The position numbers were made by a program, and so were the translations under genes. This document shows positions 1 to 64,000 of a stretch of DNA of 64,000 nt, piece by piece. Origin of the DNA: a virus (Duplodnaviria; Caudoviricetes); the IMG/VR virus record IMGVR_UViG_3300025732_000016. One strand, given 5' to 3'. Every line of letters begins with the position of its first letter. Position 1 is the stretch's first letter. Below the pieces are notes generated by a model. The model did not search any database. It had not been told where the DNA came from and saw only the letters and a list, made by a program, of their open reading frames with translations.

Positions 1-1204
1 CTTGCCAGCAGAAGTCACCCGTGCAACGCTCTCGAGCAATCGCTTTCTGCTGTCCGTCATAAAGAGCGAATCTCTTGTCGTCCCAGTCTCTCGCGTGTTG
101 AAACGGCTTCAGACGAGGCTCAGACTCAGCGAGCTCCTGCAGCTTCTCCCAGGTTCCGTCCGTTGACCCACCGTCAACGACGATGACTTCATCACAGAAC
201 CCGAGAAGAGAGTTGATGCTCTCAATCCAGGGATACCTCTGCTCAATGCAGTTCCTCGTCTGCGTGTAACCGCTAATCTTCGGTTCCCACTCCATTGCGC
301 TCCTGATGCCGTTCCAGAATGTTTCCCTGGCGGCGTAAAGGTAGGATTCAGTGTCGAGTGGATCGCTGGACGTGAACCACTCCTCATTTGCATGCTCGAC
401 GTTGTCATTGGTGTGAAGCTTGCAACCGAGCAGCTTAGCCTCGATGACCATTCGAGGGCAAGTGTCGCCGCCCTTTGGGAGGTAGACGAGACCCTCAGCA
501 GTCGAAAGCTTCGTGAGGAAGTCTCCAGGAGAGACTCCGTGGACTATCTCGTAGTCATGCCCCTGTGACTTGCACCACTCTACTGCGTCATCGACTCCCT
601 TGATCCAGGACGTTGAGCCCAATACAATCCAGCCCTTTCTCTCAGCATTTGAGTTCTTCTCCCTGAGCTGCTTGAGAAGAACCCAGAAGTCCTCTTCGAA
701 GACTGAGGACAGGACACTCTGTGGCACGTTCTCGAGAAATGGGAAGAGCTTCCAGTATCTCTTCTGCTGTCTCTCAGACATCCACCAGAGAGACTTTGCT
801 CCAAGGTAGAAAGTCGAGGCGAGCTTGCCCGCACTGTCGTTCTGACAGTCACAGGGCTTCTTCTCTGCTACCTCGTGCTTCTCAGGAGAACGGTACTTGC
901 AGAACTTGTAGTCGTACTCGAGCACTGAGTACTTCATGTTAGCAACTATTGTTGGGATGAGGTCTCTGTTCAACCCCGCCCAGTTCCCAAAGATCCAGAA
1001 CTTGCTGTGACCCTCCTCAAGGTTCTGAAGAGAGACGTCCTTCGTGTGGAGTTTGAATACCCTGAATGGTGATGACTTTATGAGAGCCTCAGTTGTGAGC
1101 TCCGCGCCACCCACCAGGTCCTCAGCAAAGAAGTCTGCGACGAACACAACATCGCAGACGCTCGGAACGTGCTTGTTTTGAATTTGAAATTGGCTACTGA
1201 ACAT
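1..1204 (-). CDS. Glycosyltransferase fusion (GT-B/GT4-like N-terminal part + GT2-like domain), runs off the window
   Basis: Not in the ORF track. Read by hand from ATG 1204: MFSSQFQIQNKHVPSVCDVVFVADFFAEDLVGGAELTT...GLVYLPKGGDTCPRMVIEAKLLGC (GT4-like EA..G) ...CDEVIVVDGGSTDGTWE (GT2-like). Open to position 1. Confidence 0.75.
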   Translation of the reverse strand, partial: MFSSQFQIQNKHVPSVCDVVFVADFFAEDLVGGAELTTEALIKSSPFRVFKLHTKDVSLQNLEEGHSKFWIFGNWAGLNRDLIPTIVANMKYSVLEYDYKFCKYRSPEKHEVAEKKPCDCQNDSAGKLASTFYLGAKSLWWMSERQQKRYWKLFPFLENVPQSVLSSVFEEDFWVLLKQLREKNSNAERKGWIVLGSTSWIKGVDDAVEWCKSQGHDYEIVHGVSPGDFLTKLSTAEGLVYLPKGGDTCPRMVIEAKLLGCKLHTNDNVEHANEEWFTSSDPLDTESYLYAARETFWNGIRSAMEWEPKISGYTQTRNCIEQRYPWIESINSLLGFCDEVIVVDGGSTDGTWEKLQELAESEPRLKPFQHARDWDDKRFALYDGQQKAIARERCTGDFCWQ

Positions 1205-1244
1205 GCAGAATAGTTGTCTTCTGCGCGTCACCAGTAAACAGAAG

Positions 1245-1287
1245 AAGACTCCACCTCAGGGCTTGAACAACCGAAAGGCGGAGTCTT
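1245..1287 (-). terminator. Probable intrinsic terminator after the tail-fibre genes
   Basis: Inverted repeat AAGACTCC(G/A)CCT...AGG(T/C)GGAGTCTT, followed on the minus strand by CTTCTGTTT. Confidence 0.5.
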
Positions 1288-1332
1288 AATAATTGTTCAG
1301 TTCTTCTTCAGTAGAGAACTGATACTCAATCT

Positions 1333-3642
1333 CTAAGACTGCTCATCCAGCTCAGGGACTCTCTCAAGGAGGAACTTATACCGCTTCCCAGTCTTGTTGA
1401 ACCTGATCGAGAGGAAGTCTGGCTCTTCTATCAGAGTGTAGTCTCCCCTCTCATTTCTGAGATGAAGATCGCCGGTGTAGATGTTAGCCCAGCGAGCAGT
1501 TGAGCTTCCAAGGTCCAGCGTTCTGTCACCGCTCGGTAGTATCGTTGTGCTCACCTTCGCATTTGCGAACGATACTTGATCAGTGTTGATGTCATTTCCG
1601 AATGTGGTGTTTCCATTGACGACGAGACTGCTGTTGACAGTGGTGGTTCCAGACGCGTTTCCAATTGTCAGAGTTGTTGCAGCTCCAGCAAAGTTCACAG
1701 TCGTAGCGACAGTATTGAAGACGCTCTGCGTTGTCTGGTTACCGACTAATGTCCCACCCTGAATCGTTGTTGTTCCGCCATTTGCTCCGATTATGACTGA
1801 TGAACCGCTCAGCGTGAGTTCCTGTGCAACCGATGTGTCTCCTGCTGCGATCCTGAGTCCAGCACCTGCGCCAATTGTACCGCTTACTACACCGATGGGC
1901 ACACCATGTCTCTCGAGCTGGAAACCATTGTTTCCAGCATTCAACCGTATGAGCGCACCGCTGATGACCAGGTTCTTGTTGCTAACAGCGCCGAACACCG
2001 CTGGGTTGCCAGCTCCGCCATCTTTGAAGTTGATGTACGAGAAGCCGTTGACTTGGAAGTCAACAATACCTCCGGTATTGGGGTTGAGCTCGATTGTGCT
2101 GCCCTTGGACGTGAGCTTTGATCCATCCGAAGAAGTTACGAAAGCTGTCGGTCCACCAAGCTCAAGCTTACCAGCCCTAAACGCCTGATAATCAACAACA
2201 TTTATCGCGGCACCCACAGCGGCCGCTGTGGGTGTTGTATCAGTTCTCGCAACCGTGAAGCCATCCGCGCTCTCATCCCAGAACATTGCAACGCTGTTCT
2301 CTCCGACGAGACCTCCTATGAAACCTCTATCGCTCAACGAGCCTGCAACCGAACCAGAAGCAAAGCCCAGGCCTATCACTGGGTCCTGGATCTCCATCAC
2401 TGTGGAGTCGATCGTTGTCGTTGTTCCGCTGATGTAGAGGTCACCCTTGACAATCAGATTCTTGTTGACAGTCAGGTCATTGTTGACAGTTGTAGTTCCT
2501 GTGGCTGCACCGATATTGACAGTTGTTGCGGCACCTGCAACGCTGAGAGTCGTGACAGTCGTATTGAGAAGGTCAAAAGACGTTTGAGTGGAGGTGATCT
2601 TGTTTGTACCAGCGCCCGACGTGCCATTGACTGCGAGGCTTCCTGCCACCGTTGTCGTGTCAGAAACAGCATTTCCAAGTGTGGTGTTACCGTCAACTGT
2701 AAGATCATTGTTGATCGACGTTGTACCGGTGGCAGCTCCAATCTCAAGCGTAGTTGCAGCACCGGCAAAATTGACCGTGGTTGCAGACGTATTGACGAGA
2801 TTGAAAGTGGTAGATGTCGTTGTTAGATCGCCGCCGTTGACTGCAAGATCATTCGAAGCTGAAACCACACCGACGAGAGTTGAAGTCCCACCCACAGTGA
2901 GGTTCGCACCGGCCTGCAGGTCACTGGAACCACTGATCACTCCGCCGTTGCTAATAGAAGCGATAACCCCCGATGCAGTCTTGATGCTGAAGGACCCAGA
3001 GGTTATTACATTGCCACCGAATAAGGTGGCATTTGACCCAGCAGTGCCGACACCTGCATTTGAACCAGAGAAGTAGAAGACGACGTCCGTGCCCTTGTCA
3101 CTCGCAGCAGTGATGGTCTCGCCAGTCCTTGCGCCCGTGAATGCAACAGTTCCTGAGTTGTAGATGACTCCCGCTGCCGTCTCAGTGAAGAAGTTCGAGC
3201 CACCACCACCACCAGTCGAAGCAATCGTAACTGCACCGTTAGAGCCCGTTGTGATCGTAACGTTGGTACCTGCAATGAGGTAGCTTGTTCCGTCTGCGAG
3301 CTTCGTGAGCGAACCGGTGAGACCAGCTGTCGTCGTCATTGCGCCGGATACGACGAGTCCGTTCCTTGCAATGACTTGATCACCAATGTAGAGCGGTGAT
3401 CCACCGAACAGTGTGCCGCTGATTACGACGTCACCGCCGAACACCGTTGTTCCTCTAACTGTGTAATCAGGGCTTGCAGCCGGAGAACCCGGAGAACGAG
3501 CCGCTATGTTACCTGAGACAAAGAATACTGCGTCTACGCCAGGCAGCGAAGGATAAGTGGCATTGGGCCTGTTGGCAACAATGACCGATCCTGTGATTGC
3601 AACTATCGAGTTTGACCCCGATACGCTTCCAACTAACGCCAT
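1333..3642 (-). CDS. Tail fibre / virion structural protein with conserved C-terminal module
   Basis: 769 aa, G/T/S/V-rich with repeated beta motifs (ISGS, DLxVxG, TTTVN). C-terminus WANIYTGDLHLRNERGDYTLIEEPDFL is shared with the neighbouring gene. Confidence 0.7.
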   Translation of the reverse strand: MALVGSVSGSNSIVAITGSVIVANRPNATYPSLPGVDAVFFVSGNIAARSPGSPAASPDYTVRGTTVFGGDVVISGTLFGGSPLYIGDQVIARNGLVVSGAMTTTAGLTGSLTKLADGTSYLIAGTNVTITTGSNGAVTIASTGGGGGSNFFTETAAGVIYNSGTVAFTGARTGETITAASDKGTDVVFYFSGSNAGVGTAGSNATLFGGNVITSGSFSIKTASGVIASISNGGVISGSSDLQAGANLTVGGTSTLVGVVSASNDLAVNGGDLTTTSTTFNLVNTSATTVNFAGAATTLEIGAATGTTSINNDLTVDGNTTLGNAVSDTTTVAGSLAVNGTSGAGTNKITSTQTSFDLLNTTVTTLSVAGAATTVNIGAATGTTTVNNDLTVNKNLIVKGDLYISGTTTTIDSTVMEIQDPVIGLGFASGSVAGSLSDRGFIGGLVGENSVAMFWDESADGFTVARTDTTPTAAAVGAAINVVDYQAFRAGKLELGGPTAFVTSSDGSKLTSKGSTIELNPNTGGIVDFQVNGFSYINFKDGGAGNPAVFGAVSNKNLVISGALIRLNAGNNGFQLERHGVPIGVVSGTIGAGAGLRIAAGDTSVAQELTLSGSSVIIGANGGTTTIQGGTLVGNQTTQSVFNTVATTVNFAGAATTLTIGNASGTTTVNSSLVVNGNTTFGNDINTDQVSFANAKVSTTILPSGDRTLDLGSSTARWANIYTGDLHLRNERGDYTLIEEPDFLSIRFNKTGKRYKFLLERVPELDEQS

Positions 3643-3689
3643 GTGATCTCTCCTTTACGAGTTTCAATGATTATGTATACGACTGCGAT

Positions 3690-4772
3690 CTAATCAAGAG
3701 GTTGAAGCATCATCTTGTAGCGCTTTCCTGTCTTGTTGTTGATGACGCAGAGAAACTCTTCTTCCTCAAGGATTGTCCAGTCTCCACGATCGTTCCGCAG
3801 GTGTAGGTCGCCCGTGTACACGTTCTGCCAGCGGAGTGCAGGAGTTCCAAGATTGTAGGTGAAGTCGGAGTTGGGAGTGATTGAACCCTTCAAGCCAATC
3901 GATCCCGTGATCTGCATTGAGCCCGACATGAAGATGTTTGTTATGCCACCGGTATCAGTCGTTCCAATCCTGATATTCGTTGTAACACCCGGGTCTGCCC
4001 CAAGACCGAAGTTCAAGTTCTTTGTGCTACCAACCGCGGTGGCACCACACGCGAGGTTCAAAGTAACGTTGCCAGTCCTCGCAGAAGCGACGGTGAACGT
4101 GTGTGAAGTGCTGCCCGCAGAGTTTCCTATTGAGATGCTAGAAGCTGCACTGCCCAGAGAAATTGTCGATGCATTAGTGGGAAAAACGGTGACTGTGCTA
4201 GCGTTAGTTAGGAAGTCACCGCCATTTACTGTGAGGTCACCTTCAATTGCGAGATTACCATTTGACTGCGTGGCAGTGATAGTTGCGTTACCGCCTGAGT
4301 CCTTTAGAGTGATGCTACCTGAGTAGACGGTATTTCCGCCGAAGAGAGTAGACTTGGTGCCGTCTCTTGAACCAGACACATAGAAGAAGACGTCCGCTCC
4401 CTTGTCACTTGGAGAGTCAACAGAGCTTTCACCACCTCGGAATGCTGCAGATCCAGTGGTGAAAATTGATCCGTTTGTCGTTGAATCGAAGAATTCGTCG
4501 ACTGTTAGAGTGACACCGGTCAGAGTGCCCGAGATGTGAACGTCGCCACCAAATGTAACCCTGTCACTGCCGCCAGTAGAGCCAGAGATGAAAAGCCACG
4601 TGTCTGAACCTGTACCCGCAAGTATGAGGTTGCCAGTGTCGACGGTGACCCCATCGTTCCCAGCAGCCCCTGATCCGATGAGCAGAAGTCTCGGGTTTGT
4701 TGAGCTCCCCGATGCGATAAGCCTCTCTGCACGTATGCCAGAAGACTTGAAATCTGGTGGTCTTGTAGCCAT
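3690..4772 (-). CDS. Tail-fibre-like protein, paralogue of 1333-3642
   Basis: Same C-terminal WQNVYTGDLHLRNDRGDWTILEEEEFL module and same SDKGxDVxFYxSGS module. Confidence 0.65.
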   Translation of the reverse strand: MATRPPDFKSSGIRAERLIASGSSTNPRLLLIGSGAAGNDGVTVDTGNLILAGTGSDTWLFISGSTGGSDRVTFGGDVHISGTLTGVTLTVDEFFDSTTNGSIFTTGSAAFRGGESSVDSPSDKGADVFFYVSGSRDGTKSTLFGGNTVYSGSITLKDSGGNATITATQSNGNLAIEGDLTVNGGDFLTNASTVTVFPTNASTISLGSAASSISIGNSAGSTSHTFTVASARTGNVTLNLACGATAVGSTKNLNFGLGADPGVTTNIRIGTTDTGGITNIFMSGSMQITGSIGLKGSITPNSDFTYNLGTPALRWQNVYTGDLHLRNDRGDWTILEEEEFLCVINNKTGKRYKMMLQPLD

Positions 4773-5017
4773 TAGCTTGTACTCGCAATGAGATATTCTG
4801 CAGTGCCGCCAGACGTATCAGACGTGATGACTAGAAAGATGTCATTTGTCTGCTTGTGAGGTGTGATAGACACGTTTGTGTGGGGAGTCATGACCACTCC
4901 GACGTTAATAGTAGAGTCTATTGCTGGATCTGTGGCAATCACTGATGACTGATCCGCAGCCACTGACATGCTACCAAACTGTAGCACCACTTTGTTGGCT
5001 CCCAATTTCGCTCTCAT
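4772..5017 (-). CDS. Small beta-rich hypothetical protein, probably structural
   Basis: ATGA overlap with the upstream gene; beta-strand pattern; lies in the fibre cluster. Confidence 0.5.
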   Translation of the reverse strand: MRAKLGANKVVLQFGSMSVAADQSSVIATDPAIDSTINVGVVMTPHTNVSITPHKQTNDIFLVITSDTSGGTAEYLIASTS

Positions 5018-5328
5018 TCTGACACCACAATGATGGAAACTGACTCAGAAGTGGCAAAGCTCGCACCGACGGTGACTGTATCAGTCGTGATTGCCTTGAT
5101 GAACACATTGAAGCTGTCATTTTGAGCTGTTGCAACGACGACGGGAACGCTGGAGTACGTGTGCTTGAAGTTATAGACAACCTCGTTGCTGCCTCCGAAA
5201 TCTACCACGGCGCTTTCAAGGACGACAGCATCATCCGACTGGTAGGTGTACTTCGGCTCCTTTCTAAGAAATGGGTAGACTTTCGCGTAGCGATTGAGAT
5301 CAATCTTACGAAAGACTGCTGTCGCCAT
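5014..5328 (-). CDS. Small beta-rich hypothetical protein, probably structural
   Basis: RBS GAGG before ATG; YNFKHTYSSVPVVVAT resembles fibre beta-sandwich tips. Confidence 0.55.
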   Translation of the reverse strand: MATAVFRKIDLNRYAKVYPFLRKEPKYTYQSDDAVVLESAVVDFGGSNEVVYNFKHTYSSVPVVVATAQNDSFNVFIKAITTDTVTVGASFATSESVSIIVVSE

Positions 5329-5364
5329 GAATCACCTCTTCGAGCTAAATAGGAAGCTCAAAGC

Positions 5365-6678
5365 CTACAGTGATTGACTTGCCAACGTTGCGAGCGGAGA
5401 TCTTTCACCACGATCGAGCCTGATGTGACCGAAAAGCTGAGAGCCCTTTAACCTCTCGATCGCGATTGTCAATCCGTTCGAGAACCTGTCGAGGTAGGGA
5501 GTGTCAACCTGCTCTGTGTCACCAAGCAGGACCATCTTAGTTCCCTCACCGCACCTCGTCACGAGAGTCTTGATCTCGTGGATGGTGAGGTTCTGGGCCT
5601 CATCAACGATGATATAACAGTTGCTGAAGCTTCTTCCTCGAATGTAAGAAATGGGGCTCACTTCAATGATCCCGCGCTGTCTCATGGTCTCGAAATAGGT
5701 CGTGTCTCGGAAGGCATTGCGAAAGTTGTCAACGATGGGCATGAGCCACGGAGCCATCTTCTCATCGAGAGTCCCGGGCAGGTAGCCGAGATCTCTTCCC
5801 ACGGGCTCGATAGATCTTGTGATGATGATTCGCTCATACTTCTTCGAGTTGAGACCAGCCATTCCTGCCGTAAGAGCAAGGAATGTCTTTCCCGAACCAG
5901 CAAGGCCTGTCATTGCCACGAGGGGCACATCACCATCGTTCAGGAGGTGGATTGCCGCTTTCTGCTCCTTCGACCTGGGCGTTATTCCAATGGAGTCGAC
6001 CTTTGCTTTTGGCTGGATGATCTTACCACCTTTCACCATTCCAATGAGGCTCTTCTGCGGATTCGTCTCTGAGACTCCCACCACGAGAGAGTTCTCACAG
6101 AGGCTCTCAGAGTTCACTGGAGTAACCCACCCATGCTGGTAATAGGATTCCATGTCCTCATCACTCAGAGTCATCTGAGATTGGCCAGAGTACACAGGGT
6201 TACCTTCTCGAACTGCCTGTGGAACATCCCTGTAATAGTCCTCGGCAGTGATGCCAATTGCATCGGCCTTGAGCCGGAGGTTGATGTCTTTTGTGACGAT
6301 GATGACCTGGTTGTCGGGCTTCGAGTGACGCAGCCAGGCAGCAACCCACAGGAGCTTGTGGTCGCCCTTCTTCAGGTCGAACTCCTTCGGAATGAGACCG
6401 TCCTCGATGTCAGACATCCCGTCGCTGACGACTCGGATGTTAACGTCGTTCTCTGGGAGGTGAATCCCATCGTGGAGACTTCCCTTCTTCCTCAAAGAGT
6501 CCAGGGACCTGTTCACTTCTCTCGCCGCGCTGCCGATGAGCTCTTTTCGATCCTTGAACCTATCGAGCTCCTCGAGAGCTATGAGCGGAATGACCACATC
6601 GTTGCCAGTGAATGCGAAGATGGAAGAAGAATCGTAAAGTAGGACGCTGGTGTCAATGACAAATGTCTTTCTGCTCAA
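5365..6678 (-). CDS. phoH: PhoH-family ATPase with N-terminal PIN domain
   Basis: PIN motif FVIDTSVLL; Walker A GLAGSGKT; RGRS, VDEAQN and GDTEQVD motifs. Start set at TTG 6678 after GAGGGA. Confidence 0.9.
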   Translation of the reverse strand: MSRKTFVIDTSVLLYDSSSIFAFTGNDVVIPLIALEELDRFKDRKELIGSAAREVNRSLDSLRKKGSLHDGIHLPENDVNIRVVSDGMSDIEDGLIPKEFDLKKGDHKLLWVAAWLRHSKPDNQVIIVTKDINLRLKADAIGITAEDYYRDVPQAVREGNPVYSGQSQMTLSDEDMESYYQHGWVTPVNSESLCENSLVVGVSETNPQKSLIGMVKGGKIIQPKAKVDSIGITPRSKEQKAAIHLLNDGDVPLVAMTGLAGSGKTFLALTAGMAGLNSKKYERIIITRSIEPVGRDLGYLPGTLDEKMAPWLMPIVDNFRNAFRDTTYFETMRQRGIIEVSPISYIRGRSFSNCYIIVDEAQNLTIHEIKTLVTRCGEGTKMVLLGDTEQVDTPYLDRFSNGLTIAIERLKGSQLFGHIRLDRGERSPLATLASQSL

Positions 6679-6735
6679 GTTATTGTCCCTCAGACAAGTT
6701 TCTATACATACTTCTGACTTTCGTAACCTTCTCTT

Positions 6736-7011
6736 ATGGCAAGAGAGAAACTTGAAGTCGTTCCCCACACTACCTGCTTTGCAGAGCACGAGAAGAGGTC
6801 ACTCTCCTGTGAGAAGTCTTCCTGCCGAATGTGGGTAAAGGATGGTTCCTCGCTGAACTGCTGCCTCATAAAAGCGCGTGAGCCCCACACTCTCCAAGAG
6901 ATCGGTGATCTCTTTGGCGTTACCCGCATGCGGATATGCCAACTAGAGAAGTCGATACTCCGGAAAGTGGAGGCTGCTAACGATCTGACTGAGCTCAACC
7001 CTTGCGCTTAG
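6736..7011 (+). CDS. Sigma-70 region-4-like HTH protein with Cys-rich N-terminus
   Basis: HTLQEIGDLFGVTRMRICQLEKSILRK matches sigma region 4.2; C..H..C..C..CC upstream. Confidence 0.75.
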   Translation: MAREKLEVVPHTTCFAEHEKRSLSCEKSSCRMWVKDGSSLNCCLIKAREPHTLQEIGDLFGVTRMRICQLEKSILRKVEAANDLTELNPCA

Positions 7012-7393
7012 ATGCCTTCGCGACAGGAGCTGCGGCAACAGGAGATTCCACCTCTACGGCGGGCTCCTGCGCTGGGGACTCAGGAGATGGCTCTGGAGTA
7101 ACCACTGCGGGCTCAACCACAACCGGCTCCTCGATGAGTGCCGCAGCCGCAGCTGGAGGTTCAGAAGTGATGGCAGCAGGAGTCTCCTCAACCTGCTCTT
7201 CTCTGACGGGAAGAGCAACCCCAGCAACCCCAGCAACCTCAGTCTGAGTCTCAGTATGGGTCACGGGTGCATCTTCTGTCTGAGGCACCCAACCACGCGG
7301 TCGAGAAGGCTCAACAGGGTGAGACGGGGCAACCCCACGCGGCCGTGGCGCGGGTGGCTCAACAAGAGGAGCTACCCCACGGGGCAGTGACAT
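6995..7393 (-). CDS. Pro/Ala/Glu-rich low-complexity protein
   Basis: ATG overlaps the upstream stop; repeated PRGVAP; basic C-terminus. Confidence 0.5.
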   Translation of the reverse strand: MSLPRGVAPLVEPPAPRPRGVAPSHPVEPSRPRGWVPQTEDAPVTHTETQTEVAGVAGVALPVREEQVEETPAAITSEPPAAAAALIEEPVVVEPAVVTPEPSPESPAQEPAVEVESPVAAAPVAKASKRKG

Positions 7394-7599
7394 TACTCTA
7401 CCTTCTCTGACTTCCGAGACTTCTCAGTCTCAACAGTCACCTTTGTGAGCGCTGCAGCTCTCGCCTTCAGGGTACGAAGTCCCTTGCGAGCCCTGACTCC
7501 TGCCGATGCATTTCCAGCAGCGTTCTTACGAACATCGAGGTCAATGCCCTCAACGATTCCCCGAATCTCGGTCCAAATCTCCAGGATCGAATTCTCCAC
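7393..7599 (-). CDS. Histone H1-like (Hc1-family) small basic protein
   Basis: GNASAGVRARKGLRTLK matches the GNxxAGxRARK signature of Hc1-like proteins. Confidence 0.7.
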   Translation of the reverse strand: MENSILEIWTEIRGIVEGIDLDVRKNAAGNASAGVRARKGLRTLKARAAALTKVTVETEKSRKSEKVE

Positions 7600-7819
7600 T
7601 TGCTTTTTCTCCTTCGGGAGCGATGAGCTCCTCTTTGTTGATGATGTGAGGCTTGATGACCTCTAGTACCGAGAGCATCGCTTCTCGGTTCTCTAACTCC
7701 AGGCTGAGAAGCTCAATGAGCTTCATTCTCTGGTAGTCAGTGACTCCAAAATCGTTTATTCTCTGATTGATCTCGCGGCATGTCTGAATCTGCCTGAGCC
7801 AATCTGTGTCGATTGACAT
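7550..7819 (-). CDS. Hypothetical protein
   Basis: TAATG coupling to the upstream gene; helical ORF containing LALELEN-like ELLSLELENRE. Confidence 0.55.
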   Translation of the reverse strand: MSIDTDWLRQIQTCREINQRINDFGVTDYQRMKLIELLSLELENREAMLSVLEVIKPHIINKEELIAPEGEKASGEFDPGDLDRDSGNR

Positions 7820-8286
7820 TAGAATGTCTCCGTCATGTCGTATGACTCGATCTTGAACTTATTCGAGCCCTCAAAAGTGAGAGTCTTTCCCTTCACTTTA
7901 CCATCCTCTGACTGCCTCGTCAAGACTATTCTCTCACCCCATCTCTGGTTTGAGTAGATGAAGTGAGCTTGTTCCCAAGTAGCTATGTCACACTCATAGC
8001 TTGCAAGAACATTAGAGAGCTCTGTGGGGATCATAAGCGAGATGTCTTTGACAGTGATTATCGACGATGATTTTTCTTTCGTAGTGATCTCAGACTTGCA
8101 AAAGTCAATGACAGAATGGATCACTCCGCAATTCGTACACTCAGCGTCCTTTGGTATTACGTTACCACCATCGTCCAACACCGAGAACACTACGAACGAG
8201 TGATACACAGGATTGGGCAACCTCCTTAAAGTAGGGAGGACGCAATGGCACTGCACGAGATGCTTGATCCCTTCCATTCTGCTCAC
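7819..8286 (-). CDS. Hypothetical protein with putative Zn-binding motifs
   Basis: HLVQCHC, CTNCGVIH and FCKS; operonic overlap. Confidence 0.6.
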   Translation of the reverse strand: MSRMEGIKHLVQCHCVLPTLRRLPNPVYHSFVVFSVLDDGGNVIPKDAECTNCGVIHSVIDFCKSEITTKEKSSSIITVKDISLMIPTELSNVLASYECDIATWEQAHFIYSNQRWGERIVLTRQSEDGKVKGKTLTFEGSNKFKIESYDMTETF

Positions 8287-8504
8287 TTACGAAAAAATTT
8301 CTGAACCTGTCCCCAAAGCGACGGGTAAGCGTTGTTCGCAGACTGCTCAATGCTTAGCTGCACAGCTGCAACAATCTTCTGCGTCACTCTATCATCGATC
8401 CCTTCTTGACGACAAATCGTGATAATGTTGTTAGAAGTCGTGTCCTTCACTGCACCGAAAACATTGAAGTACTGTCTTCCAAAATCAGCTTCATTCATGT
8501 ACAC
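8283..8504 (-). CDS. Hypothetical protein
   Basis: ATGA overlap with the next gene; RBS GAGG. Confidence 0.5.
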   Translation of the reverse strand: MYMNEADFGRQYFNVFGAVKDTTSNNIITICRQEGIDDRVTQKIVAAVQLSIEQSANNAYPSLWGQVQKFFRK

Positions 8505-8543
8505 CTCATGTTGTATCGAATCATCAAGAGCGATAGTGTAAAC

Positions 8544-8999
8544 TTACCTTGCACTCTTATCAGCCAGTGTTGAAGATACCCAAGAGTTAGGCTTCACCTG
8601 GCACTTGAAGCCGTAGGCTCCCACCATTGCAGTGAGCTCTTTTACGTACTTCGAAGACTTGTGGACGGCAGTGTTGAGATCGAGGTGAACCTCTGGGTCC
8701 CTTCCAAACTCATCTCGAATTTCGCTTGCAACTGTGAGAGATCTAACAGCCTCCTCAGTAAGCCGCTGGTGTAGGTGGCGAAAATCAGACTTTTGCGCCT
8801 GGTCCCTGACGTAGAAGAACCTGCCTCCCTTGCCCGGGTAGTACACTGCAATCACTGTCGCAAACACCCACTGTCCACCGAGCATGTGTGAGTCTGATCC
8901 AACGAAGATCTGGACTTCCTTGTCACGAATGAGAGACTCGAGCTCTTCTGTTTTTGCCGTCTCTCCGCTTGGCCACTTCCACTTTCTTGTCGATAACAA
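8544..8999 (-). CDS. RNase H-like YkuK-family protein
   Basis: IFVGSDS, EAVRSL, EVHLD and WVSSTLADK resemble the YkuK family. Confidence 0.7.
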   Translation of the reverse strand: MLSTRKWKWPSGETAKTEELESLIRDKEVQIFVGSDSHMLGGQWVFATVIAVYYPGKGGRFFYVRDQAQKSDFRHLHQRLTEEAVRSLTVASEIRDEFGRDPEVHLDLNTAVHKSSKYVKELTAMVGAYGFKCQVKPNSWVSSTLADKSAR

Positions 9000-10242
9000 G
9001 GGCGCCTCCCGTATTTCTAACTAGCTGTCTGAACGCTTCATACGTTGAGAGGGCAATTTTGTAAGAGTCACCTGGGTACGCCCTACACCCAATCATCGTG
9101 ATTCCCTTTCTCCTTGACACGAGGAAGCATCTCATGCCATGGTCAAATCTTTCTTTCACTATCTCTCTTGTATCGCCGAACTCTTCACCGATGCAGACAG
9201 AAACTCTCCTCGAAGAGATTCTCGAGATGCGATTCTGCAACATTCGCAAGATATCAGGATCGCTGAACTGTGAGATCTCACCCCGCAGCTTTCTCAATAA
9301 CTCATCTCGCCCAGCAGTATCTCTCAAGTGAACCTTGAGCTTACCGTTCTCTACGACAACATCGTGACAGTTAGAGTCGTCCTCGTGGGAGATGAGGTTG
9401 ACAGTCTCCTGCCCAATGACCGTGCTCAAGTCTGAGATCGTAAATTCGTCCTCGACCGAGGTTCCGGGAGTGAGGGGCACGATGTCAAAAACTCCCCTCT
9501 GGTTGTTGGCGAAGATCGTGCTGGCCACCTCTGAAGAGAACGCTCTCGCAACGAGCAGGACTCGAGAATTGTCAAGTGAACACTTCTCGAGGAATGTGTT
9601 CACTTGACCGACGCTCTCGATGACCCCGTCAAAAACGACTATTTGTCTGGAAGTTAGGGATCGAGAGGTGTGAAAGCTCGGAGAGACTATCACTGGATAG
9701 GACGATGACTCGTCAACAGAGATGTGTGTAATGCCTCCGACTGAGACTGAGACATTCCCTGTGGCTCCCGCCTGCCCGATGCTGTCGAGTAACAGGCTTC
9801 TCACCGTCTCGTCTTGGACATCGTCGATGAGAGCCGGGAGGTCGCTCTCCAACATCGTCCTTGTACCCGATGCCACCAGTTTTTCGCCTGATAGAAGACG
9901 CAAGAAGAGGTATGAAGAGGCGGGTGAAGCCTGCTCAGCCCTGTACGCCGACAACAGGACCAATGAGCGAGCGATTCTTTCAATGTCACTCTTGGACTTC
10001 CAAGACGACAGGACCCTGAGAGAGTCTGCGGGTGACCCTCCCAGTGCCCTGTCCTTGAAGACCTCGACTATCGAAGAACCGATAGTCTCGATAGTCCCTT
10101 GAGCTATCTTCCTCGCCGCGGCAAGGACAGACTCACCGTCACCAGTGAGTCGTCTAGCTGTCTCTCCAGAGGTTGTTGGCGGCAAAGGTGATAATCTCCT
10201 CAGCAGATTCTGGTGTGTAGCCGTAGTCTTGTACAAGCGCAT
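8923..10242 (-). CDS. Divergent GroEL/Cpn60-like protein (start uncertain)
   Basis: IVVFDGVIESVGQVNTFLE...VLLVARAFSSEVASTIFANNQRGVFDIVPLTPG aligns by eye with the GroEL apical domain; GDGTT motif absent. Confidence 0.6.
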   Translation of the reverse strand: MRLYKTTATHQNLLRRLSPLPPTTSGETARRLTGDGESVLAAARKIAQGTIETIGSSIVEVFKDRALGGSPADSLRVLSSWKSKSDIERIARSLVLLSAYRAEQASPASSYLFLRLLSGEKLVASGTRTMLESDLPALIDDVQDETVRSLLLDSIGQAGATGNVSVSVGGITHISVDESSSYPVIVSPSFHTSRSLTSRQIVVFDGVIESVGQVNTFLEKCSLDNSRVLLVARAFSSEVASTIFANNQRGVFDIVPLTPGTSVEDEFTISDLSTVIGQETVNLISHEDDSNCHDVVVENGKLKVHLRDTAGRDELLRKLRGEISQFSDPDILRMLQNRISRISSRRVSVCIGEEFGDTREIVKERFDHGMRCFLVSRRKGITMIGCRAYPGDSYKIALSTYEAFRQLVRNTGGALVIDKKVEVAKRRDGKNRRARVSHS

Positions 10243-12079
10243 TGACCATTTCTGAGTACTTCTTCTGCTGCTCGTTGTCTCTGCTCTTTGACTTCGTGAC
10301 AATTCGCGCCATGTCCTTCACTGAGGAGATGAGGTAGCCCTCGATCGCCTCACGGAGGGGCTCGTAGGAGCGGTAGTCGACCTTCGTTCCGCGCCGAATC
10401 TTCGCGAACATGTAGGCCGTCACGTCAGCTCGGAACCCGTCCTTCATCGAGCCCGTGATCCCGATCTGCTCCTCGAGAGCCTTCATGAACTTCTCGTCAG
10501 GCTCTCTCTCCTCGGAGGTGACCCTGTCCTTCATCTTCTGTCGAGTCGTGAAGGCCTCTGCGTTGTCGAGGTAGTTGTCGAAGAGAGACTGGGCCTGCTC
10601 CTCGTAGGCGGTGACGAACGCCTTTGCGATCTCTCCCTCGAGGATCTTCAGGTACTCCTCACGGATGACCTTCTGGAGGATCTCGAGATAGTTCTTCTTC
10701 TTCTCCTCGTCGACAACCTGCTCCTTCACCTGCTTGATGAGAGCTTCGACGACTCTCATCGGAGTGATGAAACCCTTGTCAGAGTCGGTGAGTGCAGAGT
10801 CAATTGCCTTCGTGATGAATCGGGTAGAGATTCCCTCCATACCCTCGTGCTTTGCCTCATCACGGAGGTCAGTGATGTCGACCTTGCGCGTCCTGCCCTT
10901 CTCGACAATCTCCTGGCCGTCGTAGATCTTCATCTTGGTGAGGAGGTCACACTTCTGGGAAGGCTTGAGGCGGCTCATCACCGAGAACATTGCCGCGACC
11001 TTGATCGTATGGGGAGCGAGGTGATACTTGAAGTCGGACTTGCGAAGCATCTTCTCGTAGATCTTCATCTCCTGCGTGAGCTCCAGGACGTATGGAACCT
11101 CGATCTTCACGACGCGATCGAGGATGGCCTCGTTCGTGTGCTCAGACTTGAAGCGATTCCACTCTGCCTCGTTGCAGTGTGAGAGGATGACACCGTCGAA
11201 GTAGAGCATCGAGTTCTTGCCCGGTGTCGGAACATTCTTCTCCTGGGTCGCAGTGAGGATCGTGTGGAGGAACTCGATCTCGTTCTTGAAGATCTCGACA
11301 AATTCCACCACACCGCGGTTACCGACGTTGAATGCACCGTTGAGGTTCAGGACTCGGGGATCGTCCTCGGAGAACTTGTCCAGCTTTGAGATGTCCTCTG
11401 AGCCGATGAGGGCCGAAACGTCCTGAGAGTTGGCATCCATGGGAGGGACGACCGCGATACCCCTGCGCGCTCTCTGCGAGAAGGATGAGCGGACCACAGG
11501 GAACTTCTCGTACTCGCCCTTGAACTCTTCCATGAGCCTGTATCGACAGACCGGACAGAGGTCTCCCTCGATGTGGACACCGAGGATCTTCTCGAACTCC
11601 TCCCTCAATGACCTCGGAAGGAGGTGAAGCGGCTCCTCGCGAACTGGGCAGCCATCGAGATGGTAGACGGGCTCTGCAGCCTTCTCAAGAGCCTTCTTCA
11701 CCGCGTCGGCAAGTGCGCTCTTTCCTGATCCGACAGGTCCCATGAGAAGCAGGACCTGCCTGCTTTCCTCACCCTTCAGGGCAGCGGACTTCAGGAATCG
11801 CATGAGCTTTGCAATGACGCGCTCATGGCCGTAGAATTCGTCCCTGAAGTAGCTGTAGGTCTTTAGCTTGTCGCTGCCGAACAGCTTTCGGCAGCGAGGA
11901 TCAGTCTCATCCATTGTGCTCACACCGTATGACTCTACGGCGTCAACGAGTCTCCTCGCGGCGAGCTTTGTCACGTCAGGATCTTCCTTGACGAGCTTCA
12001 GGTAGTCGATGAAACTACCCTTCCAAGAGTCCTTCTGCGACTCAACCCTTTGCTTCTTAATGATGTCGAGAAAATCCAC
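10154..12079 (-). CDS. prkA: PrkA/YeaG-family AAA+ protein
   Basis: Walker A GPVGSGKS; GCPVREEPL, GNRGVVEFVEIFK and EAILDR motifs; GTG start after GGAGG. Confidence 0.9.
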   Translation of the reverse strand: MDFLDIIKKQRVESQKDSWKGSFIDYLKLVKEDPDVTKLAARRLVDAVESYGVSTMDETDPRCRKLFGSDKLKTYSYFRDEFYGHERVIAKLMRFLKSAALKGEESRQVLLLMGPVGSGKSALADAVKKALEKAAEPVYHLDGCPVREEPLHLLPRSLREEFEKILGVHIEGDLCPVCRYRLMEEFKGEYEKFPVVRSSFSQRARRGIAVVPPMDANSQDVSALIGSEDISKLDKFSEDDPRVLNLNGAFNVGNRGVVEFVEIFKNEIEFLHTILTATQEKNVPTPGKNSMLYFDGVILSHCNEAEWNRFKSEHTNEAILDRVVKIEVPYVLELTQEMKIYEKMLRKSDFKYHLAPHTIKVAAMFSVMSRLKPSQKCDLLTKMKIYDGQEIVEKGRTRKVDITDLRDEAKHEGMEGISTRFITKAIDSALTDSDKGFITPMRVVEALIKQVKEQVVDEEKKKNYLEILQKVIREEYLKILEGEIAKAFVTAYEEQAQSLFDNYLDNAEAFTTRQKMKDRVTSEEREPDEKFMKALEEQIGITGSMKDGFRADVTAYMFAKIRRGTKVDYRSYEPLREAIEGYLISSVKDMARIVTKSKSRDNEQQKKYSEMVNALVQDYGYTPESAEEIITFAANNLWRDS

Positions 12080-12087
12080 GTTCCCTC

Positions 12088-13413
12088 CTACGAGATCTCA
12101 AATTCTTCATTTTCTACGTCAGTGAACAGCTTGACGGGACCGTGCCAGATGTTCCTGATGAGCTTGACGCAGTTGTCTGCGTAATCGAGCTCGAGGTCCC
12201 TTCCGTCATGTTCATGCCGCAGTTCTAATGTATTGTCCTTTGCCACGTGATCGACGTATATCGTCGGAATCATATTGCCGGCAATGCTCTGCAGGAGGGC
12301 GGCCCTCACCTCCTGCCAGCTTTCGTCGTCTTCGACAATGTCGTCAACTGTCCAATCAGGGTTCTTCTTGCCCTTCGGACTGAAGGTGAAGAGGTTGAGC
12401 TCTCTCGCCTTCTCCTCGGTGAGGTACTGCATGATGAAGTTCTCGTCGTTGCAGACCTCTCTCGCAAGGAAGCACTCCTCTATGCCGAATCTCTTCTCGA
12501 TGTCCTTGAAGATTTCAAAACCGAGGTGGTATGGGTTGATCTTGAGACCCCACGGTCGAAGGACAGCGTTGTGAGTCTTGAGGAAAGGGAGGTGATGCTC
12601 ATCAGCGAGCTCAAGGTCATGGAGAATTCTGTAGTGCCAGAAGCTCGCCCACCCCTCATTCATAACCTTTGTCCTGATCTGCGGCCAGAAGTAGAGAGAC
12701 TCGTCATGGACTATCGAGATGATGTCCCGCTGCCAATCTGTGAGCTTGTGATTGTTGTCAAGGACAAACTGGAGGATGTCATACTCAGGCTCAAGCGGGA
12801 GGTCATCGATATTGAAGTCCTTCCACTCTCCCTTCTCGTCGTTCTTGATGAGGTCGATGTACTTCTTACGAAGCTCTCTCTCGGACGGTCTCGTCCTGCC
12901 GCGACGATCGGTCTGGTAAGTGAATGCGTGGCAGGCATCGATGATCTTCTCCACGGCCTCAATCCCTATCGTCGGGTCCTCGATGTAGGCCTTAATCCGC
13001 TTTCCGGCATTCCTGAACCTCATCGTGACGGTCGCGGCGTCAGTGTCCTTGAACGTCCGATTGTTCTTGAAGAAGTCCGAGTGGCCGACGCAGTGCGCCA
13101 TGATGAGAATCTGGAGGTACAGCGGGTTCTCCAGCATCAGGTATGCGATTGACGGATCAGAGTTGATGATGAGCTCATACGGAAGGCCCTCAGCGCCCGC
13201 GTTGTACATGAAGTGCGTCCTCTCGAACGTCTTTCCGTACGACCAGTGTGCATAGTGAGAGGGCATCCCGTGGTAAGCCATGTGACCGATCATCTCACGG
13301 TAGTCACAGGTCTCATAGGCTATCGGGTACCAGTCGAGGCCGTGCTTTCTCGCGATCTCGCAGATCTTCTCGTCCCATTCCTCGAGATCACTCAAGTTGT
13401 AGTCACCCATCAC
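12088..13413 (-). CDS. spoVR: SpoVR/YcgB-family protein
   Basis: GMPSHYAHWSYGK, YELIINSDP, AHCVGHSDFFKNN and KVMNEGWASFWH motifs. Confidence 0.9.
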   Translation of the reverse strand: MMGDYNLSDLEEWDEKICEIARKHGLDWYPIAYETCDYREMIGHMAYHGMPSHYAHWSYGKTFERTHFMYNAGAEGLPYELIINSDPSIAYLMLENPLYLQILIMAHCVGHSDFFKNNRTFKDTDAATVTMRFRNAGKRIKAYIEDPTIGIEAVEKIIDACHAFTYQTDRRGRTRPSERELRKKYIDLIKNDEKGEWKDFNIDDLPLEPEYDILQFVLDNNHKLTDWQRDIISIVHDESLYFWPQIRTKVMNEGWASFWHYRILHDLELADEHHLPFLKTHNAVLRPWGLKINPYHLGFEIFKDIEKRFGIEECFLAREVCNDENFIMQYLTEEKARELNLFTFSPKGKKNPDWTVDDIVEDDESWQEVRAALLQSIAGNMIPTIYVDHVAKDNTLELRHEHDGRDLELDYADNCVKLIRNIWHGPVKLFTDVENEEFEIS

Positions 13414-14585
13414 TCACTCCCAAAGAACTTGCTAAAGACAGGCCAAACGTCATCCTTACTCACCAGCGTGGCAGTGCGAAGAACTGGCGAGAGAGCCTTG
13501 AGATTGTTCATGAGCTTCGAGGCAGAGTCACTCTGCCAAGCGGGAGTCGAGCCCTTCGGCTTGATCTCACAGTAGCCGACCATCTGGCTGATGTCACAGA
13601 GATCCCTGTACATGTCGAAGGCCTTCGCGTTGTCTTCTTCGAAGTTGTCGCCGTCCGTGCAGTGGAACACATAGACGTTCCAAGCCGAAGGATGGTACCG
13701 CTCGTTCGCAATCTCAATCGCGAGCTCAGGAGCCGAGGAGACGTGCGTGCCACCGGATGATCCCCTCTTGAAGAAGGAGTCCTCATCAGTCTCGAAAGCC
13801 TCAGTCGTGTGACCGATGAAGACAATCTCGACCTTCTCGTACTTGTGGCGGATGAACTGGTAGAGGAGGAAGTAGAAGGACCTTGCGATGAACTTGATGT
13901 CCTGGGTCATCGAGCCGGAGACGTCCATCATGAAGAAGATGACGGCGTTTGTCGCCTCCTTCGGTTTCGCCTTGATGTGGTGGTACCGGAGGTCGTTGTC
14001 GTGGAATGGGAAGACCTCATTGCCGTCCTCATCCACCTCCACCTCTCCGGCCCTTCGTGCTGCCGCGAGGCGCTTTATCCGCTGGATGGCAGACTCTCTC
14101 TTGTCGAGCCGCGGTGGAATGCCCTGGGGGCGTGTGCCATGTCGCTTTGGCCTCTCCTCGAGAACTGTTCGCAGCTTCTTCCTCTCTAGCTCTGGGAGAT
14201 TCAACGAGGAGAAGAGGTACTCTGCGAGCTCTTCGAGGGTAATCTCGACCTCGTAGAACTCCTCTCCCTTGTCCTTACCAGCCTTGCTGCCGGAGCCCTG
14301 CCCCTGCTGTTGACCCTTCCTTACGACCTGCCCCTTTTGGATGTCGGCGTTAGGAGCAGAGCCCACCTGCTTCTGACCCTCGTTGTCGCCATAGACGAAC
14401 TGCCACTCCTTGATGCCACGAACAGGAATGCGGATCTTCTTCTTCCCATCCTGCCCAATGATCGACTCTTCAGAGACGATATCTGTGATGCCGTCTTTGA
14501 TCGCTTTCTCAATCTTTTGCTTGTGACGAGAACGGTCCGCTGCGGAGCGGTCTGCTGAAGTCTTGTGTTCACGGAAGATAGACAT
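13410..14585 (-). CDS. yeaH: YeaH/YhbH (DUF444) vWA-like protein
   Basis: DRSRH, IRIPVRGIKE, MIDAS-like MDVSGSM, SGGTHVSS and TDGDN motifs. Confidence 0.9.
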   Translation of the reverse strand: MSIFREHKTSADRSAADRSRHKQKIEKAIKDGITDIVSEESIIGQDGKKKIRIPVRGIKEWQFVYGDNEGQKQVGSAPNADIQKGQVVRKGQQQGQGSGSKAGKDKGEEFYEVEITLEELAEYLFSSLNLPELERKKLRTVLEERPKRHGTRPQGIPPRLDKRESAIQRIKRLAAARRAGEVEVDEDGNEVFPFHDNDLRYHHIKAKPKEATNAVIFFMMDVSGSMTQDIKFIARSFYFLLYQFIRHKYEKVEIVFIGHTTEAFETDEDSFFKRGSSGGTHVSSAPELAIEIANERYHPSAWNVYVFHCTDGDNFEEDNAKAFDMYRDLCDISQMVGYCEIKPKGSTPAWQSDSASKLMNNLKALSPVLRTATLVSKDDVWPVFSKFFGSE

Positions 14586-14625
14586 CTAGTAATAGATATC
14601 CATCCCGTGCCACTAGTAACCAGTG

Positions 14626-14994
14626 TCAGCCGTAAGACTTCTCTTTTGCCCACTGCACTGCTGGATACAGGAAGTCTGGGCAATTCTCTTCAAGAGTTCG
14701 CCACGGCACGTACATCATGCCCTTCCTTGAGTTCGGCTTTTTGCCGCTCATCACGACGAAGGTGACAAGGTCGCCGACTTTGTAAGAGTCTTCGGTGAGG
14801 AAATCACTCTCACTCACCCGAATGCCGCAGTCGCGCCAGGCTTCTCGCAGTGCAGTTCTCATGAGGGGTTCGTTGTGTTCTCTGCTGCCCCGTGGAATGT
14901 TGAGATAATCTCCGTCCTCAAAGACCAGGACTTTGTCGAGTGTGGGGCTAACAATGAAGAGGCCAGCGCCCTCTTGGCGCCTGTAAGTTGTCAT
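14626..14994 (-). CDS. NUDIX-like hydrolase with a degenerate box
   Basis: IPRGSREHNEPLMRTALREAWRDCGI resembles the Nudix box. Confidence 0.6.
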   Translation of the reverse strand: MTTYRRQEGAGLFIVSPTLDKVLVFEDGDYLNIPRGSREHNEPLMRTALREAWRDCGIRVSESDFLTEDSYKVGDLVTFVVMSGKKPNSRKGMMYVPWRTLEENCPDFLYPAVQWAKEKSYG

Positions 14995-14995
14995 T

Positions 14996-15376
14996 TTATA
15001 CTACGTGAAATACCATCGGCATTAGTTTCTTTCGAATTGTTCGGCAACGAGACGCCGCTTCCCTGTGCCGGTGTTCTCTCATGACCATCATGAGAAGCTT
15101 TCTAAAAATCATCGCGAGGCTCTCGCATATGTGAGAGATTTTATCATCGCCGTCGCACAATGATAGGCCTTCTTCTGCAAGAGCCTCGAGCTTGAGAAAA
15201 TGTTTTGTGATGCAATCAGGACACTGCTTCGACTGGTGATTGAGGTGGTCTTCCAGCAGCGTCAGCTCCTTGCAGATCTCGCGAAGATTGTGCTCCGGCT
15301 TCATGATGGGGAGCATTGACTCTGAGAGTTTCATTCTCAGCGTGAGTGACTTAGATCCGCAAGACTTGCAATGCAT
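14996..15376 (-). CDS. Hypothetical protein with CxxC motifs
   Basis: MHCKSCG...CPDCITKH; start trimmed to ATG 15376. Confidence 0.55.
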   Translation of the reverse strand: MHCKSCGSKSLTLRMKLSESMLPIMKPEHNLREICKELTLLEDHLNHQSKQCPDCITKHFLKLEALAEEGLSLCDGDDKISHICESLAMIFRKLLMMVMREHRHREAASRCRTIRKKLMPMVFHVV

Positions 15377-15380
15377 GCAA

Positions 15381-15734
15381 CTATGTATCTCTTGCGTAGT
15401 CATCCTCAAGGCGAACGACGTCATCGAGCTCAGGAGTTGAGACCTCAACAATGTCAACGTCTCCCTTGTAAGCGCAGAAACGGTGGACAGTGCCGGGAGT
15501 GACGTGGAATGTGCTTCCTTCGCAGTAGTCGAACCGGTGCTCGACATTTGGACCAGTCTCGATGGTCAAAAGACCGCTAAGAACCCTGATCGTCTCTTCT
15601 TTCTTGAGATGGTACTGCCTGCTCAGACGATGACCATTGTTGATGTGAAGAATCTTACCAACGTACTTTGGCGTCTCAGCCCAAATCTCTTCGTGGCCCC
15701 AGGGCTTTTTTACTATTCTCACGCTTTCCCTCAT
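15381..15734 (-). CDS. Cupin-domain protein (mannose-6-phosphate isomerase-like)
   Basis: KPWGHEE, LSRQYHLKKEET, PGTVHRF and EVSTPELDDVVRLEDDY. Confidence 0.8.
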   Translation of the reverse strand: MRESVRIVKKPWGHEEIWAETPKYVGKILHINNGHRLSRQYHLKKEETIRVLSGLLTIETGPNVEHRFDYCEGSTFHVTPGTVHRFCAYKGDVDIVEVSTPELDDVVRLEDDYARDT

Positions 15735-16137
15735 AAACCAGATCATATCCTACAACAGCAGAGAAAGCGTTTACAAGCTCACCGGCAACTTTGTTGGCTT
15801 CGTCTTCTAAATCAGAAGAGAAGTGAAGCTCGTCATATTCGATTCCGCCATTTTCATGTTGAGCCAAGTGAGATAGTTCGTGAGCCATCGATCTTAGAAC
15901 ATCTACGAACGCTCTTCCCTTTCCGTAGATGCGAACACTTCCCTCCTCAGGGAAGCAAATTGCAGTCGTTTCTATTGAGTAACGCTTTCGGTCGTCAACG
16001 ATGTAGATCGAGTAGTCACTCTCCAGCTTCATAGCTCTCACACAGAAATCTACAAAATTTCGCATCAGCTTCTTTTTCTCGCCCCCAGGAACGAGATCAA
16101 GGGAAGTGAAGAATACTCTGACGTTACCTCTTTTCAT
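15676..16137 (-). CDS. HExxH metallopeptidase-like protein
   Basis: RSMAHELSH followed by EDEAN. Confidence 0.6.
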   Translation of the reverse strand: MKRGNVRVFFTSLDLVPGGEKKKLMRNFVDFCVRAMKLESDYSIYIVDDRKRYSIETTAICFPEEGSVRIYGKGRAFVDVLRSMAHELSHLAQHENGGIEYDELHFSSDLEDEANKVAGELVNAFSAVVGYDLVYEGKRENSKKALGPRRDLG

Positions 16138-16618
16138 TCTTGATTGCCGCAACCAGATCAGAGGAGGATTGAATCTTCCCTCCTCCTACTCCAAATATCA
16201 CCTTCGTTCCAAGCTTTTCACAGACATCGAACTCTGGAACATTTGCTGCAGCATCTCTGTCTCCGCCCTTAGTGAAAGCGAAAGGCTTTAGAATTTCAAT
16301 TGCGCCTACGACAGTTTGACTGCCGTCGTCCCAGGGAACTACATAATCAACTCCCCTGACTCCCGCGATGATCTCCATCCGCTCCTCAATGGGCATGAAA
16401 GCGTACCCCTTCTTACGAAGTAAGAATCCATCACCGTTGACTATGATAGCGAGTCTTGTTTTTCTGCCAATCTTTCTGACGAAGTCAGCTGACTCTTGCA
16501 GACATCGAAGATGACCGACATGCATGGGATCGAACCCGCCAGAAGTAACTACAAGTCTTTCCCCTCTAATCTCAGCTTGGAGCTTCAAGTCATGTGCGTT
16601 GTGCAGAATCTCACTCAT
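16124..16618 (-). CDS. Cytidylyltransferase-like protein (TagD/RfaE domain II type)
   Basis: SGGFDPMHVGH (HIGH motif), ER.EII, KGGDR and QSSS. Confidence 0.85.
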   Translation of the reverse strand: MSEILHNAHDLKLQAEIRGERLVVTSGGFDPMHVGHLRCLQESADFVRKIGRKTRLAIIVNGDGFLLRKKGYAFMPIEERMEIIAGVRGVDYVVPWDDGSQTVVGAIEILKPFAFTKGGDRDAAANVPEFDVCEKLGTKVIFGVGGGKIQSSSDLVAAIKNEKR

Positions 16619-16647
16619 GAAGGATTGTAGAACTAACTTATAGAATG

Positions 16648-18270
16648 TTATCCCCTCAAAGATCGCCTGAACGACTCCGGGAACAGGTCAGAGTGACGAT
16701 CATAGAACCTGTTCCAGTCAGCATCGAGAATGTAGCTCACGGCGTGGTCATTGGAACTGCGAACGGATCGACCGATGGACTGCACGATGGTCTTTGCGGT
16801 CTGGAGGGGATACCACCACGGCCAGCGGTGCATCCGCTTCTTCACGATCTTGTCACCGAGGTACGGGTACGGGACCTTGCAGATGATCTGGAATCGTGAG
16901 AGGTCGTCCTTCAAGTCAACGCCTTCCTGCATCGAGGGAGAGAGGAGGACGGTGGGCTTGTCGGAAGTCATGTGCTCCTGCAATTTCTGGATTCGATCCT
17001 CGCTTCCGTGAATGAGGAGTCGGTTGGACTTCACATTCTGCTGGAGGTACTTCGCGATCTTGAAGGTGTGGCAGTGAATGATGCCCTTCTCGTTCGGGTG
17101 CTGAGCAAGGATCGCACGGACCGCCTCCGCGAGCTTTGGGAGGTCCTGATCGATCGTCCCTGCCGACATCTTCGCGATCGGGTAGGTGAAGATTGGGTGA
17201 TTCTCCGGGGGGAACGGAGACGGGATGGAGATGAACGCGCAGTCGTCCTCACCGATGCCGAGCATCTTGCAGAAGCCCTCTCGATTGAGGATCGTGGCAG
17301 ACATGAGGAGAACCCGTCGACCGTTCTTGAAGAGGATCTGCTCTGCATAACCCGAGACGTCAATGGGCTTGAACTCGAGCTTTCGCATCCCGCGGCCCTC
17401 TCCCTCTGTGAGGTTGAAGACCCAATTCTCCTCGTCGTAGAGCTCCATGAAGCGGTGAACCTTGCAGATGTGCTTGTCGAGCATCTCATACTGCTTCGCA
17501 AGAGCGACGAAGTCGGTCTTCATCTTGTCGGCGAGGTTGAACTTCTCGATCATCTCCTCGTAGTGCTTCACGTGTGACTTGAGCTTCGGCTCGTACTCGT
17601 CGGTGATCCAACGCCAGGCCTGCTTCTGGGTCGTGATCTCTGGCATCTCGAGCTTGAGGGCCTGCTTTGCAAAGCGCTCGGACATCGTGATCTCGATGAA
17701 GCCGCTCAGCTCGGTGTCGGTGTTGTGGGCCTCATCGATGACCAGCAGAGAGCGGGGAACGAGCTTACCAGAATAGACCGTCTCGGCGAGGAAGTAGCTG
17801 AAGTTCGTCACGGACTCCGTGCTCTGCATGAACTTTCGCTTCTCCTCCTTGTAGACGCAACCGTATGAGCAGGATCTCGCGAACTTTGAGGTCGGGTCCT
17901 TCTCAAGCTTCAATTGACGAAGCGACTCTGCACAGCTCTGTCGCTTGTGGAACTTGCACTGGTAGTTCGCGGACGACATCACCTGACACATCGTCTCACC
18001 GAAGTCCTTGATGTACTGCTCCTGCAGGATCTTCTGTGTGGTGAGGAAGTAGGCTCCCGGCTGGAACCCGCTGTCACTGCGCTCAGGGTAGTTCGCAGTG
18101 AGGTAGCGAGCGATGGTCAGGCCGATCGCAGACTTTCCCACTCCTGTTCCAGCCTCGAGTACGACGAACCTCTTACCGGATGAGAAAGCATCCAGCGCGA
18201 AGTCAATCGCATTCTTCTGGGGCTCGCGGACTTCGCCGAAGGGAAAGTGACCAGTGTACTCGAAGCTCAT
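16648..18270 (-). CDS. DinG/Rad3-like SF2 helicase
   Basis: EAGTGVGKS, DEAH, MSAT, EGVD and QSIGRSVR motifs. Confidence 0.85.
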   Translation of the reverse strand: MSFEYTGHFPFGEVREPQKNAIDFALDAFSSGKRFVVLEAGTGVGKSAIGLTIARYLTANYPERSDSGFQPGAYFLTTQKILQEQYIKDFGETMCQVMSSANYQCKFHKRQSCAESLRQLKLEKDPTSKFARSCSYGCVYKEEKRKFMQSTESVTNFSYFLAETVYSGKLVPRSLLVIDEAHNTDTELSGFIEITMSERFAKQALKLEMPEITTQKQAWRWITDEYEPKLKSHVKHYEEMIEKFNLADKMKTDFVALAKQYEMLDKHICKVHRFMELYDEENWVFNLTEGEGRGMRKLEFKPIDVSGYAEQILFKNGRRVLLMSATILNREGFCKMLGIGEDDCAFISIPSPFPPENHPIFTYPIAKMSAGTIDQDLPKLAEAVRAILAQHPNEKGIIHCHTFKIAKYLQQNVKSNRLLIHGSEDRIQKLQEHMTSDKPTVLLSPSMQEGVDLKDDLSRFQIICKVPYPYLGDKIVKKRMHRWPWWYPLQTAKTIVQSIGRSVRSSNDHAVSYILDADWNRFYDRHSDLFPESFRRSLRG

Positions 18271-18599
18271 TCACGCTTCCTGTTGAAATTGAACGGGATG
18301 ATGGTGCCATTCTGTTCGTTGTTGGGCTCTTCTGCGTCCCGGGCAAAGGACAGAAAGTCCTTCCTCGAGACAGTGTAGATCTCGTCGCTGCTCTCATCGT
18401 CCAAGAGAGCATAGTTGACGTGGAAGTCTGTCACACCCTTCACCCTCACCTTTCCGAGGCGGGGCAGGTACCAGATCTGACCTGGGAAGTAGGGAGCCTT
18501 GAGAGCGACTTCCCTGAGGTGCGCTCGAAGGATTGGAGCGTAGAGAAAGTCCGCCAGCATGTGACAGACAATTGCGATCACGTCGAACAGCTTTCTCAC
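18267..18599 (-). CDS. Hypothetical small beta-barrel-like protein
   Basis: GTGA overlap with the upstream stop; FPGQIWY. Confidence 0.5.
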   Translation of the reverse strand: MRKLFDVIAIVCHMLADFLYAPILRAHLREVALKAPYFPGQIWYLPRLGKVRVKGVTDFHVNYALLDDESSDEIYTVSRKDFLSFARDAEEPNNEQNGTIIPFNFNRKRE

Positions 18600-18907
18600 T
18601 TCTCTCTCCTTGACCTTCTCGGCTTGACGGGCTTCTCTTTGTGCAGCCGGCCTGAAGAGAAGCTTCTCCACATGCCCTTCATCTCATCCCACACAGTGAA
18701 CGCGATGTTGCCGTTCGGCTGTTCCCTAATCTCTCTGATGGTTCCCCAAGCGTACTTCTCACCCACAAGAGAGGTGTTGAACCACACTTTGTCTCCCACT
18801 TTGAAGCCATCGTGCTCCTCCATCGGAACGAAGACTGGTATATCGGGAACTGTCGGGGCTTGGACGCTAGTGAAGTCTCTCTTGGTCTTCTTAGAAGCCC
18901 TTCTCAT
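18596..18907 (-). CDS. Hypothetical SH3/KOW-like protein
   Basis: FKVGDKVWF...AWGTIREI...FTVWD. Confidence 0.55.
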   Translation of the reverse strand: MRRASKKTKRDFTSVQAPTVPDIPVFVPMEEHDGFKVGDKVWFNTSLVGEKYAWGTIREIREQPNGNIAFTVWDEMKGMWRSFSSGRLHKEKPVKPRRSRREK

Positions 18908-18919
18908 AAAGAGATAGTA

Positions 18920-19249
18920 TCACTCGGTGGAGTAGAGTTCAAATTTCCGGGCCTGGAGCTTCGGGTTCGTGCCCATCTTCTTCTTGTGGAGCTTCATCAC
19001 CTCATTGCGGGCCCAGAACTTCGCGCTCGTCTCGTCGCTGAAGAAGCGCATGGGAGTGTCGCCCTCTCTGTCCTCGGTGGTGATCTTCACGTACCAGCCT
19101 CCCTGGGAGGGCGCAGGGCTCACATCGGCGTGGATGCCGTCCATGTGACGCCAATCCTGCATGACATCCTCAGCGGGTGGGCTGCGCATGTTTCGACCGA
19201 GCTCTTCCCGGATGATGTCCCTGAGAATTCGAAGCGTGTCTTTCTTCAT
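18920..19249 (-). CDS. Hypothetical protein with N-terminal LRxxIREE tag
   Basis: MKKDTLRILRDIIREELG; AATAGTTA 5 nt upstream. Confidence 0.6.
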   Translation of the reverse strand: MKKDTLRILRDIIREELGRNMRSPPAEDVMQDWRHMDGIHADVSPAPSQGGWYVKITTEDREGDTPMRFFSDETSAKFWARNEVMKLHKKKMGTNPKLQARKFELYSTE

Positions 19250-19261
19250 CTCATTAACTAT

Positions 19262-20056
19262 TCAGCGCTTCCTCTCACCGTCACGAAGCGCTTCACAAGC
19301 CTGCCAGAAGATCTCCTCGTCCCTCTCCACGCAGACCCACTTTCGACCGAGGTTCCTTGCCGCCCAAGCTGTCGTCATGGAGCCGGCAAAGGGATCGAAG
19401 ACCCAGTCGCCGGGATTGGTGTTCGTCTCGATCGGTATCTCCATCACTCTCAGCGGCTTCTGTGTCGGGTGGACCTTCCCCTGCATGATCTCGGTGACGT
19501 CCATCCAGACGTTGGTCCGCCGGTAGAACTCTGACTTGCAAACGTAAGTCTTCTTACCTGGTTTCGGGGTATATCCCGGGTACCCCCGTTTCTCTGAGAG
19601 TAACGGAATGTTGAAGGTAATAGGTTTCCTTATGTCACCCTTCACGAGGTACAGGAGGTCTTCCCGTGTTTGGAGATAGTTGTGCTTCACTCCGTAGGCC
19701 CTCTTCTTGGACCAAGTGATGATGTTGGACATCCGCCAAGGGGTCTCGGACTCGAGGCGTGAGACATACTCGAAGAGTGGTCGGAAACCGGGTTTGCCGT
19801 ACCCACCCCACACGTACATTGCGCCACCGTCGACAACCAGCTCGCTGAAGCGGTTTGACCAACTGATCATCCAGTCCGCGAATGACTTCTGGTCCCCGTC
19901 CCACTTGTCCCAGTCCTCGCTGACAAGGTTCCCGTAGGGCGGGTCTGTCGCAACGAGCTTCAGGGGTCCACAGGTTCTCCTGACAAAGTCGACCACCTCA
20001 TCCGAGGCGCAGTCACCCTGAATGGCGTACCCGTCAGGAAATTCGTGTACTAGCAT
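19262..20056 (-). CDS. DNA N6-adenine/N4-cytosine methyltransferase (beta class)
   Basis: DPPY precedes HPTQKP and DPFAGS. Confidence 0.85.
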   Translation of the reverse strand: MLVHEFPDGYAIQGDCASDEVVDFVRRTCGPLKLVATDPPYGNLVSEDWDKWDGDQKSFADWMISWSNRFSELVVDGGAMYVWGGYGKPGFRPLFEYVSRLESETPWRMSNIITWSKKRAYGVKHNYLQTREDLLYLVKGDIRKPITFNIPLLSEKRGYPGYTPKPGKKTYVCKSEFYRRTNVWMDVTEIMQGKVHPTQKPLRVMEIPIETNTNPGDWVFDPFAGSMTTAWAARNLGRKWVCVERDEEIFWQACEALRDGERKR

Positions 20057-20065
20057 CTTAAATGA

Positions 20066-20103
20066 GTAAACCTCCCGAGGCCTGTGTAACCTGGGAGGTT
20101 TAC
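20066..20103 (-). terminator. Intrinsic terminator-like hairpin
   Basis: 11-bp perfect inverted repeat GTAAACCTCCC/GGGAGGTTTAC downstream of hsp20. Confidence 0.6.
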
Positions 20104-20118
20104 GACTAGCTTGGTGAG

Positions 20119-20499
20119 CTACTCTACGGAGATGACCCGCTTTGTCGTCTTCTGAACGGGAACCTCAACGTAGAGAATGCCAGCATCGTAACGTGCCGAG
20201 ATGCCCTCCTGCGTGACATTCTCACCGAGGCTCCAGGAGCGGAAGTAGGTGGACTTCGTGCCGTTCACCTCACGAGTTCCGGTGACGGTGAGGTAGTCAT
20301 TCTCGGTGGAGACCTCGATGTCAGAGCGACTGAGGCCCGGCATCTCCACGGCAATGGAGTAGCCCTTGTCGTTCTCGTTGATCTGTGCACGGGTCTGTAC
20401 GGCCGTCTTCGTGGTGCCACGATTGCTTCGATCGTCGAGGAACGTGTCGAGGAAGGTGTCGAAGCTGGCGTGGGGATTGCGGGTCATGAGGCTGAACAT
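20119..20499 (-). CDS. Small heat-shock protein (Hsp20)
   Basis: EMPGLSRSDIEV, YFRSWSL and ARYDAGILYVEVP; RBS GGAGA before ATG 20499. Confidence 0.85.
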   Translation of the reverse strand: MFSLMTRNPHASFDTFLDTFLDDRSNRGTTKTAVQTRAQINENDKGYSIAVEMPGLSRSDIEVSTENDYLTVTGTREVNGTKSTYFRSWSLGENVTQEGISARYDAGILYVEVPVQKTTKRVISVE

Positions 20500-20555
20500 G
20501 CTGTTTTCTCCTTGTTTCTGGTTGACCGGAGGAACCATTCCTCCATGATCTAAAG

Positions 20556-20819
20556 TTAAACACCGTTCTTGGAGAGAACACCCTTTTTCTTCACTTTCTT
20601 CTCAATTCTTGTGACCCACTTTGACCAGTCCTCCCTCTCATACTCTTCCTTCGTGCAAACACAGTGCTCGTGAAAGACTCCGATGAATCCGAGCGGGCAC
20701 TCTGGGACTCCAGCGAGGTAGAGGCGGCGCTCATCGTCAGGGTGAACAGTTCCCTCGAAACCACCGGAAGTGGGCTTGGTCACTGTCACCCTGACGATGG
20801 GTCCGGCGTACGTCCTCAC
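20556..20819 (-). CDS. Hypothetical SH3-like protein; start uncertain or frameshifted
   Basis: VGDLVYVRTYAG frame lacks an ATG; the coupled ATG at 20854 is out of frame. Confidence 0.45.
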   Translation of the reverse strand: MRTYAGPIVRVTVTKPTSGGFEGTVHPDDERRLYLAGVPECPLGFIGVFHEHCVCTKEEYEREDWSKWVTRIEKKVKKKGVLSKNGV

Positions 20820-20850
20820 ATAGACGAGATCACCGACCCTTCGCCGAGTC

Positions 20851-21405
20851 TCATGCTGTCTTGAGTTGTAGCTGTCTGCGCTCGGAGGCAGACTCTGGAA
20901 AGAGCTGCCTTTCCAGCTCCCTACGTTCTCTAGCCTTCTCTCGTTTATTGCTGGGCCGCATGATCTCGGTGCAGAAGAGCTCGGTGAGCTCGGGGACCTC
21001 CGCACCACTCTCAATGGCTCTTTGGAGCTGAGGTGACTTCCTGATTGCAACTGCTACTCTCCGTACTGATTTCTTAACGCTGTGTTGATCGCTCGTGGTC
21101 ATGTTGCTTCCAAGGCCGTTCTTATTGAGCTGGAAGACTCCCCTTGAGTTTCCACTGTCCCCGACAGCCTTTGGATTGAATCTGCTCTCTGCGTAAGCAT
21201 TCAGCAGGGCAGCCTTGATTAGTGGGGAATCGAACCCCTCATCTCTCATCACCTGCTCAATTTCGCAGGCCACTTCTCTATTTTCTATCTCGGTCGAAAT
21301 GTCCTCACAGACCAGACCTTTCCTGTAGTGTTGCTCAACCTCGGGCTCAGGACCTATGGGGGTCGTAAGGAGCAGGAGGAGAGCGAAATGCAGGTGCAGC
21401 ATCAT
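20851..21405 (-). CDS. Lytic transglycosylase (SLT/lysozyme-like) with signal peptide
   Basis: Hydrophobic N-terminus; AYAESRFNPKAVGDSGNSRGVFQL (catalytic E and GxFQ motif). Confidence 0.7.
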   Translation of the reverse strand: MMLHLHFALLLLLTTPIGPEPEVEQHYRKGLVCEDISTEIENREVACEIEQVMRDEGFDSPLIKAALLNAYAESRFNPKAVGDSGNSRGVFQLNKNGLGSNMTTSDQHSVKKSVRRVAVAIRKSPQLQRAIESGAEVPELTELFCTEIMRPSNKREKARERRELERQLFPESASERRQLQLKTA

Positions 21406-21468
21406 TCTCCGTTGTGGTTATTCGATCAAAGTGGGCTTGGACCACAGATCGAAAAGATAGGTATACTC

Positions 21469-21774
21469 TCACTCGTCGTTATCTATGGGCGTGAGGTTGA
21501 CATAGCGCTCGATGATGTACCACTTCACTCGACTCTGTCTCTTCTCGTAAGATGCTCGCTCAGTGCTGGCGTTTTGCGATTTCCTGAGCAATTTTCGAAA
21601 CTTTCTTTTTGCCTTTCGAGCATCAGCTGGGTCAAGCTGACTGAGACAAGAGTCAAGGCTTCCTTGAGAATTTCTTGGATAGTGGGAAGGAGGAACAAGG
21701 CCAAGATCGACATACGCCATGTCTGTCAATAGCTGCTGCATCTCCCAATGAAAGTAAGCTTTTGATGCTCTCAT
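21469..21774 (-). CDS. Hypothetical basic protein
   Basis: ATG with RBS; ARKAKRKFRKL. Confidence 0.55.
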   Translation of the reverse strand: MRASKAYFHWEMQQLLTDMAYVDLGLVPPSHYPRNSQGSLDSCLSQLDPADARKAKRKFRKLLRKSQNASTERASYEKRQSRVKWYIIERYVNLTPIDNDE

Positions 21775-22003
21775 CTTTCCTTGTAGGTTACTCAGGATTG
21801 TGGACCTCTCTCCCTTTCACCTGGTACAACCACCCGGTCACCAGCACCAGTCCAGGGCGCAACTCGCCGCAGAGAAACGACGTTGATAGCGTTATCTGGT
21901 CAGCTATCAAAAACCCAAAGCCCTCAAGTAGGCTTCCTCTGCAGGCACCAGCATTGGCGCCTGAATAAGGTTACTATGGCAGTGTGAAGTTTACACTGAA
22001 CGT

Positions 22004-22011
22004 GATAGTTA
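22004..22011 (+). promoter_or_regulatory. Putative late-promoter octamer GATAGTTA
   Basis: One of 16 NATA(G/C/T)(T/A)TA boxes found upstream of start codons in the sense orientation. Confidence 0.5.
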
Positions 22012-22027
22012 CTTCAGAGGAGTCACA

Positions 22028-22438
22028 ATGTCTTCAAACTGGCCGAAGCCAACTCACAACTACGTTCCCGAGTACCAGCAGTCGGGCATCCCATACGTCA
22101 CAAGCTCTGCAGCGAACGAGGTTGGAGCGACGGCCATCCAAGTCTCGTTCCCCTACGTGACAAGGTGGGTGCAGGTCTTCAACACCGATGGAGTTGCAGG
22201 TGACACAATGAGAGTGGGCTTCACGCAAAATGGTGTGAACTCGATTGAATCTGCAAATTACTTCATCCTGAGCGGTAGCCAGTCCACCGACAGGCTGGAG
22301 CTCAAGTGCACGGGACTGTGGTTCCTGAAGCACGGTGCAAACCCGGCGAGCTTCAGCGTCGTAGCAGGCCTCACGAACGTTCCTGCAGCGGGCTTCCCGA
22401 TCCTCTCAGGCTCCAACGAGGTCGCCGGAGTCGGTTAA
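22028..22438 (+). CDS. Hypothetical beta-rich protein, possibly virion
   Basis: RBS GAGGAG; beta-sandwich-like composition. Confidence 0.6.
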   Translation: MSSNWPKPTHNYVPEYQQSGIPYVTSSAANEVGATAIQVSFPYVTRWVQVFNTDGVAGDTMRVGFTQNGVNSIESANYFILSGSQSTDRLELKCTGLWFLKHGANPASFSVVAGLTNVPAAGFPILSGSNEVAGVG

Positions 22439-22443
22439 AACAG

Positions 22444-22473
22444 CGCTCCCGGGGACATTCAACCCCGGGAGCG
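22444..22473. terminator. Bidirectional terminator-like hairpin between convergent genes
   Basis: 11-bp inverted repeat CGCTCCCGGGG/CCCCGGGAGCG. Confidence 0.6.
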
Positions 22474-22488
22474 ACAGGTGTTTGGTGA

Positions 22489-22740
22489 TTAGGGCTTTGC
22501 GGGCTCAGCCGCAGGTGCCGCCTCAGCGGCAGGAGCAGCCTCACTGGTGGCCGGAGCAGCAGCTTCCGCCGCGGGAGCTGCCGGAGCAGCCTCAGCGGGT
22601 GCGCCAGCGGGTGCCTCCTCAGCAGCTGGTGCCTCGACCTTCTCTTCTCCGCCAAAAAGTCCGGTGGAGAGCGCAGTGAGACCAGCAATGATGGCAGCGA
22701 GGATCGCCGCAATGACCTTGTTGTTCTTGATGAGTTCCAT
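22489..22740 (-). CDS. Small membrane-anchored protein with Ala/Pro/Glu-rich tail
   Basis: ATG 22740 after GAGG; TM segment VIAAILAAIIAGLTAL; AEAAPA repeats. Confidence 0.6.
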   Translation of the reverse strand: MELIKNNKVIAAILAAIIAGLTALSTGLFGGEEKVEAPAAEEAPAGAPAEAAPAAPAAEAAAPATSEAAPAAEAAPAAEPAKP

Positions 22741-22753
22741 TGTGTCCTCTTGG

Positions 22754-22867
22754 TTACTCCGCCGCCGAGTCAGCGGCAGAATCAGTACCGCTCGAGTCTT
22801 CGTCGCTACCGGTGCAGCCACCGAGGAAGAGAAGACCGAGAGCGAAAATTGCAGTGATGAACTTCAT
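22754..22867 (-). CDS. 37-aa lipoprotein (not in ORF track)
   Basis: MKFITAIFALGLLFLGG-C-TGSDEDSSGTDSAADSAAE; lipobox; RBS GGAG. Confidence 0.65.
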   Translation of the reverse strand: MKFITAIFALGLLFLGGCTGSDEDSSGTDSAADSAAE

Positions 22868-22965
22868 TTGATGCTCCATTCCCTTGATTGGGTAATCAGA
22901 TTCTATACCTCACAATCGAGTGTACAGAACGCTCAGTAACTATAGCTTGGCGTGAGTTTGTGTAA

Positions 22966-24855
22966 TCAACGCAGAGTGTAATCGCTGCAGAACTTTCTCT
23001 CATGAGAAGTAAGATTATGTTCACTGCGGATTGGAAGAGAGTCTGCAGACTCCATGAGAGTCTTTGAGACTCTTGAAGCAGATTCATCGTTGTTGTCCCA
23101 TACGTCCTCGAAGAGTCTATCGACTACCTTGCGACGCGAGTTGAGAAAGTGCTCAACTAATTCACGGTTAGGTGAAACCTTTAAGCTCACCCCGATTCTC
23201 TCTTCAGTCTGAGCTCTCGATAGGGTTAGGGCCATAACTGCAAGTTCAGCCCCGATGTCGACCAACCTACCGAGTATGAGCTGTCGCATCTCAAGCTTTG
23301 GTCCTCTCAGAAGCATCTGGTGAAACAAAGTTAGGGCGAGCTTTCTTGTTTTTGATTCTATCCAGTTGAGGTGTGCAACAAAAGAGTCATCGAACTCAAG
23401 AAATTTATCTGTTATTGGACCGAACAAGTTTCCGATGTACCACTTCGGATAGATGAGCGCGCACTTTCCGACCACCTTGAGCTTGTCCCAAAGAGTGGCT
23501 CCCTTCTTGAAAAGACCACCGGCATTCTTCAGGTGACCGTCAAGGGCCTCGCGGGCAATGAAGAGGTGCATGATGTCCGTGGTCCCTTCGACAATACGGT
23601 TGATTCGAGTGTCACGAAGTGCTCTCTCTATCGGAAATCCGACCTCGCCTCTTCCCTCAACCGACTTTTCTGTTTCAAATCCGCGACCACCTCTCAACTG
23701 GAGAGCGGTGTCAACCACCTCCCAACTCCTCTCGCTGTTCCACATCTTGGCGGTGGCAGCTTCCATACGGATGTCCACATCATGCTTGTCACTGAGGGCT
23801 GCGCCGTAAAGTGCTAGCGTCTCCATCGCATACGTGAGCCCTGCAATGTCTGCCAACTTCTGCGCACCTGCCTCGTGTTCACCCACCGCCTTACCCCACT
23901 GAGTCCGACTCTTGGCCCATGAGGCAGAGAAGTCTCGGATGTCCTTGGAGACGAAGGCTGCCACAGCGGGAATTCCCAGACGACCGTCATTGAGAGTGGT
24001 GAGAGCCAGCTTGAGACCCTTGCCCTCACCGAGGATGACATTGTCACCGGGAACCTTGACATTCCTGAAACGGATGAGACCGTTCTCGATGGCACGGATA
24101 CCGAGGAAACGACAGCGGTGAACGACCTCCAAGCCCTCTGAGCGTCCCTCGACCACGAATGCCGTGATTCCCTTCCTTCCATCCTCCGAGGTGGTGCGCG
24201 CCATGACGACGTAGAGGTCTGCAAGGGTTCCGTTGGTACACCAGAGCTTCTCACCATTGAGGACCCATGAACCATCAGGCTGCTTCACGGCCTCAGTAAC
24301 CATGCTGGCTGGATCAGATCCAGCACCGGGCTCAGTGAGAGCGAATGCCGATAGCTCACCCTTGGCGATTCGAGGAAGCCACTTCTGCTTCTGTTCCTCG
24401 GTGCCAAAGAGCTTCAGTGGCTGTGGAACGCCGATGGACTGGTGTGCTGAAAGCGTCGCTGCGGTGGAACCGCAGTACTTTGCTACTGTGCCAAGTATCC
24501 GCACGTAGTTTGTCTGCGACATTCCAAGGCCACCGTACTTCTTGTCAATCTTGATGCCAAAGAGACCGAGATCTGCGAGTCCGCGCCACACATGTGGAGG
24601 AATCTCCTGGTTCTTGTCAATGAGGTCTCCGTCAAGATTGCCTTGTGCCCATGCTTCAAACTTCTCGATCACTGAGTCTCCCTCCTTCCTGTCCTCCTCA
24701 CTCTGCAGTGGGAACGGGAAAGCAAGGCCCATATCAAGTTCACCCATGAACATGGATCCCATGAATGACTTGGACTTCCAGTCGAGCTCACGGCTCTCTT
24801 CTGCGACCTGGATCGACTTTGCCTCTTCCTGTGTGCGATTCTTGTTCTCTATCAT
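22966..24855 (-). CDS. Acyl-CoA dehydrogenase family protein
   Basis: FALTEPGAGSD, LNGEKLWCTNG, TTLNDGRL, GGRGF and RIVEGTTDI motifs. Confidence 0.9.
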   Translation of the reverse strand: MIENKNRTQEEAKSIQVAEESRELDWKSKSFMGSMFMGELDMGLAFPFPLQSEEDRKEGDSVIEKFEAWAQGNLDGDLIDKNQEIPPHVWRGLADLGLFGIKIDKKYGGLGMSQTNYVRILGTVAKYCGSTAATLSAHQSIGVPQPLKLFGTEEQKQKWLPRIAKGELSAFALTEPGAGSDPASMVTEAVKQPDGSWVLNGEKLWCTNGTLADLYVVMARTTSEDGRKGITAFVVEGRSEGLEVVHRCRFLGIRAIENGLIRFRNVKVPGDNVILGEGKGLKLALTTLNDGRLGIPAVAAFVSKDIRDFSASWAKSRTQWGKAVGEHEAGAQKLADIAGLTYAMETLALYGAALSDKHDVDIRMEAATAKMWNSERSWEVVDTALQLRGGRGFETEKSVEGRGEVGFPIERALRDTRINRIVEGTTDIMHLFIAREALDGHLKNAGGLFKKGATLWDKLKVVGKCALIYPKWYIGNLFGPITDKFLEFDDSFVAHLNWIESKTRKLALTLFHQMLLRGPKLEMRQLILGRLVDIGAELAVMALTLSRAQTEERIGVSLKVSPNRELVEHFLNSRRKVVDRLFEDVWDNNDESASRVSKTLMESADSLPIRSEHNLTSHERKFCSDYTLR

Positions 24856-24902
24856 GTGACTCCTCAATGAAAGGATAACAAAGAATCAACGATGTATCAA
24901 AG

Positions 24903-25269
24903 TGGTGGACCCGAGGGGAGTCGAACCCCTGTCCGAAGCATTATCATCCTTCCGAGATACGTGGCCTGCCGGAAGCTCACCGGCGAGTGTCGGAACCTTT
25001 GGTCCCCGTCACGGTGTCCTGTCTATCTTCGTTCCCCGACCGTCCACCGATCCGTCGGTTCACTGCGGGTCTGAAACTCACCCGGAAGGATTCGACCATT
25101 CTCCTTCCGAACGCCACGGGGTCTAGATGCCCCGGGACTTCAATCAGGCCGCGAGGGCCTCGCTGAAGTGGTCAGTGTTGTTGGCACTTACTTGCTTGGT
25201 CCGATGCGGGAGACCACCCCTGCCACGCCCTTCAGGAATCCGACACCCCGTCGAAGCCAGTACGGGCCC
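24903..25269 (-). ncRNA. ssrA: tmRNA; tag peptide (A)ANNTDHFSEALAA
   Basis: 5' GGGCCCG pairs with 3' CGGGUCC-A-CCA including G3:U; T-loop UUCGACU; UAAGU precedes the resume codon GCC; tag ends ALAA-stop (25144-25185). Confidence 0.95.
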
Positions 25270-25374
25270 ATGAAATGATTGCGGCTTTGACCCAGAGCCG
25301 CGAACTGGCCGACCTACGATTCGAGCAGGATTGCTGTCAGGATACCTGCGGTTACGATCCCTGATCAGGGGCGA

Positions 25375-25662
25375 TTAGGCCGGAGGAGTCTCGGCAGTGT
25401 CTCCGCCCGTGTCCTCGGTCCCGGTGTCGCTGGTGCCCGTGTCCGAGCCAGTGTCGACCGGGTCGGTGGCAGTGTCACCGGTGTCAGCCCCCGTGTCAAC
25501 GGGGTCGATTGCAGTGTCAGCGGTATCAGCGGTGTCGCCGGTATCGACCGGAGTTCCCGTGTCGTCGCCGCACTCGACAGCGGTGTCCTCCTTCACCTCC
25601 TCATCAGTAGAGCATGCGAAGAGGAGGAAGGGGAGAGTGAGGAACAGAACTACGAAACGCAT
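25375..25662 (-). CDS. Lipoprotein with DTG/DTA repeats
   Basis: Lipobox LLFA-C; acidic DTG repeats. Confidence 0.75.
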   Translation of the reverse strand: MRFVVLFLTLPFLLFACSTDEEVKEDTAVECGDDTGTPVDTGDTADTADTAIDPVDTGADTGDTATDPVDTGSDTGTSDTGTEDTGGDTAETPPA

Positions 25663-25699
25663 TATTTTCTCCTTGTGTTGGAAAGGCTAAGTATGGGGA

Positions 25700-25786
25700 C
25701 GGAGACGGCAGGATTTGAACCTGCGACCAGCTTTCGCCGGTGATCCCTTAGCAAGGGATTGGTTTGAGCCGCTCACCCACGTCTCC
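25700..25786 (-). tRNA. tRNA-Ser(GCU), CCA not encoded
   Basis: Cloverleaf with long variable arm; anticodon loop UU-GCU-AA. Confidence 0.9.
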
Positions 25787-25794
25787 AAAGTAAA

Positions 25795-25883
25795 TGGCGG
25801 AAGGAGTGAGATTCGAACTCACGGTGGTGTTTACCCACGGCGGTTTTCAAGACCGCTGCCTTAAACCACTCGGCCATCCTTCC
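25795..25883 (-). tRNA. tRNA-Ser(UGA)
   Basis: Loop CU-UGA-AA; long variable arm; CCA. Confidence 0.95.
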
Positions 25884-25887
25884 ATAA

Positions 25888-25962
25888 TGGAGCCCGAAGT
25901 CGGGATTGAACCGACGACCTGCTGCTTACAAGGCAGCTGCTCTACCACTGAGCTATTCGGGC
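25888..25962 (-). tRNA. tRNA-Thr(UGU)
   Basis: Loop CU-UGU-AA; CCA. Confidence 0.95.
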
Positions 25963-25987
25963 ATTGGTTCCTGTTAGGAACATTGTT

Positions 25988-26016
25988 AATGTAGTCACAC
26001 CGTCAAAGGTGTACAC
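25988..26016 (-). promoter_or_regulatory. Putative sigma70-type promoter for Thr-Ser-Ser tRNAs
   Basis: GTGTAC-N17-TACATT. Confidence 0.45.
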
Positions 26017-26039
26017 ATTGCTCTCAACTTCTTTCGGTT

Positions 26040-26118
26040 CACCAGTTGCTCTCTGTTGAACCCGGGTCCATGGTAAGGTATATCCTAATCACCTAAACCC
26101 GAGTAACACAGAGTATCA
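26040..26118 (+). repeat. Copy A of a duplicated ~78-nt promoter-bearing element (copy B at 53455-53532, minus strand)
   Basis: Shares an exact 17-mer ATGGTAAGGTATATCCT plus flanking blocks with copy B; contains TTGAAC-N17-TATATC. Confidence 0.7.
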
Positions 26119-26159
26119 CAGGGTTCAACGGGTGTCATCGTGGTTTCGGTGTGGAACCT

Positions 26160-27254
26160 TCAAGCCAACCTCACAAGTCTGACCCAGTTTGCGTTGATCG
26201 CACCGAGTCCGATGACTTCCTTCTCCTGTGCGAAGAAGTTAACCTCTTCCATCTCAACGTCGTACAGGCCCTCGGCATCGAGAAACTTCCCAGAGTTCTC
26301 TCCTGAGCTCGCTGCAAAGATGACCGAGTATGTGTTGCTTTCCCACTGGCTACGACGACCCAATGAGAAACCGTCAGCGACCTCAATGTCAGATGACCAA
26401 GAGGAAGAGAACCTGTCACCCGTGGGTGTGATCTCGAAATTGCCCCGCAGCTCCTGCTTCCCGCCGTCTGGGTCCAGCTCAGTGATGTCCACTCCCATCC
26501 TCTCGAGCTCATCTAGCGTGAGGGACATCCCGCGGAAGTATGTTCCGGGCGGAGCTTCCCTGAAGACGTCCGTGTAGAGTCCATCCCTGATGAATCCCAT
26601 GATAAGGTTGGCCTGCTGCCTTGTGAGCGGCCTGTTCCCCTCAAAGTGGTTGATGATGGACCGGAGGAGGGCAGACTCAACAGGCGTGTTCCTCTCCATC
26701 GGAGGACGCTTCTTGGCAGCCTGGCGCTGGGGTGAGAATGCGTACTTCCCAAGGGGCGAGCCAATGGGAGCCGTGGGCTCATAGGAGGCGGCATACTCAG
26801 CCTCCTCTCGCTCTGCCCCATCCAGCTCGGCAATCCGGCTCATCCTGAGAATCTCCTTCGACTGGCGCCTCATCTCCTTTCCGATTCTCTCGATGGCTCG
26901 TGAGACCCTGAGGTCCCTCCTGTCATCGTTATCCACGAACTTGACGAGCTGCCTGTAGACACCATCGAGGAACTTTCCACCAGGGTCGAATCCCATGACG
27001 CTCTCGAAGGGGATGTCGGGAGACTCTTCCCTGCCGTACTCATACGTGAACCCGGGAATTGCCTTCTGGAAGATCTCGACGTACTCTCCGTATGTCGGCC
27101 ACCTCCCACTGATGTCCTTGAAGTCGCTTCGCAAGAAGTATCGCCAGAATTCGAAGACACCGTGGATGGAGTCTCCACCTGGGTGCTGGGACTTCGCTTC
27201 GGCGAGGAGGGTCTCGCGGATGAGATGTCGAAGCGTAGACTCAGTGATTCGCAT
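26160..27254 (-). CDS. Putative ADP-ribosyltransferase (R-S-E type) with N-terminal tag
   Basis: YFRGM, SSSWS and QEKEV in the C-terminal domain; N-terminus MRITESTLRHLIRETLLAE. Confidence 0.65.
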   Translation of the reverse strand: MRITESTLRHLIRETLLAEAKSQHPGGDSIHGVFEFWRYFLRSDFKDISGRWPTYGEYVEIFQKAIPGFTYEYGREESPDIPFESVMGFDPGGKFLDGVYRQLVKFVDNDDRRDLRVSRAIERIGKEMRRQSKEILRMSRIAELDGAEREEAEYAASYEPTAPIGSPLGKYAFSPQRQAAKKRPPMERNTPVESALLRSIINHFEGNRPLTRQQANLIMGFIRDGLYTDVFREAPPGTYFRGMSLTLDELERMGVDITELDPDGGKQELRGNFEITPTGDRFSSSWSSDIEVADGFSLGRRSQWESNTYSVIFAASSGENSGKFLDAEGLYDVEMEEVNFFAQEKEVIGLGAINANWVRLVRLA

Positions 27255-27258
27255 GATA

Positions 27259-27858
27259 CTAACTATTCGGCCTCACGCCACTTCGCAGGACAATCTCGCA
27301 GATGTGGTCGAGCCTCTCGATGTGCTCGTACGCCGACCATGGGTCACCCGCCACCGAGCACACCCCGTGGTTCGCCTGACCCACGACATCGAAGGCGAGC
27401 TTCCCGTTCCCGTCCAACATCGCGGAGGCAGTCGCACGTGCCAACTCAGGTGATGTGGCAGGCAGGACCGGGACTGTCGGGCCCACCCTCGTGTACCGGC
27501 TCACCTCAGGGAACTCACTTGCGATCCTCTGCAGGTCCCAGCCTGCGTAGACAGCAGCGACAATGTGGGTCGGATGGACATGGACGACTGCACGGGTGGA
27601 GCTGTTACCCAGCTGGAGGAGACGGTGCATCTCCAGTTCACCGGATGGGCTTGAGTCCTTCGGCACGTCAAGCGTCCCGTCGAAGCCGAACCTCACCTTG
27701 ACGACGTGTTCAGGATGGATGATGGTCTTACGCCAGCCGGAGGGTGTGATGTAGAGTGTCTGAGAACCTCTCTTTCGCAGCGAGATGTTACCGTCCCTCG
27801 TAGTTATCCATCCCTTGTCGTAGCATCTCCTCATCACATCACCGATAGCAGTGAGCAT
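27259..27858 (-). CDS. Class II aldolase/adducin-family protein
   Basis: RDGNIS, ITPSG, PSGELEMH, VVHVHP and NHG motifs. Confidence 0.85.
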   Translation of the reverse strand: MLTAIGDVMRRCYDKGWITTRDGNISLRKRGSQTLYITPSGWRKTIIHPEHVVKVRFGFDGTLDVPKDSSPSGELEMHRLLQLGNSSTRAVVHVHPTHIVAAVYAGWDLQRIASEFPEVSRYTRVGPTVPVLPATSPELARATASAMLDGNGKLAFDVVGQANHGVCSVAGDPWSAYEHIERLDHICEIVLRSGVRPNS

Positions 27859-27887
27859 CTTTCCTCCGGGAGGTAAGTATTAAAAGA

Positions 27888-27915
27888 ATATGGCCCGGTA
27901 GAAACCGGGCCATAT
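27888..27915 (-). terminator. Intrinsic terminator after tRNA-Glu
   Basis: 11-bp inverted repeat ATATGGCCCGG/CCGGGCCATAT followed by TCTTTT. Confidence 0.7.
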
Positions 27916-27989
27916 GGCGATCCCACCGGGAGTTGAACCCGGCTTCCGGGGATGAAAACCCCGTGTCCTAACCGATAGACGATGGGATC
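27915..27989 (-). tRNA. tRNA-Glu(UUC)
   Basis: Loop UU-UUC-AU; CCA. Confidence 0.95.
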
Positions 27990-27993
27990 AAAG

Positions 27994-28069
27994 TGGTGGG
28001 ACCAATGGGGATCGAACCCATGACCCTCGGATTAAAAGTCCGGTGCTCTACCTGCTGAGCTATAGTCCC
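27994..28069 (-). tRNA. tRNA-Lys(UUU)
   Basis: Loop CU-UUU-AA; CCA. Confidence 0.95.
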
Positions 28070-28137
28070 AAATGACCGGCCAAAGTTTGACCTATGAGAT
28101 TGTAACAAGCTCTCACAGGTTGACAACTTCTCGGGAA

Positions 28138-28956
28138 CTATTTGATCTTGCAGGTCACTTTCTTCGCCGAAGCCTGATCGCCGAGGTCAACGGGCCAGAG
28201 AGCCTTCGCAGTCGCAGACTTGTCGAGGCCCGCGGGGACCGGGAACGTGATGCCAGTCACTCCCTCGATGGCAGAGATCGAGACTGCGCTGGGGAGCGGG
28301 TCAGAGGGCTGCTTCTCGATCTGCCTGAAGACGAAGGCGAGCGACTCTCCGGTCGTTCCGTCGATGACGATCTTGTAGAGGGAGTCCGGCACAACGACCT
28401 TGCTTTCGCCGATCGTCTTGCTCTTGCCGACCTCGTAGATGTTCCCGGCGTAGACTGTGAGATTGTGCTTCCGTCCCCAAGCCCACGCACGGGTGCTCGC
28501 CTCGATGCCCTTCCAGACTCCCCGGTTGAGGTTCGGGAGCTGCGGGCTCATGTTGCTCATGAGGAACGATTCCTGCTCGGCCTGGAGGCTCCAGCTGAGG
28601 TCGGCGTCGGGAGTGAGGTGACCCTTGTCGTAGCCCGACTTCGCGTAGTCACCGGGAGTGGACCTCCCGTCCTTCGGGAGAGACTCGTCTGCGACAAAAG
28701 CGTCCTTGCGAGGGACGCATCCAACAGTCTCTTCGGGCGTGACAGTCCACGCGGTCCAAACGGGGACCTTCGCGGTGTTGTCGTGGAGAGTCGCATAGCC
28801 CTCTCTGCAGAGGAGAGTCGTGTTCACTTTCTGGGACTGCGGGACTCCCCAGGGAAGCTCAGCCGAGCACTGCTCAATCGGCTTGTTGGGCTTCTGGTCC
28901 CACGCGAGGGCTACCAGAGGAAGCGCGAGCAGTGCTGCAATTACGAGTCTCTTCAT
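28138..28956 (-). CDS. DNA/RNA non-specific endonuclease (His-Me finger) with signal peptide
   Basis: Signal peptide ALA|W; YDKGHLTP, SFLMSNMSPQLPNLNRGVWK and VVVPDSLYK. Confidence 0.9.
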   Translation of the reverse strand: MKRLVIAALLALPLVALAWDQKPNKPIEQCSAELPWGVPQSQKVNTTLLCREGYATLHDNTAKVPVWTAWTVTPEETVGCVPRKDAFVADESLPKDGRSTPGDYAKSGYDKGHLTPDADLSWSLQAEQESFLMSNMSPQLPNLNRGVWKGIEASTRAWAWGRKHNLTVYAGNIYEVGKSKTIGESKVVVPDSLYKIVIDGTTGESLAFVFRQIEKQPSDPLPSAVSISAIEGVTGITFPVPAGLDKSATAKALWPVDLGDQASAKKVTCKIK

Positions 28957-28995
28957 GTTCTCTCCGTGTGCTATGTATGCTTCACGAAGAGAAAG

Positions 28996-29070
28996 TGGTT
29001 GGGGCGGAAGGATTCGAACCTTCGGATGTGGGAGTCAAAGTCCCATGTCTTACCACTTGACGACGCCCCA
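28996..29070 (-). tRNA. tRNA-Gln(UUG)
   Basis: Loop CU-UUG-AC; CCA. Confidence 0.95.
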
Positions 29071-29071
29071 G

Positions 29072-29147
29072 TGGTGCCCCGAGCGGGATTCGAACCCGCC
29101 CTACAGGAATTTTAAGTTCCCTGACTCTGCCGCTGGTCTATCGGGGC
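29072..29147 (-). tRNA. tRNA-Leu(UAA) with short variable loop
   Basis: Loop CU-UAA-AA; only 5 nt in the variable region; CCA. Confidence 0.85.
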
Positions 29148-29151
29148 AAAG

Positions 29152-29235
29152 TGGTGCGCGAAGAGGGACTTGAACCCTCACACCTTCCGGCACGGGCTCC
29201 TAAGACCCGCGTGTCTGCCATTCCACCATTCGCGC
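29152..29235 (-). tRNA. tRNA-Leu(UAG)
   Basis: Loop CU-UAG-GA; long variable arm; CCA. Confidence 0.95.
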
Positions 29236-29240
29236 ATTTG

Positions 29241-29314
29241 TGGTCGGGGTGGCCAGAATCGAACTGGCGATAAATGCTCCCAAAGCACTCGTGTTACCTC
29301 TACACTACACCCCG
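29241..29314 (-). tRNA. tRNA-Pro(UGG)
   Basis: Loop UU-UGG-GA; CCA. Confidence 0.9.
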
Positions 29315-29916
29315 AAAATCTGTCTTAGTCTCTCTTCGATGTTCTCTTTAGACCTGATCCGAACAACATTGTATCCAAGAGAGACCAGCTTTTCATCTCT
29401 GGTTTTGTCTTTTTCGTTCCCTTCTGGGTGCCAGTGCTCACCGTCTATTTCGATCACTAGCTGATCGATGACAAAATCAGCGTAAAAGTTGTCGATTCTG
29501 ACTTGAGTCAGAAACTGGACGTCGTTCTTTGTGAGCCAATCAAAAGCTATTCTTTCCGGGAAAGACATCCTTTGTCTGTTGTTGGAAACGATTCTGTTCG
29601 GATGCTTGTCGGGTGATTCCTTGAATAGTAATTTCTTCTCATCAGAGACTCTCTTTCTTCTTGAATCGTCCCACCAGTCTTTAGTGAATGGAGAAGAGAC
29701 GCTTCCGTCTTTCAACTTTTGCTTCATAATGACAGAATTCTTCTCTGCCATTGAGGCAAGACCGGAGTGATCAGTCTTCTTTACACCGTAGTTCCACGCT
29801 TTCTTGCCTTGCATCCCATTCTTATAGTTTCTGTCTGGATTCTTTGGGCAAGTTCTCTCATGATGAGAGAGAGATCGTTTATTCTTACAGTCTTTTTCGC
29901 AAAATGAGCAGTTCAT
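29305..29916 (-). mobile_element. Free-standing homing-endonuclease-like gene (DUF559/Vsr-like nuclease with N-terminal Zn finger)
   Basis: CSFC...HHERTC; SFPE...FYADF...IEIDGEHWH...RD...GYNVVRI; AT-richer than neighbours; stop codon lies inside tRNA-Pro. Confidence 0.75.
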
Positions 29917-29950
29917 GTCTTAAGTATGAGGCAGACGCTCTACTAAGATG

Positions 29951-30025
29951 TGGTTGTCGAGATCGGGATTGAACCGATGACCCTCGCCTTGTAAGGGCGG
30001 TGCTCTTCCGCTGAGCTACTCGACA
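29951..30025 (-). tRNA. tRNA-Val(UAC)
   Basis: Loop CU-UAC-AA; CCA. Confidence 0.95.
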
Positions 30026-30030
30026 CTGTT

Positions 30031-30107
30031 TGGTAGGTCCGGGCCGACTTGAACGGCCGACCTCTGCCTTATCAGGGCAGCACTCTAACCAGCTGAGCTA
30101 CGAACCT
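30031..30107 (-). tRNA. tRNA-Ile(GAU)
   Basis: Loop CU-GAU-AA; CCA. Confidence 0.95.
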
Positions 30108-30111
30108 TCAG

Positions 30112-30187
30112 TGGTGGAGGCGAGGGGGTTCGAACCCCTGACCCCCGGCTTGCAAAGCCGGTGCTCTCCCAACTGAGCTACGCCCCC
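30112..30187 (-). tRNA. tRNA-Ala(UGC)
   Basis: Loop UU-UGC-AA; G3:U70; CCA. Confidence 0.95.
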
Positions 30188-30199
30188 AAAGGATAGTCT

Positions 30200-30228
30200 A
30201 CTGTATCTGACATCAGGACTTTGTTCAC
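30200..30228 (-). promoter_or_regulatory. Putative sigma70-type promoter for Ala-Ile-Val tRNAs
   Basis: GTGAAC-N17-TACAGT. Confidence 0.5.
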
Positions 30229-30246
30229 CAAATGGGTGAAACGGGA

Positions 30247-30654
30247 CTACTTCCCTGCCGGCTTCACTCTCAGGATCTGGTCCTCGGTCCTATAGCCGAC
30301 GGGTCCTGAAGGGAAGAAGCGACGCTGCATTGCGTCCCAATCGAAAGTCCTTTCGTTACCACTGTCACCCTTGAATTTCAGGTAGCTCTGGTAAGCCTCG
30401 CCGCTGAGACCCTCGCGGCCTGCTCCGAAGAACTTCGTCATGAGACCGAGACCAGACTTCTCGTCCTCACCGGCCTTTGAGACGAGCCAGTCAATGAAGG
30501 TCCAGGTTCCTTCCATCCCATTGATCTCATACTTTGCGCCCTTCTTCAGGACTTTTGCAAAATTCTTCGCATCAAGCTCGACAAATCCCTCCGCCGCCTC
30601 ACGAAGCAGCTCTTCACGGATGACCTGACGTAGACGTGACTCGGTGATTCTCAT
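30247..30654 (-). CDS. Hypothetical protein with N-terminal tag
   Basis: MRITESRLRQVIREELLRE; AATAGATA upstream. Confidence 0.65.
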   Translation of the reverse strand: MRITESRLRQVIREELLREAAEGFVELDAKNFAKVLKKGAKYEINGMEGTWTFIDWLVSKAGEDEKSGLGLMTKFFGAGREGLSGEAYQSYLKFKGDSGNERTFDWDAMQRRFFPSGPVGYRTEDQILRVKPAGK

Positions 30655-30707
30655 TGCGGTAACCCCATTCTGCTCACTATCTATTCGATGAGCAGCAGAC
30701 TTTATGA

Positions 30708-30908
30708 CTATCCTGTCACGTCCTCGACCTCTCCGTCAAAGGAGAGGCAGAGCTCAGGTTCACGAGGGTGCTCCGTTGACCAGTCCATCGAGCACTCCCT
30801 GGAGAAGTGCTCCACCAGCGTGGGATGATTGCGCTCGCACCACTGGCGGAGCGCCTCGTGAACCTCGTCCCTGCTGAAGTAGAGGTTCACCATCTTCATC
30901 TGCCTCAT
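30708..30908 (-). CDS. Hypothetical protein
   Basis: ATGA-coupled small ORF. Confidence 0.5.
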   Translation of the reverse strand: MRQMKMVNLYFSRDEVHEALRQWCERNHPTLVEHFSRECSMDWSTEHPREPELCLSFDGEVEDVTG

Positions 30909-31006
30909 CCGCCCGCCGCCATCACGAGGACTGGCATCGAGAAGAGGACGATGATACCGATGACGACTGCCACAAACTCAATCTTGCTCTTTGTCTCGAA
31001 ACTCAT
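30905..31006 (-). CDS. 33-aa single-pass membrane peptide (not in ORF track)
   Basis: MSFETKSKIEFVAVVIGIIVLFSMPVLVMAAGG; ATGA overlaps at both ends. Confidence 0.55.
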   Translation of the reverse strand: MSFETKSKIEFVAVVIGIIVLFSMPVLVMAAGG

Positions 31007-31320
31007 GCTTGCTCCTTGATCCGAAGTGTTTTGATGGGCTGACCGTAGTTGGTCTTCTCGCTATCCGTAATCTCGAGAAGACCCGCCTTGAGGAGCTTCC
31101 GAATCTGGCGGTGGACGTTGGTGAAGCCGTCTCCCTCCGCAAGGTAGATTCCTGACCTGAACCAGGGCCCCGTCGACCAGATGCTGATGCTACCGAATCC
31201 GATAGCCTCCTCGAAGCTCATCATGCGCATCGTTCCTGGACAGATGTACCCCCTGGAACGGGATGCAACGAGGAACTTGGAGTCCTTGAGCTTGTTGAGC
31301 AGCTCCTGTAGTTCTTCCAT
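31003..31320 (-). CDS. Hypothetical protein
   Basis: TAATG coupling at 31320. Confidence 0.55.
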   Translation of the reverse strand: MEELQELLNKLKDSKFLVASRSRGYICPGTMRMMSFEEAIGFGSISIWSTGPWFRSGIYLAEGDGFTNVHRQIRKLLKAGLLEITDSEKTNYGQPIKTLRIKEQA

Positions 31321-31508
31321 TAGAACGCTCCGGTGAGGAAGGACCACGCGAAACTGAGGATCCACGCCGAGAACCAGATGACGACAGACGAAAGAAACAC
31401 TGCGAGGCTGAATCCGAGAACTCCGTAGGCAAGACCGAGAGTCTTGCTGAATGGGTCATCAGTGAACTCGCTCCAGTGCTTCATTGCGATTGCCTTGACA
31501 CTTTCCAT
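31320..31508 (-). CDS. Small membrane protein
   Basis: RBS AAGGAG; long hydrophobic stretch. Confidence 0.55.
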   Translation of the reverse strand: MESVKAIAMKHWSEFTDDPFSKTLGLAYGVLGFSLAVFLSSVVIWFSAWILSFAWSFLTGAF

Positions 31509-31528
31509 GTTTTCTCCTTTATTCGACA

Positions 31529-32407
31529 TTAGACTTCAGGACAGGGTTGTTCAATCTGATTAAGGGCCCAGTCAACCTGAATGGTTTGTCCGTTTGCCCT
31601 CATCTGGTAGGTGTCACCCCCAATCTCAATGTTCTCCGTCCACTTTCCGAGGAACATGATGAGGTCGGACTTTTCGATGTGACCGCCGCTGGCAAGCCTC
31701 TTCACGGCATTCTGGACGCCGTGGAGGTGACGTTCGGTGAACTCTGGGAAGTTGTCACCCGCAGCCTTCGCAAGCCACTCCACGAGGAGGGGATACGAGG
31801 ACTCCTCGATGCCGTCGTAGCCTCGATACTTCATATACTTCAGGATTCGAGATCCGAGGAACGGAGAGTGGATCTGGTTGATGCGAAGCTTTCGACTGGC
31901 CTCCAACTCGCGCCAGTCCTTCGGATGGATGAGGACATCACCCACCAGGGCAACCTGACAGTTGACCATGTCGAAGCGGGAGATGCATTCCTCTGGGGTC
32001 TTGCTGATAAGGTCAGGCCTGTCGATGAGCTGGACTTTGAAGTTGATGTCCCGCTTCTCAGGGATGGCCGCGGAATTAATCGAGACCCAGTCCATGGTCT
32101 CCTGTGCAAAACCCGCCATGGAACGACGATCCTTGAAGGAGCTCGTCGTCTTCTTGGCGCCCTCCTCCGAGGTGAAGAAGACGTCGACATCGCCTGCGTG
32201 TGTATAGACACCTTTCCCGTCGTCCTGGCTGACGTACTCGTGCAGAGAGTCGCCCCGGAGGAGAGCGCGAGCAAACCCGCCGGCGATGAAACCGCCGTTG
32301 TGAAACGAATTTCGCAAGCGAGCCGAACCGTGGAGAATCGCTCTCATGATCTCCATGTTCTCGCCCTTGACGACATCGAGGACGTGGGTCTCTACGAACT
32401 GGGACAA
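31529..32407 (-). CDS. CCA-adding/poly(A) polymerase head-domain-like nucleotidyltransferase
   Basis: IAGGFARALL..GDVDVFF (GGxxR..DxD) and SRFDMVNCQVA (RRDFTINA-like). Confidence 0.6.
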   Translation of the reverse strand: MSQFVETHVLDVVKGENMEIMRAILHGSARLRNSFHNGGFIAGGFARALLRGDSLHEYVSQDDGKGVYTHAGDVDVFFTSEEGAKKTTSSFKDRRSMAGFAQETMDWVSINSAAIPEKRDINFKVQLIDRPDLISKTPEECISRFDMVNCQVALVGDVLIHPKDWRELEASRKLRINQIHSPFLGSRILKYMKYRGYDGIEESSYPLLVEWLAKAAGDNFPEFTERHLHGVQNAVKRLASGGHIEKSDLIMFLGKWTENIEIGGDTYQMRANGQTIQVDWALNQIEQPCPEV

Positions 32408-32432
32408 TGTGCACCCGTGGTTTGGACGTAGA

Positions 32433-32508
32433 TGGTGGACCGGGTGGGGAACGATCCCACGACCTGCGGATTAAGAGTCCGACGCTCTACCGACTGAGCT
32501 ACCGGTCC
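32433..32508 (-). tRNA. tRNA-Lys(CUU) with atypical T-loop
   Basis: Loop CU-CUU-AA; T-loop AUCGUUC; CCA. Confidence 0.85.
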
Positions 32509-32512
32509 AGTG

Positions 32513-32600
32513 TGGTGGGGAAGGAGAGAATTGAACTCCCGACGTCCTTAGGAACCGGATTTACAGTCCGGTGCTAGCTACCAGCACTAGCAACTTCCCC
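32513..32600 (-). tRNA. tRNA-Tyr(GUA)
   Basis: Loop CU-GUA-AA; long variable arm; CCA. Confidence 0.9.
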
Positions 32601-32604
32601 AAAG

Positions 32605-32681
32605 TGGCCTCCCCTGCAGGACTCGAACCTGCTACCTCCGACTTAGAAGGACGGCGCTCTATCCAGATGAGCTAAGGGGAG
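32605..32681 (-). tRNA. tRNA-Arg(UCU)
   Basis: Loop CU-UCU-AA; CCA. Confidence 0.9.
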
Positions 32682-32735
32682 AAGTTTTATCCGTCTTTCC
32701 GGACCGCCAGACTGGTTATCTCACAATCATTGAAG

Positions 32736-32811
32736 TGGTAGGCGGGGTGGGGTTTGAACCCACGACCGGTCGGATATAAGCCGACTGCTCTGACCGCTGA
32801 GCTACCCGCCT
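32736..32811 (-). tRNA. tRNA-Ile(UAU)
   Basis: Anticodon stem GUCGG/CCGAC; loop CU-UAU-AU; A73; CCA. Confidence 0.9.
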
Positions 32812-32898
32812 GTAAGGGGCAGAGATCTTGTTGAGCAGATTTATTGGCATCCACGACCGGACCAGCATGGTAGAATATAAATCAGGGAACCAGATTGT

Positions 32899-33210
32899 TC
32901 AAAGGCTCCGCAACTTTTCGATCAGGACCTTCACGCTCGACTCGGTGGCCCCGACAAGCGTGTCAATCCGCTCACCGTTGTGAAACCCGATGACGGTTGG
33001 AACGGCCTGCACCTTCATCTTCTGGGAGAACTGCTCACCGCCCTCGATGTCGACGTATGCAAAGACGATATCAGGAGTCTCAAAAGAGATCTTCTCGACC
33101 TTGGGCTTCAGGAGCTTGCAGGGCATGCACCACGTGGCCCCGAACTGGACGATCACGTGAGTGTTGCCGTCGATGAGTTCCTGGATGTTGTCGTCGTTCC
33201 GGTTGATCAT
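32899..33210 (-). CDS. Thioredoxin
   Basis: FGATWCMPCK and VQAVPT. Confidence 0.9.
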   Translation of the reverse strand: MINRNDDNIQELIDGNTHVIVQFGATWCMPCKLLKPKVEKISFETPDIVFAYVDIEGGEQFSQKMKVQAVPTVIGFHNGERIDTLVGATESSVKVLIEKLRSL

Positions 33211-33482
33211 CTCTTCTCCCTGTATGGGGTCACAGAAGCTATGAATTTGGTTGGATCCACTCGCATGTAGCTCTTGGTCGAGTGGGGATTGCCCTCTTCA
33301 GTGCGGACAATCGTAATCTCGTTTGTGAGAAGGTGGTGTTCTACGACCTCAGCGACGTACCTCTTCATGTAGGTGCCGTATCCCCACTTCGTTCCGATCG
33401 CAGGGAACCTTGATGATCGCTGGCGCATGAACCACGCGATGTGAACGGTAGCGGCGATGAGGAGGGATAGCCCGAACAGCAT
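33207..33482 (-). CDS. Hypothetical protein with N-terminal membrane anchor
   Basis: Hydrophobic N-terminus; ATGA overlap. Confidence 0.5.
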   Translation of the reverse strand: MLFGLSLLIAATVHIAWFMRQRSSRFPAIGTKWGYGTYMKRYVAEVVEHHLLTNEITIVRTEEGNPHSTKSYMRVDPTKFIASVTPYREKR

Positions 33483-33499
33483 TGCTATGGGACTAAGTA

Positions 33500-33576
33500 T
33501 GGCTCCCGATCCCTGATTTGAACAGGGGACCCACGGATTAACAGTCCGTTGCTCTAACCAACTGAGCTAATCGGGA
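33500..33576 (-). tRNA. tRNA-Asn(GUU)
   Basis: Loop CU-GUU-AA; CCA. Confidence 0.95.
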
Positions 33577-33582
33577 ATGAAG

Positions 33583-33656
33583 TGGAGCGGGCACCGGGAT
33601 TCGAACCCGGTTATCCAGCTTGGAAGGCTGGTGCACAACCCATATGCCATGCCCGC
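33583..33656 (-). tRNA. tRNA-Gly(UCC)
   Basis: Loop CU-UCC-AA; U73; CCA. Confidence 0.95.
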
Positions 33657-33665
33657 GATTTGAAA

Positions 33666-33760
33666 GAACATGGAGACCCGGAGCTTGTACAGCGTCGGCC
33701 AACCCGGTTCGGCTGTGCTCCCCACTCACATGGGATACTGTACACCCGCCGTCCATGTTC
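33666..33760 (-). ncRNA. Candidate unknown structured ncRNA (three-way junction)
   Basis: 9-bp closing stem, 7-bp UGUACAG/CUGUACA stem and two hairpins (one GUGA tetraloop), between tRNA-Arg and tRNA-Gly. Confidence 0.55.
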
Positions 33761-33764
33761 AAAG

Positions 33765-33841
33765 TGGCGTCCACGACAGGATTCGAACCTGTGACCTATC
33801 GCTTAGGAAGCGATTGCTCTATCCAGCTGAGCTACGAGGAC
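33765..33841 (-). tRNA. tRNA-Arg(CCU)
   Basis: Loop UU-CCU-AA; CCA. Confidence 0.95.
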
Positions 33842-33879
33842 TTGTTCCGTTGATTGGTTTGGTTCCAACCAACATGCGT

Positions 33880-33908
33880 AATATAATTTACCTGTGAAAA
33901 CTGGACAA
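33880..33908 (-). promoter_or_regulatory. Putative sigma70-type promoter for the Arg-ncRNA-Gly-Asn cluster
   Basis: TTGTCC-N17-TATATT. Confidence 0.55.
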
Positions 33909-33916
33909 CTTTTCCT

Positions 33917-34183
33917 TCACTTATTTTCTCTCGGGATCAAGTGATCCTCGGTGAACCAGAGATTGCGCCCACCCACGTAGACGAGCCACATGGTGAAGCG
34001 ACCGCCCGTGTCCTTCTCTGGACCGTCAATCACGAGGCCCACCTCGCCGGGCTGTGGGAAGTACCCCCGACCCGGCATGATCCTGTCGGTGAGGTCCCTC
34101 GAGACGAGGCCCTCTGCGAATACGAGGTCCACTGAGGTTTCGATGGGGCAGAAAGAGACGAGGGCTCCAGTCTTGATGCTCAC
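33917..34183 (-). CDS. Hypothetical SH3-like protein
   Basis: GTGA-coupled start; IKTGALVSF...PGEVGLVI. Confidence 0.55.
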   Translation of the reverse strand: MSIKTGALVSFCPIETSVDLVFAEGLVSRDLTDRIMPGRGYFPQPGEVGLVIDGPEKDTGGRFTMWLVYVGGRNLWFTEDHLIPRENK

Positions 34184-34599
34184 TTTCTTTTCTCGTCGCA
34201 AGGGATGCACAGGGTCTTCACCCAGCCCCCTCGAATGGGCTTACCGGGACTGCCGCACTGTTCACAAGTCCTCACGGACATCGCCTCGGCCATCTGGATG
34301 ATTCCCCTCACGTAGTCGTCAGAGTTGTCCACGTAGAAGCGGAGTCCCCCGAACTTCTCCTTCACCTGCGCAGCCTTCGTCTGGAACTGCTCCTCGAACT
34401 CGGTGGGAGTTAGGTGGCGCTTTGCCCTGTGGTGGTTGAGGTGGTTCTGCACGCTTGAGCACAGGCAGTCGATGATGTTGTACCAGCCATCGCCCACCGA
34501 GATCCCGTAGCTGACGACCTCGTTCTCACCGTACGCGTTCGTTCGGGTGAAGATTTCAGGGTACTTCTCAATGAGCTTGTTCTCGAGTTCTGGTGACAC
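34180..34599 (-). CDS. Hypothetical phage protein with C-terminal Zn ribbon
   Basis: GDGWYNII, QVKEKFGGLRFY and CEQCG...TLC..C. Confidence 0.7.
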   Translation of the reverse strand: MSPELENKLIEKYPEIFTRTNAYGENEVVSYGISVGDGWYNIIDCLCSSVQNHLNHHRAKRHLTPTEFEEQFQTKAAQVKEKFGGLRFYVDNSDDYVRGIIQMAEAMSVRTCEQCGSPGKPIRGGWVKTLCIPCDEKRK

Positions 34600-34934
34600 T
34601 AGCTCTCCTTCGGTTTAGAGATCTCTTCAACGTACCCGGGGTAGAACCCAGTGCCCTCTTTCAGGTGTCGAACGAGATTTTGCGGGCCATAACCCTCGTC
34701 ATCGCAGTGGGACCCCCAGTGCTCGACGATCTCCTCGTGGGCTGCGAGCATCACGGTCCGGAGACGAAGGTTCTCCTGCGCAAGTCGAGTGACCTCGTTC
34801 TGTAGCGCAATCACCTTGCTGGGCTCACTCACCCACTGCGCAAACTGCCTGATGACGCCCTTCTCGGATTGGAGGAGCTTCTTGATGTCCTCCTCGTCAA
34901 TGTGGTGCAGCCACTTGGGAAGCGCTTCACTCAT
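34599..34934 (-). CDS. Hypothetical protein
   Basis: Coupled ORF; short coiled coil. Confidence 0.55.
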   Translation of the reverse strand: MSEALPKWLHHIDEEDIKKLLQSEKGVIRQFAQWVSEPSKVIALQNEVTRLAQENLRLRTVMLAAHEEIVEHWGSHCDDEGYGPQNLVRHLKEGTGFYPGYVEEISKPKES

Positions 34935-35262
34935 CTCTCTTCTCCTTCTTCAACTTGAGACTCTCTAACCATCCATTGAAAGCTTCGGGATCCCAGTTGT
35001 CCTTCTTGTGGTCGAACGAAGGGTCTTGGCCCCACTGCGAGCTCGTCCATCCCTCGACAATCTTTCGCCAGAGCGTGACATCAATTCGAAGGAGCAGGCT
35101 CGGAAGCTTGCCTTCTCCCCGCCGCCAGTCTACTCTGTCAGTATCGAGAGACGCGCCCCATCCCTCACCGTCGAGCTGGAGGTAGACGTTGTCACTCTCA
35201 AAGCACTCCTGGTAGAGGTGAAAGTCTTTCTGGTCGTAGGCGATGGTGCAACGGGTGCTCAT
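34927..35262 (-). CDS. Hypothetical protein
   Basis: ATG with RBS; operonic overlap. Confidence 0.55.
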   Translation of the reverse strand: MSTRCTIAYDQKDFHLYQECFESDNVYLQLDGEGWGASLDTDRVDWRRGEGKLPSLLLRIDVTLWRKIVEGWTSSQWGQDPSFDHKKDNWDPEAFNGWLESLKLKKEKRDE

Positions 35263-35333
35263 TAGCGCTCCAATAATTGATTGTTTCCAATCACTCGACA
35301 GTGTTCAACGTCTCGAAAAGGATACATTAAGGC

Positions 35334-36068
35334 ATGCGCATTGGAATCTTCGGCGGCGGATTCAAGCCGTTCACTTCAGGTCACTTCTCGAAGCTTGCTC
35401 TCGCGTCTGCAGAGAACGATGAGGTCCTCCTCTTCTACGGCATCGCCGAGAGGAAGAAGGGCTCAGACTACCTCTACACGAAGGAGATGGCAGAACAGGT
35501 CTTCGAGATCGCGAAGAGTGCAATCGAAAGAGAGATGCCCAACGTCAATGTCATCAAGGCGAAACCGACTCCCATCGTCATGGCTTTCGAGGCGATACAG
35601 ACGTTTGCGGGAGTTCTCGACGCTCCCAGGTTCTTTCGCTACTCCGACTACGGAATCGACGTGAACAGCATCGACGAGGTGACTCTCTACGGCGACCAGG
35701 AGACGGTGGGAGAGTATCTGGCTTATGCCGATGACCCTGTGAAGGGACCGAGGTACTACGGCACGACTCTACAGGACGGGACCCTCCATTTCGACACGGG
35801 TATGGCGGATGGCGATGATGCGAGAATCATCAACGCAGTCCAGTCCTTCCACCCGGGTTGCAGTCGAGAAGAGGTGAGGGCAAGAAACCTTGTCCGAGGC
35901 TCAGAGGTTCGGGCTTCCATCGCATCCCGCAACCCAGAGGCGATCACTCGCTTCCTCCCACCCATCTACAGCCCTGAGGAGAAGGCGGCGGTGATAGACA
36001 TCCTCTACAGGGGACTCTGCGAGTCCACCCTTCGCAAGACAATCAGAACCATGATACTGGTGGGATGA
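35334..36068 (+). CDS. HIGH-motif nucleotidyltransferase (NMN adenylyl-/cytidylyltransferase-like) with C-terminal tag
   Basis: GIFGGGFKPFTSGH; VRGSEVRASI (KMSKS-equivalent); ends ESTLRKTIRTMIL. Confidence 0.7.
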   Translation: MRIGIFGGGFKPFTSGHFSKLALASAENDEVLLFYGIAERKKGSDYLYTKEMAEQVFEIAKSAIEREMPNVNVIKAKPTPIVMAFEAIQTFAGVLDAPRFFRYSDYGIDVNSIDEVTLYGDQETVGEYLAYADDPVKGPRYYGTTLQDGTLHFDTGMADGDDARIINAVQSFHPGCSREEVRARNLVRGSEVRASIASRNPEAITRFLPPIYSPEEKAAVIDILYRGLCESTLRKTIRTMILVG

Positions 36069-37342
36069 TGATCAGACAGCTTATCCGTGAGATGCTCATG
36101 CTGGAGAACGGTCCCGAGGCCCACATCCTCAACTTCTATGAGGACCTCGACATGCCCCTCTCCGAGTTCAAGGAGGCCATCAGGGCCCTCCTCGATGCCC
36201 AGGTGGAGGACGTCGAGGAGAAGATGGACGGGCAGAATCTCACCTTCACCGTGAGGAACGGCGAGGTGGAGACGTTCTCCAAGGGAGCCTCCTGGGCATC
36301 CGTCCAGCGCGGCGGAAAGAAGATCGCCGACTACGAGGCCCAGTACGCTGACCGTCCGCAGGTGAGGGACGCCTTCAAGAGGGCGTACGCATCCCTCCAG
36401 GCCGCGGCAGATGTCGATCCGGCCCTCACCTCCCGGCTCTTCAGGGACGGCGGAGTGGTGGTGGAGTCCCTCATGATGCTCCCCGAGAACCCCAACACCA
36501 TCGTCTACGACAGGCCCACCATCCGATTCGTGAGGGCCTACCCGATGGACCCGGCGCTCGGTGGACAGGTGGACCAGGAGGCGTACAGACAGTTCCTCGC
36601 TTCAGCTTCCTCGCTGGACGTCGCCGTCCCGATGGGTGAGGTTCCCATCCTGAAACTGAAGAAGGTCCTCAATTCTGACCAGGTCGCAGCCGAACTTGAG
36701 ACAGACCTCGATGCGCTCATGGCCGAGGCCGGTGTCAACGACTCGTCCACCATGGGTGATCTCATTGTCGGACTCGTGAAGACCCGCCTCGAGTCCGATG
36801 GGATGAGTCCTGATGTCGCGACAAAGGTCGCCATCCGTCTCGGTCGCGGTGAGAAGGCGGCGTTCTCCGCGAAGGACGCGAAGGCGGTGGGACCCGGCGT
36901 CTGGGAGAAGGTCCAGGGAATGGAGTCCGGCCCATACGTCGACGAGGCCATCATCCCCATCGAGAGGATCCTCCAGAAGCTCGCCGTCCAGGTCTTCCGC
37001 AACCTGGAGTTCGTCCTCTCCTCCAACCGCACCGAGTCAGGTGACGCTCTTCGATCCTTCGTCCGGCAGACCCGAGACGCAGTGAGGGGCGGGAGGCTCA
37101 TCGCCGACCCATCCCAGACCGAGTCCATCAGGGTTGCACTCGAGAGGATCGGTGACGAGGCAGCATTCGAGAAGGCGGTTGAGGGAATCGTCTTCCGGTG
37201 GAAGGGAAAGACCCGGAAGCTCACCGGACTCTTCACGCCCATCAACAAGCTCCGCGGATTCTTCGCCTATGGTAAGACTCCAGCGAGGATATCGCAGAAT
37301 GAGTCTCGAAAGAGATACTTACCATTCGGAAGGGTCGGATAA
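36065..37342 (+). CDS. ATP-dependent ligase/capping-superfamily-like protein with N-terminal tag
   Basis: Motif I EEKMDG, motif IV EGIVF and motif V RKLTG; begins MMIRQLIREMLMLE. Confidence 0.6.
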   Translation: MMIRQLIREMLMLENGPEAHILNFYEDLDMPLSEFKEAIRALLDAQVEDVEEKMDGQNLTFTVRNGEVETFSKGASWASVQRGGKKIADYEAQYADRPQVRDAFKRAYASLQAAADVDPALTSRLFRDGGVVVESLMMLPENPNTIVYDRPTIRFVRAYPMDPALGGQVDQEAYRQFLASASSLDVAVPMGEVPILKLKKVLNSDQVAAELETDLDALMAEAGVNDSSTMGDLIVGLVKTRLESDGMSPDVATKVAIRLGRGEKAAFSAKDAKAVGPGVWEKVQGMESGPYVDEAIIPIERILQKLAVQVFRNLEFVLSSNRTESGDALRSFVRQTRDAVRGGRLIADPSQTESIRVALERIGDEAAFEKAVEGIVFRWKGKTRKLTGLFTPINKLRGFFAYGKTPARISQNESRKRYLPFGRVG

Positions 37343-37392
37343 TGAGAATCACAGAATCACAGCTTAGAAAGTACGGATCAGGCGGGCACTGA
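37342..37392 (+). pseudogene. Out-of-frame tag fragment MRITESQLRKY upstream of the next gene
   Basis: TAATG-coupled 16-codon ORF that stops 1 nt before ATG 37394. Confidence 0.5.
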
Positions 37393-37393
37393 G

Positions 37394-38200
37394 ATGGGAG
37401 GAGAGGCATTCAAGGGTCCCGACGGAGAGCCACTAGCCACGGGCATAAAGCAGGCAGAGGTTGGTCCGACTCTCGACTCTCTTCTTCGAGATGTCCTCCG
37501 CCCCGTGGGCATCGATTCCTACGTCCCGCTGGGCTCGACGGGCAAGAAGCCGATCTCTAGTGACCTTGACATCGCAGTCGGACCTGTCCCGATGGATGAC
37601 CCGAAGGCTCTGAAGGCTCTGAAGGACGCGCTACTGGCGAACATCCAGGCGGTTGTCGGACCTGACAACGCGAAGCTCGTCGGTCAGAACATCGCGATAC
37701 TTCAGCCCATTGCTGGCTCTCCCGATCGTTTCGTGCAGGTCGATCTCATGCTGTCGGGTGACCCACAGAAGACGGGCTGGCTGATGTCTGGTACGGGTTC
37801 GGGCGTGAAGGGAGTCTATCGCAACCTCATGCTAGCATACATCGCGAAGCTCCGTTCTGAGGAGCAGCCTGGTACCAAGATCACCATCTCATACCCAGGC
37901 GGCATCCAGGTCGTCAAGGATGGGCAGACAGTGGTGCCGAGGACTGAGGACGCGGAAGCGATTGTCTCCACTCTCGGAATCCCTGCGAAGCCCTCAGAGA
38001 TCAATACTTTTGAGGAACTAGTAACCATATTGGCAAGGGACCCGAGCATCTCTGGTAAGCTCGAGGGTTACGAGACATACATCGGAAGGTATCTCCAGGA
38101 TCCGAAAACTGCAGTAGAGGCCCAAAAGTCGATTGCTGCCCTTAAAACAGCTCGCGGTCTCATGGAGACCGTGAGACTGCTGGTTCGCTCTCTCAGGTGA
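37394..38200 (+). CDS. Pol-beta-superfamily nucleotidyltransferase
   Basis: LGSTGKKPISSDLDIAV (GS..DxD) and third Asp in VQVDLM; ends METVRLLVRSLR. Confidence 0.7.
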   Translation: MGGEAFKGPDGEPLATGIKQAEVGPTLDSLLRDVLRPVGIDSYVPLGSTGKKPISSDLDIAVGPVPMDDPKALKALKDALLANIQAVVGPDNAKLVGQNIAILQPIAGSPDRFVQVDLMLSGDPQKTGWLMSGTGSGVKGVYRNLMLAYIAKLRSEEQPGTKITISYPGGIQVVKDGQTVVPRTEDAEAIVSTLGIPAKPSEINTFEELVTILARDPSISGKLEGYETYIGRYLQDPKTAVEAQKSIAALKTARGLMETVRLLVRSLR

Positions 38201-38711
38201 TTCGGATTCCCTTCACAGACATCTGAAGGGTCGTAAACCACGGATCCTTCACTTCCCGGTCGAGCTCATCAACTGCGATGGCGACCGGGATTGCTGTCAT
38301 CTCCCACTGCTCAATGCGCTCGCCCTCGTGATCACTCACGACCATCTTCACCTTGCGCTCAAGGGGCTTTTGGAGCCATGAGAAGACGCCAGCGTTCATG
38401 CCAGGCTTAGCTCTGACCTCAACGACCATCTGTCCCGAAGAGTTCTCTCCGGGTGTGAAGACCGAGAACTTCACGCCGCCGGACTCGAGGGGCTGCATGC
38501 CTTCGATGGAGATCTCCCACTTCGGAGACTCATCGACCTCGGGCTCCTCGCCTTCTCCGCCAGCTCCCAGAGCCCCTGCAAGACCGACCTTCTGCATGAG
38601 CTCCTCCATCGTGACAAATTCTACGGGAGGAGTCGCGACCTCACTCGGAGCATCAGCGACAGAAGTCTCAACAAGAGCATCTTCCTTCTTCTTACGACGA
38701 AATCTCATCAA
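38193..38711 (-). CDS. Tail-tube (T4 gp19-like) paralogue
   Basis: VFSWL...RKVKMVVSDHEGERIEQWEM...PVAIAVDELD resembles the gp19 pattern. Confidence 0.45.
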   Translation of the reverse strand: MMRFRRKKKEDALVETSVADAPSEVATPPVEFVTMEELMQKVGLAGALGAGGEGEEPEVDESPKWEISIEGMQPLESGGVKFSVFTPGENSSGQMVVEVRAKPGMNAGVFSWLQKPLERKVKMVVSDHEGERIEQWEMTAIPVAIAVDELDREVKDPWFTTLQMSVKGIRIT

Positions 38712-38926
38712 GCGCCTGCCTTCTCTTCAGATTCAATAGACTCACGGATGACTTTCACGAACTCACGCTGTGCTCGTTCCTCATCCCACTCTGTCACTCC
38801 CCAAGCCTTCATGAGGATGCATTTCACATCCTCATCAAACTCGATGTTGATCTTTGCAGAGCCGTCGGGCTGCTCCTCAACGCTTGCCACCCTGATGGGA
38901 ACCTGGAGCTGCTTTCTCTGTTTCAC
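38708..38926 (-). CDS. Hypothetical protein
   Basis: RBS GGAGG; GATAGTTA upstream. Confidence 0.55.
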   Translation of the reverse strand: MKQRKQLQVPIRVASVEEQPDGSAKINIEFDEDVKCILMKAWGVTEWDEERAQREFVKVIRESIESEEKAGA

Positions 38927-38963
38927 GAAACCTCCGAGAATACTGTAACTATCACCCTAAACT

Positions 38964-39761
38964 TTACACTGCCTTCTTCTTGCGGGGCTTGCGGACCTTC
39001 GGGAAGATGAGCTTCTCAGCGTCCGATGTCACCACGGTACCCTCGAGCAGGACGTCCACCATGACCATCCCGTAGCCAGAGAAGGTGCGGTTCCCGATGA
39101 TGAGAATGTCGATGGGTGTGTTGTCGTCACCGTTCTTCCAGGCCCGACCCGGAATGTGCCACGGCCTCACCTGACAGAGGGACCCGACCTTCTCGGGGAT
39201 GGATTCCCAGAGGGCAACCACTGCCCTGAACTGGGACTTCAGGAAGTCCACGTCCTCGACCTCGACCTCGCTCTGGTAGAGAATCTTGTTGGCGATCCGG
39301 TCGATGCGGTTGGAGGTCGCCGGCTTGTTGCCCCAGTAGTACTGGGACATGCGGGACTTCCGATTGAAGAGGCCCGCGGTGAGCTGGCGGAGCTCGTCGT
39401 CAACCTGGATCGAGTTGATGGGACGCTGGGCACCCGCCACGATCCGCTCGGCGTACGCCTTCTGGCGCTCGGTGAGGTCCCGACCCTGGAGGACCTGGCC
39501 GGCAAAGCTCCGGAGAGTGTCGGCCTCGTCCTTGCGGACGCAGGTCTCGGCCACGGCCAGCCAGTCCTTCGCCTTCTGCCATGACGGCCAGGTCTCGGGC
39601 GCTCCCTTCGCGAGTAGGTCGCGGAGGATGTTGACGCCGTTCCCACGGGGCTGCTTACCCTCGGCCGAGAGGGACGCGAGGAAGCCACCCGGCCAGGTGC
39701 CACCGAGGCCGGCGGCCTGGTAGGCCTGTGAGAGGGACCGGACCTTGTCGAGGTCGAACAT
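38964..39761 (-). CDS. Hypothetical GC-rich (probably early) protein
   Basis: ATG 39761 after AAGGAGG and the conserved twin promoter. Confidence 0.65.
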   Translation of the reverse strand: MFDLDKVRSLSQAYQAAGLGGTWPGGFLASLSAEGKQPRGNGVNILRDLLAKGAPETWPSWQKAKDWLAVAETCVRKDEADTLRSFAGQVLQGRDLTERQKAYAERIVAGAQRPINSIQVDDELRQLTAGLFNRKSRMSQYYWGNKPATSNRIDRIANKILYQSEVEVEDVDFLKSQFRAVVALWESIPEKVGSLCQVRPWHIPGRAWKNGDDNTPIDILIIGNRTFSGYGMVMVDVLLEGTVVTSDAEKLIFPKVRKPRKKKAV

Positions 39762-39764
39762 TCC

Positions 39765-39816
39765 ATTCCTCCTTACATTAAGACTATACCACACTTTTCA
39801 ACAGATTGGAATAGGC
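39765..39816 (-). promoter_or_regulatory. Conserved promoter + RBS cassette, copy 1
   Basis: GCCTATTCCAAT-N24-TAATGTAAGGAGGAAT; TTCCAA-N17-TATAGT with TGn extension. Confidence 0.7.
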
Positions 39817-39843
39817 CCGCGCAAAATAGTGATTAAAAGAGAA

Positions 39844-39871
39844 CCGCCGAGCCAGTTACCCGACTCGGCGG
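39844..39871 (-). terminator. Intrinsic terminator
   Basis: CCGCCGAG/CTCGGCGG stem followed by TTCTCTTTT on the minus strand. Confidence 0.6.
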
Positions 39872-39894
39872 CTTGCGCTCTCCCGAGGAAGGGA

Positions 39895-40080
39895 TCAGTC
39901 GATGGCCTCCTTCGCGAGCTTGACGGAAAGCGCCGCGACAGCCTTCGCGATCTTCTTACCCTCTTCCTTCGTGATGTTCACCTTCCCATTCTCGTCCTTC
40001 TTCAGGGACTCTCCGATCAGCTTCGCGAGCTTCTCGAGTTCAGGTGCGAGCACTATGAGCTCATCTGGTGTCAATGCCAT
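39895..40080 (-). CDS. Small hypothetical protein
   Basis: RBS GAGGAGG; DENGKVNITKEE is EF-hand-like. Confidence 0.55.
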   Translation of the reverse strand: MALTPDELIVLAPELEKLAKLIGESLKKDENGKVNITKEEGKKIAKAVAALSVKLAKEAID

Positions 40081-40167
40081 TTTGAAGTCCTCCTCTAGAG
40101 GCGGGGTTTCCGCGCTCTAAGGATAACTATCATCGAAGCCGCAGATATAGTTACGATAGGAGTGCAA

Positions 40168-41118
40168 ATGCATAGAAACGAAGCTGTGGTGAGGAGCCTT
40201 ATTCGTGAATGGCTCATAATCGAACAGGCAGCTGATGACGGCGCGAGCGCAGGAGCTGAAGCTGCTGGAGAGCTCAGCGGACTTGGATCTTTGGAGAGCC
40301 AAGTTGATGCTGCTCTCGATAAGATTGAAGACAAGATAGAAGACAAGAGTGAAGCAGTTGTCGCTCTTGCTTTAGGGCTCGGTCTCTCGATCCCCACGCT
40401 CGGAAAGTGGGCCGCAAAGGCAATAGCTCTCATCGTCAAAGGTTACGTCAAGCTCGCATCGAAGTTCGGCAAACCTGAACAGTCTGGTGGGCTTGCGTGG
40501 GCTGCAAAAGTAGAGGCTGCGGGAGAATCCTTCTACGAGAAAGGTCATCACATGATCGAAAGCTTCTATACAAAAATTGTGAAAGCCCTGTTTCTTCTTC
40601 TGTGCGCAATGGGAGACGTGGGAGGAATTGATGCTTACAAAGCTTACGCAGACTCACCAGCGGGACAAGAAGCTTTCACAAAAGTAGCAAAGCTGATCGA
40701 TCTTGCAGTAACGTGTATCCTCGCAGTCTATAGCGTCCAGGGGGCTATCGGAGCGATTCAGGCAGCTCACGCAGGACTCGCCGCGACCGAGGGCGTTCTT
40801 TCTGCTGCAAAGGGAGCGCACATAGGAGCTGCAGTCGCAGAGTCAATAGTAGAGGCTTCTAGAGCATTTGCAAGAGCATTTGCTGAAGCGGGTGTAGCCT
40901 CGGCCCTGATCTCGGACATCATGAAGAAAGCTTCATCTTTCTTCGAAGCCATCAAAGAGACGATTATGGGCGGCATCGAAGTCACTAAAAAGGCTGCTCA
41001 GGCTGCTGGACTCTCAGTTGCTCTCGCTGCAGGATCGGCAGTAGCCAGTGATGCTCCTGCCGACAGTGCTGCCTCTGCGCAGGACAGCGGAGTTGTTAGA
41101 GCTGATTCATCTCGTTGA
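40168..41118 (+). CDS. Ala/Gly-rich membrane-helix protein with N-terminal tag
   Basis: NEAVVRSLIREWLIIE; several hydrophobic helices; TATAGTTA and AGGAG upstream. Confidence 0.6.
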   Translation: MHRNEAVVRSLIREWLIIEQAADDGASAGAEAAGELSGLGSLESQVDAALDKIEDKIEDKSEAVVALALGLGLSIPTLGKWAAKAIALIVKGYVKLASKFGKPEQSGGLAWAAKVEAAGESFYEKGHHMIESFYTKIVKALFLLLCAMGDVGGIDAYKAYADSPAGQEAFTKVAKLIDLAVTCILAVYSVQGAIGAIQAAHAGLAATEGVLSAAKGAHIGAAVAESIVEASRAFARAFAEAGVASALISDIMKKASSFFEAIKETIMGGIEVTKKAAQAAGLSVALAAGSAVASDAPADSAASAQDSGVVRADSSR

Positions 41119-41395
41119 CAACCTCTTCTGTGCGCTTGTCACGGCCTCCCCAGTCGCGGGCCTCAATCCATTCAGTGACAGTTCCGCTCTCGTCACACGG
41201 GAAGACAAGAGTCTCATTGATGGTGAACATTCCGTTGCCGTGCTGGGCGTCAGAGATCGCGAAGTGTCGACCGTCAGTCATGACAACGTGACTTCGGAAG
41301 ATGATGCCGCCCTTCTTCACCAGCCTCCCACTCTCGAAGTAATCTTCAATGACGACTGGTTCCTTGAACTTGATGAAACGATCGATCATTCTCAC
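41096..41395 (-). CDS. Hypothetical phage protein
   Basis: ATGA coupling; ETLVFPCDESG. Confidence 0.55.
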   Translation of the reverse strand: MRMIDRFIKFKEPVVIEDYFESGRLVKKGGIIFRSHVVMTDGRHFAISDAQHGNGMFTINETLVFPCDESGTVTEWIEARDWGGRDKRTEEVVNEMNQL

Positions 41396-41943
41396 TCCTT
41401 CACGTTGATCTCGATGTCAGAAACGACCTCATCACCCCACACGTCCCAGCCCGGTGCCTTCTCACGCGCAAACAGTTCAAGCTTTCGCTGCGTCGGAAAC
41501 ATCTGCTCGATCCTACTTCTCACCTCGAGGGGCTTCGCAGAGTGCTCCCTGCGCTTTTCAGAGAGGAATTGCCTCACATTACGAGAACCTCGTGGCTGAG
41601 GTATCTTACCCTTCTTTCCGATAAGACAGAGCTCGACCTGGGACATCGTGTAGAAGCCCGGATTGACTTTCTGCTTGTCCCAGGCAAAACCAACGGTCGC
41701 CCACTGGAATCCCCACGACTTCATCAGGTCAATCGCCTGGTCCAAGTGGGGCGACGTCGACCAGAGAAACAGTAGGCAGTCGGGAGCACAGTGCTCCGCC
41801 ACGTTGTACTGTTTGAGGTCATCGAGAGTGAGAGTCCCGTAGTGGTTCTTTGCTCCGCCTGAAGTGGGACCTCCACGACCGGTGTGCTGCACCTGTCCCT
41901 TGTAGTCCCACGGTGGGTCGCAGTAGATGATTTCGTAGCTCAA
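41392..41943 (-). CDS. MT-A70-family adenine methyltransferase
   Basis: YCDPPW, LLFLWST and REHSAKP...LELFARE. Confidence 0.85.
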   Translation of the reverse strand: MSYEIIYCDPPWDYKGQVQHTGRGGPTSGGAKNHYGTLTLDDLKQYNVAEHCAPDCLLFLWSTSPHLDQAIDLMKSWGFQWATVGFAWDKQKVNPGFYTMSQVELCLIGKKGKIPQPRGSRNVRQFLSEKRREHSAKPLEVRSRIEQMFPTQRKLELFAREKAPGWDVWGDEVVSDIEINVKE

Positions 41944-43262
41944 GCCTTCTCCTTCCAGGTGTCGTAAGCGGCGAGGACCTTGGGGTCCACATCAGAGGGG
42001 TCTCGGAAGCGGCAAAATACGGGAAAGCGGAGCTTCCCATCCGGGGTGAACGGGGGCTGGTGTTCGCATTCCACGATCCGACCGATGTAGGAATCAGGCG
42101 CCGAGTTCACCTCGGTCTTGAGTCGATCGGAGTATCCACCACCGACCCGGGTAACCACGCCATTGGGCGTGAGGACCTTGAATCCACCGAACTGGCCTGC
42201 CCGCTTCGTGGCCTTTGACGCCTCGTACCAGCCGACCACCACACCCTCCTCGGTGGCCACCGGCTTGAGCTTGAGGATGGCCGAGGAGCGCTTCCACTGG
42301 TACTTGGCTTTGACGTCCTTGAGCATCACACCCTCGTAGCCGGCGTCGAGGCAGGTCGAGTAGAACTCTCGGAGCTCATCCTCATTTGCGCAGGTCTTCG
42401 CCTTCACGTACCGGAAGGGACCCTGGGAGAGCATTGGGCCAGCCCCGATGATGGTGACCAGGTCTGCCAGACGCTGCTCGTAGGTGAGCTCGGTCCTTTG
42501 GGCCTGCCAGTCAGTGAGGGGAACGCAATCGAAGACGTGGTAGCACATGGTCGAGTCGTCCTTCTTGGACTTGGCCGACATCACCACCGAGGCCGACTCA
42601 TTCCAGTCCTCACCCATGGCCTCGCCGTCGAGGACGAAATCATCGGAGGAGAGGGACTCGATTGCCGCCTTGATGCGGGGGAGAGTCTCGAGCACCGTGC
42701 CATTGCGAGTGTAGAGAGTGACCTCACTCTTGGACTTCACCGCCACCACTCGGAGGCCATCGAGCTTCGCCTCGACTCGGACGGGATAGGTCACCGGCTC
42801 GGAGAAGACGAAGTTTCCGTTGACTCCCTTGGTGGGGAGAGTGCCGGCGAGAGCCACCGCGAATGGGACCACCGTGCCCGGCCAGAGCTTGTTGATCGTG
42901 GTCACCGAGACCCCGCAGCGGAGGTTCCGCCAGAGGAGGCGTTCGAGCCACTTCTGGGCGACCCCGTCACCGGACTGGATGAGATCGGAGACCGCCTTCT
43001 TGGCTGCGTTACCTTTGAGTTCCCGCTTGTCGAGGCGAACCAGGAGATCGAGGAACTCGGTGACCAGGTCATCGCCGTGACCCCGGGTGCCGGGCGCCTT
43101 CGGGCGATCGTACTTGGCCACGCCCCAGTTCTTCCAGGGATCGAAGGCAAGCGAGAAGAAGCGGTGGAGGAGCGGATTGCCGCGATTCTCCTCCATGACG
43201 GCGCCCTTTGCGTTCCGGCCGCCGTCCGCCTCGAGAGTTTCCAGGATGTCCAGGACTTCCAT
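41940..43262 (-). CDS. ATP-dependent DNA ligase
   Basis: EAKLDG, VLDGE, YHVFD, EGVML, LKLKP and LRFPVF. Confidence 0.9.
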   Translation of the reverse strand: MEVLDILETLEADGGRNAKGAVMEENRGNPLLHRFFSLAFDPWKNWGVAKYDRPKAPGTRGHGDDLVTEFLDLLVRLDKRELKGNAAKKAVSDLIQSGDGVAQKWLERLLWRNLRCGVSVTTINKLWPGTVVPFAVALAGTLPTKGVNGNFVFSEPVTYPVRVEAKLDGLRVVAVKSKSEVTLYTRNGTVLETLPRIKAAIESLSSDDFVLDGEAMGEDWNESASVVMSAKSKKDDSTMCYHVFDCVPLTDWQAQRTELTYEQRLADLVTIIGAGPMLSQGPFRYVKAKTCANEDELREFYSTCLDAGYEGVMLKDVKAKYQWKRSSAILKLKPVATEEGVVVGWYEASKATKRAGQFGGFKVLTPNGVVTRVGGGYSDRLKTEVNSAPDSYIGRIVECEHQPPFTPDGKLRFPVFCRFRDPSDVDPKVLAAYDTWKEKA

Positions 43263-43263
43263 G

Positions 43264-43315
43264 ATTCCTCCTTACATTATGATAATAACACATTAGAGCA
43301 CAAATTGGAATAGGC
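43264..43315 (-). promoter_or_regulatory. Conserved promoter + RBS cassette, copy 2
   Basis: Same blocks and 24-nt spacing as 39765-39816; TTCCAA-N17-TATTAT. Confidence 0.7.
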
Positions 43316-43389
43316 TGGGGACCTTTTTGCAAAGAAATGTTTACTTAGTTGAGGCAACGCTAGAATGATCGGTTGCCCAAGGAGCAGAT

Positions 43390-43878
43390 ATGGATCCGTT
43401 AGACACGACTGGCGAGCTCGTTGAACCGCCTCCCGCTGATGAAGCTGCCGCGCCTGTTGTCGAGGGATCCTCGACTGGTGCAAATCTCGTTGAAGTTGCT
43501 GATGCAAAATCGCAAACTATCGCGCTTGACAAGGATGGCGACAAGATTTACCCGAGCCTGTATGACACAGTCCCAACAACATTCGGGGCAATCGTTCTCG
43601 GCGGTCTCATCATCGGCGGCATTCAGTGGATAGTGAAGAAGATCTTCGAGCGTGAAAAGAAGGAGCACAAGGCTCTCACGCAGTTTGTCACTTCGATGTT
43701 TGCTTTCATCATTGGAGTTTGGATCGCTGACAAGATCATCGCGGGACCCACAGCTAACATTCTCGACCCAGCTGAGAGCAAGGAACTTCTCACCTTCATC
43801 AAGGACATCACGCTGATGGTGTTCGCATACTACTTCGGAACAAAAGCGAACGTTCCAAAGGATGACGTCGATGGATAA
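43390..43878 (+). CDS. Three-TM membrane protein, holin-like
   Basis: Three hydrophobic segments; C-terminal MVFAYYFGT. Confidence 0.5.
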   Translation: MDPLDTTGELVEPPPADEAAAPVVEGSSTGANLVEVADAKSQTIALDKDGDKIYPSLYDTVPTTFGAIVLGGLIIGGIQWIVKKIFEREKKEHKALTQFVTSMFAFIIGVWIADKIIAGPTANILDPAESKELLTFIKDITLMVFAYYFGTKANVPKDDVDG

Positions 43879-44356
43879 CGCAGCAGACATCATTAGCGCC
43901 GCAGGAGGCGGCAACATCTGGGCCGTGCTCGGTCTCGCTATCTCAGGCGCCCTCGGCAAGTACGCTTGGGACTTCTACAAGAAAAAGGCTGACCTCAACT
44001 TCAAGGAGAAGGACAACCTCCGCAAGGACAGCAAGGAAGAGCGTCTCCTCGACCGCAAGGAGAAGAACGAGTTCAAGGACGACCTGAAGGAGAGAGTGGC
44101 CGCTCTTGAAGTGAAGCTCGAGGCGGCATTGCAGGCGAAGGAGGACCTCCTCGAGCAGGTTGGAGAGCTGAAGGCGAAGCTCGCCAAGATCGAAACCAAG
44201 CTCGAGATCCTCCTCGCGGGCGGCAAGGTTGCGCCAGAGCCGCCCACAGACGAGAAGCCGAAACCCAGGGCAAAAGCGAAGGCCGCGCCTGCACCCACAC
44301 CAGCTCCAGAGCCGACGCCCGCTCCGAAGCGTGGCCGAGCCAAGAAGAATGGCTGA
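43871..44356 (+). CDS. Membrane-anchored coiled-coil protein
   Basis: TM WAVLGLAISGALG; long heptad region; Pro/Lys tail. Confidence 0.6.
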   Translation: MDNAADIISAAGGGNIWAVLGLAISGALGKYAWDFYKKKADLNFKEKDNLRKDSKEERLLDRKEKNEFKDDLKERVAALEVKLEAALQAKEDLLEQVGELKAKLAKIETKLEILLAGGKVAPEPPTDEKPKPRAKAKAAPAPTPAPEPTPAPKRGRAKKNG

Positions 44357-45026
44357 TCCTTGTTTCATCAAATCCGGTGAGATTGTCACAATAGACGACC
44401 CACGTTTAAGTGACACTGATTGCGTGATAGAGGCGGGCGTCATCATTCGTCCGCCCGCAGACGAGACAACAGTCAAGGAAGTCGAGAAACATGTTGAGGA
44501 GAAGACAGAGGTCAAGGAGATAAAGCACACTGTCAAGAAGAGGGTGGAACTACCCTTAGAACCAGAGCCTCCTCCCGCTGTAGTTGAGACTCCTCCAGTC
44601 AAGACTGTTGTTACAAATCCGACAACAGTCTCTACAGCAGCAACAGCGGTTCCTGCCCCTGCTCCAAAGGAAGAAATTTACTTTGGGATGTCACCTGAAA
44701 TGGCGACTGTTGCAGCAGTTGGCACAATCGCTGCAGTGGGTGGTGCGGTCGCAGCTTCAACGATGGGAGGTTTCAGTGCTGTTCAAGCAAAGCTCGCTTC
44801 GATCTTTGGTTCAAAAGCTGCTGCAACTGCTACAGCGGCGGTCGCAGTGACGGCGGGAACCATCGCCGCCGTGAAGGCCCTCGAGGGAAAGGTGGGCAAG
44901 TTCGAGGAGGACATGAAGAAGGCGAAGGAGGAGGTCGGTGGTGCAGCCTCTTCAATCGACCGGATCGATGCCCTACTGAGCCGGCTTGGCGGCGACAACG
45001 ACGACGAACTCGACCCTTCGGTTTAG
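44349..45026 (+). CDS. Membrane protein with Pro/Thr-rich linker and Ala-rich TM hairpin
   Basis: ATG 44349 overlaps the upstream gene; two Ala/Gly-rich hydrophobic segments. Confidence 0.55.
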   Translation: MADPCFIKSGEIVTIDDPRLSDTDCVIEAGVIIRPPADETTVKEVEKHVEEKTEVKEIKHTVKKRVELPLEPEPPPAVVETPPVKTVVTNPTTVSTAATAVPAPAPKEEIYFGMSPEMATVAAVGTIAAVGGAVAASTMGGFSAVQAKLASIFGSKAAATATAAVAVTAGTIAAVKALEGKVGKFEEDMKKAKEEVGGAASSIDRIDALLSRLGGDNDDELDPSV

Positions 45027-48000
45027 GGCCTGCCCCTCGGGAGTCCCGGAGGTGTCGAGCGGTGCCGTGTCTCCCTTACCCTCGATGGAGATGCGCCCCG
45101 CATCGACACCCTTGCCGATGAGGTAGTCAGCAGCGACCTTCGCTCTTTCCCGTGAGAGTTCCTCAGGGTGCTTGAACTCCATTTCCGAGGAGTCCGCGTA
45201 TCCGACGACCTTCACGCCGTATCCCGGTCGAAGATTAAGGACCGTCCAGACACCGTCGAGTGTCGCCCGGGCCTTAGTGTTGAGCTTCGTGTCGCCTGGA
45301 AGGAAACCGATTCCGACCTCCTGCTTCGGAGGTAAGGTGACATCAGGCTTCGCCGGGACTACTATCACGATGGGCTGGAGCGGTTCTTCCTGAACCTTAC
45401 ACTCACATGCGGTCTGGGGCGAAACTTCGGGAGTAGCGTCTTCCTCTTCCTCATCTGAGGGACCGAAAGTAATCTGCATTGTTGCCTGCCAATCTCCATC
45501 GCCAGGTTGACGAATGACACCCTTGCTCAGTGCACCGCCAATCGAGAAGTTGCCGACAGTCCACTCCAGTGAAGACCCTATGAAGAGAGATGAGACAGGC
45601 GACTCTCCAAGGTTGTGAAACGCCTGCGAGTCTACTCCAATCGTGAAGTCGCCGACTGAATAAGATCCTGCCGCCGTGATGTAGGGCCCGGATCCAAGCT
45701 CGTATCCTTCGAGATCGACCTTCGGGTAGACCATGAAACCAGCCCCGAGGAGCCCCCCGACGTTACCGAACTGGGCCTCGGCTCCTGCTTCGAGTGTCGT
45801 TGCCCACCCAGGATGTGAGACACCGAGTCCTACTCCGGTGGGAGCAACCAACGACACATCGCCGTAGGCTCCCAGGCCATCGACACTGAAGGCTTTCGAG
45901 TTCACGCGGAGACCGCCCCAGACATCACCGAGGCGAACTACTCCATCGTTAGCGATGGATGCTGGCACGCCGAAGTCGACAGAGAAGTGCTCGAAAGTGT
46001 AACGATTGGTCGTCCAGCCCCAGTAGACGTCATCGATGACCACGACCTCGTCACCCTGCGGGTTGATGTAGGAGAGGGGATCGGTGACCACACCACCGAC
46101 GATGGCAGTCTCATCTCCGAGGAACCTCGACTCACCCCTCGGTGGGAGGGGCACCACACTCATCTCGGGGACCTCACCCCCAGAAGCTCCCATCAGGAGC
46201 GGGAATCCGAGGAGGAAAGAGAAGAGGCCCCTCCGCCTTGAGGCGAGCACCGCGCCGAGGGTCATGAGAATGAGGCTTCCGCTTCCACCGCCGCCGGTCG
46301 TGGAGCAACCGCCGCCCGGGACATATGACCCCTTCGGAGCGGGATTCTCGTCCGTGTCATCGACCGGTGGGGCGCCAGTCTCGTCGGCACTATCAACGGC
46401 TGAATCGGAACCGGTATCGATCGAGGTATCGTGGCCACTGTCGCCCGTGTCGATCACCACACCGCTGTCACCAGAATCTCCTGTATCGATTGGCCTGTCA
46501 TCGACAGGATCACATGCATCACCGACTCCGTCTCCATCAACGTCGGACTGGTCATTGGAGAGACCTGGACAGTTGTCGGTCACATCGTCAGCCCCGTCTC
46601 CGTCGGCGTCTGGATCGCAGATATCACCAAGACCGTCTCCGTCGATGTCTGCTTGGTCGGAGTTGAAGGCATCCGAGCAGTTGTCAGATAGACCGCAGAG
46701 CCCGTCCTCATCAGCGTCGTTTGTCGCATCATCCGGACAGGCATCGACATCACCACAGATTCCGTCGGCATCGATGTCGTTGTCAGCATCGAACTCGCAT
46801 GGATCGGTGTCGGCACATGCTCCGTCACCATCGACATCGTCGCTTGGATCGAGCGGGCAGACGTCCAGTGATTCACAGGCTCCGTCGCCGTCCCGATCAT
46901 CGAGGGAGTCATTGGGGCAGATGTCCTCGTCACCGCAGGTCCCGTCACCGTCGATGTCGTTCAGCTCATCGAGCGGGCAGGTGTCACAGTCATCTGAGAG
47001 GCCGTCCTCGTCCGAATCTACCGTGTCATCAGCGCCCGGGCAGATATCTGCAGAATCGCAGGATCCGTCACCGTCGGAATCATCGGCTGAGTCCGCCGGG
47101 CAGGCATCGCAACCATTCGGGATGCCATCACTGTCAGTATCGAGTGTGTCATCAGCGCCCGGGCAGATATCGTCGGAGTCGCATGAACCATCCGCATCAC
47201 TGTCACCGAGTGCATCGAATGGGCAGGTGTCGCAACCGTCGGGGGTGTAGTCACCATCAGTGTCGATGCGGTCATCTGAGCCGGGGCAGATGTCGTTCTC
47301 AGCACAGACGCCATCGGAATCGGAGTCATTGTCTGCGTCATACTTGCAGGCATCGCAACCATTCGGGATGCCATCTGAGTCGGAATCCACCAGGTCACTG
47401 TAGCCCTCGCAGACATCCACATCTCCGCAGACTCCGTCACCGTCAGCGTCATCGTATGGGTCTGACGGGCAAGAGTCGCAGCCATCTGGCGTGTAATCAG
47501 CGTCCGCATCAGCGAGGTCATCGTATCCTTCGCAGGCATCAACATCACCGCAGACACCGTCGGCATCTGCGTCGTCATACGGATCGGATGGGCAGGAATC
47601 GGAGGAGTCTGGGATTCCGTCGCCGTCCGCATCCGGTTCAACAGGGGCTTCGGCGCAGTCCGTTGCAGCGGAGACCGCAGTCTCGTCAAGGGTGTAGATG
47701 ACCCTGAATGTCTCGGACTGCCCAGGAGCCATATCACCGAGGCTCACCGCAAGCGAGATCGCCGCATCATCGGAGACCGAAGATCCCACTGTGGAGTAGA
47801 ATCCTGAGCCGTTCCAGATGTCCGAGGCATCGGTGTTGAAGAACCCACCATGGGTGACCCTTGCACGACTGTCGGAGGCGATGAGGTAGAGATCCGCGCC
47901 ATCTCCCCCGGTCGCCCTAACTGAGGCAAGATCGGTGGATGAGTCAGGTTGCGAGATGATGGTGTTCGTGGTCGAGTAGTCGTATGTCGTCATCACAGAG

Positions 48001-48554
48001 TTGTCAGGATCGACGTTCCTGAACCAGTAGACGTCCGACAGGGTCGATGAGCCGTTGTTGGTGAGGGTGACAGTCATCACGACGTAGACCTCGTCATTGA
48101 CGACACCGTACTGGGTCTCTACCCCGAGGTCTCCCACCGCGCCGGTCCATGTCACCGCACCGCCGAGGTTTCCGCAGATATCGACCTCACATGCGGGGTC
48201 TCCGAGGGAGCCTGCGATGCCATTCGTCCAGCCGTTTGTGTTGTCGTATGCGACCCCGTTGAACTCAACGCCCCAGCCCTCGAGAGGAGAGCCGGGTGAG
48301 AAGAAGTCACCGTAGTAGCTCGACCAGCCGTTCCGCTGCGGGTTCGCCACGAAACCGAGTTGGCCTGTGTTCGACCGGTAGTGCCATCCAGAAGGGTAAC
48401 CGCCCTCTCCGAAAGCGCCCTCGGAGCCGATGCCGAACTCAACGTATTCGTTACGAATAAAAGCTGATGAACCAGGATCATTGACTTCACAAAAACCTGA
48501 TGCCTGGGCCAGCGTTGGCGTGAGGAACAAAAGTGATAGAAGTATTTTACGCAT
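44973..48554 (-). CDS. Large surface protein: signal peptide + globular domain + TSP3-like Cys/Asp repeats + internal MYXO-CTERM-like motif + beta-barrel-like region + OmpA C-terminal domain
   Basis: Many DxDxDGxxDxxDxCP repeats; GGGCSTTGGGGSGSLILMTLGAVLASRRR; OmpA motifs VVGYADS, LSRERAKVA and NRRVEF. Confidence 0.8.
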   Translation of the reverse strand: MRKILLSLLFLTPTLAQASGFCEVNDPGSSAFIRNEYVEFGIGSEGAFGEGGYPSGWHYRSNTGQLGFVANPQRNGWSSYYGDFFSPGSPLEGWGVEFNGVAYDNTNGWTNGIAGSLGDPACEVDICGNLGGAVTWTGAVGDLGVETQYGVVNDEVYVVMTVTLTNNGSSTLSDVYWFRNVDPDNSVMTTYDYSTTNTIISQPDSSTDLASVRATGGDGADLYLIASDSRARVTHGGFFNTDASDIWNGSGFYSTVGSSVSDDAAISLAVSLGDMAPGQSETFRVIYTLDETAVSAATDCAEAPVEPDADGDGIPDSSDSCPSDPYDDADADGVCGDVDACEGYDDLADADADYTPDGCDSCPSDPYDDADGDGVCGDVDVCEGYSDLVDSDSDGIPNGCDACKYDADNDSDSDGVCAENDICPGSDDRIDTDGDYTPDGCDTCPFDALGDSDADGSCDSDDICPGADDTLDTDSDGIPNGCDACPADSADDSDGDGSCDSADICPGADDTVDSDEDGLSDDCDTCPLDELNDIDGDGTCGDEDICPNDSLDDRDGDGACESLDVCPLDPSDDVDGDGACADTDPCEFDADNDIDADGICGDVDACPDDATNDADEDGLCGLSDNCSDAFNSDQADIDGDGLGDICDPDADGDGADDVTDNCPGLSNDQSDVDGDGVGDACDPVDDRPIDTGDSGDSGVVIDTGDSGHDTSIDTGSDSAVDSADETGAPPVDDTDENPAPKGSYVPGGGCSTTGGGGSGSLILMTLGAVLASRRRGLFSFLLGFPLLMGASGGEVPEMSVVPLPPRGESRFLGDETAIVGGVVTDPLSYINPQGDEVVVIDDVYWGWTTNRYTFEHFSVDFGVPASIANDGVVRLGDVWGGLRVNSKAFSVDGLGAYGDVSLVAPTGVGLGVSHPGWATTLEAGAEAQFGNVGGLLGAGFMVYPKVDLEGYELGSGPYITAAGSYSVGDFTIGVDSQAFHNLGESPVSSLFIGSSLEWTVGNFSIGGALSKGVIRQPGDGDWQATMQITFGPSDEEEEDATPEVSPQTACECKVQEEPLQPIVIVVPAKPDVTLPPKQEVGIGFLPGDTKLNTKARATLDGVWTVLNLRPGYGVKVVGYADSSEMEFKHPEELSRERAKVAADYLIGKGVDAGRISIEGKGDTAPLDTSGTPEGQALNRRVEFVVVVAAKPAQ

Positions 48555-48600
48555 ACCTCTATCTATGTTATTCGCGCGTAGAGACTGACGAAAATTCAGA

Positions 48601-48891
48601 TTAAGAGCTGACGGCCTCGACAAAGCGAGAGTCTACCAGAAGACGACCTGCCTCTGACATGCACCAGTAGTACACTCGATTCTCTATCTTGTTCTCAGTG
48701 AGGGTCACCGCGGGCGACTCGACTCTCTCTACGACGAGAGCATTGATGTTTGCGACAATCTTCTTCTTACCCTTCAACTTGAGAGTTCCCTCCCTGGTGT
48801 TCTCTACGCTTGACCAGCCGTAGGGAGGTTCAATGCCTTCACAGTCCCAGGGCACGATGCGCACAATGTCACCATTCTCAAACTTACTCAC
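48601..48891 (-). CDS. Hypothetical SH3-like protein
   Basis: FENGDIVRI; GTGA/ATGA coupling. Confidence 0.55.
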   Translation of the reverse strand: MSKFENGDIVRIVPWDCEGIEPPYGWSSVENTREGTLKLKGKKKIVANINALVVERVESPAVTLTENKIENRVYYWCMSEAGRLLVDSRFVEAVSS

Positions 48892-49121
48892 TCTACCTCC
48901 AGTTTCTTCACCCAGCCCGGCCAGAGATTCACTCTCTCTTCACGACAGATGACAGTGATGTTGGGCTCTGGCTCTTTGATCATGTCCTCGCTCGAATCTT
49001 CAATAACATCTAGAGCTACTACAAGAGCATTGTGGCCCTTGCAGAATCGAGGACCGTTCTCTATGGAGACTAAGTCGCCGACTTTGATCCCATAGAAGAA
49101 GTCCTTCACTTTCGCTTCCAA
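48888..49121 (-). CDS. Hypothetical SH3-like protein
   Basis: IKVGDLVSI. Confidence 0.55.
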   Translation of the reverse strand: MEAKVKDFFYGIKVGDLVSIENGPRFCKGHNALVVALDVIEDSSEDMIKEPEPNITVICREERVNLWPGWVKKLEVE

Positions 49122-49157
49122 ATCCTCTCAAGGATTCGCAGAAGCTCAAACGAGATC

Positions 49158-49370
49158 CTACCGAACATCTTCCTTCCTCCACTTTCCGTTTCCCTCACTA
49201 CAGAAGCACGAGTGCTCGAGGTTGTAGAGGGGAGTGATGGACTCTTCAGGATAGCAGGCGCTCTTGCAGTTTTTCTCAAACTCCCACGTCAAGGATCCCC
49301 ACGCGATGACACTCATGAGAGCTGCAAACATGAAGAACCAAGTCACAAGGTTCTCTTCCCACTGACTCAT
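49158..49370 (-). CDS. Small membrane protein with Cys-rich tail
   Basis: TM segment then CKSAC...CFC. Confidence 0.5.
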   Translation of the reverse strand: MSQWEENLVTWFFMFAALMSVIAWGSLTWEFEKNCKSACYPEESITPLYNLEHSCFCSEGNGKWRKEDVR

Positions 49371-50521
49371 CAGAAATCCTCTCGGTTGAAATTGTAATTG
49401 CCCAGTCCACCGTTCTTCCGGACCTCCGTGAAGACGACCTCGAACTCAGTGTCGTAGTCCTGCACTCGGAAGACGTAGGTGCCGGTGTTGGGGTCGACCT
49501 GGAAGAGGTGCTCCTGGCGGATCTCGAGGTACATCCGGTCATCGGTCTCTGCCCACTCGTCACCGTCGTCATCAGTGACCTTCTTGGCGAGGCCCTCCTC
49601 CTCGAGCCGGAGGCTGACGTTGTTGTCATAGCGCTCGTTGGAGATCATGTAGATGGGAGAGACGTCATACCTCGTGTTGAGGGGCTTCCACTTACGGCCC
49701 TTCTGCTTCGGGGTGGTGACTGTCGGGACCCAGAAGACTCCGCCGTTGCCGCCGGCCGGCTTCACGTTGAGGACCTCGATGGCATCGTCGAACTCGCCGC
49801 CGTATCGATTGAGCTCATCCACGAGGACCTGGAGCATGTCGAAGTTGAAGTCATCACAGAGTGCCGAGAGCGTGGTGATCTTCTCCAGGTATTTCCCGCA
49901 GTCCTGAAGCTTGTCCTCGCAGTACTCACGGATGAACTCCGTGTCGAGTCGATCGTAGGAGATGGCGTACCGGAGTCGACTGGGGCGGTTGTGGAAGAAG
50001 CCCTTCACCTTGTATCGGTCATTGCAGGTGATGACCATCACCTTGTTCTGGGCGGTGTAGACGCCGTCGAAGAGGGTGAGGATGGACTCCTGGGCGTCCT
50101 CGTCGTAGAGCTTCTCGAACTCGTCGAAGATGACCACGGCCGGCTGCTCGATCCCCTGTATCGTCCGCATGAACCGCTCGTCGGAGAACGGGGTGTTGAC
50201 GATGATGGTGGGGAGTCCGGAAGTGACGGAGATGTACTTCGCCAGGAGGGTCTTGCCGGAGCCCTTCAACCCACTGAGGAAGACACCGATCTGGGTCCCG
50301 GGCTGGCGGTCGGAGAAGGTGTCGAGGATGCGATTGCCGTAGCGCTCCGTCTTTCCATAGAGCTTCTTGGGAAGGATAAAAGCCTCGCTCTCCTCGAGGT
50401 AGTACTCACCGGTGAGGGGATGCTTGCACACCGTGAAGTTTCCGGGTGGAAGCTGGTCTCGGACGTCCATTCGGGAATCGGGGGCGAGGGACCAGATGTT
50501 ACCGGACCTGTGGAACTTCAT
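49370..50521 (-). CDS. AAA+ ATPase
   Basis: GLKGSGKT, IFDEFEK, ITCN and NRPSR; ATG 50521 after GGAG. Confidence 0.85.
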   Translation of the reverse strand: MKFHRSGNIWSLAPDSRMDVRDQLPPGNFTVCKHPLTGEYYLEESEAFILPKKLYGKTERYGNRILDTFSDRQPGTQIGVFLSGLKGSGKTLLAKYISVTSGLPTIIVNTPFSDERFMRTIQGIEQPAVVIFDEFEKLYDEDAQESILTLFDGVYTAQNKVMVITCNDRYKVKGFFHNRPSRLRYAISYDRLDTEFIREYCEDKLQDCGKYLEKITTLSALCDDFNFDMLQVLVDELNRYGGEFDDAIEVLNVKPAGGNGGVFWVPTVTTPKQKGRKWKPLNTRYDVSPIYMISNERYDNNVSLRLEEEGLAKKVTDDDGDEWAETDDRMYLEIRQEHLFQVDPNTGTYVFRVQDYDTEFEVVFTEVRKNGGLGNYNFNREDF

Positions 50522-50540
50522 TGTATCTCCAGTGTTGATT

Positions 50541-50768
50541 CTATTGGGAGTCTTCGGGTTGTTCAAGCGGGACGAGAGTGTAGTAAGACGTGTTAAGGAG
50601 AATCCTGGACTCCCCGTCCCACACCTCGAAGTGCCAGTGATTGCTGCCGGTGACTTGATCACCGGGTGGGCACACCTTCAGGAGGACGCAGCAGATGTCT
50701 CTCTCTGAGCCCCAGTTGTCGATTGCTCGATACGTGTGTCCGACAGGGAGCTCACTCTGAGACGGCAT
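50541..50768 (-). CDS. Hypothetical small beta protein
   Basis: MPSQSELPVGHTY...HWHFEVWD. Confidence 0.45.
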   Translation of the reverse strand: MPSQSELPVGHTYRAIDNWGSERDICCVLLKVCPPGDQVTGSNHWHFEVWDGESRILLNTSYYTLVPLEQPEDSQ

Positions 50769-50994
50769 CAATAGCCTCCAAGTCAGGCGCGTACACGAAG
50801 CCCTTGAGTCCATCCCAGAGGACCTCGACCCAATGATTCTTTGTCGCGTTTGAGAGTGTTCCTGTCCAGACACTGACGACGAGCACGTTGGTGCGGGCAG
50901 GAACGTAGAAGACATCATTACGATGCGGATCCATCGAATCAAACTCGGTCTCGACCCTCGTCCGCATGATGGTGCCCGGGACAATGATTCTCAT
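50752..50994 (-). CDS. Hypothetical SH3-like protein
   Basis: IVPGTIMR...WVEVLWDGLKGFVY. Confidence 0.55.
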   Translation of the reverse strand: MRIIVPGTIMRTRVETEFDSMDPHRNDVFYVPARTNVLVVSVWTGTLSNATKNHWVEVLWDGLKGFVYAPDLEAIDAVSE

Positions 50995-51010
50995 ATTCCC
51001 AGCTGGACCC

Positions 51011-51298
51011 TTATTGTTGCGAAGAGGATGTAGAAGAACCCGATGAGAGCTGCTTTGACAAGGGTGTCGACAATGAGGAATGCGCATCCAGGATTTGCGT
51101 CAGCCCCTCGATCACGTCCCTCCTCATCTCTTCCATCTGTCCGCCCCTGAACTTCACTGTCCATTTTCCGTCTCCGTTTTCCCAAAGGACGATGAAGTAC
51201 TCGAAACCCGGGTTGGGAGCGGTCAGTCGAAAGTACTTCTCACTCCACACTCGCAGTTGACCCTCTTGGACTGCCAACGTGGTCGAGGTTCTTCTCAT
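51011..51298 (-). CDS. Hypothetical protein
   Basis: EGQLRVW...YFIVL...WTVKF beta pattern. Confidence 0.4.
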   Translation of the reverse strand: MRRTSTTLAVQEGQLRVWSEKYFRLTAPNPGFEYFIVLWENGDGKWTVKFRGGQMEEMRRDVIEGLTQILDAHSSLSTPLSKQLSSGSSTSSSQQ

Positions 51299-51560
51299 CT
51301 ACTGCGATCTCCCTGCCGTCCTGGAAGACGATCCAGCACTTCGATATCCATTTCTCAGTGTACTTCATCGAATCAGACTTTACAAGCAGGAGCACGTGCG
51401 AGCCGACCTCGATCTCGATTCTCTCCCACACGGGAGATCCGAGAAAGGGCGGATCCTGCTGCCAGATGTGGGCGACCACGTGAGTACCAGGAAGGGCGCG
51501 ACCATCGTAGAGGTGATCACGACACACGACCACGGCGAGATCGCCCGGCCGCAGCTCACC
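51240..51560 (-). CDS. Hypothetical SH3-like protein (start uncertain)
   Basis: LRPGDLAVV...CWIVFQDG. Confidence 0.4.
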   Translation of the reverse strand, partial: GELRPGDLAVVVCRDHLYDGRALPGTHVVAHIWQQDPPFLGSPVWERIEIEVGSHVLLLVKSDSMKYTEKWISKCWIVFQDGREIAVDEKNLDHVGSPRGSTASVE

Positions 51561-51981
51561 ACTCTTCGCCGAGTCCAACCCAGTCCCTGTACTTTTCCTC
51601 ACCACCGCGGGTCTTCCAGTCAGAGTCGATGGTAAGCTTTGAGCTGATGCCGCCGCGTGGGTTGAAGACCATGACGATACGTAGGCGATTGGGCTCGTAT
51701 ACCGCCATGAGGTCATCGTAGATGACATTCGCGAGGCGCTCGTATGAGATGATCTTGTTCCTGAACTGGTGGAGGTAGAACTTGAAGGACTTGAGCTCCA
51801 CGACTTTCTCGTGTGGATAGATCGTCACGAAGAGGTCGGCAAAGTCTGGCTGGTCCTTCACTCCGATGAAGGTCACCTCGGGTGACTTGATCTTGATCTC
51901 GTAGTCCCGGTCAGTCGGATTGGGAATCGACTTCAGGATCGTCGGGTCGCTCCACACTTTCATACGTTCTCCACTACTCAT
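51556..51981 (-). CDS. queF: QueF-like T-fold protein lacking the catalytic Cys
   Basis: QPDF, VELKSFKFYL, SYE and FNPRGGI; no Cys in the 141-aa sequence. Confidence 0.75.
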   Translation of the reverse strand: MSSGERMKVWSDPTILKSIPNPTDRDYEIKIKSPEVTFIGVKDQPDFADLFVTIYPHEKVVELKSFKFYLHQFRNKIISYERLANVIYDDLMAVYEPNRLRIVMVFNPRGGISSKLTIDSDWKTRGGEEKYRDWVGLGEEW

Positions 51982-52228
51982 GACTTTCTGATTTCACGGA
52001 AGAGTGTATACTCGCCAAGATTCGCGCCTCCTCTTCATCGACGAAGTATGCCACGGGCGCCCTCACGATGCTTCCGAAAGGGGCCAAGAAATCACCGAAA
52101 GACCTCTCCCAGGCGTCTTCAAATCCTCCCAGGTAGACCCATGTCTCACCCTCGACAATTCTCCAGTCACAGGTCTCATCTTCCCATGTTCGACGACTGA
52201 CGAGGTCACCCTCTTTGAATCTATTCAT
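51974..52228 (-). CDS. Hypothetical SH3-like protein
   Basis: FKEGDLVSRR. Confidence 0.5.
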   Translation of the reverse strand: MNRFKEGDLVSRRTWEDETCDWRIVEGETWVYLGGFEDAWERSFGDFLAPFGSIVRAPVAYFVDEEEARILASIHSSVKSESHE

Positions 52229-52469
52229 GGATCGTCTCTATCTCGTCTGGAAAGAGCCAGCCCACTCCGTATTCGCATGATATGAGAGGGACCGGGTCCA
52301 ACTTGTCCCAGGGTCGTTGCCACTCACCGATGATGACGGCATGCGCACCGATAGGAATCAAGATCTCTTCTTCCCTGTCGTCCATGAAGCCGAGTGTGAC
52401 CCTGTCACCGCCCAAGTGACTGCATTTCACCTCGACAAGAGTCCCGGGTTTAGGGTTCCTTGACTTCAT
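52221..52469 (-). CDS. Hypothetical SH3-like protein
   Basis: PKPGTLVEV...GVGWLF. Confidence 0.5.
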   Translation of the reverse strand: MKSRNPKPGTLVEVKCSHLGGDRVTLGFMDDREEEILIPIGAHAVIIGEWQRPWDKLDPVPLISCEYGVGWLFPDEIETIHE

Positions 52470-52644
52470 GGAGCTCCCACGCTTGCCATCCATATGAGAT
52501 CCGCTGTGTTTCTGGGTTGAAAATGTCATGGTCGCTGCGTCCCCGCCAGCCCGATTCAGACTTGATGACAATTGCGTACGCCATTTTGCTCGCTGATTCT
52601 CGGTACTGTACCAGAGAGCCCACTGGGTGGAGCCTTTCTTCCAT
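52450..52644 (-). CDS. Hypothetical SH3-like protein
   Basis: HPVGSLVQY...YAIVI. Confidence 0.5.
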   Translation of the reverse strand: MEERLHPVGSLVQYRESASKMAYAIVIKSESGWRGRSDHDIFNPETQRISYGWQAWELHEVKEP

Positions 52645-52652
52645 GTCTTACT

Positions 52653-53450
52653 CTAGGGAGTAGCAGCGTAGTGTTCAACGAGATCGTTGATTCTCTCCAA
52701 TGACTTGTTGAAGTAGTAGGTGTCCTTCTCGCTGCCGACGAAGCGCCTTTCATTCTTCAGAGCCGCAATCGCGGTGGAGCCAGAACCAGAGAATGGGTCG
52801 AGGATCACGTCTCCAGGTTGGGTGTGAGCCAGGACCATCCTCTCCAGGAGAGCCACAGGCTTCTGGGTCGGGTGCCAGCCACAGTACTCTCGACTCGTGG
52901 TGTGGTTGTTCTGCTGCCAGACGTCTGTGGGCACCTTTCCGCGAGCGAAGTCCTCACCTGTGCGAAAGTTCTTCGTCACCTTTCGGGGCACCTCCACGTT
53001 CTCGGGGTACCATCGAACATCGGGACCCTTCGAGTACATGAGACAGTCCTCATGCTTACGGGGCCATGTCTTCTTGGTGCGCCCGCCCCAGTCGTAGGAC
53101 CAGATGAGCCAGTTACGGTACTCGAGCTTCGCTTGGTGGTTCATGACCCCAAGCTTGAAGCGCAGGAAAGTGTCGGTCTTGGTCGTCCCCCAAACATAGA
53201 GGGCACCGCCGGGCTTCAGGACGACCGAGCACTGTCGGACCCAGGCGTCGCACCACGAGAGGTACTCGGTCTCGTCCTTCCACTGGTGATCCCAGTCGTC
53301 CCCCACGATCTCGAAGTAGGGCGGGTCCGCGATGATCACGTCCACGCTCTCCTCGGGAAGGGAGGCGAGGAGCTCCATGCAGTCGACATTCCGGAGGTCC
53401 AGGTTTGGGGAAGGTTTAGGATTAGAATCTGGGTTATTCACGGGGATCAC
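52653..53450 (-). CDS. DNA N6-adenine/N4-cytosine methyltransferase (beta class)
   Basis: DPPY, HPTQKP and DPFSGSGST. Confidence 0.9.
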   Translation of the reverse strand: MIPVNNPDSNPKPSPNLDLRNVDCMELLASLPEESVDVIIADPPYFEIVGDDWDHQWKDETEYLSWCDAWVRQCSVVLKPGGALYVWGTTKTDTFLRFKLGVMNHQAKLEYRNWLIWSYDWGGRTKKTWPRKHEDCLMYSKGPDVRWYPENVEVPRKVTKNFRTGEDFARGKVPTDVWQQNNHTTSREYCGWHPTQKPVALLERMVLAHTQPGDVILDPFSGSGSTAIAALKNERRFVGSEKDTYYFNKSLERINDLVEHYAATP

Positions 53451-53454
53451 CAGT

Positions 53455-53532
53455 TGATTTCTGAGTTACTCGAGGTTTTGGGATAAGGATATACCTTACC
53501 ATCAAGGAGGGTTCACCAGAGAGTCACTGGTG
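53455..53532 (-). repeat. Copy B of the duplicated element; promoter for the methyltransferase
   Basis: GTGAAC-N17-TATATC; homologous to 26040-26118. Confidence 0.7.
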
Positions 53533-54023
53533 TCATCCCTCGGAAGCTCAGCCAGCTGTTCCAGGATCTCGTAGAGCTTGCCCGGATGGAGGTCCGGGAA
53601 CTCGTAGATGCCGAGCTTCTTCCACTTCACGATGCCGGCGTGGCTGAGGGCGTGGGCGATCCAGGAGGAGCAGTACCACTTGCCCTTGCCCTTGATGATG
53701 AAGGGCAGGACCTGGGAGAGGAGCATGCCGGGCCAGTCGTAGCCGTCACCGGTGGTCTCCGAGATGAAGTCCTTCAGGGCGCGGAGCTCTTCCGGGGTGA
53801 TGCGGAACTCGAGGTAGTCCCAGTCGCCCGGCGGCACTTGGGTTCGGACCCTTGCTGCGACACGAGTGAAGAGGAAGGGTGAGATGGAGACCCAGGTGTC
53901 GCCCTCGATGACGATCTCTGCGTGGGAGTACGGGCTCTTAGTCCACCAGCGGATGAAGCGGTGGTGCCATTCTTTCTTGTCGCCCTTGAAGAAGGCGATC
54001 CGGATGTGCTCAGTCCTGCGCAT
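53502..54023 (-). CDS. Permuted papain-like (NlpC/P60, YiiX-like) amidase/peptidase
   Basis: SPYSHAEI precedes GYD and KWYCSS (His before Cys). Confidence 0.75.
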   Translation of the reverse strand: MRRTEHIRIAFFKGDKKEWHHRFIRWWTKSPYSHAEIVIEGDTWVSISPFLFTRVAARVRTQVPPGDWDYLEFRITPEELRALKDFISETTGDGYDWPGMLLSQVLPFIIKGKGKWYCSSWIAHALSHAGIVKWKKLGIYEFPDLHPGKLYEILEQLAELPRDDTSDSLVNPP

Positions 54024-54216
54024 CGAGTCTCTCCAGGTTGTGGACAGCCTCCAGGCGGAACTGACCGTCCAACAGTATCACGACCCAATCTCTCTTTGAG
54101 CCGAACTCCTTCGACTCATGGGTCACAATCGCGCACTTTCCGATGTCTTCATCTACGAACTGGGGCAACGGGATTCTCTTCACAAGTCTAACGAGGTCGC
54201 CCTTCTTCATGTTCAA
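54010..54216 (-). CDS. Hypothetical SH3-like protein
   Basis: MKKGDLVRLV. Confidence 0.55.
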   Translation of the reverse strand: MNMKKGDLVRLVKRIPLPQFVDEDIGKCAIVTHESKEFGSKRDWVVILLDGQFRLEAVHNLERLDAQD

Positions 54217-54286
54217 TGATAATTTATGACGCTGTCTTTACAACAGCGGTATAGCCTTGAGCATAAACTCTGAACAATCTCGACCA

Positions 54287-54454
54287 CTAGAAGCCTCTCG
54301 TTGTTGGATGGTAGAATACTTTGCCCGTGACGTTGGTCGTCTTGGTGATCGTCGCGGTCGAGTAGTTGAACGTCAGGACGAAGTATTGGAATGTCTGGTT
54401 TGACACGTTTCGGGGTGCAAGAGAGCCAGCAAATGATGAAGTTCGTGAGAACAT
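54287..54454 (-). CDS. 55-aa protein sharing the SSFxG N-terminal motif (not in ORF track)
   Basis: MFSRTSSFAGSLAPRNVSNQTFQYFVLTFNYSTATITKTTNVTGKVFYHPTTRGF; starts 1 nt after the upstream stop. Confidence 0.6.
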   Translation of the reverse strand: MFSRTSSFAGSLAPRNVSNQTFQYFVLTFNYSTATITKTTNVTGKVFYHPTTRGF

Positions 54455-54455
54455 C

Positions 54456-55190
54456 CTAGACTCCGTATCTCGATCTTTGCGCGTTGAAGTTCTGTGTGAC
54501 TTCTGCGGTGGACAGTCCCCTGTCGTAGATTCTCACGACAGGTATCGCACCGTGTGTGAAGTTTGTGCTGACATTGTCGACATCATCCCAGCGTCGGGCT
54601 ATTCTGATTGCGCCACCCGACTGCGGAGTCCCCGAATAGCTCAGCGTGTAGGTCGTTACGACATTGACATAGAGAGTCACAGTGCTGCCATCGTAGGTGC
54701 CTGCGTAGTGAACCCAGTTTCCGAGAACGGGTGTGTGCCCAGTTGCCACGTTCCTCCACGCACCATCGAAGAATCCGGCACGTACTGTCGATGACAGAGG
54801 TGCAGCAGCTCCCAACGCAAAGTTCACTTTGCTGACGCCATCGTATAGATTCGTGATGACTGCGTTGGTGCCTGCTGCAGGATTTCCGTCCCAGCGCATC
54901 CAAGCCTCTATCGTGAAAGTGTTGAGATCACCCAAGTTCGTTGCTGTATCGGCGTACTGATAGCTGCCAGAGTTGAATGTGAGGATGCCGCCATTAGCGC
55001 TTGAGTATGTCGGAGAATTTCTGAGTGTGAAGTTGACCCCCTGACCCGAGATGTCAGTCCAAGTCGTTCCCGTCCCTGGGTAGCTTCTTGAGTCTCCCGC
55101 ATCAAGGTGAACGCGAAGCCCTCTTGTGACAACATACCTCGCCGGTGTGCTTGATATTGGGCCTGAGAACGATGACATCTTTCCAAACAT
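54456..55190 (-). CDS. LamG/concanavalin-like lectin-domain protein
   Basis: GLRVHLDAG..SYPGTGTTWTDISG, FTIEAWMR, WVHYAGTYDG and RIYDRGLS. Confidence 0.85.
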   Translation of the reverse strand: MFGKMSSFSGPISSTPARYVVTRGLRVHLDAGDSRSYPGTGTTWTDISGQGVNFTLRNSPTYSSANGGILTFNSGSYQYADTATNLGDLNTFTIEAWMRWDGNPAAGTNAVITNLYDGVSKVNFALGAAAPLSSTVRAGFFDGAWRNVATGHTPVLGNWVHYAGTYDGSTVTLYVNVVTTYTLSYSGTPQSGGAIRIARRWDDVDNVSTNFTHGAIPVVRIYDRGLSTAEVTQNFNAQRSRYGV

Positions 55191-55191
55191 G

Positions 55192-55734
55192 TCACACCGT
55201 GAAGTAAAAGAGCTGTGTGAAAGTCTGGCGGCTTGTGGTTATTGAGGCATCGGTTGATTGTGTGTGCAGCGTGGTCCAGTTTGTGCTGTCATCGCTACCC
55301 TCGAAAGTCCACTGGACGGGATCTCTGCCGTCCACGTCGTTTGCTGTGGCGTACCTGAGGGAGTCTGCAATTTTCTTCGTGCTAGCTCCAAAATCGATCA
55401 CAAGCTTCCACGACTTGGTCGCACCGGTGGATCCCCCATTGCCGCTCTGGTCTAGCCACTTGGTAGCGATCAGGCCGTCATTAGCCTTGGTGGGTTCTTC
55501 GCCGACCGGATTGTACCCACCTGGATTCGTGCACGTTGCTCCTGTGATTCCAATCGAAGTTCCAGCATAGAACAGCTCGACCTCAGATACCTGAACCATT
55601 CCGATCGGCCAAGTGGGCAGATCCTGCGTGTAATCTCGAACCTTTGTGACAGAAAATCGATAGTAACGGTAGGCTACTCTCGATTTTGGGTTCGGCGAAA
55701 TCGGACCCGAGAAAGAAGACATTTTACCAAGCAT
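55192..55734 (-). CDS. Discoidin/F5-8-like carbohydrate-binding-domain protein
   Basis: YRYYRF, QVSEVEL, KANDG..TKWLD and DPVQWTFEGSDD..WTTL. Confidence 0.7.
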   Translation of the reverse strand: MLGKMSSFSGPISPNPKSRVAYRYYRFSVTKVRDYTQDLPTWPIGMVQVSEVELFYAGTSIGITGATCTNPGGYNPVGEEPTKANDGLIATKWLDQSGNGGSTGATKSWKLVIDFGASTKKIADSLRYATANDVDGRDPVQWTFEGSDDSTNWTTLHTQSTDASITTSRQTFTQLFYFTV

Positions 55735-55738
55735 CTGA

Positions 55739-58528
55739 TCATCCGTATGTCGTCATCTGCCCAAGAACTTTCCAGGCAGATCCCGACCTGATGAGGCTGA
55801 ATCCAAACGCGTCCTGTTTGTTCGCAGTGCCCGTCGGAACGACGTTGTTCGCCCAATTTATCGTCTGCGCAGCTCCGTCGATCTGCACGGCATTTACGAC
55901 TCTGGGCGTCGCAGATTGTGAGAGGATCACTGTGGGAGTGATTACTCTCAGGTTGGTAGTCGGCGCGTTGGTGAAATTCGCAGTTACGTTACCGGCTGGG
56001 TTGTTGACATAGAAGACCGACTGCGCCAGCAGATCGAACCCGGTTACTCCTGTGCTGCCGACAGAGTTGGAAAGTCTCTCGACCACCCCGCCGAAGGAGG
56101 TTCTACCATTGACCACAAGATCTCCAACTAGAGTGCCTGTTGAGGTGGGTGACCCCAAGAAGACATTCGTCACTGCACCGCCAATGTTGAGGGTCCCGGT
56201 CAGCACAGTATTGAGGAGGTTGAACGTCGTCGTTGTCGTCGTGGTGAGTACAGATCCCGTGATCGTTACGTCTCCCTGGATGTCGACGTTTCCTGTCTCA
56301 GTGACCCTGAACTGGTTCACGTTGTTGAAGTCCCTGACGGCGAAGAAGTGTCCCGCCCCGTTGTTATTCGCGTCGAGCTTGATCGTTGCGTTACCGCTCG
56401 ACACGAGTTGGATGTCGGTGGCGTCGGTGTTTACAGCGACTATTCCCGTGCTGAGGAAGAGGTCATTGCTGATGGTCGTGCTTCCAAGGAACGTCGGGCC
56501 AGCAGATGCGGAACCGATGAGGATGGTTCCATCGTTTCTCACCTCGAACAGATCTCTGAAGCTCGAGGCGTTGGTGGTCACGTTCCTCACCCTAAACATA
56601 CCAGCGCCTGTCGTGCCGCTTGTCTGGAGCTCAATTCTGCTGTTGACAGCTTGCTGCTGCATCAGGAACTGACCAGCAGTATTCGTTACTGCGCCGTTAC
56701 CGTTGTGTAACATTGTAAGCTGCTGCGCAGTGCCAAAGCGGATCTTTCCTGCCGTTCCAATGTCGATGTCCCTTCCGAAAGCTGTAACTGCTCCAACACC
56801 GGTAGCACCTATGTTTAGGGTAGTTGGTGAGCTTAGCAAATTGAAAGTCGTTGCAGTCGTTGTGATGTCGCCTCCTACGACTGCAAGGTCACCAGTTAGA
56901 CTCAAATTTGAGCCAGTGATGTTTCCACCAATCTGTAGGTCGCTGGATCCACTGATGACACCACCCGTGGAGACGCTAGCGACCACGGCACCTGCGCCGC
57001 TCTTGACCTGGAAAGTTCCCGATGAGACAAGCGAGCCAGCAGAAGATCCTGTGACCACAAGATTTGCAACTAGAGCAGTTCCTGTCCCTTTCACAAACCT
57101 GAAGTCGCTGGTTCCGTTGAAGACTGCCGCATCATTAAACTGGACGTAAGTGTCAGAGCCGCCAGGTGTTCCTGTTGCACCGGCACCAGAAGATGCCACA
57201 GCGCGGAATGAACCAGCCTGCACGATCCTGTATGTAGTTGGATCTGTAAAGTCTAGGCCTGTACCCTTGACGATGACGTAGCCTAAGAATATCGCTGCAT
57301 CTCGGGTGTTTTTGCCCTCAGTGAAGACTTCGGTGGCGATGCCTGCCTGGGCATCAGACAGAGTGGAGTAGATCGTGCTACCGTAGTAGACGTAGAATGC
57401 GCGATTAACAGAGTTCGGAAACCAGTAGACGCGCTGGATCGTGTACTTGTTTCCGGTGCCAACCGTCGTCAGGGTGCCGGCATTGTTGTATTGGGCAAAG
57501 TCGAGGACAGAATATCCGACATTTCCGTTGTTGAGGATGACGTCATCGCCTGACGCATTGACGTACTCATAGAATATCTTCGAGGTGGTCTGTGCTGTGT
57601 CTGTTGTGGAGGAGACGTAGTTCGGGCTATCGGGGTCAACGCTGTAGTTTCGACCCTCAGCGTAGGAATCACCTGCATCCTTCTGAAGTCCCTGTGTTCC
57701 GTTCGCAGAAAGCGTGTGACCGCTGAGCTTGATGGGACCGAAAGCACGGACGAAGTCTCCTCGGAACTGGTTGAGACCGTACGAGACCAAGGGCTGGTTC
57801 ACAGCTCCGTTCGTTCCCACCTTGTCGGTGTGGAGGATCCTACCCAGGACGATGTAGTCGTTGTAGTCGCCGTTAGTGAACGGGATCGACTTCAGGAAGG
57901 GAGTTCCTGTGCTGTCCATCGCGATGTAGGTGATCTGCGTCGTGGAGAGGGAAGGAAGGGCTTGACCGGTGAGAGCGGGCCACGAGACTCGGGTTATCGT
58001 AGGATAGGGTTCATTGGCATCAGCCGTGGAGCTACCGTGAGCGTTGTAGGTGACTATGAGTCCGGAACCCGAGTTGATGTTGTAGGTGGTCGACCCAGAG
58101 GTCGAGGAGAGCGTACCACCCGCCAGGAGGCCCGTGCTGAGACCTGATTCCAACCAGCGGAGGCGGGTCGTGTTGGTATAACCCGTGCCCGGCTGGTATT
58201 GGGTGAAGTAGAGGTCGTTGGTGGAGCCGGACGTGTAGATGTAGCTCGCGGTGGTGTTGGTTGGGATCAGGAGGGTGCCGACCGGCTTCATCTGGATGTA
58301 GGAGTCCGTGCCGAAAGCGCCGGAGACGAAGGTATCGCCGCCGAAGACAGCTACGGGTGTGTCTGCCCCAGTCAATGTCTTTGCACCAGAGACAAAGAGT
58401 TTTACTCCTGATCCGATAGAAGACAGAGTCGGAAATCTTGAGCTCGGCTCATCTGCGATGATGAGAGATCCCGATATTGCTGTAGTGGAAGTTCCGTTGC
58501 TACCTGATACTGTGCCTACGAGAGCCAT
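55739..58528 (-). CDS. Tail fibre / long virion structural protein
   Basis: 929 aa, G/T/S-rich; N-terminus MALVGTVSGSN and GVISGSSDLQ modules shared with 1333-3642. Confidence 0.7.
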   Translation of the reverse strand: MALVGTVSGSNGTSTTAISGSLIIADEPSSRFPTLSSIGSGVKLFVSGAKTLTGADTPVAVFGGDTFVSGAFGTDSYIQMKPVGTLLIPTNTTASYIYTSGSTNDLYFTQYQPGTGYTNTTRLRWLESGLSTGLLAGGTLSSTSGSTTYNINSGSGLIVTYNAHGSSTADANEPYPTITRVSWPALTGQALPSLSTTQITYIAMDSTGTPFLKSIPFTNGDYNDYIVLGRILHTDKVGTNGAVNQPLVSYGLNQFRGDFVRAFGPIKLSGHTLSANGTQGLQKDAGDSYAEGRNYSVDPDSPNYVSSTTDTAQTTSKIFYEYVNASGDDVILNNGNVGYSVLDFAQYNNAGTLTTVGTGNKYTIQRVYWFPNSVNRAFYVYYGSTIYSTLSDAQAGIATEVFTEGKNTRDAAIFLGYVIVKGTGLDFTDPTTYRIVQAGSFRAVASSGAGATGTPGGSDTYVQFNDAAVFNGTSDFRFVKGTGTALVANLVVTGSSAGSLVSSGTFQVKSGAGAVVASVSTGGVISGSSDLQIGGNITGSNLSLTGDLAVVGGDITTTATTFNLLSSPTTLNIGATGVGAVTAFGRDIDIGTAGKIRFGTAQQLTMLHNGNGAVTNTAGQFLMQQQAVNSRIELQTSGTTGAGMFRVRNVTTNASSFRDLFEVRNDGTILIGSASAGPTFLGSTTISNDLFLSTGIVAVNTDATDIQLVSSGNATIKLDANNNGAGHFFAVRDFNNVNQFRVTETGNVDIQGDVTITGSVLTTTTTTTFNLLNTVLTGTLNIGGAVTNVFLGSPTSTGTLVGDLVVNGRTSFGGVVERLSNSVGSTGVTGFDLLAQSVFYVNNPAGNVTANFTNAPTTNLRVITPTVILSQSATPRVVNAVQIDGAAQTINWANNVVPTGTANKQDAFGFSLIRSGSAWKVLGQMTTYG

Positions 58529-58782
58529 GCATCTTACCTCGAGTCTAAATATCAGACTCGGGAAGGAAGTGACTCAGCGAGATAGCATTCCTGGCACTGG
58601 TTCACAGGGCGTGAGGATGTGATCGCGGAGGAAGGTTGCTCGCGTCAGGCCCGGGTCGAGGTACCAGCGGTCACCGCTAGAGCAGAGCCACTCCTCCATC
58701 ACTCGCTTCGTCGAGTGCTCGAATTTCCTCACTCGATAGTATACGTTCTCGGTGACGTCGTGAAACCACTGCTCGTTGTCGT

Positions 58783-59391
58783 TCACTTGAACTCCATGGG
58801 GACTTGCTGAAGGTTGAATCGTGGGATTGCCTTGATGGCGGAGCGGGATACCCGGTCCTGGGGATCGACCCACTGGACGCCGCAGACGCGGAAGTAGTCG
58901 GACTCCTCCCGGACGATCACCTTTCGGCCGTCGGGCAGCGTCGGGTGTCCGCCGAGCATCCGTCCACCGCCGGAGACCTTCTTCCACCGGGAGAACATGC
59001 CGGGGACGAAGCCCTCGTAGGGATTGCCGTCGGGACCGACGCCGGAGCCCGTCCGCATCATGAAGAGGGCGCCCCAGTTCTCGGCCGAGGTGATGAAGAG
59101 GTCGAGCTTGAGCCCGTCGTTGAGCATCATGCGGAGGTAGCGGGCGTTCGCCTTCGGAGCCCAGGGAGTGACCTCGGGGCAGCCGGGCTTGATGAAGTAG
59201 CCCCACTTCTCGAGGGCTCGGAATGCAGGCTCCCAGTCCCGGACCTGAACCACGAGCTCGATGTCCTTCACGTTTGCCTTCATCCGCCGGACGGAACCTG
59301 CGACCTCGGCGCGGTGGCAGTGGGGTCGCAGGTCGGCCACAATCAGGTCCGCGAGGGGCTTGGCAATGTTGATGTCCATTTTGGCCTCCAT
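58783..59391 (-). CDS. Minimal DNA polymerase X (Pol-beta NTase core only)
   Basis: EVAGSVRR..VKDIELV, KLDLF, MRTGS and REESDYF..GVQWVDPQDR. Confidence 0.8.
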   Translation of the reverse strand: MEAKMDINIAKPLADLIVADLRPHCHRAEVAGSVRRMKANVKDIELVVQVRDWEPAFRALEKWGYFIKPGCPEVTPWAPKANARYLRMMLNDGLKLDLFITSAENWGALFMMRTGSGVGPDGNPYEGFVPGMFSRWKKVSGGGRMLGGHPTLPDGRKVIVREESDYFRVCGVQWVDPQDRVSRSAIKAIPRFNLQQVPMEFK

Positions 59392-59543
59392 GATCCTTTA
59401 ATTCATTCTGGACCCGGCGGACACATCTTTTTGAAAGTTTTAGAAAAAGAGCACCAGACCCATCCGTGAACCGCGTCTTCCCTGTGGTGAGCTATAGCAC
59501 TTTGGCGGAGCTTGCGGATTGCAGCGATGGGTAGATGCCGCTA

Positions 59544-60530
59544 TTAGTATCTATCAACCTCTTGAGAGCGAGCCAACGCAATCTCGAGGTCATTGGCCAC
59601 CTTCTGGGCGACGTACTTGTCGACGTGTGGACAGGACCTGATCGCATCGATCGCCTGCTGGGCAATGGGCACTATCATCGTGACACTGTAACCCGGCCTC
59701 TCCCGACCCTTCTCGATCATCTCCATCGCCTCGAACGCTAAGACTCGAGCGTCAGAGTCCTCTGGACAGCCCGCTTCCTCGAGATCCATGTCCGCAGTCT
59801 CAAGGGCAGTGATGAACTCTGTCGTCTGGAGCTGCTCGAGGTCCCTCCCGGCGACCATCTCACCGGCTTCGGAAATGGAGCGTCTCCGACGCCGAGACTC
59901 GACTGTCCCCCTCGAATCGAGTATCGTGAGGACGCGACCCGTCGTCATCTTACCCCGAGCCCAGTCCTCGAACACTTTCCTGAAGAGGTACCGCTGCTCG
60001 TCAAGCTCTCTCTTCCAGATGTCCTTTGTCTCGGGTGAGAGGGTCCTCTCAAGCTCGTCAAGCTTCCCGAGGACCTTACTCTTCAGGTTCTCGAAAGCCT
60101 TTCCGATAGGGTGGTTCGGGTCACGAGCGTAGTCAGAGCCAGGGTCCATGCTCGCATGACTCCTCTGCGCCTGCTTGTAGTTCTCCCAGACCATCCGGTA
60201 CTCTGGGAGAGTGTGAAGCATACCGAAGAAAGAGTGATAACGATCGATGATCTTGTCGTCGCCTGTCCTCTCAAGACGCTGCGTTGTCGTGGGACCGAAC
60301 ATATCAGCAAGAACAGTCATCAGGCCTTTAATGGCATTACCCGACATCGTCGCATGGATGAGACCCCACTCCCGAATGAGCTCTCTCCTGATGATTGAGC
60401 GCAGCGCGGCCTCACCGATATCGAGAGTCTTTGGGTAGCCCTTTTCTCCCGGACGAGCCGGACGCTCTCCGCGCTTTCTTTTAGCGCGGATGTTGTGCCA
60501 GAGTCCCTTATTTTTCTTTGCTTCGTTCAT
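59544..60530 (-). CDS. Hypothetical protein with basic N-terminal module and internal tag
   Basis: GLWHNIRAKRKRGERPARPGEKGYP followed by EAALRSIIRRELIRE. Confidence 0.6.
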   Translation of the reverse strand: MNEAKKNKGLWHNIRAKRKRGERPARPGEKGYPKTLDIGEAALRSIIRRELIREWGLIHATMSGNAIKGLMTVLADMFGPTTTQRLERTGDDKIIDRYHSFFGMLHTLPEYRMVWENYKQAQRSHASMDPGSDYARDPNHPIGKAFENLKSKVLGKLDELERTLSPETKDIWKRELDEQRYLFRKVFEDWARGKMTTGRVLTILDSRGTVESRRRRRSISEAGEMVAGRDLEQLQTTEFITALETADMDLEEAGCPEDSDARVLAFEAMEMIEKGRERPGYSVTMIVPIAQQAIDAIRSCPHVDKYVAQKVANDLEIALARSQEVDRY

Positions 60531-61468
60531 CTCTTTATCCCCGCGAGGTAGCTCCACCTCTCCATGATCATGTCGTCCTCGAGTCTTCTGTTTTCAGAAA
60601 TTCCACGAGGGTCAAGGTCCTCATCGGAGCCCTCATATGACTTGTTCGGAAACTCTGGGCTCGCTTCATCGTGAGCAAACTCACCAGGACCGTAGATGTG
60701 AAGTTCCGAAGGTACCTTCGATGCCACCGCGGCTTCGACCTCTTTCGTGTTCTTTTCCAGGTCGTCGTAGAAATGGACTTCTTCAGGAGAGCCGCCGGGT
60801 TCACTCAAGTACTTCTTGATGATTGCGATACCCTTGTTCTGACCAGTGACCCCCATCACCCCGTCAGTGGGTTTTGCTCCCAGTCTCGAAAGAAACTGCT
60901 CCATGTCCTGGGAGTTAGTGGCGGGCACGGGATTTCCGTGAAAGTCGGTGCCGACACCGTCAGCCTTCCTCGCAGTGATGACTATCGTGTCAGACCCCTG
61001 GGCGTTTGCTCGTCTCAGCTTGTTGACAGTCGGCTCGATGGGCTGGGTGTTTTCCGTGTCGGTGCCCGATGAAGGAGTGAAGTCGATGAGTATCGTCTCT
61101 CCTGGCTGGTTGACCTTGTCCGCGAAACCTGTGGTCACTCCCTGTTTGGCAGGCGGGAAAGCTTTCTGGACCCTGCCCAGGCCGGACGAGTTGAGGTACA
61201 CCGCCATCCCGTTTTCTCTCTCAGGGATCGGTACGATACCTGGTGGGAGGATTGCGCTCATGGGGACCCCGAGGGAAGAGAGCCACTGCTTGACATCGGC
61301 TTCTGTCTTGTGAGCGGGAGAACCGTCATTGTAGAGCATCACGCCGTTCGCGTTGACCGTGAGACCGAGAGTGTCGTCAAAGTCGAAGACATGCACCTGC
61401 TTGTCAGGCGGTGCGTCTCCCGGTATTGCGTCCTCGAAGAGGATGTCTACAAGCTTCCTGCGTTTCAT
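60527..61468 (-). CDS. HAD-superfamily phosphatase-like protein
   Basis: FDFDDTL, ITAR, NKG and FYDD; terminal MKRRKLVDILFE and ERWSYLAGI helices. Confidence 0.7.
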   Translation of the reverse strand: MKRRKLVDILFEDAIPGDAPPDKQVHVFDFDDTLGLTVNANGVMLYNDGSPAHKTEADVKQWLSSLGVPMSAILPPGIVPIPERENGMAVYLNSSGLGRVQKAFPPAKQGVTTGFADKVNQPGETILIDFTPSSGTDTENTQPIEPTVNKLRRANAQGSDTIVITARKADGVGTDFHGNPVPATNSQDMEQFLSRLGAKPTDGVMGVTGQNKGIAIIKKYLSEPGGSPEEVHFYDDLEKNTKEVEAAVASKVPSELHIYGPGEFAHDEASPEFPNKSYEGSDEDLDPRGISENRRLEDDMIMERWSYLAGIKR

Positions 61469-61680
61469 CTTGTCGTTCCCACTCTTCCGATCTTGCCGTC
61501 GGAAAGGATCTTCTTCACATCGTTCGCCAAGTCCTGCACTCCCTGCTTGAAGGGATCGATGAATACATATGCAGCTGCGACGATCGCGATGACAATCACG
61601 CTGATGAGGAGCATGTACTCTACAGTTGACTGACCCTCTTCCTCGCGGAGAAGCTGCTTTGCTGTCTGCAAAAACATCAC
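61465..61680 (-). CDS. flp: Flp/Tad (type IVc) prepilin
   Basis: EEEG|QSTVEY cleavage motif followed by a hydrophobic helix. Confidence 0.85.
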   Translation of the reverse strand: MMFLQTAKQLLREEEGQSTVEYMLLISVIVIAIVAAAYVFIDPFKQGVQDLANDVKKILSDGKIGRVGTTR

Positions 61681-61940
61681 TTCACTTCGTCGGTTGACTG
61701 GTCAATCTCTTCGTTCCAGTCTGTTCGAAGCTTGATGAGAGGGTTGAAGTTCGCCTTCTTCCTCTCGAGAACAAGAGCAGACTGCGGCTTTTGCAGGACG
61801 CCCTCGATCTCCAGGCCCTCAAAGTCAATCTCAGTCTTCTGCTTGTAAGTGATCTTACGGTCTTCCTCTTCGTCACCGGCTGAAGCGTGACCGGGCAGAA
61901 GAGTCATAGAGAGGATGAGCGCTAGCTTCAAGTACTTCAT
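61677..61940 (-). CDS. cglF: Gliding-motility protein CglF/GltF homologue
   Basis: Signal peptide; YKQKTEIDF...IEGVLQKP...RKK..F..LIKLR..W..EI.QS matches my recollection of the CglF pattern; needs an HMM check. Confidence 0.7.
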   Translation of the reverse strand: MKYLKLALILSMTLLPGHASAGDEEEDRKITYKQKTEIDFEGLEIEGVLQKPQSALVLERKKANFNPLIKLRTDWNEEIDQSTDEVK

Positions 61941-62299
61941 TTTGTGCTCCCAGCCCTTATGTATTCACAGACCTGAGCAAGGACTTCAAGAGCGCAGAGC
62001 TTGTCCCCGTCGGCATCGTCAGAGACACGAAGAGCGAAGAAGTTTCTCTCTTGGTAGGGACTGCCGAGGTGCGCACCGTTCTCAGAGATGAACCAAGTTT
62101 CGCCGTCAGGGACTCCTGCTTCGACGGCGAGACGGCTAGCCTCTCGCATGATGTAGAGAGGATTGTACGGGATCTCTCCGCGGATGAGATGCATTCGCTC
62201 GCTACCGTGGGTGAGCTTCTCCCCACGGTGATTCATTCGTCGTCGAGAATCTCCGTCGATTCGTCGGAGTACTTCCCAGTATTTCTCGTTCGTGATCAC
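61937..62299 (-). CDS. Hypothetical protein
   Basis: GTGA-coupled start at 62299. Confidence 0.5.
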   Translation of the reverse strand: MITNEKYWEVLRRIDGDSRRRMNHRGEKLTHGSERMHLIRGEIPYNPLYIMREASRLAVEAGVPDGETWFISENGAHLGSPYQERNFFALRVSDDADGDKLCALEVLAQVCEYIRAGSTK

Positions 62300-62514
62300 T
62301 TCTTTGCTCCCTCGATGCGTTTGATGTAGTGGTCGATGTACCACATCGCCTTGCGCAGGTCCTCGCCTGCCGTGTTGGTTCCCTTGCGGCCCTGGCGTGC
62401 GATGTACTTGACAGCATTGCCGAGACAGAAATCGAGGTCCCAAGCGTCTATGACGTCAATGACCTCGAATCCCGTGTCCTTGCGGTAGTGACTTGGGTGG
62501 TCCACTTTGCTCAT
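62296..62514 (-). CDS. DUF3310-family phage protein
   Basis: VDHPSHY..EVIDVI..FCLGNAVKYIARQGRK...DLRKAMWY. Confidence 0.85.
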   Translation of the reverse strand: MSKVDHPSHYRKDTGFEVIDVIDAWDLDFCLGNAVKYIARQGRKGTNTAGEDLRKAMWYIDHYIKRIEGAKK

Positions 62515-62695
62515 TCTTGCCCTCCATCTGTATGAGACTGTCACTGAGATACCAACCCTCGGAACCGTCGAGGGGAAACTTCACGAGGACTTCCTCGGGA
62601 AAGACTCCGTTGTGATCGGCAACATCAATGATCACGCCGTACTCCTCGGTGCGGCGCATGTAGGACTTCCACATGACGAGGTCACCCTTCTTCAC
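62456..62695 (-). CDS. Hypothetical SH3-like protein
   Basis: VKKGDLVMW...YGVII...VLVKF. Confidence 0.55.
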   Translation of the reverse strand: MKKGDLVMWKSYMRRTEEYGVIIDVADHNGVFPEEVLVKFPLDGSEGWYLSDSLIQMEGKNEQSGPPKSLPQGHGIRGH

Positions 62696-62933
62696 GGACG
62701 ACCTCGATGTCTTCCCAGTCAAAATGCATGAACCTGTTGCCGATGAGAACGTAAGCCATGATGTCACTCTGGTTGCCGAGACCAACGTAGTCTATCGTAT
62801 CAACCAAGAGCCCGTGTTTCTCGTCAACGAGATCATTCCACATCGCGAAATCATTGTCGTAGTTTAAACTGACAATGTCGCTCCTGTGAAACTCCTTGCC
62901 GTCACGTCGAGTCCAAAGGAGTTCACCGGGCAT
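62682..62933 (-). CDS. Hypothetical SH3-like protein
   Basis: MPGELLW...HGLLV...AYVLI. Confidence 0.5.
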   Translation of the reverse strand: MPGELLWTRRDGKEFHRSDIVSLNYDNDFAMWNDLVDEKHGLLVDTIDYVGLGNQSDIMAYVLIGNRFMHFDWEDIEVVREEG

Positions 62934-63999
62934 GACTCTTCTCGACCTGGGAGCGGAGGTCCTTCAGGTCCTGCCGGTAGAAGTCTGCAGGCTTCGTCTT
63001 CTCGACCTTCTCCTTCTCCTTCCGCTTCTGCTCGACCTTCTTCTGGATCTCTACGAACTTCTCGTAGGTGAGCGACCAGATCGGCATGCTGAGGAGGAAG
63101 TCGTGGGAACCGTCGACCTTCGGGATTCCCTCGGCCTCGATGGACTTCAGGATGTCGGGCTTCTTCTCGTTCACCACGACGATCCGACCCTTCACGACTG
63201 CGTCGACAAAGTCCATCCGAGCGTTGAGGACCTCGAGCTCTCTCGTGAGCTCTGCGAGGAGGTGGGCCTTCCGCTTTCCGTAGTAGTTGAGTCGGAAGTC
63301 CACGAAGTATCGGACAACATCTTCGGCACGATCAAAGACTCGCAGCTTGCCGTGTTCATCGAGAGTTGTGAGGTTCTCGCCCTCGCCCTCCCGCATCTTC
63401 AGGAGGTCACCGAGCCGGTCCTTCTTGATCCACTCGGCGAGGACAGCGCGGGGAAACTTCAGGATGTAGTGAACGCGATCAGAAGAGTGGTCGTCGTAGG
63501 TCGCGAGGATCCCCTTCTCAACGAGAGAGTCGAGGTACTGCTCGTACTTCTCGTAGGTGAAGGAAGGCGGGATCTCGGTGATCTCGACAGTCGAAGTGTT
63601 CTTCACCTCGTACTTGCCCCAGAACGACCAGGAGCGGGGAGCGTTCTCGACCGGTGTGATGTCGCCCCAGAAACCGCGAAGCCAGGGTCTCAGGACGGGA
63701 ACTTCCTTGCCCTCAAGGGCGGCCATGCAGGCATCGATGAGGTCAAGAGGGTGTCTGTTGAGGATGTTCGTCGCGAAGCCGACCGCGATGCCTGAGCCAC
63801 CGTTGAGAAGGACCGTGGGAATGATGGGGAGGAAGAACTTCGGTTCGATCTCCTCACCCTCCTCGTGCTGGGATGTGACGAGCTCGAAGTCCTTGTAAAG
63901 GAGCCTGAAGTTCTCGTTGAACTTTACTCCGATGTATCGAGGAGCACCAGCGGTCGGAGATCGCAGAGACCCAAACTGACCGATGCCCTGGAAGATGGG
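62923..63999 (-). CDS. Type II topoisomerase A-type subunit (GyrA/ParC/T4 gp52-like), 5'-truncated by the window
   Basis: Frame open to the window edge: GQFGSLR..AGAPRY (catalytic Tyr), EPKFFLPIIPTVLLNGGSGIAVGFATNI and ITEIP. Confidence 0.9.
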   Translation of the reverse strand, partial: PIFQGIGQFGSLRSPTAGAPRYIGVKFNENFRLLYKDFELVTSQHEEGEEIEPKFFLPIIPTVLLNGGSGIAVGFATNILNRHPLDLIDACMAALEGKEVPVLRPWLRGFWGDITPVENAPRSWSFWGKYEVKNTSTVEITEIPPSFTYEKYEQYLDSLVEKGILATYDDHSSDRVHYILKFPRAVLAEWIKKDRLGDLLKMREGEGENLTTLDEHGKLRVFDRAEDVVRYFVDFRLNYYGKRKAHLLAELTRELEVLNARMDFVDAVVKGRIVVVNEKKPDILKSIEAEGIPKVDGSHDFLLSMPIWSLTYEKFVEIQKKVEQKRKEKEKVEKTKPADFYRQDLKDLRSQVEKSHAR

Positions 64000-64000
64000 C

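What the first reader, a model, noticed from the sequence alone, without database searches (positions are those of the whole stretch)
44973..48554. Adhesin-MYXO-CTERM-barrel-OmpA fusion resembling a one-gene TraA/TraB pair
Seen: signal peptide, a globular domain of about 300 aa, many Cys/Asp TSP3-like repeats and a DTG linker. These are followed by GGGCSTT...TM...RRR (MYXO-CTERM-like) in the middle of the protein, then a second hydrophobic signal-like stretch (LFSFLLGFPLLMGA), a beta-strand-rich region and an OmpA domain. Established: MYXO-CTERM is normally C-terminal. The kin-recognition system uses TraA (variable domain, Cys-rich repeats, MYXO-CTERM) with TraB (beta-barrel, TSP3, OmpA). Inference: host processing could split this polyprotein into a surface adhesin and an outer-membrane anchor, so that infected cells adhere to or exchange membrane with neighbours. 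The resemblance is architectural only; here the TSP3 repeats lie before the sorting motif.
Basis: partly seen in the sequence, partly recalled or inferred. Interest (0 to 1): 0.75.

Follow-up and report, generated by a model that had tools for sequence, protein, structure and literature searches.

The report
Phage-borne fused adhesin and membrane anchor
A giant phage carries one long gene that joins a sugar-binding-type surface adhesin to an outer-membrane barrel with a cell-wall anchor, linked by a myxobacterial sorting tag followed at once by a second signal peptide; it is a fused relative of the two-gene TraA/TraB-type cassette that myxobacteria use for cell-to-cell contact.

Summary
Window 44973-48554 (-) encodes a 1193-aa protein with these parts in order:
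- a signal peptide;
- a ~290-aa beta-sandwich head;
- ~390 aa of Cys/Asp calcium-type repeats and an acidic linker;
- an internal Cys-motif/TM/RRR segment that passes the MYXO-CTERM model narrowly;
- a second n-h-c signal-peptide-like segment;
- a predicted 12-stranded outer-membrane barrel and an OmpA domain.

The layout is not an artefact. It recurs in 11 close homologues and in 28 of the 150 best 50%-identity clusters, including chromosomal genes of Myxococcota MAGs. Other phage contigs carry the same two halves as separate genes overlapping by one base.

The barrel is remotely homologous to the TraB-type barrel (hhalign 98.1%, through intermediates that hit the TraB model). The protein is not a TraA or TraB orthologue: the head matches a galactose-mutarotase-like supersandwich and gives no PA14 hit.

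Best reading (inferred, untested): one precursor is cut by signal peptidase and a host myxosortase into a surface adhesin and its barrel/peptidoglycan anchor, displayed on infected cells.

The host, the cleavage and the role are all unproven. The scan noted this same stretch once more in an overlapping window; no note on other DNA was found.

The parts
44973..48554 (-). Whole gene: 1193-aa precursor plus stop codon
   Evidence: ORF list and translation. There are 11 full-length homologues of 64-92% identity.
48501..48554 (-). N-terminal Sec signal peptide, residues 1-18, ending AQA|S
   Evidence: Read directly from the sequence. The hydrophobic N-terminus with A-x-A is kept in the homologues.
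47640..48500 (-). Head domain, residues 19-305: galactose-mutarotase-like beta supersandwich, a carbohydrate-binding-type fold
   Evidence: AF2 model, pLDDT 72. VIA-align gives Z 16.6 with 220 residues aligned at rmsd 3.5 to the GH116 N-terminal domain, and Z 15-16 to GH94 N-terminal domains. Foldseek agrees. There is no Pfam family hit.
46485..47639 (-). Stalk, residues 306-690: Cys/Asp-rich calcium-binding repeats of thrombospondin type 3 kind
   Evidence: 32% Asp, 35 Cys, periodic Cys spacing. Pfam TSP_3 30.9 bits. The NCBIfam MtsC model gives a partial match of 70-73 bits, below its cut-off.
46317..46484 (-). Acidic D/T/G/S-rich flexible linker, residues 691-746
   Evidence: Sequence. Length varies between homologues.
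46230..46316 (-). Internal MYXO-CTERM-type sorting signal, residues 747-775: GGGC motif (Cys750), hydrophobic helix, RRR
   Evidence: On the 61-aa segment, TIGR03901 scores 22.5 bits (cut-off 20) and TIGR03382 scores 21.2 (cut-off 15.85). Scored inside the 777-aa N-terminal half, TIGR03901 gives only 16.9 bits. The Cys is invariant in A2.
46182..46229 (-). Internal signal-peptide-like segment, residues 776-791. The RRR cluster doubles as its n-region, the h-region is LFSFLLGFPLL, and it ends MGA|S or GAS|G
   Evidence: The n-h-c pattern with an AxA-type end holds in all fused lineages even though the sequence itself diverges. Split homologues have an ordinary N-terminal signal peptide at the same place.
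45450..46181 (-). Predicted 12-stranded outer-membrane beta-barrel, residues 792-1035, of TraB type
   Evidence: AF2 strands with pLDDT 70-88. VIA-align gives Z 18.5 to the COG4313 channel and to FapF, and Z 17-18 to autotransporter beta-domains, with about 220 residues aligned. Foldseek E 4e-8. hhalign to TraB-like barrels gives 98.1%, E 1e-13.
45324..45449 (-). Low-confidence linker, residues 1036-1077, holding an invariant C-x-C (residues 1050 and 1052)
   Evidence: pLDDT below 50. C1050 and C1052 are invariant in A1.
44976..45323 (-). OmpA-like peptidoglycan-binding domain, residues 1078-1193
   Evidence: PF00691 55.3 bits. VIA-align Z 16.3 at rmsd 2.3 to the A. baumannii OmpA-like domain. 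The GYAD and NRRVE motifs are present.

Best explanation
The gene encodes a precursor that fuses the two members of a TraA/TraB-type envelope cassette.

**Shown by sequence, profile and fold comparison**
- The N-terminal half is a secreted lectin-like head on a calcium/disulfide-stiffened stalk that ends in a MYXO-CTERM-type tag.
- The C-terminal half is a TraB-type 12-stranded outer-membrane barrel with an OmpA peptidoglycan-binding domain.
- The joint between them is a two-helix hairpin. The Arg cluster of the sorting tag also serves as the n-region of a second signal peptide.

**Inferred processing**
1. The Sec system exports the N-terminal half.
2. The tag helix stops transfer, and the second hydrophobic segment restarts export.
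3. Signal peptidase I cuts after that segment and frees the barrel-OmpA protein, which BAM inserts into the outer membrane.
4. A host myxosortase-type CPBP protease cuts the lipidated Cys tag and frees the adhesin for surface display.

**Inferred consequence and role**
- The two products arise in a 1:1 ratio. By analogy to TraA/TraB they would work together as a surface adhesin tied to the outer membrane and cell wall.
- For the phage, the most likely use is to change the surface of the infected cell (probably of Myxococcota type). It could make the cell stick to glycans on neighbours or particles, or mask its own surface glycans against further phage adsorption.
For: **Architecture is conserved**
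- The layout is kept in 11 close homologues.
- It is also kept in very divergent phage lineages with other heads, such as the H-type lectin head of P0021 on a 141-kb phage contig.
- It appears in 28 of the 150 best 50%-identity representatives.

**The junction behaves as tag plus signal peptide**
- Every fused form has G-x-C, a TM helix and a basic cluster, followed by a 10-15-residue h-region that ends AxA before Q/E/D.

**Split forms exist**
- In L002 the adhesin ends with the tag at its true C-terminus. The next gene overlaps it (TGATG) and encodes signal peptide, barrel and OmpA.
- hhalign of the split second genes against the window's C-terminal half gives 99.1%, E 1.8e-18 over 277 columns.
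- The cellular locus L014 has a 1683-aa protein ending in a MYXO-CTERM, 2 nt upstream of a TraB-like gene.

**Tag scores**
- The window segment scores 22.5 bits against a cut-off of 20.
- Cellular fused homologues score 20.8-27.5 bits.

**Barrel and OmpA folds**.

**Link to TraB**
- Barrels of the ~600-aa split relatives hit NF033763 positions 13-350, up to 66 bits, E 1.4e-18.
- The window-clade barrel against those barrels gives 98.1%, E 1e-13.

**Published background**
- traA and traB overlap in an operon (PMC3325183).
- TraB consists of a signal peptide, a barrel, TSP3 repeats and an OmpA domain, and forms 1:1 complexes with TraA (PMC12045341).
- MrtX cleaves MYXO-CTERM and the cleavage depends on the Cys (PMC11980579).

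**The head is a phage surface-display module**
- A 642-kb phage, LR756502.1, carries the same head (38% identity) joined to a CHU_C type IX secretion sorting domain at 61.7 bits.
Against: - No cleavage, localisation or binding has been observed. Every processing step is inferred from sequence.
- The tag match is borderline. It scores 16.9 bits when scored inside the long N-terminal half. The close phage relatives P0008 and P0011 score 17.3 and 18.9, and the AT-rich lineages do not match the model.
- The host is unknown. No CPBP/myxosortase gene was found in the window or in five related viral fragments that are 14-39% complete.
- In three small-phage split cassettes (L008-L010) the second gene product has no signal peptide at all. 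The simple export model does not explain this.
- The head was not found in 185,579 species genomes by pattern scan, so no host counterpart guides its ligand.
- The TSP3-type repeats lie in the adhesin half, not between barrel and OmpA as in TraB.
Confidence: 0.6

Rival explanations
1. The protein is an uncleaved inner-membrane protein. The two hydrophobic segments form a permanent hairpin, so both large parts stay in the periplasm. The OmpA domain ties the inner membrane to peptidoglycan and the repeats act in the periplasm, for example to disturb the envelope or block DNA entry by other phages.
For: - Two adjacent hydrophobic segments separated by RRRG are what a helical hairpin looks like.
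- No cleavage has been shown.
- The tag score is borderline.
Against: - The second segment has only about 11-14 hydrophobic residues and an AxA-type end in all lineages, which is the signature of a signal peptide rather than a TM helix.
- Split homologues make the C-terminal half as a separate secreted protein.
- The beta region matches 12-stranded outer-membrane barrels at Z 17-18.5. Such a barrel cannot reach the outer membrane while still tethered.
Confidence: 0.12
2. The protein is a functional outer-membrane-exchange device. The processed pair acts like TraA/TraB, so infected cells bind neighbours and fuse outer membranes. This would spread receptors or aid cell-to-cell spread.
For: - The organisation matches traAB, and the barrel is remotely homologous to TraB's.
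- The lectin-like head on a stalk parallels TraA's layout (PMC3325183).
- Fused homologues occur in Myxococcota.
Against: - The head gave no PA14 hit, the fold search found a supersandwich, and nothing shows it binds itself.
- The protein scores 30-33 bits on the TraB model against a cut-off of 700.
- The TraB-like family is much wider than the exchange system. Many cassettes have unrelated heads, so homology does not carry the fusogen function with it.
Confidence: 0.1
3. The protein is an autotransporter-like secretion unit. The C-terminal barrel is the export pore or platform through which the N-terminal adhesin reaches the surface, rather than only an anchor.
For: - The barrel matches autotransporter beta-domains (EstA, Hbp, AIDA-I, NalP) and the secretion pore FapF at Z 16.7-18.5.
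- Passenger-then-barrel order in one polypeptide is the type V logic.
Against: - The same scores go to non-secretory 12-stranded barrels (COG4313, KdgM, NanC).
- A stop-transfer helix and basic cluster between passenger and barrel do not fit type V export.
- An OmpA domain follows the barrel, whereas type V barrels are C-terminal.
- Known MYXO-CTERM proteins use the type II system (PMC11980579).
Confidence: 0.08
4. The fusion is an artefact. It would come from an assembly or frameshift error that joined two genes, or from a decaying gene.
For: Split two-gene forms exist in other phages.
Against: The open fused frame recurs in independent samples and sources, from 92% down to under 20% identity, in both phage and cellular contigs. 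The junction is under clear constraint.
Confidence: 0.01

Closest known systems
TraA/TraB outer-membrane-exchange pair of Myxococcus xanthus (PMC3325183, PMC12045341)
   Same: - The order of parts matches: signal peptide, lectin-type head, Cys-rich stalk, MYXO-CTERM, then signal peptide, outer-membrane barrel and OmpA domain.
- The genes are coupled: traA and traB overlap by 4 nt, the split phage forms overlap by 1 nt, and here the two are fused.
- The barrel is remotely homologous.
- TraA and TraB form 1:1 complexes, which gives a rationale for a fusion.
   Different: - This is one polypeptide.
- The head matches a supersandwich fold and gives no PA14 hit.
- The stalk is made of TSP3-type repeats, with no TIGR04201 hit.
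- There are no TSP3 repeats between barrel and OmpA.
- The TraB model score is 30-33 bits against a cut-off of 700.
- The gene is phage-borne, and no evidence exists for homotypic recognition or membrane fusion.
MYXO-CTERM surface proteins processed by myxosortase MrtX/MrtC/MrtP, e.g. MtsC (PMC11980579; bioRxiv 10.1101/2023.06.07.544157)
   Same: - The tripartite tag has an invariant Cys, a TM helix and an Arg cluster, and it passes TIGR03901 on the segment.
- The TSP3-type repeats give a partial match to the MtsC model.
   Different: - The tag is internal, with 417 residues following it, and it is fused to a signal peptide.
- The papers read do not mention internal tags, OmpA fusions or phages.
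Outer-membrane and surface-display proteins of phages: lambda Lom/Bor, and huge-phage beta-barrel proteins and sortase B modules (bioRxiv 10.64898/2026.10.24.761521)
   Same: - A phage gene places a protein in or on the host envelope.
- The split cassette sits between the endolysin and the terminase, a classic moron slot.
- Huge phages from freshwater often encode barrels.
   Different: - Those are single barrels or Gram-positive sortase substrates.
- That preprint contains no mention of Myxococcota, thrombospondin repeats or adhesins in its main text.
- Here an adhesin and its barrel/peptidoglycan anchor are made from one precursor using a Gram-negative Cys-type tag.
Type V autotransporters
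   Same: A passenger and a 12-stranded barrel lie in one polypeptide, and the barrel fold is similar.
   Different: - A membrane hairpin with a sorting tag lies between passenger and barrel.
- An OmpA domain follows the barrel.
- Two independent products are predicted.
Viral polyproteins with internal signal sequences cut by host signal peptidase (flavivirus type; from general knowledge, not tested here)
   Same: The logic is the same: stop-transfer and restart-transfer segments with a signal-peptidase site split one precursor into separate membrane or secreted proteins.
   Different: Those are eukaryotic viruses using the endoplasmic reticulum and have no sequence relation. I found no description of such an arrangement for bacteria or phages in the papers read or in three full-text searches.

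Membership tests
MYXO-CTERM sorting domain (TIGR03901 / TIGR03382) | Signature motif with an invariant Cys, then a hydrophobic helix, then an Arg-rich cluster | tested here: met
   GGGC (Cys750), residues 759-772 hydrophobic, RRR at 773-775. The Cys is invariant in 22 sequences.
MYXO-CTERM sorting domain (TIGR03901 / TIGR03382) | Score at or above the curated model cut-off | tested here: inconclusive
   On the 61-aa segment, 22.5 bits against 20 and 21.2 against 15.85. Inside the 777-aa N-terminal half, only 16.9 and 15.8 bits. Cellular fused homologues pass at 20.8-27.5 bits.
MYXO-CTERM sorting domain (TIGR03901 / TIGR03382) | Located at the extreme C-terminus of the protein | tested here: not met
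   417 residues follow the Arg cluster. In split homologues the tag is terminal.
MYXO-CTERM sorting domain (TIGR03901 / TIGR03382) | Cleaved by a myxosortase (CPBP protease) present in the same cell | not testable with these tools
   The host is unknown and no whole genome is held. No PF02517 match was found in five related viral fragments, and none was seen in the window.
TraA (kin-recognition receptor) | PA14-like variable domain | tested here: inconclusive
   No PA14 Pfam hit. The head matches a different fold, the galactose-mutarotase-like supersandwich, at Z 16.6 over 220 residues.
TraA (kin-recognition receptor) | TIGR04201-type Cys-rich repeats, or a TraA family model match | tested here: not met
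   An NCBIfam scan of the N-terminal half at E up to 1 lists only MtsC, Omp28-related and MYXO-CTERM-linked models. The repeats are of TSP3 type.
TraB (NF033763) | Whole-protein score at or above the cut-off of 700 bits | tested here: not met
   30.1-32.8 bits, and only over the OmpA part.
TraB (NF033763) | N-terminal outer-membrane barrel homologous to TraB's | tested here: met
   The link is indirect. The window barrel alone gives no hit. Barrels of its relatives do hit model positions 13-350 (66, 38 and 37 bits), and fused cellular forms score 27.6 and 21.7 bits. hhalign of A6 against A7 gives 98.1%, E 1e-13 over 241 columns.
TraB (NF033763) | TSP3 repeats between barrel and OmpA domain | tested here: not met
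   The linker at residues 1036-1077 has no TSP3 match. The TSP3 hits lie at residues 592-687.
OmpA-like peptidoglycan-binding domain (PF00691) | Pfam gathering score and OmpA-like fold | tested here: met
   55.3 bits against 27.2. Z 16.3 at rmsd 2.3.
Type V autotransporter | Barrel at the C-terminus, joined to the passenger by a pore-filling linker without membrane-stop segments | tested here: not met
   A hairpin with a basic cluster precedes the barrel and an OmpA domain follows it.

The most novel reading that the evidence does not exclude
The phage uses a working TraAB-like adhesin and fusogen. After processing, infected cells bind neighbouring cells and exchange outer membrane with them. 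This could hand phage receptors to neighbours or otherwise promote local spread, so a virus would be hijacking a bacterial social-contact machine.
Probability: 0.08. Interest if true: 0.9.

Novelty: new variant of a known kind. Interest (0 to 1): 0.62.

Why it matters
**For envelope biology.** The finding points to an undescribed way of making two envelope proteins from one gene in bacteria and phages. A C-terminal sorting tag abuts a signal peptide, so two membrane proteases would release an adhesin and its outer-membrane/cell-wall anchor in equal amounts. This is a natural test case for how myxosortase recognises its substrate when the tag is not terminal.

**For the TraA/TraB system.** The pair appears to be one member of a much wider family of 'tagged surface protein plus TraB-like barrel' cassettes. 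That may help explain what TraB-type barrels do in general.

**For phage biology.** It adds a Gram-negative, Cys-tag-based surface-display system to the envelope-remodelling genes of giant phages. The same head is joined to different, apparently host-matched sorting signals: a MYXO-CTERM type here and a type IX domain in a 642-kb phage. It also hints that the host of this uncultured phage belongs to the Myxococcota or to a lineage with the same sorting system.

Tried and rejected
- **Complex prediction.** Barrel (A6) with the stalk end and linker (A5) returned 'no answer' (score 0.00). It counts neither for nor against binding.
- **Phage-borne myxosortase.** A minus-strand ORF at 43943-44677 with three hydrophobic stretches and an EExxxR string looked promising. 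It is low-complexity, has no Pfam match, and lies antisense to two better plus-strand genes, so I rejected it. A PF02517 search of five related viral records found nothing, but those records are only 14-39% complete.
- **Head domain in cellular genomes.** The pattern scan of 185,579 species genomes found none. This is limited by the two patterns used.
- **Wider genome scans.** A single-protein scan found fused relatives in four MAGs, two of them labelled Myxococcota.
- **Head of the cellular cassette L014 against the phage head.** hhalign gave 11.6%, not significant.
- **Nearby DNA in the phage collection.** No match.
- **Barrel-only word search.** It found only the 12 close homologues.
- **Host from the tmRNA tag.** The tag ANNTDHFSEALAA was not informative to me.
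- **Whole genome of the window.** Not held.

Full report
**What is there.**
The minus-strand ORF 44973..48623 most likely starts at the ATG at 48554, behind a GAGG, and gives 1193 residues. The window is phage DNA: it has PHROG matches to structural and tail-fibre proteins, a helicase and PhoH, as well as an ATP-dependent ligase, two methyltransferases, 19 tRNAs and a tmRNA. Earlier notes of this scan call it an uncultured freshwater giant phage. I did not test that. Related viral contigs are rated 14-39% complete at 13-132 kb, which fits a genome of a few hundred kb.

**Anatomy of the protein.**
- Residues 1-18 are a Sec signal peptide ending AQA.
- Residues 19-305 fold as an all-beta domain (mean pLDDT 72).
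- The best structural matches of that domain are the N-terminal supersandwich domains of GH116, GH94, GH15 and GH65 enzymes and the galactose mutarotases. The top match has Z 16.6, 220 residues aligned, rmsd 3.5 (Foldseek agrees).
- This is a carbohydrate-binding-type fold. No PA14 hit was found by Pfam.
- Residues 300-690 hold 35 cysteines and 32% aspartate in strict periodic spacing, with Pfam TSP_3 above threshold. This looks like a calcium- and disulfide-stiffened stalk.
- A D/T/G/S-rich linker leads to GGGC (Cys750), a hydrophobic helix and RRR (residues 747-775).
- As a 61-residue segment, this scores 22.5 bits on TIGR03901 (cut-off 20) and 21.2 on TIGR03382 (cut-off 15.85). Scored within the long N-terminal half, it reaches only 16.9 bits. 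The match is real but borderline.
- One glycine later comes a second hydrophobic stretch ending MGAS (residues 776-791).
- Residues 803-1032 are modelled as a beta-barrel (pLDDT mostly 70-88). It aligns with 12-stranded outer-membrane barrels: the COG4313 channel and FapF at Z 18.5, autotransporter beta-domains at Z 16.7-18.4, and KdgM and NanC (Foldseek E 4e-8).
- After a low-confidence linker with an invariant C-x-C, residues 1084-1179 are an OmpA domain (55.3 bits; Z 16.3).

**The fusion is real and widespread.**
- Eleven full-length homologues of 64-92% identity keep every part and the junction.
- More distant proteins keep the plan with other sequences. AT-rich lineages have the same head (P0017, P0019, P0020, P0033, P0034). 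Lineages such as P0021, P0024, P0035, P0038 and P0044 have a different head; P0021, the one scanned, has an H-type lectin domain (31.6 bits) and sits on a 141-kb phage-like marine contig.
- An exhaustive profile search of 1.84 billion representatives followed by a motif screen found 28 of the best 150 clusters with an internal Cys-motif/helix/basic cluster, then a second hydrophobic segment and more than 250 further residues.
- Some of these are chromosomal genes. P0243 lies among housekeeping genes on a 95-kb contig of an NCBI assembly. P0236 lies on a Myxococcota MAG contig next to a histidine kinase and a response regulator.
- Relatives of P0236 that span the junction occur in three further MAGs, one of them labelled Myxococcota.
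- The internal tags of these cellular proteins pass TIGR03901 at 20.8-27.5 bits.

**The junction reads as tag plus signal peptide.**
Across all lineages the sequence after the basic cluster is unconserved in letters but constant in form. It has 10-15 hydrophobic residues and a small-x-small end, followed by Q, E or D. Examples are AHA|ED, IDA|QT, AKA|QE, ANA|QT and ALA|QT. The residues after that point align with the mature N-termini of stand-alone relatives that carry ordinary N-terminal signal peptides. The basic cluster therefore serves twice: as the cytoplasmic anchor of the sorting tag and as the n-region of the signal peptide.

**Split versions exist.**
- On the phage-like contig L002, a 934-aa protein has the same head (71% identity) and ends with a Cys-tag, a helix and RRVR at its true C-terminus.
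- The next gene overlaps its stop codon (TGATG) and encodes a signal peptide, a beta region and an OmpA domain.
- Three smaller phages (L008-L010) have the same pair between the endolysin and the terminase.
- A profile comparison of these second genes with the window's C-terminal half gives 99.1% probability and E 1.8e-18 over 277 columns that include the barrel.
- On the cellular contig L014, a 1683-aa protein ending in a canonical MYXO-CTERM stops 2 nt before a 600-aa gene encoding a signal peptide, a barrel and an OmpA domain.
- This is the traA/traB arrangement. Those two genes overlap by four bases (PMC3325183), and TraB is a signal peptide, a barrel, TSP3 repeats and an OmpA domain (PMC12045341).

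**Relation to TraA/TraB.**
- The window protein scores only 30-33 bits on the TraB model (cut-off 700), and only in the OmpA part. Its barrel alone gives no hit.
- The barrels of its ~600-aa relatives do hit the barrel part of the TraB model, positions 13-350, at up to 66 bits and E 1.4e-18. Fused cellular forms hit at 27.6 and 21.7 bits.
- The window-clade barrel aligns with those barrels at 98.1% probability and E 1e-13 over 241 columns.
- The C-terminal half is therefore a remote relative of TraB, not an orthologue.
- The N-terminal half is only analogous to TraA. It shares the plan of lectin-type head, Cys-rich stalk and tag, but the head matches a different fold, the repeats are of a different kind, and no TraA model matches.

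**How it most likely works (inferred).**
1. Sec exports the head and stalk.
2. The tag helix stops transfer with RRR in the cytoplasm, and the following segment re-enters the translocon.
3. Signal peptidase I cuts after it and releases the barrel-OmpA protein for BAM-dependent insertion.
4. The adhesin stays held by the tag until a host myxosortase cuts it at the lipidated Cys. This is how MrtX processes TraA (PMC11980579).

A fusion guarantees equal amounts of both products, which fits the 1:1 TraA-TraB complexes (PMC12045341). I put the two-cut model at about 0.6.

**What the phage gains is open.**
- The heads are sugar-binding-type domains (a supersandwich here, an H-type lectin in P0021).
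- The same head occurs in the 642-kb phage LR756502.1, joined to Ig-like repeats and a CHU_C type IX secretion domain (61.7 bits).
- So different phages appear to display this head with whatever sorting signal their host reads.
- Adhesion of infected cells, or masking of surface glycans against further adsorption, are the most likely roles. A true membrane-exchange function is possible but unsupported.
- A recent preprint shows that huge phages often encode outer-membrane barrels and sortase-based display modules. In its main text I found no mention of Myxococcota, thrombospondin repeats or adhesins (10.64898/2026.10.24.761521).
- The myxosortase papers I read do not mention internal tags, OmpA fusions or phages.

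**Weak points.**
- Nothing about processing has been observed.
- The host is unknown, and no CPBP protease was found in the phage fragments available.
- The tag score is marginal for the phage clade.
- In L008-L010 the second gene product lacks any signal peptide, which my model does not explain.

**Verdict.**
This is a new variant of a known kind: a fused, phage-borne member of a broad TraAB-like cassette family. Its value lies mainly in the internal tag/signal-peptide junction and its testability.

Noticed in passing
L008 3996-7111; L009 5460-8545; L010 6001-9356: In three small-phage split cassettes the barrel/OmpA-like gene overlaps the adhesin's stop codon by one base (TGATG or TAATG). 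Its product starts MPWPV.. with no hydrophobic signal segment, although it is homologous to the window's barrel half. How it would leave the cytoplasm is unexplained; frameshifting or coupled re-initiation are possible.
   Followed up: partly
L011 4839-7535 (LR756502.1, 642-kb uncultured phage): The same head domain (38% identity) sits on an 898-aa protein with Ig-like repeats and a CHU_C type IX secretion sorting domain (61.7 bits). The head seems to be a phage surface-display module joined to different, apparently host-matched sorting signals.
   Followed up: partly
window 45399-45407: An invariant C-x-C (residues 1050 and 1052) lies in the otherwise variable linker between barrel and OmpA domain in all 11 close homologues. 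Its role is unknown.
   Followed up: no
window 43390-44356 (+): Two overlapping plus-strand genes converge on the adhesin gene. One is a 162-aa protein with two hydrophobic helices and the other a 164-aa coiled-coil protein with only weak sub-threshold Pfam matches. A long antisense ORF (43943-44677, -) over them is low-complexity and probably not a gene.
   Followed up: partly
L001 10001-14224: A 141-kb marine phage-like contig carries a 1407-aa fused form with an H-type lectin head, the variant tag GGWGCSTSS, and an OmpA-like end that has lost the usual NRRVE motif.
   Followed up: partly
window 24903-33841 (-): A tmRNA gene (tag ANNTDHFSEALAA) and 19 tRNA genes lie in clusters, including tRNA-Ile(UAU).
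   Followed up: no
L014 1947-8803: A cellular contig carries a 1683-aa MYXO-CTERM protein directly followed by a 600-aa TraB-like protein. This suggests that traAB-like pairs with unrelated heads are common beyond the exchange system itself.
   Followed up: partly
L018, L019: Two MAG contigs labelled 'uncultured Enterobacterales' carry fused forms 58% identical to the Myxococcota MAG protein P0236. The label may be a binning or naming error.
   Followed up: no

Follow-up and report, generated by a model that had tools for sequence, protein, structure and literature searches.

An open reading frame (ORF) in a 64,000-nucleotide stretch of viral DNA (the whole of which is here called the window) belongs to an undescribed and systematically misannotated branch of the QueF family, in which glycine takes the place of the catalytic cysteine. 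We favor, with modest confidence, a reading of its product as a flavin-free, NADPH-dependent methylene-THF reductase (MTHFR) built on the T-fold, which would convert 5,10-methylene-THF to 5-methyl-THF, the reaction of MetF. We propose this function because the gene adjoins metH and occurs with SAM riboswitches in bacteria and accompanies metK, ahcY, and metH in phages, because the presence of MetF anticorrelates with the gene while FolA and FolD are not missing, and because the enzyme Mfr offers a chemical precedent for flavin-independent hydride transfer.

A cysteine-free branch of the QueF family

A preliminary description of the window had reported a QueF homologue without any cysteine, leaving the strand unstated. 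The ORF is real and lies on the minus strand; it encodes 141 amino acids from its first ATG, and its cysteine count is zero. The absence of cysteine from a protein of this length is unremarkable by chance; the part that is not due to chance is the glycine kept at the catalytic position in the homologues. The features of the gene are as follows.

51556..51981, minus strand: coding sequence of the Cys-less QueF-family protein, 141 amino acids from the first ATG
51841..51882, minus strand: PEVTFIGVKDQPDF, counterpart of the QueF active-site loop PEFTSLCPxTGQPDF
51775..51798, minus strand: ELKSFKFY, QueF-specific NADPH-binding motif, residues 62 to 69
51736..51747, minus strand: SYER, in which Glu81 is the substrate-anchoring Glu (Glu97 of Bacillus subtilis QueF)
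51646..51660, minus strand: PRGGI, T-fold motif
51580..51630, minus strand: IDSDWKTRGGEEKYRDW, family-specific C-terminal motif

The true start is likely to be Met7 (ATG at 51963), which gives a protein of 135 amino acids, because a GGAGA Shine-Dalgarno sequence is located five bases 5′ of this ATG, the close relatives are 135 to 136 amino acids long, and the ESM Atlas entry of the protein begins at residue 7. The first ATG of the coding sequence overlaps the stop codon of the upstream ORF (51974-52228). A megablast search of GenBank phages with 16 kb around the gene gave no match.

The protein matched PF14489 (9.5e-23) and scored 100.1 bits against the TIGR03139 model, "preQ(1) synthase," for which the cut-off is 86.9. 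Its best solved relative was B. subtilis QueF (4F8B; E = 1e-19, HMMER alignment). An AlphaFold model of the protein (pLDDT 82.8, with low confidence from about residue 121) superposed on the same structure with a Foldseek TM score of 0.75 and 35% identity. In the HMMER alignment to 4F8B, the active-site loop PEFTSLCPKTGQPDF reads PEVTFIGVK-DQPDF, placing Gly40 (51862-51864) opposite the thioimide-forming Cys55, with one residue deleted before QPDF. Asp46 aligns with Asp62, Tyr80 stands opposite His96, and Ser79 stands opposite Phe95. From the Asp62/His96/Glu97 trio of the B. subtilis active site, then, Asp (D46) and Glu (E81) are kept, and His is replaced by an invariant Tyr80. This alignment bore out the earlier reading of the locus, according to which a cysteine-free sequence replaces PEFTSLCPxTGQPDF and the Asp of QPDF, ELKS, the Glu in SYE, and PRGGI are retained. 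The phage protein is thus like B. subtilis QueF in its T-fold, its PF14489 and TIGR03139 matches, its NADPH motif, Asp, anchoring Glu, and PRGG, and its similar length, but it differs in the change of Cys55 to Gly, in a CP-x-TG loop that is shorter by one residue, and in the exchanges at His96 and Phe95.

To characterize the family, we compared it with 13 canonical unimodular QueFs. The NADPH motif, Asp46, R74, Glu81, N85, and the Arg-Gly of PRGG also occur in canonical QueF and show little or no variation. Within the NADPH motif (consensus, E(S/L)K(S/A)hK(L/Y)(Y/F/W)), E62, L63, K67, and Y69 are invariant across the Cys-less family, and K64 is nearly so. The Arg and first Gly of PRGGI are those found in canonical QueF, and P-R-G-G is invariant in the Cys-less family. 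Relative to the canonical proteins, the family has exchanged Cys for Gly, Pro for Val, His for Tyr, Gly for Met, and Thr for Ser. All four residues of S79-Y80-E81-R82 are invariant in the family. So are D119, S120, D121, W122, G126, G127, and W134 of a C-terminal motif (IDSDW..RGG..Y.DW); the 13 canonical QueFs stop near there and lack a match to most of this motif. The family has thus kept the Asp, the substrate-anchoring Glu, and the NADPH motif while having invariant residues of its own (G40, SYER, and the C-terminal motif). Judged from sequence, this is what an active enzyme that uses NADPH on a new substrate would look like, and not a decayed one.

A search of 5.8 billion proteins returned more than 1100 homologues. 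The best 120 of these are 65 to 97% identical to the window protein, and 107 of the 120 are without any cysteine. Glycine occupied the catalytic position in all 119 motif-readable sequences among the best 120, in the motif PE.TF(L/E/F)G...QPD(F/Y). We also fetched loci from phage contigs and GTDB genomes, among which were 38 Cys-less loci (29 GTDB genome contigs, 8 viral contigs, and the window). All 38 Cys-less copies share at least 57% identity with the window protein; in the same set, those relatives that fall under 50% carry CPxTGQPDF wherever the motif was found. The possibility that the missing cysteine is a sequencing error was thereby ruled out, as the same Gly motif is present in every close homologue, at 57 to 97% identity, in both phages and bacteria. 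In a quick IQ-TREE phylogeny, a long branch with 100% SH-aLRT support separated the Cys-less proteins from canonical QueF, and most members of the subclade that includes the window protein are viral. The TF.G...QPDF and ELKSLK.Y signature also turned up in a few dozen clusters at 50% identity when 1.84 billion cluster representatives were searched with a profile.

QueF-L, the archaeosine amidinotransferase (Pyrobaculum, 5JYX), is likewise a QueF-related T-fold protein with a changed reaction (Foldseek E of about 3e-6, 15 to 17% identity). QueF-L keeps the catalytic Cys and is without the NADPH motif, whereas the Cys-less family shows the opposite, with the Cys lost and the motif kept.

The branch is named "7-cyano-7-deazaguanine reductase" in public sources. 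The Cys-less family scores above the cut-off of the TIGR03139 equivalog model, and, if the folate reading is right, this naming amounts to a systematic annotation error. The label used in PHROGs, "GTP cyclohydrolase" (phrog_5949), goes back to an outdated misnaming of QueF. GTP cyclohydrolase I (FolE) requires a Zn site made of Cys and His; the window protein has no Cys and no PF01227 match. Full-text literature searches found no paper that connects a member of the QueF family with the metabolism of folate or methionine, and a QueF review of November 2026 covers the YkvM and YqcD subfamilies only (PMC13740343).

Separation from 7-deazaguanine genes

The window was described earlier as holding no other que or dpd genes. 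This held at the BLAST level, where phiSM FolE, QueC, QueD, QueE, and DpdA queries all gave E values of >0.1, and in Pfam scans of 30 other window ORFs, mostly among the largest, which found no que or dpd gene. The same was true of the family at large. None of folE, queC, queD, queE, or dpdA was present within 8 to 10 kb of the gene in 82 viral loci and the 38 Cys-less loci. We considered whether conserved upstream genes in the deltaproteobacterial loci were queC and queD, and this was rejected when Pfam showed them to encode ThyX and a methyltransferase. The framing of the gene in terms of 7-deazaguanine DNA modification does not fit the findings, which include these 120 loci with no que or dpd gene nearby.

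Known phage QueFs differ in this respect. Those of Cellulophaga phage phiSM and Vibrio phage VH7D are also phage-borne members of the QueF family (about 38% local identity), but they have the Cys, complement an Escherichia coli queF deletion, and lie amid folE, queC, queD, queE, and dpdA (Hutinet et al. 2023). The window protein has neither the Cys nor such a cluster.

The Cys-less protein might still reduce preQ0 (EC 1.7.1.13), or act on 7-deazaguanines in some other way, with no covalent thioimide involved. The TIGR03139 score above the cut-off is consistent with this, as are the retained substrate-anchoring Glu and Asp, and one deltaproteobacterial metagenome-assembled genome (MAG; G004) has QueC with the Cys-less protein as its sole PF14489 match. 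However, canonical QueF occurs alongside the Cys-less protein in Pleionea, Aliikangiella, and an Alkaliflexus MAG (G009), and three carriers (G005, G006, and G217) have no QueC and therefore make no preQ0. In addition, the mechanism of QueF relies on a covalent thioimide with Cys (PMC13740343; structure 4F8B), and the active phiSM QueF, unlike any Cys-less copy in the 120 loci, has its Cys and is located inside a que cluster. Given these data, we consider a preQ0 reductase very unlikely.

The preliminary description offered two explanations for the missing nucleophile: a different T-fold chemistry, or a noncatalytic sponge for preQ0 and preQ1 or dominant-negative subunit that poisons host QueF. 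The first is supported by the conserved motifs and the new invariant residues. The second would account for a protein of phage origin, as the window copy is, in which the nucleophile is lost and the binding residues are retained. A mere binder, however, would not be expected to retain the invariant residues of the NADPH motif, and a family that is chromosomal in bacteria with their own QueF would be self-poisoning. The presence of the gene in genomes without QueC and within the SAM-riboswitch metH operons described below also argues against a sponge or poison, which we judge extremely improbable.

Methionine-cycle neighbors and the distribution of MetF

In bacteria, the Cys-less gene repeatedly borders metH. 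It is divergent from and adjoins full-length metH in two species of Pleionea (L029 and L032), a gammaproteobacterial MAG (L023), and two further genomes (G025 and G040). In a Halanaerobiales MAG (L015), the gene lies 3′ of metH with a gap of 7 nucleotides, and this metH is short and without the activation domain. In a Bacteroidia MAG (L036), it is located between the two halves of a split metH, and a canonical MetF is encoded in the same operon. A SAM riboswitch (RF00162) lies directly upstream of the operons of metH and the Cys-less gene in both L015 and L036 (84 and 77 bits, respectively), which belong to two phyla. No riboswitch was found upstream in the gammaproteobacterial, deltaproteobacterial, or viral loci at Rfam gathering thresholds. 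The 14 Syntrophorhabdus/deltaproteobacterial loci had a different arrangement, with the gene directly downstream of thyX.

The family is also common in phages. One IMG/VR scan yielded 80 loci, many of them on contigs of 100 to 330 kb. Among the 82 viral loci, metK directly abuts the gene in 12, and ahcY is nearby, inside the locus, in 8; thyX was found in none of them. The phage loci linked to metK or ahcY are spread over several separate clades of the tree. A 273-kb viral contig (L087) carries, in order, metK, the Cys-less gene, a full-length five-domain metH, and ahcY, which is a complete activated-methyl cycle save for the enzyme making 5-methyl-THF (MTHFR). PF02219, the MetF family, was not found in five viral records of 132 to 332 kb.

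The closest relatives of the window (L001 and L052 to L055; 82 to 84% identity) are syntenic with it and have metK and ahcY right after the gene. A tblastn search for metK, ahcY, and thyX found none of these in the window itself, so the methionine link for this phage rests on its relatives and on nearby DNA methylases. The window contains two such genes.

52653..53450, minus strand: N6/N4 DNA methyltransferase (PF01555, 5.6e-45)
19262-20056: second methylase

The first methylase gene is on the same strand as the Cys-less gene, two small ORFs upstream of it in a tightly packed run, and is syntenic with a methylase gene in the related phage contigs L001, L054, and L055. The enzyme that it encodes is a SAM consumer.

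We counted canonical MetF (PF02219 above 250 bits) in 121 genomes of the gammaproteobacterial order that holds Pleionea, 10 of which carry the Cys-less family. Canonical MetF was present in 0 of 10 carriers and in 75 of 111 noncarriers (Fisher p = 3e-5, uncorrected for shared ancestry; MAGs and drafts of unreported completeness make up many of these genomes). When only MetH-positive genomes were compared, with a second PF00809 match besides FolP as the proxy for MetH, the counts were 0 of 8 carriers and 67 of 78 noncarriers (p = 1.4e-6, again uncorrected for shared ancestry). Counting two weak MetF-like matches as MetF changed these to 2 of 8 and 67 of 78 (p = 6e-4, likewise uncorrected for shared ancestry). 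A Bacteroidota-wide sample had 3 carriers in 401 genomes, too few for a second statistical test.

Across 24 carriers tested, 15 had no MetF match, 5 had a weak MetF-like match only, and 4 had canonical MetF. Among the 15 MetF-less carriers are a 6.2-Mb Bacteroidota genome and an isolate, Pleionea sediminis; the 5 carriers with only a weak match are anaerobes. Canonical MetF was kept by Aliikangiella, Pleionea CnH1-48, G195, and the Bacteroidia MAG of L036. We had considered that the Cys-less protein always replaces MetF. As a universal rule this was rejected, because MetF in its canonical form persists in four carriers, in one case within the operon of the Cys-less gene, and the roles of the two enzymes may differ. 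MetH was present in all five carriers tested. FolA was found in 8 of 10 carriers, with none of the seven MetF-less carriers examined lacking it, and 4 of 5 carriers had FolD. Replacement of dihydrofolate reductase (DHFR) in the MetF-less carriers was rejected because FolA is present, and replacement of FolD was rejected because FolD is present in 4 of the 5 tested. In the Syntrophorhabdus/deltaproteobacterial group, FolA was absent (two genomes tested) and a weak MetF-like gene was present.

Position next to metH could instead point to an accessory factor for methionine synthase, for example one acting in reductive cob(II)alamin reactivation, or to another role in the methyl cycle. The gene immediately adjoins metH, including the short metH of L015 that has no activation domain, and a downstream gene is known to be needed to reactivate Thermotoga MetH (cited in PMC7857596). 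Yet a T-fold protein that has no Cys and no domain recognizable as binding flavin or metal would be a poor vehicle for one-electron transfer, full-length MetH with its own activation domain is also among the neighbors, and an accessory role leaves the anticorrelation with MetF unexplained. We regard this explanation as highly improbable.

A different NADPH-dependent folate or pterin reductase, which would provide ThyX and MetH alike with reduced folate, is a more probable alternative, although we still consider it unlikely. Candidate activities are those of DHFR, a methenyl-THF reductase (the dehydrogenase step of FolD), and a dihydropterin reductase. The retained NADPH- and pterin-anchoring residues also fit such enzymes; in the L036 operon, where canonical MetF is encoded, a second MTHFR seems redundant; and the gene lies directly downstream of thyX in the 14 Syntrophorhabdus/deltaproteobacterial loci, with no FolA in the two genomes tested. 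For that group, in which a weak MetF-like gene is also present, a role as DHFR would fit just as well as one as MTHFR. Elsewhere, however, the other folate steps are filled (none of the seven MetF-less carriers tested lacks FolA, and 4 of 5 carriers have FolD), and MetF is the only hole that tracks the gene. The SAM riboswitches and the metK, ahcY, and metH neighbors are also specific to methionine and not general to folate, and thyX is absent from the 82 viral loci.

A candidate methylene-THF reductase on the T-fold

We infer the substrate, the product, and the catalytic roles of the proposed MTHFR from the conserved residues and the genomic context. T-fold enzymes bind purines and pterins via a common 2-amino-4-oxo-pyrimidine edge (PMC13740343). 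In the Cys-less family, the substrate would have changed from preQ0 to folate, with Glu81 anchoring the 2-amino-4-oxo-pyrimidine face that pterins and 7-deazaguanine have in common. NADPH, held by the retained QueF motif, would give a hydride to the carbon on pterin N5 in the 5-iminium form, and this carbon would take the place of the nitrile or thioimide carbon on C7 of preQ0. Asp46, Tyr80, or both might serve as general acids. No covalent Cys adduct would be needed, because the 5-iminium is already electrophilic, unlike the nitrile that is activated in QueF. More speculatively, folate, as the larger ligand, may be accommodated and held by the invariant Ser79-Tyr80 together with the C-terminal motif.

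Hydride transfer without flavin has been described for the mycobacterial enzyme Mfr, in which a direct hydride passes from NADH to methylene-THF (PMC11094777); Mfr is thus a precedent for direct transfer from NAD(P)H to this substrate. The likeness to MetF (PF02219, an FAD-dependent TIM barrel) would be functional only, comprising the inferred reaction and the position alongside metH and under SAM control. The Cys-less protein has no PF02219 match and has a T-fold rather than a (beta-alpha)8 barrel, and it is not a member of the MetF family. It also stands apart from canonical QueF, having the extra invariant C-terminal motif, a separate clade (100% support), no que linkage, and links instead to metH, metK, ahcY, thyX, and SAM riboswitches. 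We give about even weight to the broader proposal that the family represents a third, structurally unrelated class of MTHFR, which arose from QueF by loss of the Cys, replaces MetF in scattered bacteria, and was spread by phages.

In an infected cell, the product of the proposed reaction would feed the MetH of the host (or of the phage), giving methionine and then SAM for phage DNA methylases and other SAM-using enzymes. One-carbon units of the host would be driven into the synthesis of methionine and SAM irrespective of how the host regulates metF, and in the window the regenerated SAM might serve the two DNA methylases.

If this is correct, MetF would no longer be, apart from its distant relatives of the Mfr type, the sole route to 5-methyl-THF, and the "missing MTHFR" gap in MetH-positive, MetF-negative genomes would be filled. 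Large, mostly environmental phages would have spread the enzyme widely, supplying the step that a methyl (SAM) cycle encoded by viruses otherwise lacks. Many auxiliary metabolic genes labeled "queF" in viromes would then be genes of the one-carbon/SAM cycle and not of queuosine or 7-deazaguanine synthesis, which would change what is inferred about metabolic reprogramming by phages and about their potential for DNA modification. The family would also be a clean case of enzyme evolution, in which a fold, its NADPH geometry, and its base-anchoring residues were reused for a pterin once the nucleophile was unneeded.

A domain-fusion search among longer proteins found no fusion of the Cys-less family to a folate or methionine enzyme. 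The sole fusion that it returned was with a Lar restriction-alleviation domain, alongside two odd cases.

Neighbors of the QueF-like gene

A gene of the Cys-less QueF family, a proposed methylenetetrahydrofolate reductase (MTHFR), lies among methionine-cycle genes on a 273-kb viral contig (L087). The methionine synthase specified by metH in this cassette is B12-dependent and full-length, with five domains. Carriage of MetH by a phage is notable in its own right.

L087:6968-13256, metK, QueF-like, metH, ahcY cassette

In 12 viral loci (L092 and 11 others), the gene immediately downstream of the QueF-like one is a DUF2452 gene; in another 12, this position is occupied by a Clp protease gene. The window encodes a PIN-PhoH fusion, and 12 further viral loci have one of the same architecture close to their QueF-like gene (e.g., L091:10683-12023).

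L092:8366-8794, DUF2452 gene, 142 aa
Window 5365-6789 (-), PIN-PhoH fusion protein, 474 aa

In L036, a locus from a Bacteroidia MAG, two genes annotated as "23S rRNA intervening sequence protein" are interspersed in a SAM-riboswitch operon of metH_N, QueF-like, metH_C, and metF. The only clear fusion of the Cys-less QueF-like domain found was P0121, a 293-aa metagenomic protein whose other domain is of the Lar restriction-alleviation type (PF14354).

L036:9567-9923 and L036:13196-13564, PF05635 genes

MetH-positive genomes without MetF or the proposed QueF-family MTHFR

Both canonical MetF and the Cys-less QueF family are missing from 11 MetH-positive genomes of the gammaproteobacterial order sample (G029, G055, G075, G079, G091, G101, G113, and G122; also G050, G069, and G117). 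Sub-threshold PF02219 matches, in ORFs of 335 to 350 aa, were present in 3 of the 11. Additional MTHFR substitutes beyond the Cys-less QueF family may exist.

Other genes of the window

The phage from which the window comes is large and carries a translation set of its own. Small ORFs lie between the genes of its tRNA array, and the tmRNA tag is ANNTDHFSEALAA. The acyl-CoA dehydrogenase gene just outside this region and the class II aldolase gene inside it look like metabolic auxiliary genes.

Window 24903-33841 (all -), 19 tRNA genes and a tmRNA gene
Window 22966-24867 (-), acyl-CoA dehydrogenase with three ACAD domains, 633 aa
Window 27259-27858 (-), class II aldolase

PrkA, DUF444, and SpoVR form a bacterial module of the yeaG-yeaH-ycgB type tied to stress and sporulation; a phage-encoded triad is an unusual set of auxiliary genes.

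Window 10154-14585 (-), PrkA kinase (PF08298/PF06798), DUF444 (YeaH-like), and SpoVR

Two proteins, the second a neighbor of the first, are probably virion or host-envelope-binding proteins.

Window 44973-48623 (-), thrombospondin type 3 repeats and C-terminal OmpA domain, 1216 aa
Window 54456-55190, Laminin_G_3 (ConA-like) protein

Besides the N6/N4 DNA methylase at 52653-53450, the window encodes a second.

Window 19262-20056 (-), N6/N4 DNA methylase (PF01555, 3.7e-30)

Follow-up and report, generated by a model that had tools for sequence, protein, structure and literature searches.

The window, that is, the whole 64,000-nt stretch of DNA that was analyzed, carries two adjacent short genes on its minus strand. 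ORF A (61677..61940, minus strand) is a solitary phage copy of a GltF/CglF-family gene, with 87 aa, a full-length match to the profile NF033764, and 62-75% amino acid identity to MAG genes located between gltE and gltG. ORF B is a prepilin gene of the Flp type, with the motif G|QSTVEY and a host orphan ortholog at 73-87% identity; it reads either from an ATG (61465..61677, minus strand, 70 aa) or from a GTG (61465-61680, 71 aa). The two genes meet in the hexamer GTGATG (61675..61680, minus strand), where the TGA stop of the GltF gene overlaps the pilin start by 1 nt (ATG) or by 4 nt (GTG). A GTGA overlap, as initially described, is therefore a possible reading with the GTG start, but the gene callers chose the ATG start with its 1-nt TGATG overlap, which is also present in a related locus (L004). 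Upstream lies a 117-aa ORF (61937..62290, minus strand; ATGA overlap with the GltF start) that has no family match in profile searches including PHROGs, and downstream a 313-aa DUF2608/HAD-like ORF (60527..61468, minus strand; PF11019, 27.6 bits; ATGA overlap with the pilin stop); neither has a part in the function proposed below. As the neighbors on both sides are also joined by ATGA overlaps, overlap is the normal packing of this phage and no mark of the ORF A and ORF B pair. A scan for promoters and terminators around the two genes remained at chance level.

The ORF A product matched the NCBIfam model NF033764 (CglF) over model positions 9-87 of 88 (E 2.3e-15, 56.4 bits), and this full-length match bears out the proposal that it is a true GltF/CglF-family homologue, at a score below the equivalog cut-off of 90 bits. 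A bacterial gene located between gltE and gltG (MAG locus L013) scores 56.3 bits against the same model, which indicates that the cut-off is tuned to Myxococcus-like sequences. Size and architecture also fit GltF (87 aa, a predicted Sec signal peptide, no lipobox and no other domain). The predicted signal peptide (residues 1-21; 61878..61940, minus strand), as read from the protein, has a K-rich n-region and a hydrophobic core, with cleavage at ASA|G after residue 21, and the protein contains no Cys. CglF and GltF are one protein (PMC4488436), which in Myxococcus xanthus has 89 aa and a signal peptide, is required for gliding and is found at focal-adhesion clusters; outside the Myxococcales and Bdellovibrionales it is not known (PMC3169522). 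The phage protein thus resembles M. xanthus GltF (CglF, MXAN_4868; its paralog NfsF belongs to the spore-coat machine) in length (87 vs 89 aa), signal peptide and full-length HMM match. Unlike M. xanthus GltF, it is phage-encoded, stands alone, reaches 56 vs 90 bits, and has Val in place of an invariant Glu and W75/I79 in place of F/M.

When one genome per prokaryote species was scanned, bacterial GltF relatives turned up at 56 loci (33-75% identity), all in MAGs labeled Myxococcota, Deltaproteobacteria or "proteobacterium" and mostly from lakes, a few being plainly mislabeled (Klebsiella, Rickettsiales). Proteins of a gltC-D-E-F-G-H cluster flank the homologue at 55/56 of these loci; in locus L013, for example, the order is GltC, a GltD-like 1065-aa TPR protein, GltE, CglF, GltG and CglE/GltH. 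The host cluster is a single locus in C-D-E-F-G-H order, which may serve either gliding or an Nfs-like task. Conversely, glt neighbors were found at 0/68 viral loci, and ORF A, unlike its closest bacterial homologues, does not sit between gltE and gltG but is solitary in the window. A Bdellovibrionota MAG contig (L008) was considered as the nearest host and rejected: it is 8.9 kb long, has no glt neighbors and nests among phage sequences in the GltF tree, and is therefore probably mis-binned phage DNA. When the six-frame ORFs of the window were searched with host proteins, no other Glt gene (GltC, D, E, G and H queries) and no Tad gene (RcpC, secretin, TadZ/A and TadB queries) was found, and host GltF and host Tad-locus Flp queries matched only ORF A and ORF B, in agreement with the absence of further Glt or Tad genes noted in the first-pass annotation.

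ORF B encodes 70 aa with a 15-residue leader (residues 1-15; 61633..61677, minus strand) ending in Gly, the sequence G15|QSTVEY and a hydrophobic helix of ~22 residues that extends to about residue 39. G15, Q16 and E20 are invariant in the phage protein, the host ortholog and the host Tad-locus paralogs. This layout is that of Flp/Tad pilins such as Caulobacter PilA and Aggregatibacter Flp1, which have a short leader ending in Gly, a G/XXXXEY motif, one hydrophobic helix and a mature part of ~55 aa. The Flp-like pilins of the Myxococcus Kil system are further candidate counterparts. Within Pfam, Flp1_like gave a sub-threshold match (E 0.0036, 17.2 bits vs a cut-off of 33.5), DUF4244 and Class III signal matches were also weak, and Flp_Fap (PF04964) did not match; a PDB sequence search with the pilin profile returned chance matches only. 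ORF B has 572 relatives, of which the best 120 are 85-100% identical to it, and JGI annotates its near-identical relatives as "Flp pilus assembly pilin Flp". A host Tad locus was identified that comprises a flp-like gene, an A24 peptidase (TadV-type), flp, RcpC/CpaB, secretin, a TadZ-TadA fusion and TadB. ORF B is homologous to the pilin heading this flp-tadV-flp-rcpC-secretin-tadZ/A-tadB locus, and the Tad-locus pilin L138:6249-6437 is 37% identical to ORF B when aligned end to end. Despite the sub-threshold Pfam profiles, the leader-Gly|QSTVEY-helix layout and this homology uphold the assignment of ORF B as a Flp-type prepilin.

The origin of the phage pilin differs from that first envisaged, as its ortholog is not the pilin of the host Tad locus. 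MAGs with the closest GltF also carry the ORF B ortholog (73-87% identical; 18/31 relatives), usually together with two weaker paralogs, of which one heads the Tad locus. The ortholog itself has a conserved setting of aldehyde dehydrogenase, pilin and a convergent metallophosphoesterase on contigs of 64-73% GC. The host ortholog is a stable chromosomal orphan, apart from the Tad locus. ORF B likewise is encoded without Tad assembly genes in the window, and it differs from known Flp/Tad pilins in being phage-borne, in lacking a Flp_Fap match and in having an orphan as its host ortholog. An A24 peptidase was sought in two related phage records (one 96% complete) and none was found, so the phage prepilin would depend on a host enzyme. 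It is improbable that ORF B is not used as a pilin and instead acts as a small membrane peptide for lysis timing or membrane remodeling, its Flp look being ancestry. The phage without Tad genes, the sub-threshold Pfam Flp models and the orphan position of the host ortholog would fit such a peptide, but the 73-87% identity to a chromosomal host gene with an invariant cleavage motif, the end-to-end alignment with the pilin heading the host Tad locus, and a dN/dS of ~0.03-0.06 with conservation of the whole mature part, not just the helix, all argue for a pilin.

The carrier was proposed to be a phage, which was confirmed by PHROG matches in the window to replication and structural proteins (PhoH, helicase, ATP-dependent ligase, a clamp-loader-like ATPase and structural/tail-fiber proteins). 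The window belongs to a giant (jumbo) freshwater phage without a cultured relative. Among 50,697 deposited phage genomes, no match to the window was obtained by megablast of 5 kb, nor to either protein by tblastn. The exact ORF B protein is also encoded on a 208,047-bp metagenome contig, CheckV estimates for related records imply genome sizes of ~200-340 kb, and two freshwater metagenome runs contain near-identical DNA. Among Logan contigs from two metatranscriptome libraries of different studies, ORF A is represented by one of 235 nt that is identical to 61709-61943, and ORF B by one of 216 nt that lies on 61427-61630. These contigs, which are the sole pieces of the 2.1-kb stretch with which the runs had themselves been found, one per gene, carry no strand, level or timing and could reflect DNA carry-over, give a weak hint that both genes are transcribed.

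The last 20 kb of the window were compared at the DNA level with 61 host relatives, and the best matches fell exactly on ORF A and ORF B, with identity to host genes of up to 80% for the pilin and 71-74% for GltF. Rather than in Myxococcus or Bdellovibrio, as first supposed, the closest homologues of both genes lie in uncultured freshwater Myxococcota MAGs, and, judged from these shared genes, a freshwater member of the Myxococcota of this MAG lineage is the probable host. Comparison of the 20 kb of the window with the 61 host relatives yielded neither a CRISPR spacer nor a prophage to tie the phage to them, and GC differs (55% in the phage vs 64-73% in the host), both of which weigh against this assignment. 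Matches of 35 nt were considered as a CRISPR-type host link and discarded, as they lie in a DNA methyltransferase motif and have no flanking repeats.

Relatives of ORF A are widespread in phages: at least 649 distinct metagenome sequences and 61 more loci in IMG/VR were identified, and all five long contexts inspected proved to be large phage contigs, which also encode tRNA synthetases, a T4-type RNA ligase and topoisomerase II. In five near-complete GltF-bearing jumbo phages (187-317 kb), GltG and GltC were sought and not found. One of the five is clearly related to the phage of the window, and three share none of the three window core proteins tested (helicase, ligase and a 641-aa conserved protein), which places GltF in at least two phage lineages. 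In the GltF tree, the window's clade of 22 adjoins a freshwater host clade, the sole Bdellovibrionota contig (L008) nests among phages, and the phage and bacterial labels are accounted for by five changes, the L008 contig among them; the tree is built on 65 columns, is poorly resolved and includes positions 48, 75 and 79, whose changes it counts.

The pairing of the two genes is far less constant than GltF itself. Across 15 related phage loci, the pilin lies directly downstream with an overlap at seven, directly upstream at two and 0.5-4.7 kb away at six. It is missing from the flanks of other GltF phages, and a search of the five near-complete GltF jumbo phages with ORF B as query found none. 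In bacteria, the GltF and pilin genes are unlinked, with GltF present in 28/31 and the pilin in 18/31 host relatives. This variable arrangement and independent distribution rule out GltF and pilin as one coupled module, and the translationally coupled pair described at first is accordingly not a conserved feature.

Between phage copies, dN/dS was 0.04-0.12 for GltF and 0.03-0.06 for the pilin, with dS saturated for both. A reading of the two genes as neutral passengers, i.e., recently captured host DNA without a role, would be in line with their host derivation and with the 72-80% DNA identity that they still share with host genes. It is nevertheless scarcely credible: hundreds of distinct phage variants exist, the genes occur in several phage clades, their GC has shifted to the 55% of the phage, and saturated synonymous sites together with dN/dS values of 0.03-0.12 exclude neutrality.

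As an isolated chain, the phage GltF-like protein was predicted by AlphaFold to be largely unfolded (pLDDT 67, pTM 0.20), with helices at residues 2-14 (N-terminal) and 55-86. Previously, an AlphaFold study of the M. xanthus machine described GltF as mostly disordered and touching GltD on its way, and as a bridge whose C-terminal helix lies in a GltC crevice and which adds a parallel strand to the TonB-like C-terminal domain of GltG (PMC11761067). The predicted disorder of the phage monomer agrees with this description (PMC11761067), and likeness to M. xanthus GltF thus extends to a largely disordered monomer and a modeled GltC-GltG bridge (PMC3169522, PMC11761067). We modeled the complex of mature phage GltF with GltC and the C-terminal part of GltG, both partners being taken from MAG locus L013. 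The complex scored 0.75, compared with 0.43 for the best of 3 controls, and a control that retained GltG still reached 0.43. At least 49% of contacts were common to runs, partner pLDDT was at least 50, and the mark applied is reached by 51/78 solved complexes and 2/108 mismatched pairs, counts that hold roughly, this being a three-chain job; a pass of the model denotes family likeness, not binding by this copy in a cell.

Two interfaces were predicted in this complex. A conserved strand segment (residues 34-47, QKTEIDFEGLEIEG; 61800..61841, minus strand), whose positions are host-invariant and at least 92% kept in phages, is modeled against residues 598-613 of the GltG TonB-like C-terminal domain, and the C-terminal helical segment (residues 66-87; 61680..61745, minus strand), which holds the clade-specific W75 and I79, is modeled in the GltC TPR crevice (residues 249-402). 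The lowest-error GltC contacts are those of phage GltF residues 75 and 79 with GltC 283-334. The model supports docking of phage GltF in the same geometry as that published for Myxococcus (PMC11761067). A disordered protein with a modeled strand addition on a TonB-like domain also resembles TonB-box mimics. This raises a role in entry, in which the particle would hold on to GltG or GltC by means of the GltF-like peptide during infection, much as TonB/Tol-box mimics serve colicins and some phages. Such a role is very improbable for ORF A, as its predicted cleavable Sec signal points to export from the cytoplasm of the infected cell and not to packaging, the protein is a free 87-aa product unfused to structural genes, and the neighbors of the gene are small ORFs of early type, close to replication genes.

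Conservation across the family was compared between 52 distinct bacterial and 50 distinct phage sequences. At thirteen positions that never vary in hosts, at least 92% of the phage sequences have the host residue (Y32, K35, T36, E37, I38, D39, F40, E41, G47, K51, P52, F65 and N66), while Glu48 is retained in only 34% of the 50, its replacements including T, I, V, S and others. Over all loci, position 48 is Glu in 55/55 in-cluster bacterial copies and another residue in 48/70 viral copies, which takes no fewer than 7 changes on the tree, none of them outside the viral branches; in ORF A, codon 48 (61797..61799, minus strand) encodes Val. The window copy departs from the bacterial invariants at Glu48->Val, F75->W and M79->I and keeps the other 18 invariant positions. 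F75 and M79 are invariant in hosts; W75 is found throughout the window's clade, position 79 (M to I) has undergone at least 8 changes, and both F->W at 75 and M->I at 79 are conservative. Residue 48 is absent from the confident contacts of the complex model.

These patterns bear on whether the phage merely resupplies its host. Under such a resupply, host expression would stop and the phage would provide two small consumable or short-lived subunits, so that the gliding-type machine and the Tad pili keep working, for example with a predatory or attached host feeding until lysis. Cyanophage psbA is a precedent for an auxiliary gene encoding a host subunit. Retention of the signal peptide, of both modeled interfaces and of the 13 host-invariant residues in GltF, of the leader, Gly, Glu5 and Tyr6 in the prepilin, and strong purifying selection on both genes are what resupply would leave behind, and a pilin is by nature a consumed subunit. 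We regard resupply as unlikely, if far from negligible. Under it, Glu48 should stay as in every bacterial copy, but it is lost in 48/70 phage copies through at least 7 changes; of the glt genes, the phages carry the linker alone in the loci and genomes searched; and the copied pilin is the orphan, not that of the Tad locus. As phage copies have lost a Glu kept by every in-cluster bacterial copy, we consider a mimic with altered function the better reading than a simple spare part.

The best frame is still that of the first-pass description, in which the two proteins are decoy or replacement subunits for two host surface machines, and the modeled docking of GltF on GltC and GltG lends it support. 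At the level of sequence, phage GltF is demonstrably of host origin, solitary, under purifying selection and deprived of an invariant Glu, and the evidence as a whole suggests that a phage carrying both copies rewires two host surface machines during infection. Both products would be host-derived small envelope proteins made and exported in the infected cell. Phage GltF would be secreted to the periplasm and, according to the model, would dock as host GltF does, with its strand on GltG and its C-terminal helix in the GltC crevice, at the point where a Glt/Nfs-type trans-envelope machine connects its motor side in the inner membrane with its platform in the outer membrane. There, the mimic may compete with the host linker or, in excess, uncouple it, so that the machine would be reprogrammed and not merely replenished. 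The prepilin would be a substrate of the host's TadV-type peptidase and may then feed the Tad pilus pathway of the host with subunits that are altered or in surplus. The benefit would be surface control of the infected cell, through motility arrest or receptor masking against superinfection. The data lend no support to a part of TraAB outer-membrane exchange or of the Kil predation apparatus, although movement, superinfection or predation may conceivably be affected. This reading, in which phage GltF is a binding-competent but functionally altered mimic that competes with or uncouples the host linker, a hijacked pilin enters the Tad pathway, and cell-surface control is the pay-off, appears plausible and falls just short of an even chance. 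The direction of the GltF effect, interference as opposed to support, is proposed from one lost residue and from analogy. A broader scenario is possible but on the unlikely side: several unrelated Myxococcota-infecting jumbo phage lineages would have independently taken up GltF and turned it, via loss of the Glu, into a docking-competent blocker that uncouples the platform from the motor, to which one lineage would have added a hijacked Flp pilin directed at Tad pili.

Several phages are known to disable the pili or receptors of the cell that they infect, through factors such as Tip of D3112, Aqs1 of DMS3, Llp of T5 and Cor. Like these, the two proteins described here are small phage products directed at host surface machines, and superinfection exclusion is the usual pay-off of such factors. 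Whereas Tip, Aqs1, Llp and Cor were invented by phages and act by binding to an ATPase or a receptor, the present case would involve a copy of the machine's own subunit. In this respect, the genes resemble cyanophage psbA/D1, which is likewise host-derived, under purifying selection, present in many phages and one part of a large host machine; they differ from it in that, instead of metabolism, they would target a pilus and an envelope machine of the motility type, and in that a host-invariant residue has been lost. Both protein families and phage tampering with host pili and receptors are known. A phage with a gliding-machine subunit or a Flp pilin was not found described: no report was found in the literature searched, no case among the 50,697 deposited phage genomes and no PHROG family.

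No essential part of the myxobacterial gliding machine is less well understood than GltF, and the hundreds of natural phage variants that keep the docking residues and drop one Glu help to tell residues for binding from residues for function. The two genes also link widespread uncultured freshwater jumbo phages to pelagic Myxococcota MAGs, and they suggest that phages may manipulate host surface behavior by copying subunits of the machines concerned. If phage GltF does act as a blocker, it would represent a new viral means of turning off, or locking, a machine for bacterial motility or surface transport, and GltF would become a direct sequence marker tying uncultured giant phages to their Myxococcota hosts.

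Beyond the gltF genes of the main host loci, further GltF-like copies were found. In some host loci a more divergent, tandem GltF-like paralog lies directly upstream of gltF (L024, 7406-7723; L033, 7150-7752; L038, 3208-3525), and several host genomes carry an additional distant copy at another place, which possibly belongs to an Nfs-like set. An 8.9-kb contig binned as Bdellovibrionota (L008; JBBAUR010000108.1) also contains a GltF-like gene, with no glt genes among its neighbours. This gene falls inside the phage copies in the tree, and the contig is probably phage DNA mis-binned into the MAG. Complete gltC-H clusters were also present in MAGs (L018, L026, L027, L039-L061 and others) for which NCBI gives Klebsiella pneumoniae, Enterobacterales or Rickettsiales as the organism, and these labels look wrong.

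The Tad locus on a host contig (L138, G001:C19; 5369-11859) encodes a single 731-aa protein in which a TadZ-like ParA/MinD domain is fused to a TadA/CpaF ATPase, together with an A24 peptidase gene flanked by two Flp-like genes.

In the window, start-stop overlaps (ATGA or TGATG) chain four successive genes on the minus strand (60527-62290), comprising the 313-aa DUF2608/HAD-like ORF, the prepilin, the GltF-like gene and a 117-aa ORF. Two large ORFs on the same strand (10154-13413) very strongly matched PHROGs of unknown function (phrog_22605, 4e-141; phrog_35217, 5e-95), and the 641-aa one of the two has a counterpart at 70% identity in a related jumbo phage, G037, and one at 35% in G036.

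When the last 20 kb of the window was searched as DNA against 61 host relatives, a 141-aa ORF (51556-51981, minus strand) showed 68-70% nucleotide identity in three genomes. By eye this ORF looks QueF-like, and it is possibly a further gene of host derivation. The same search returned 65-70% identity to host-relative genomes for the repeat DNA of a 1216-aa ORF (44973-48623, minus strand), whose thrombospondin-type-3 repeats resemble, at 68 bits, MtsC, a MYXO-CTERM cohesion protein. The C-terminus of this ORF, by match, is OmpA-like and of the peptidoglycan-binding type. It makes a third envelope protein of host flavour in this phage.
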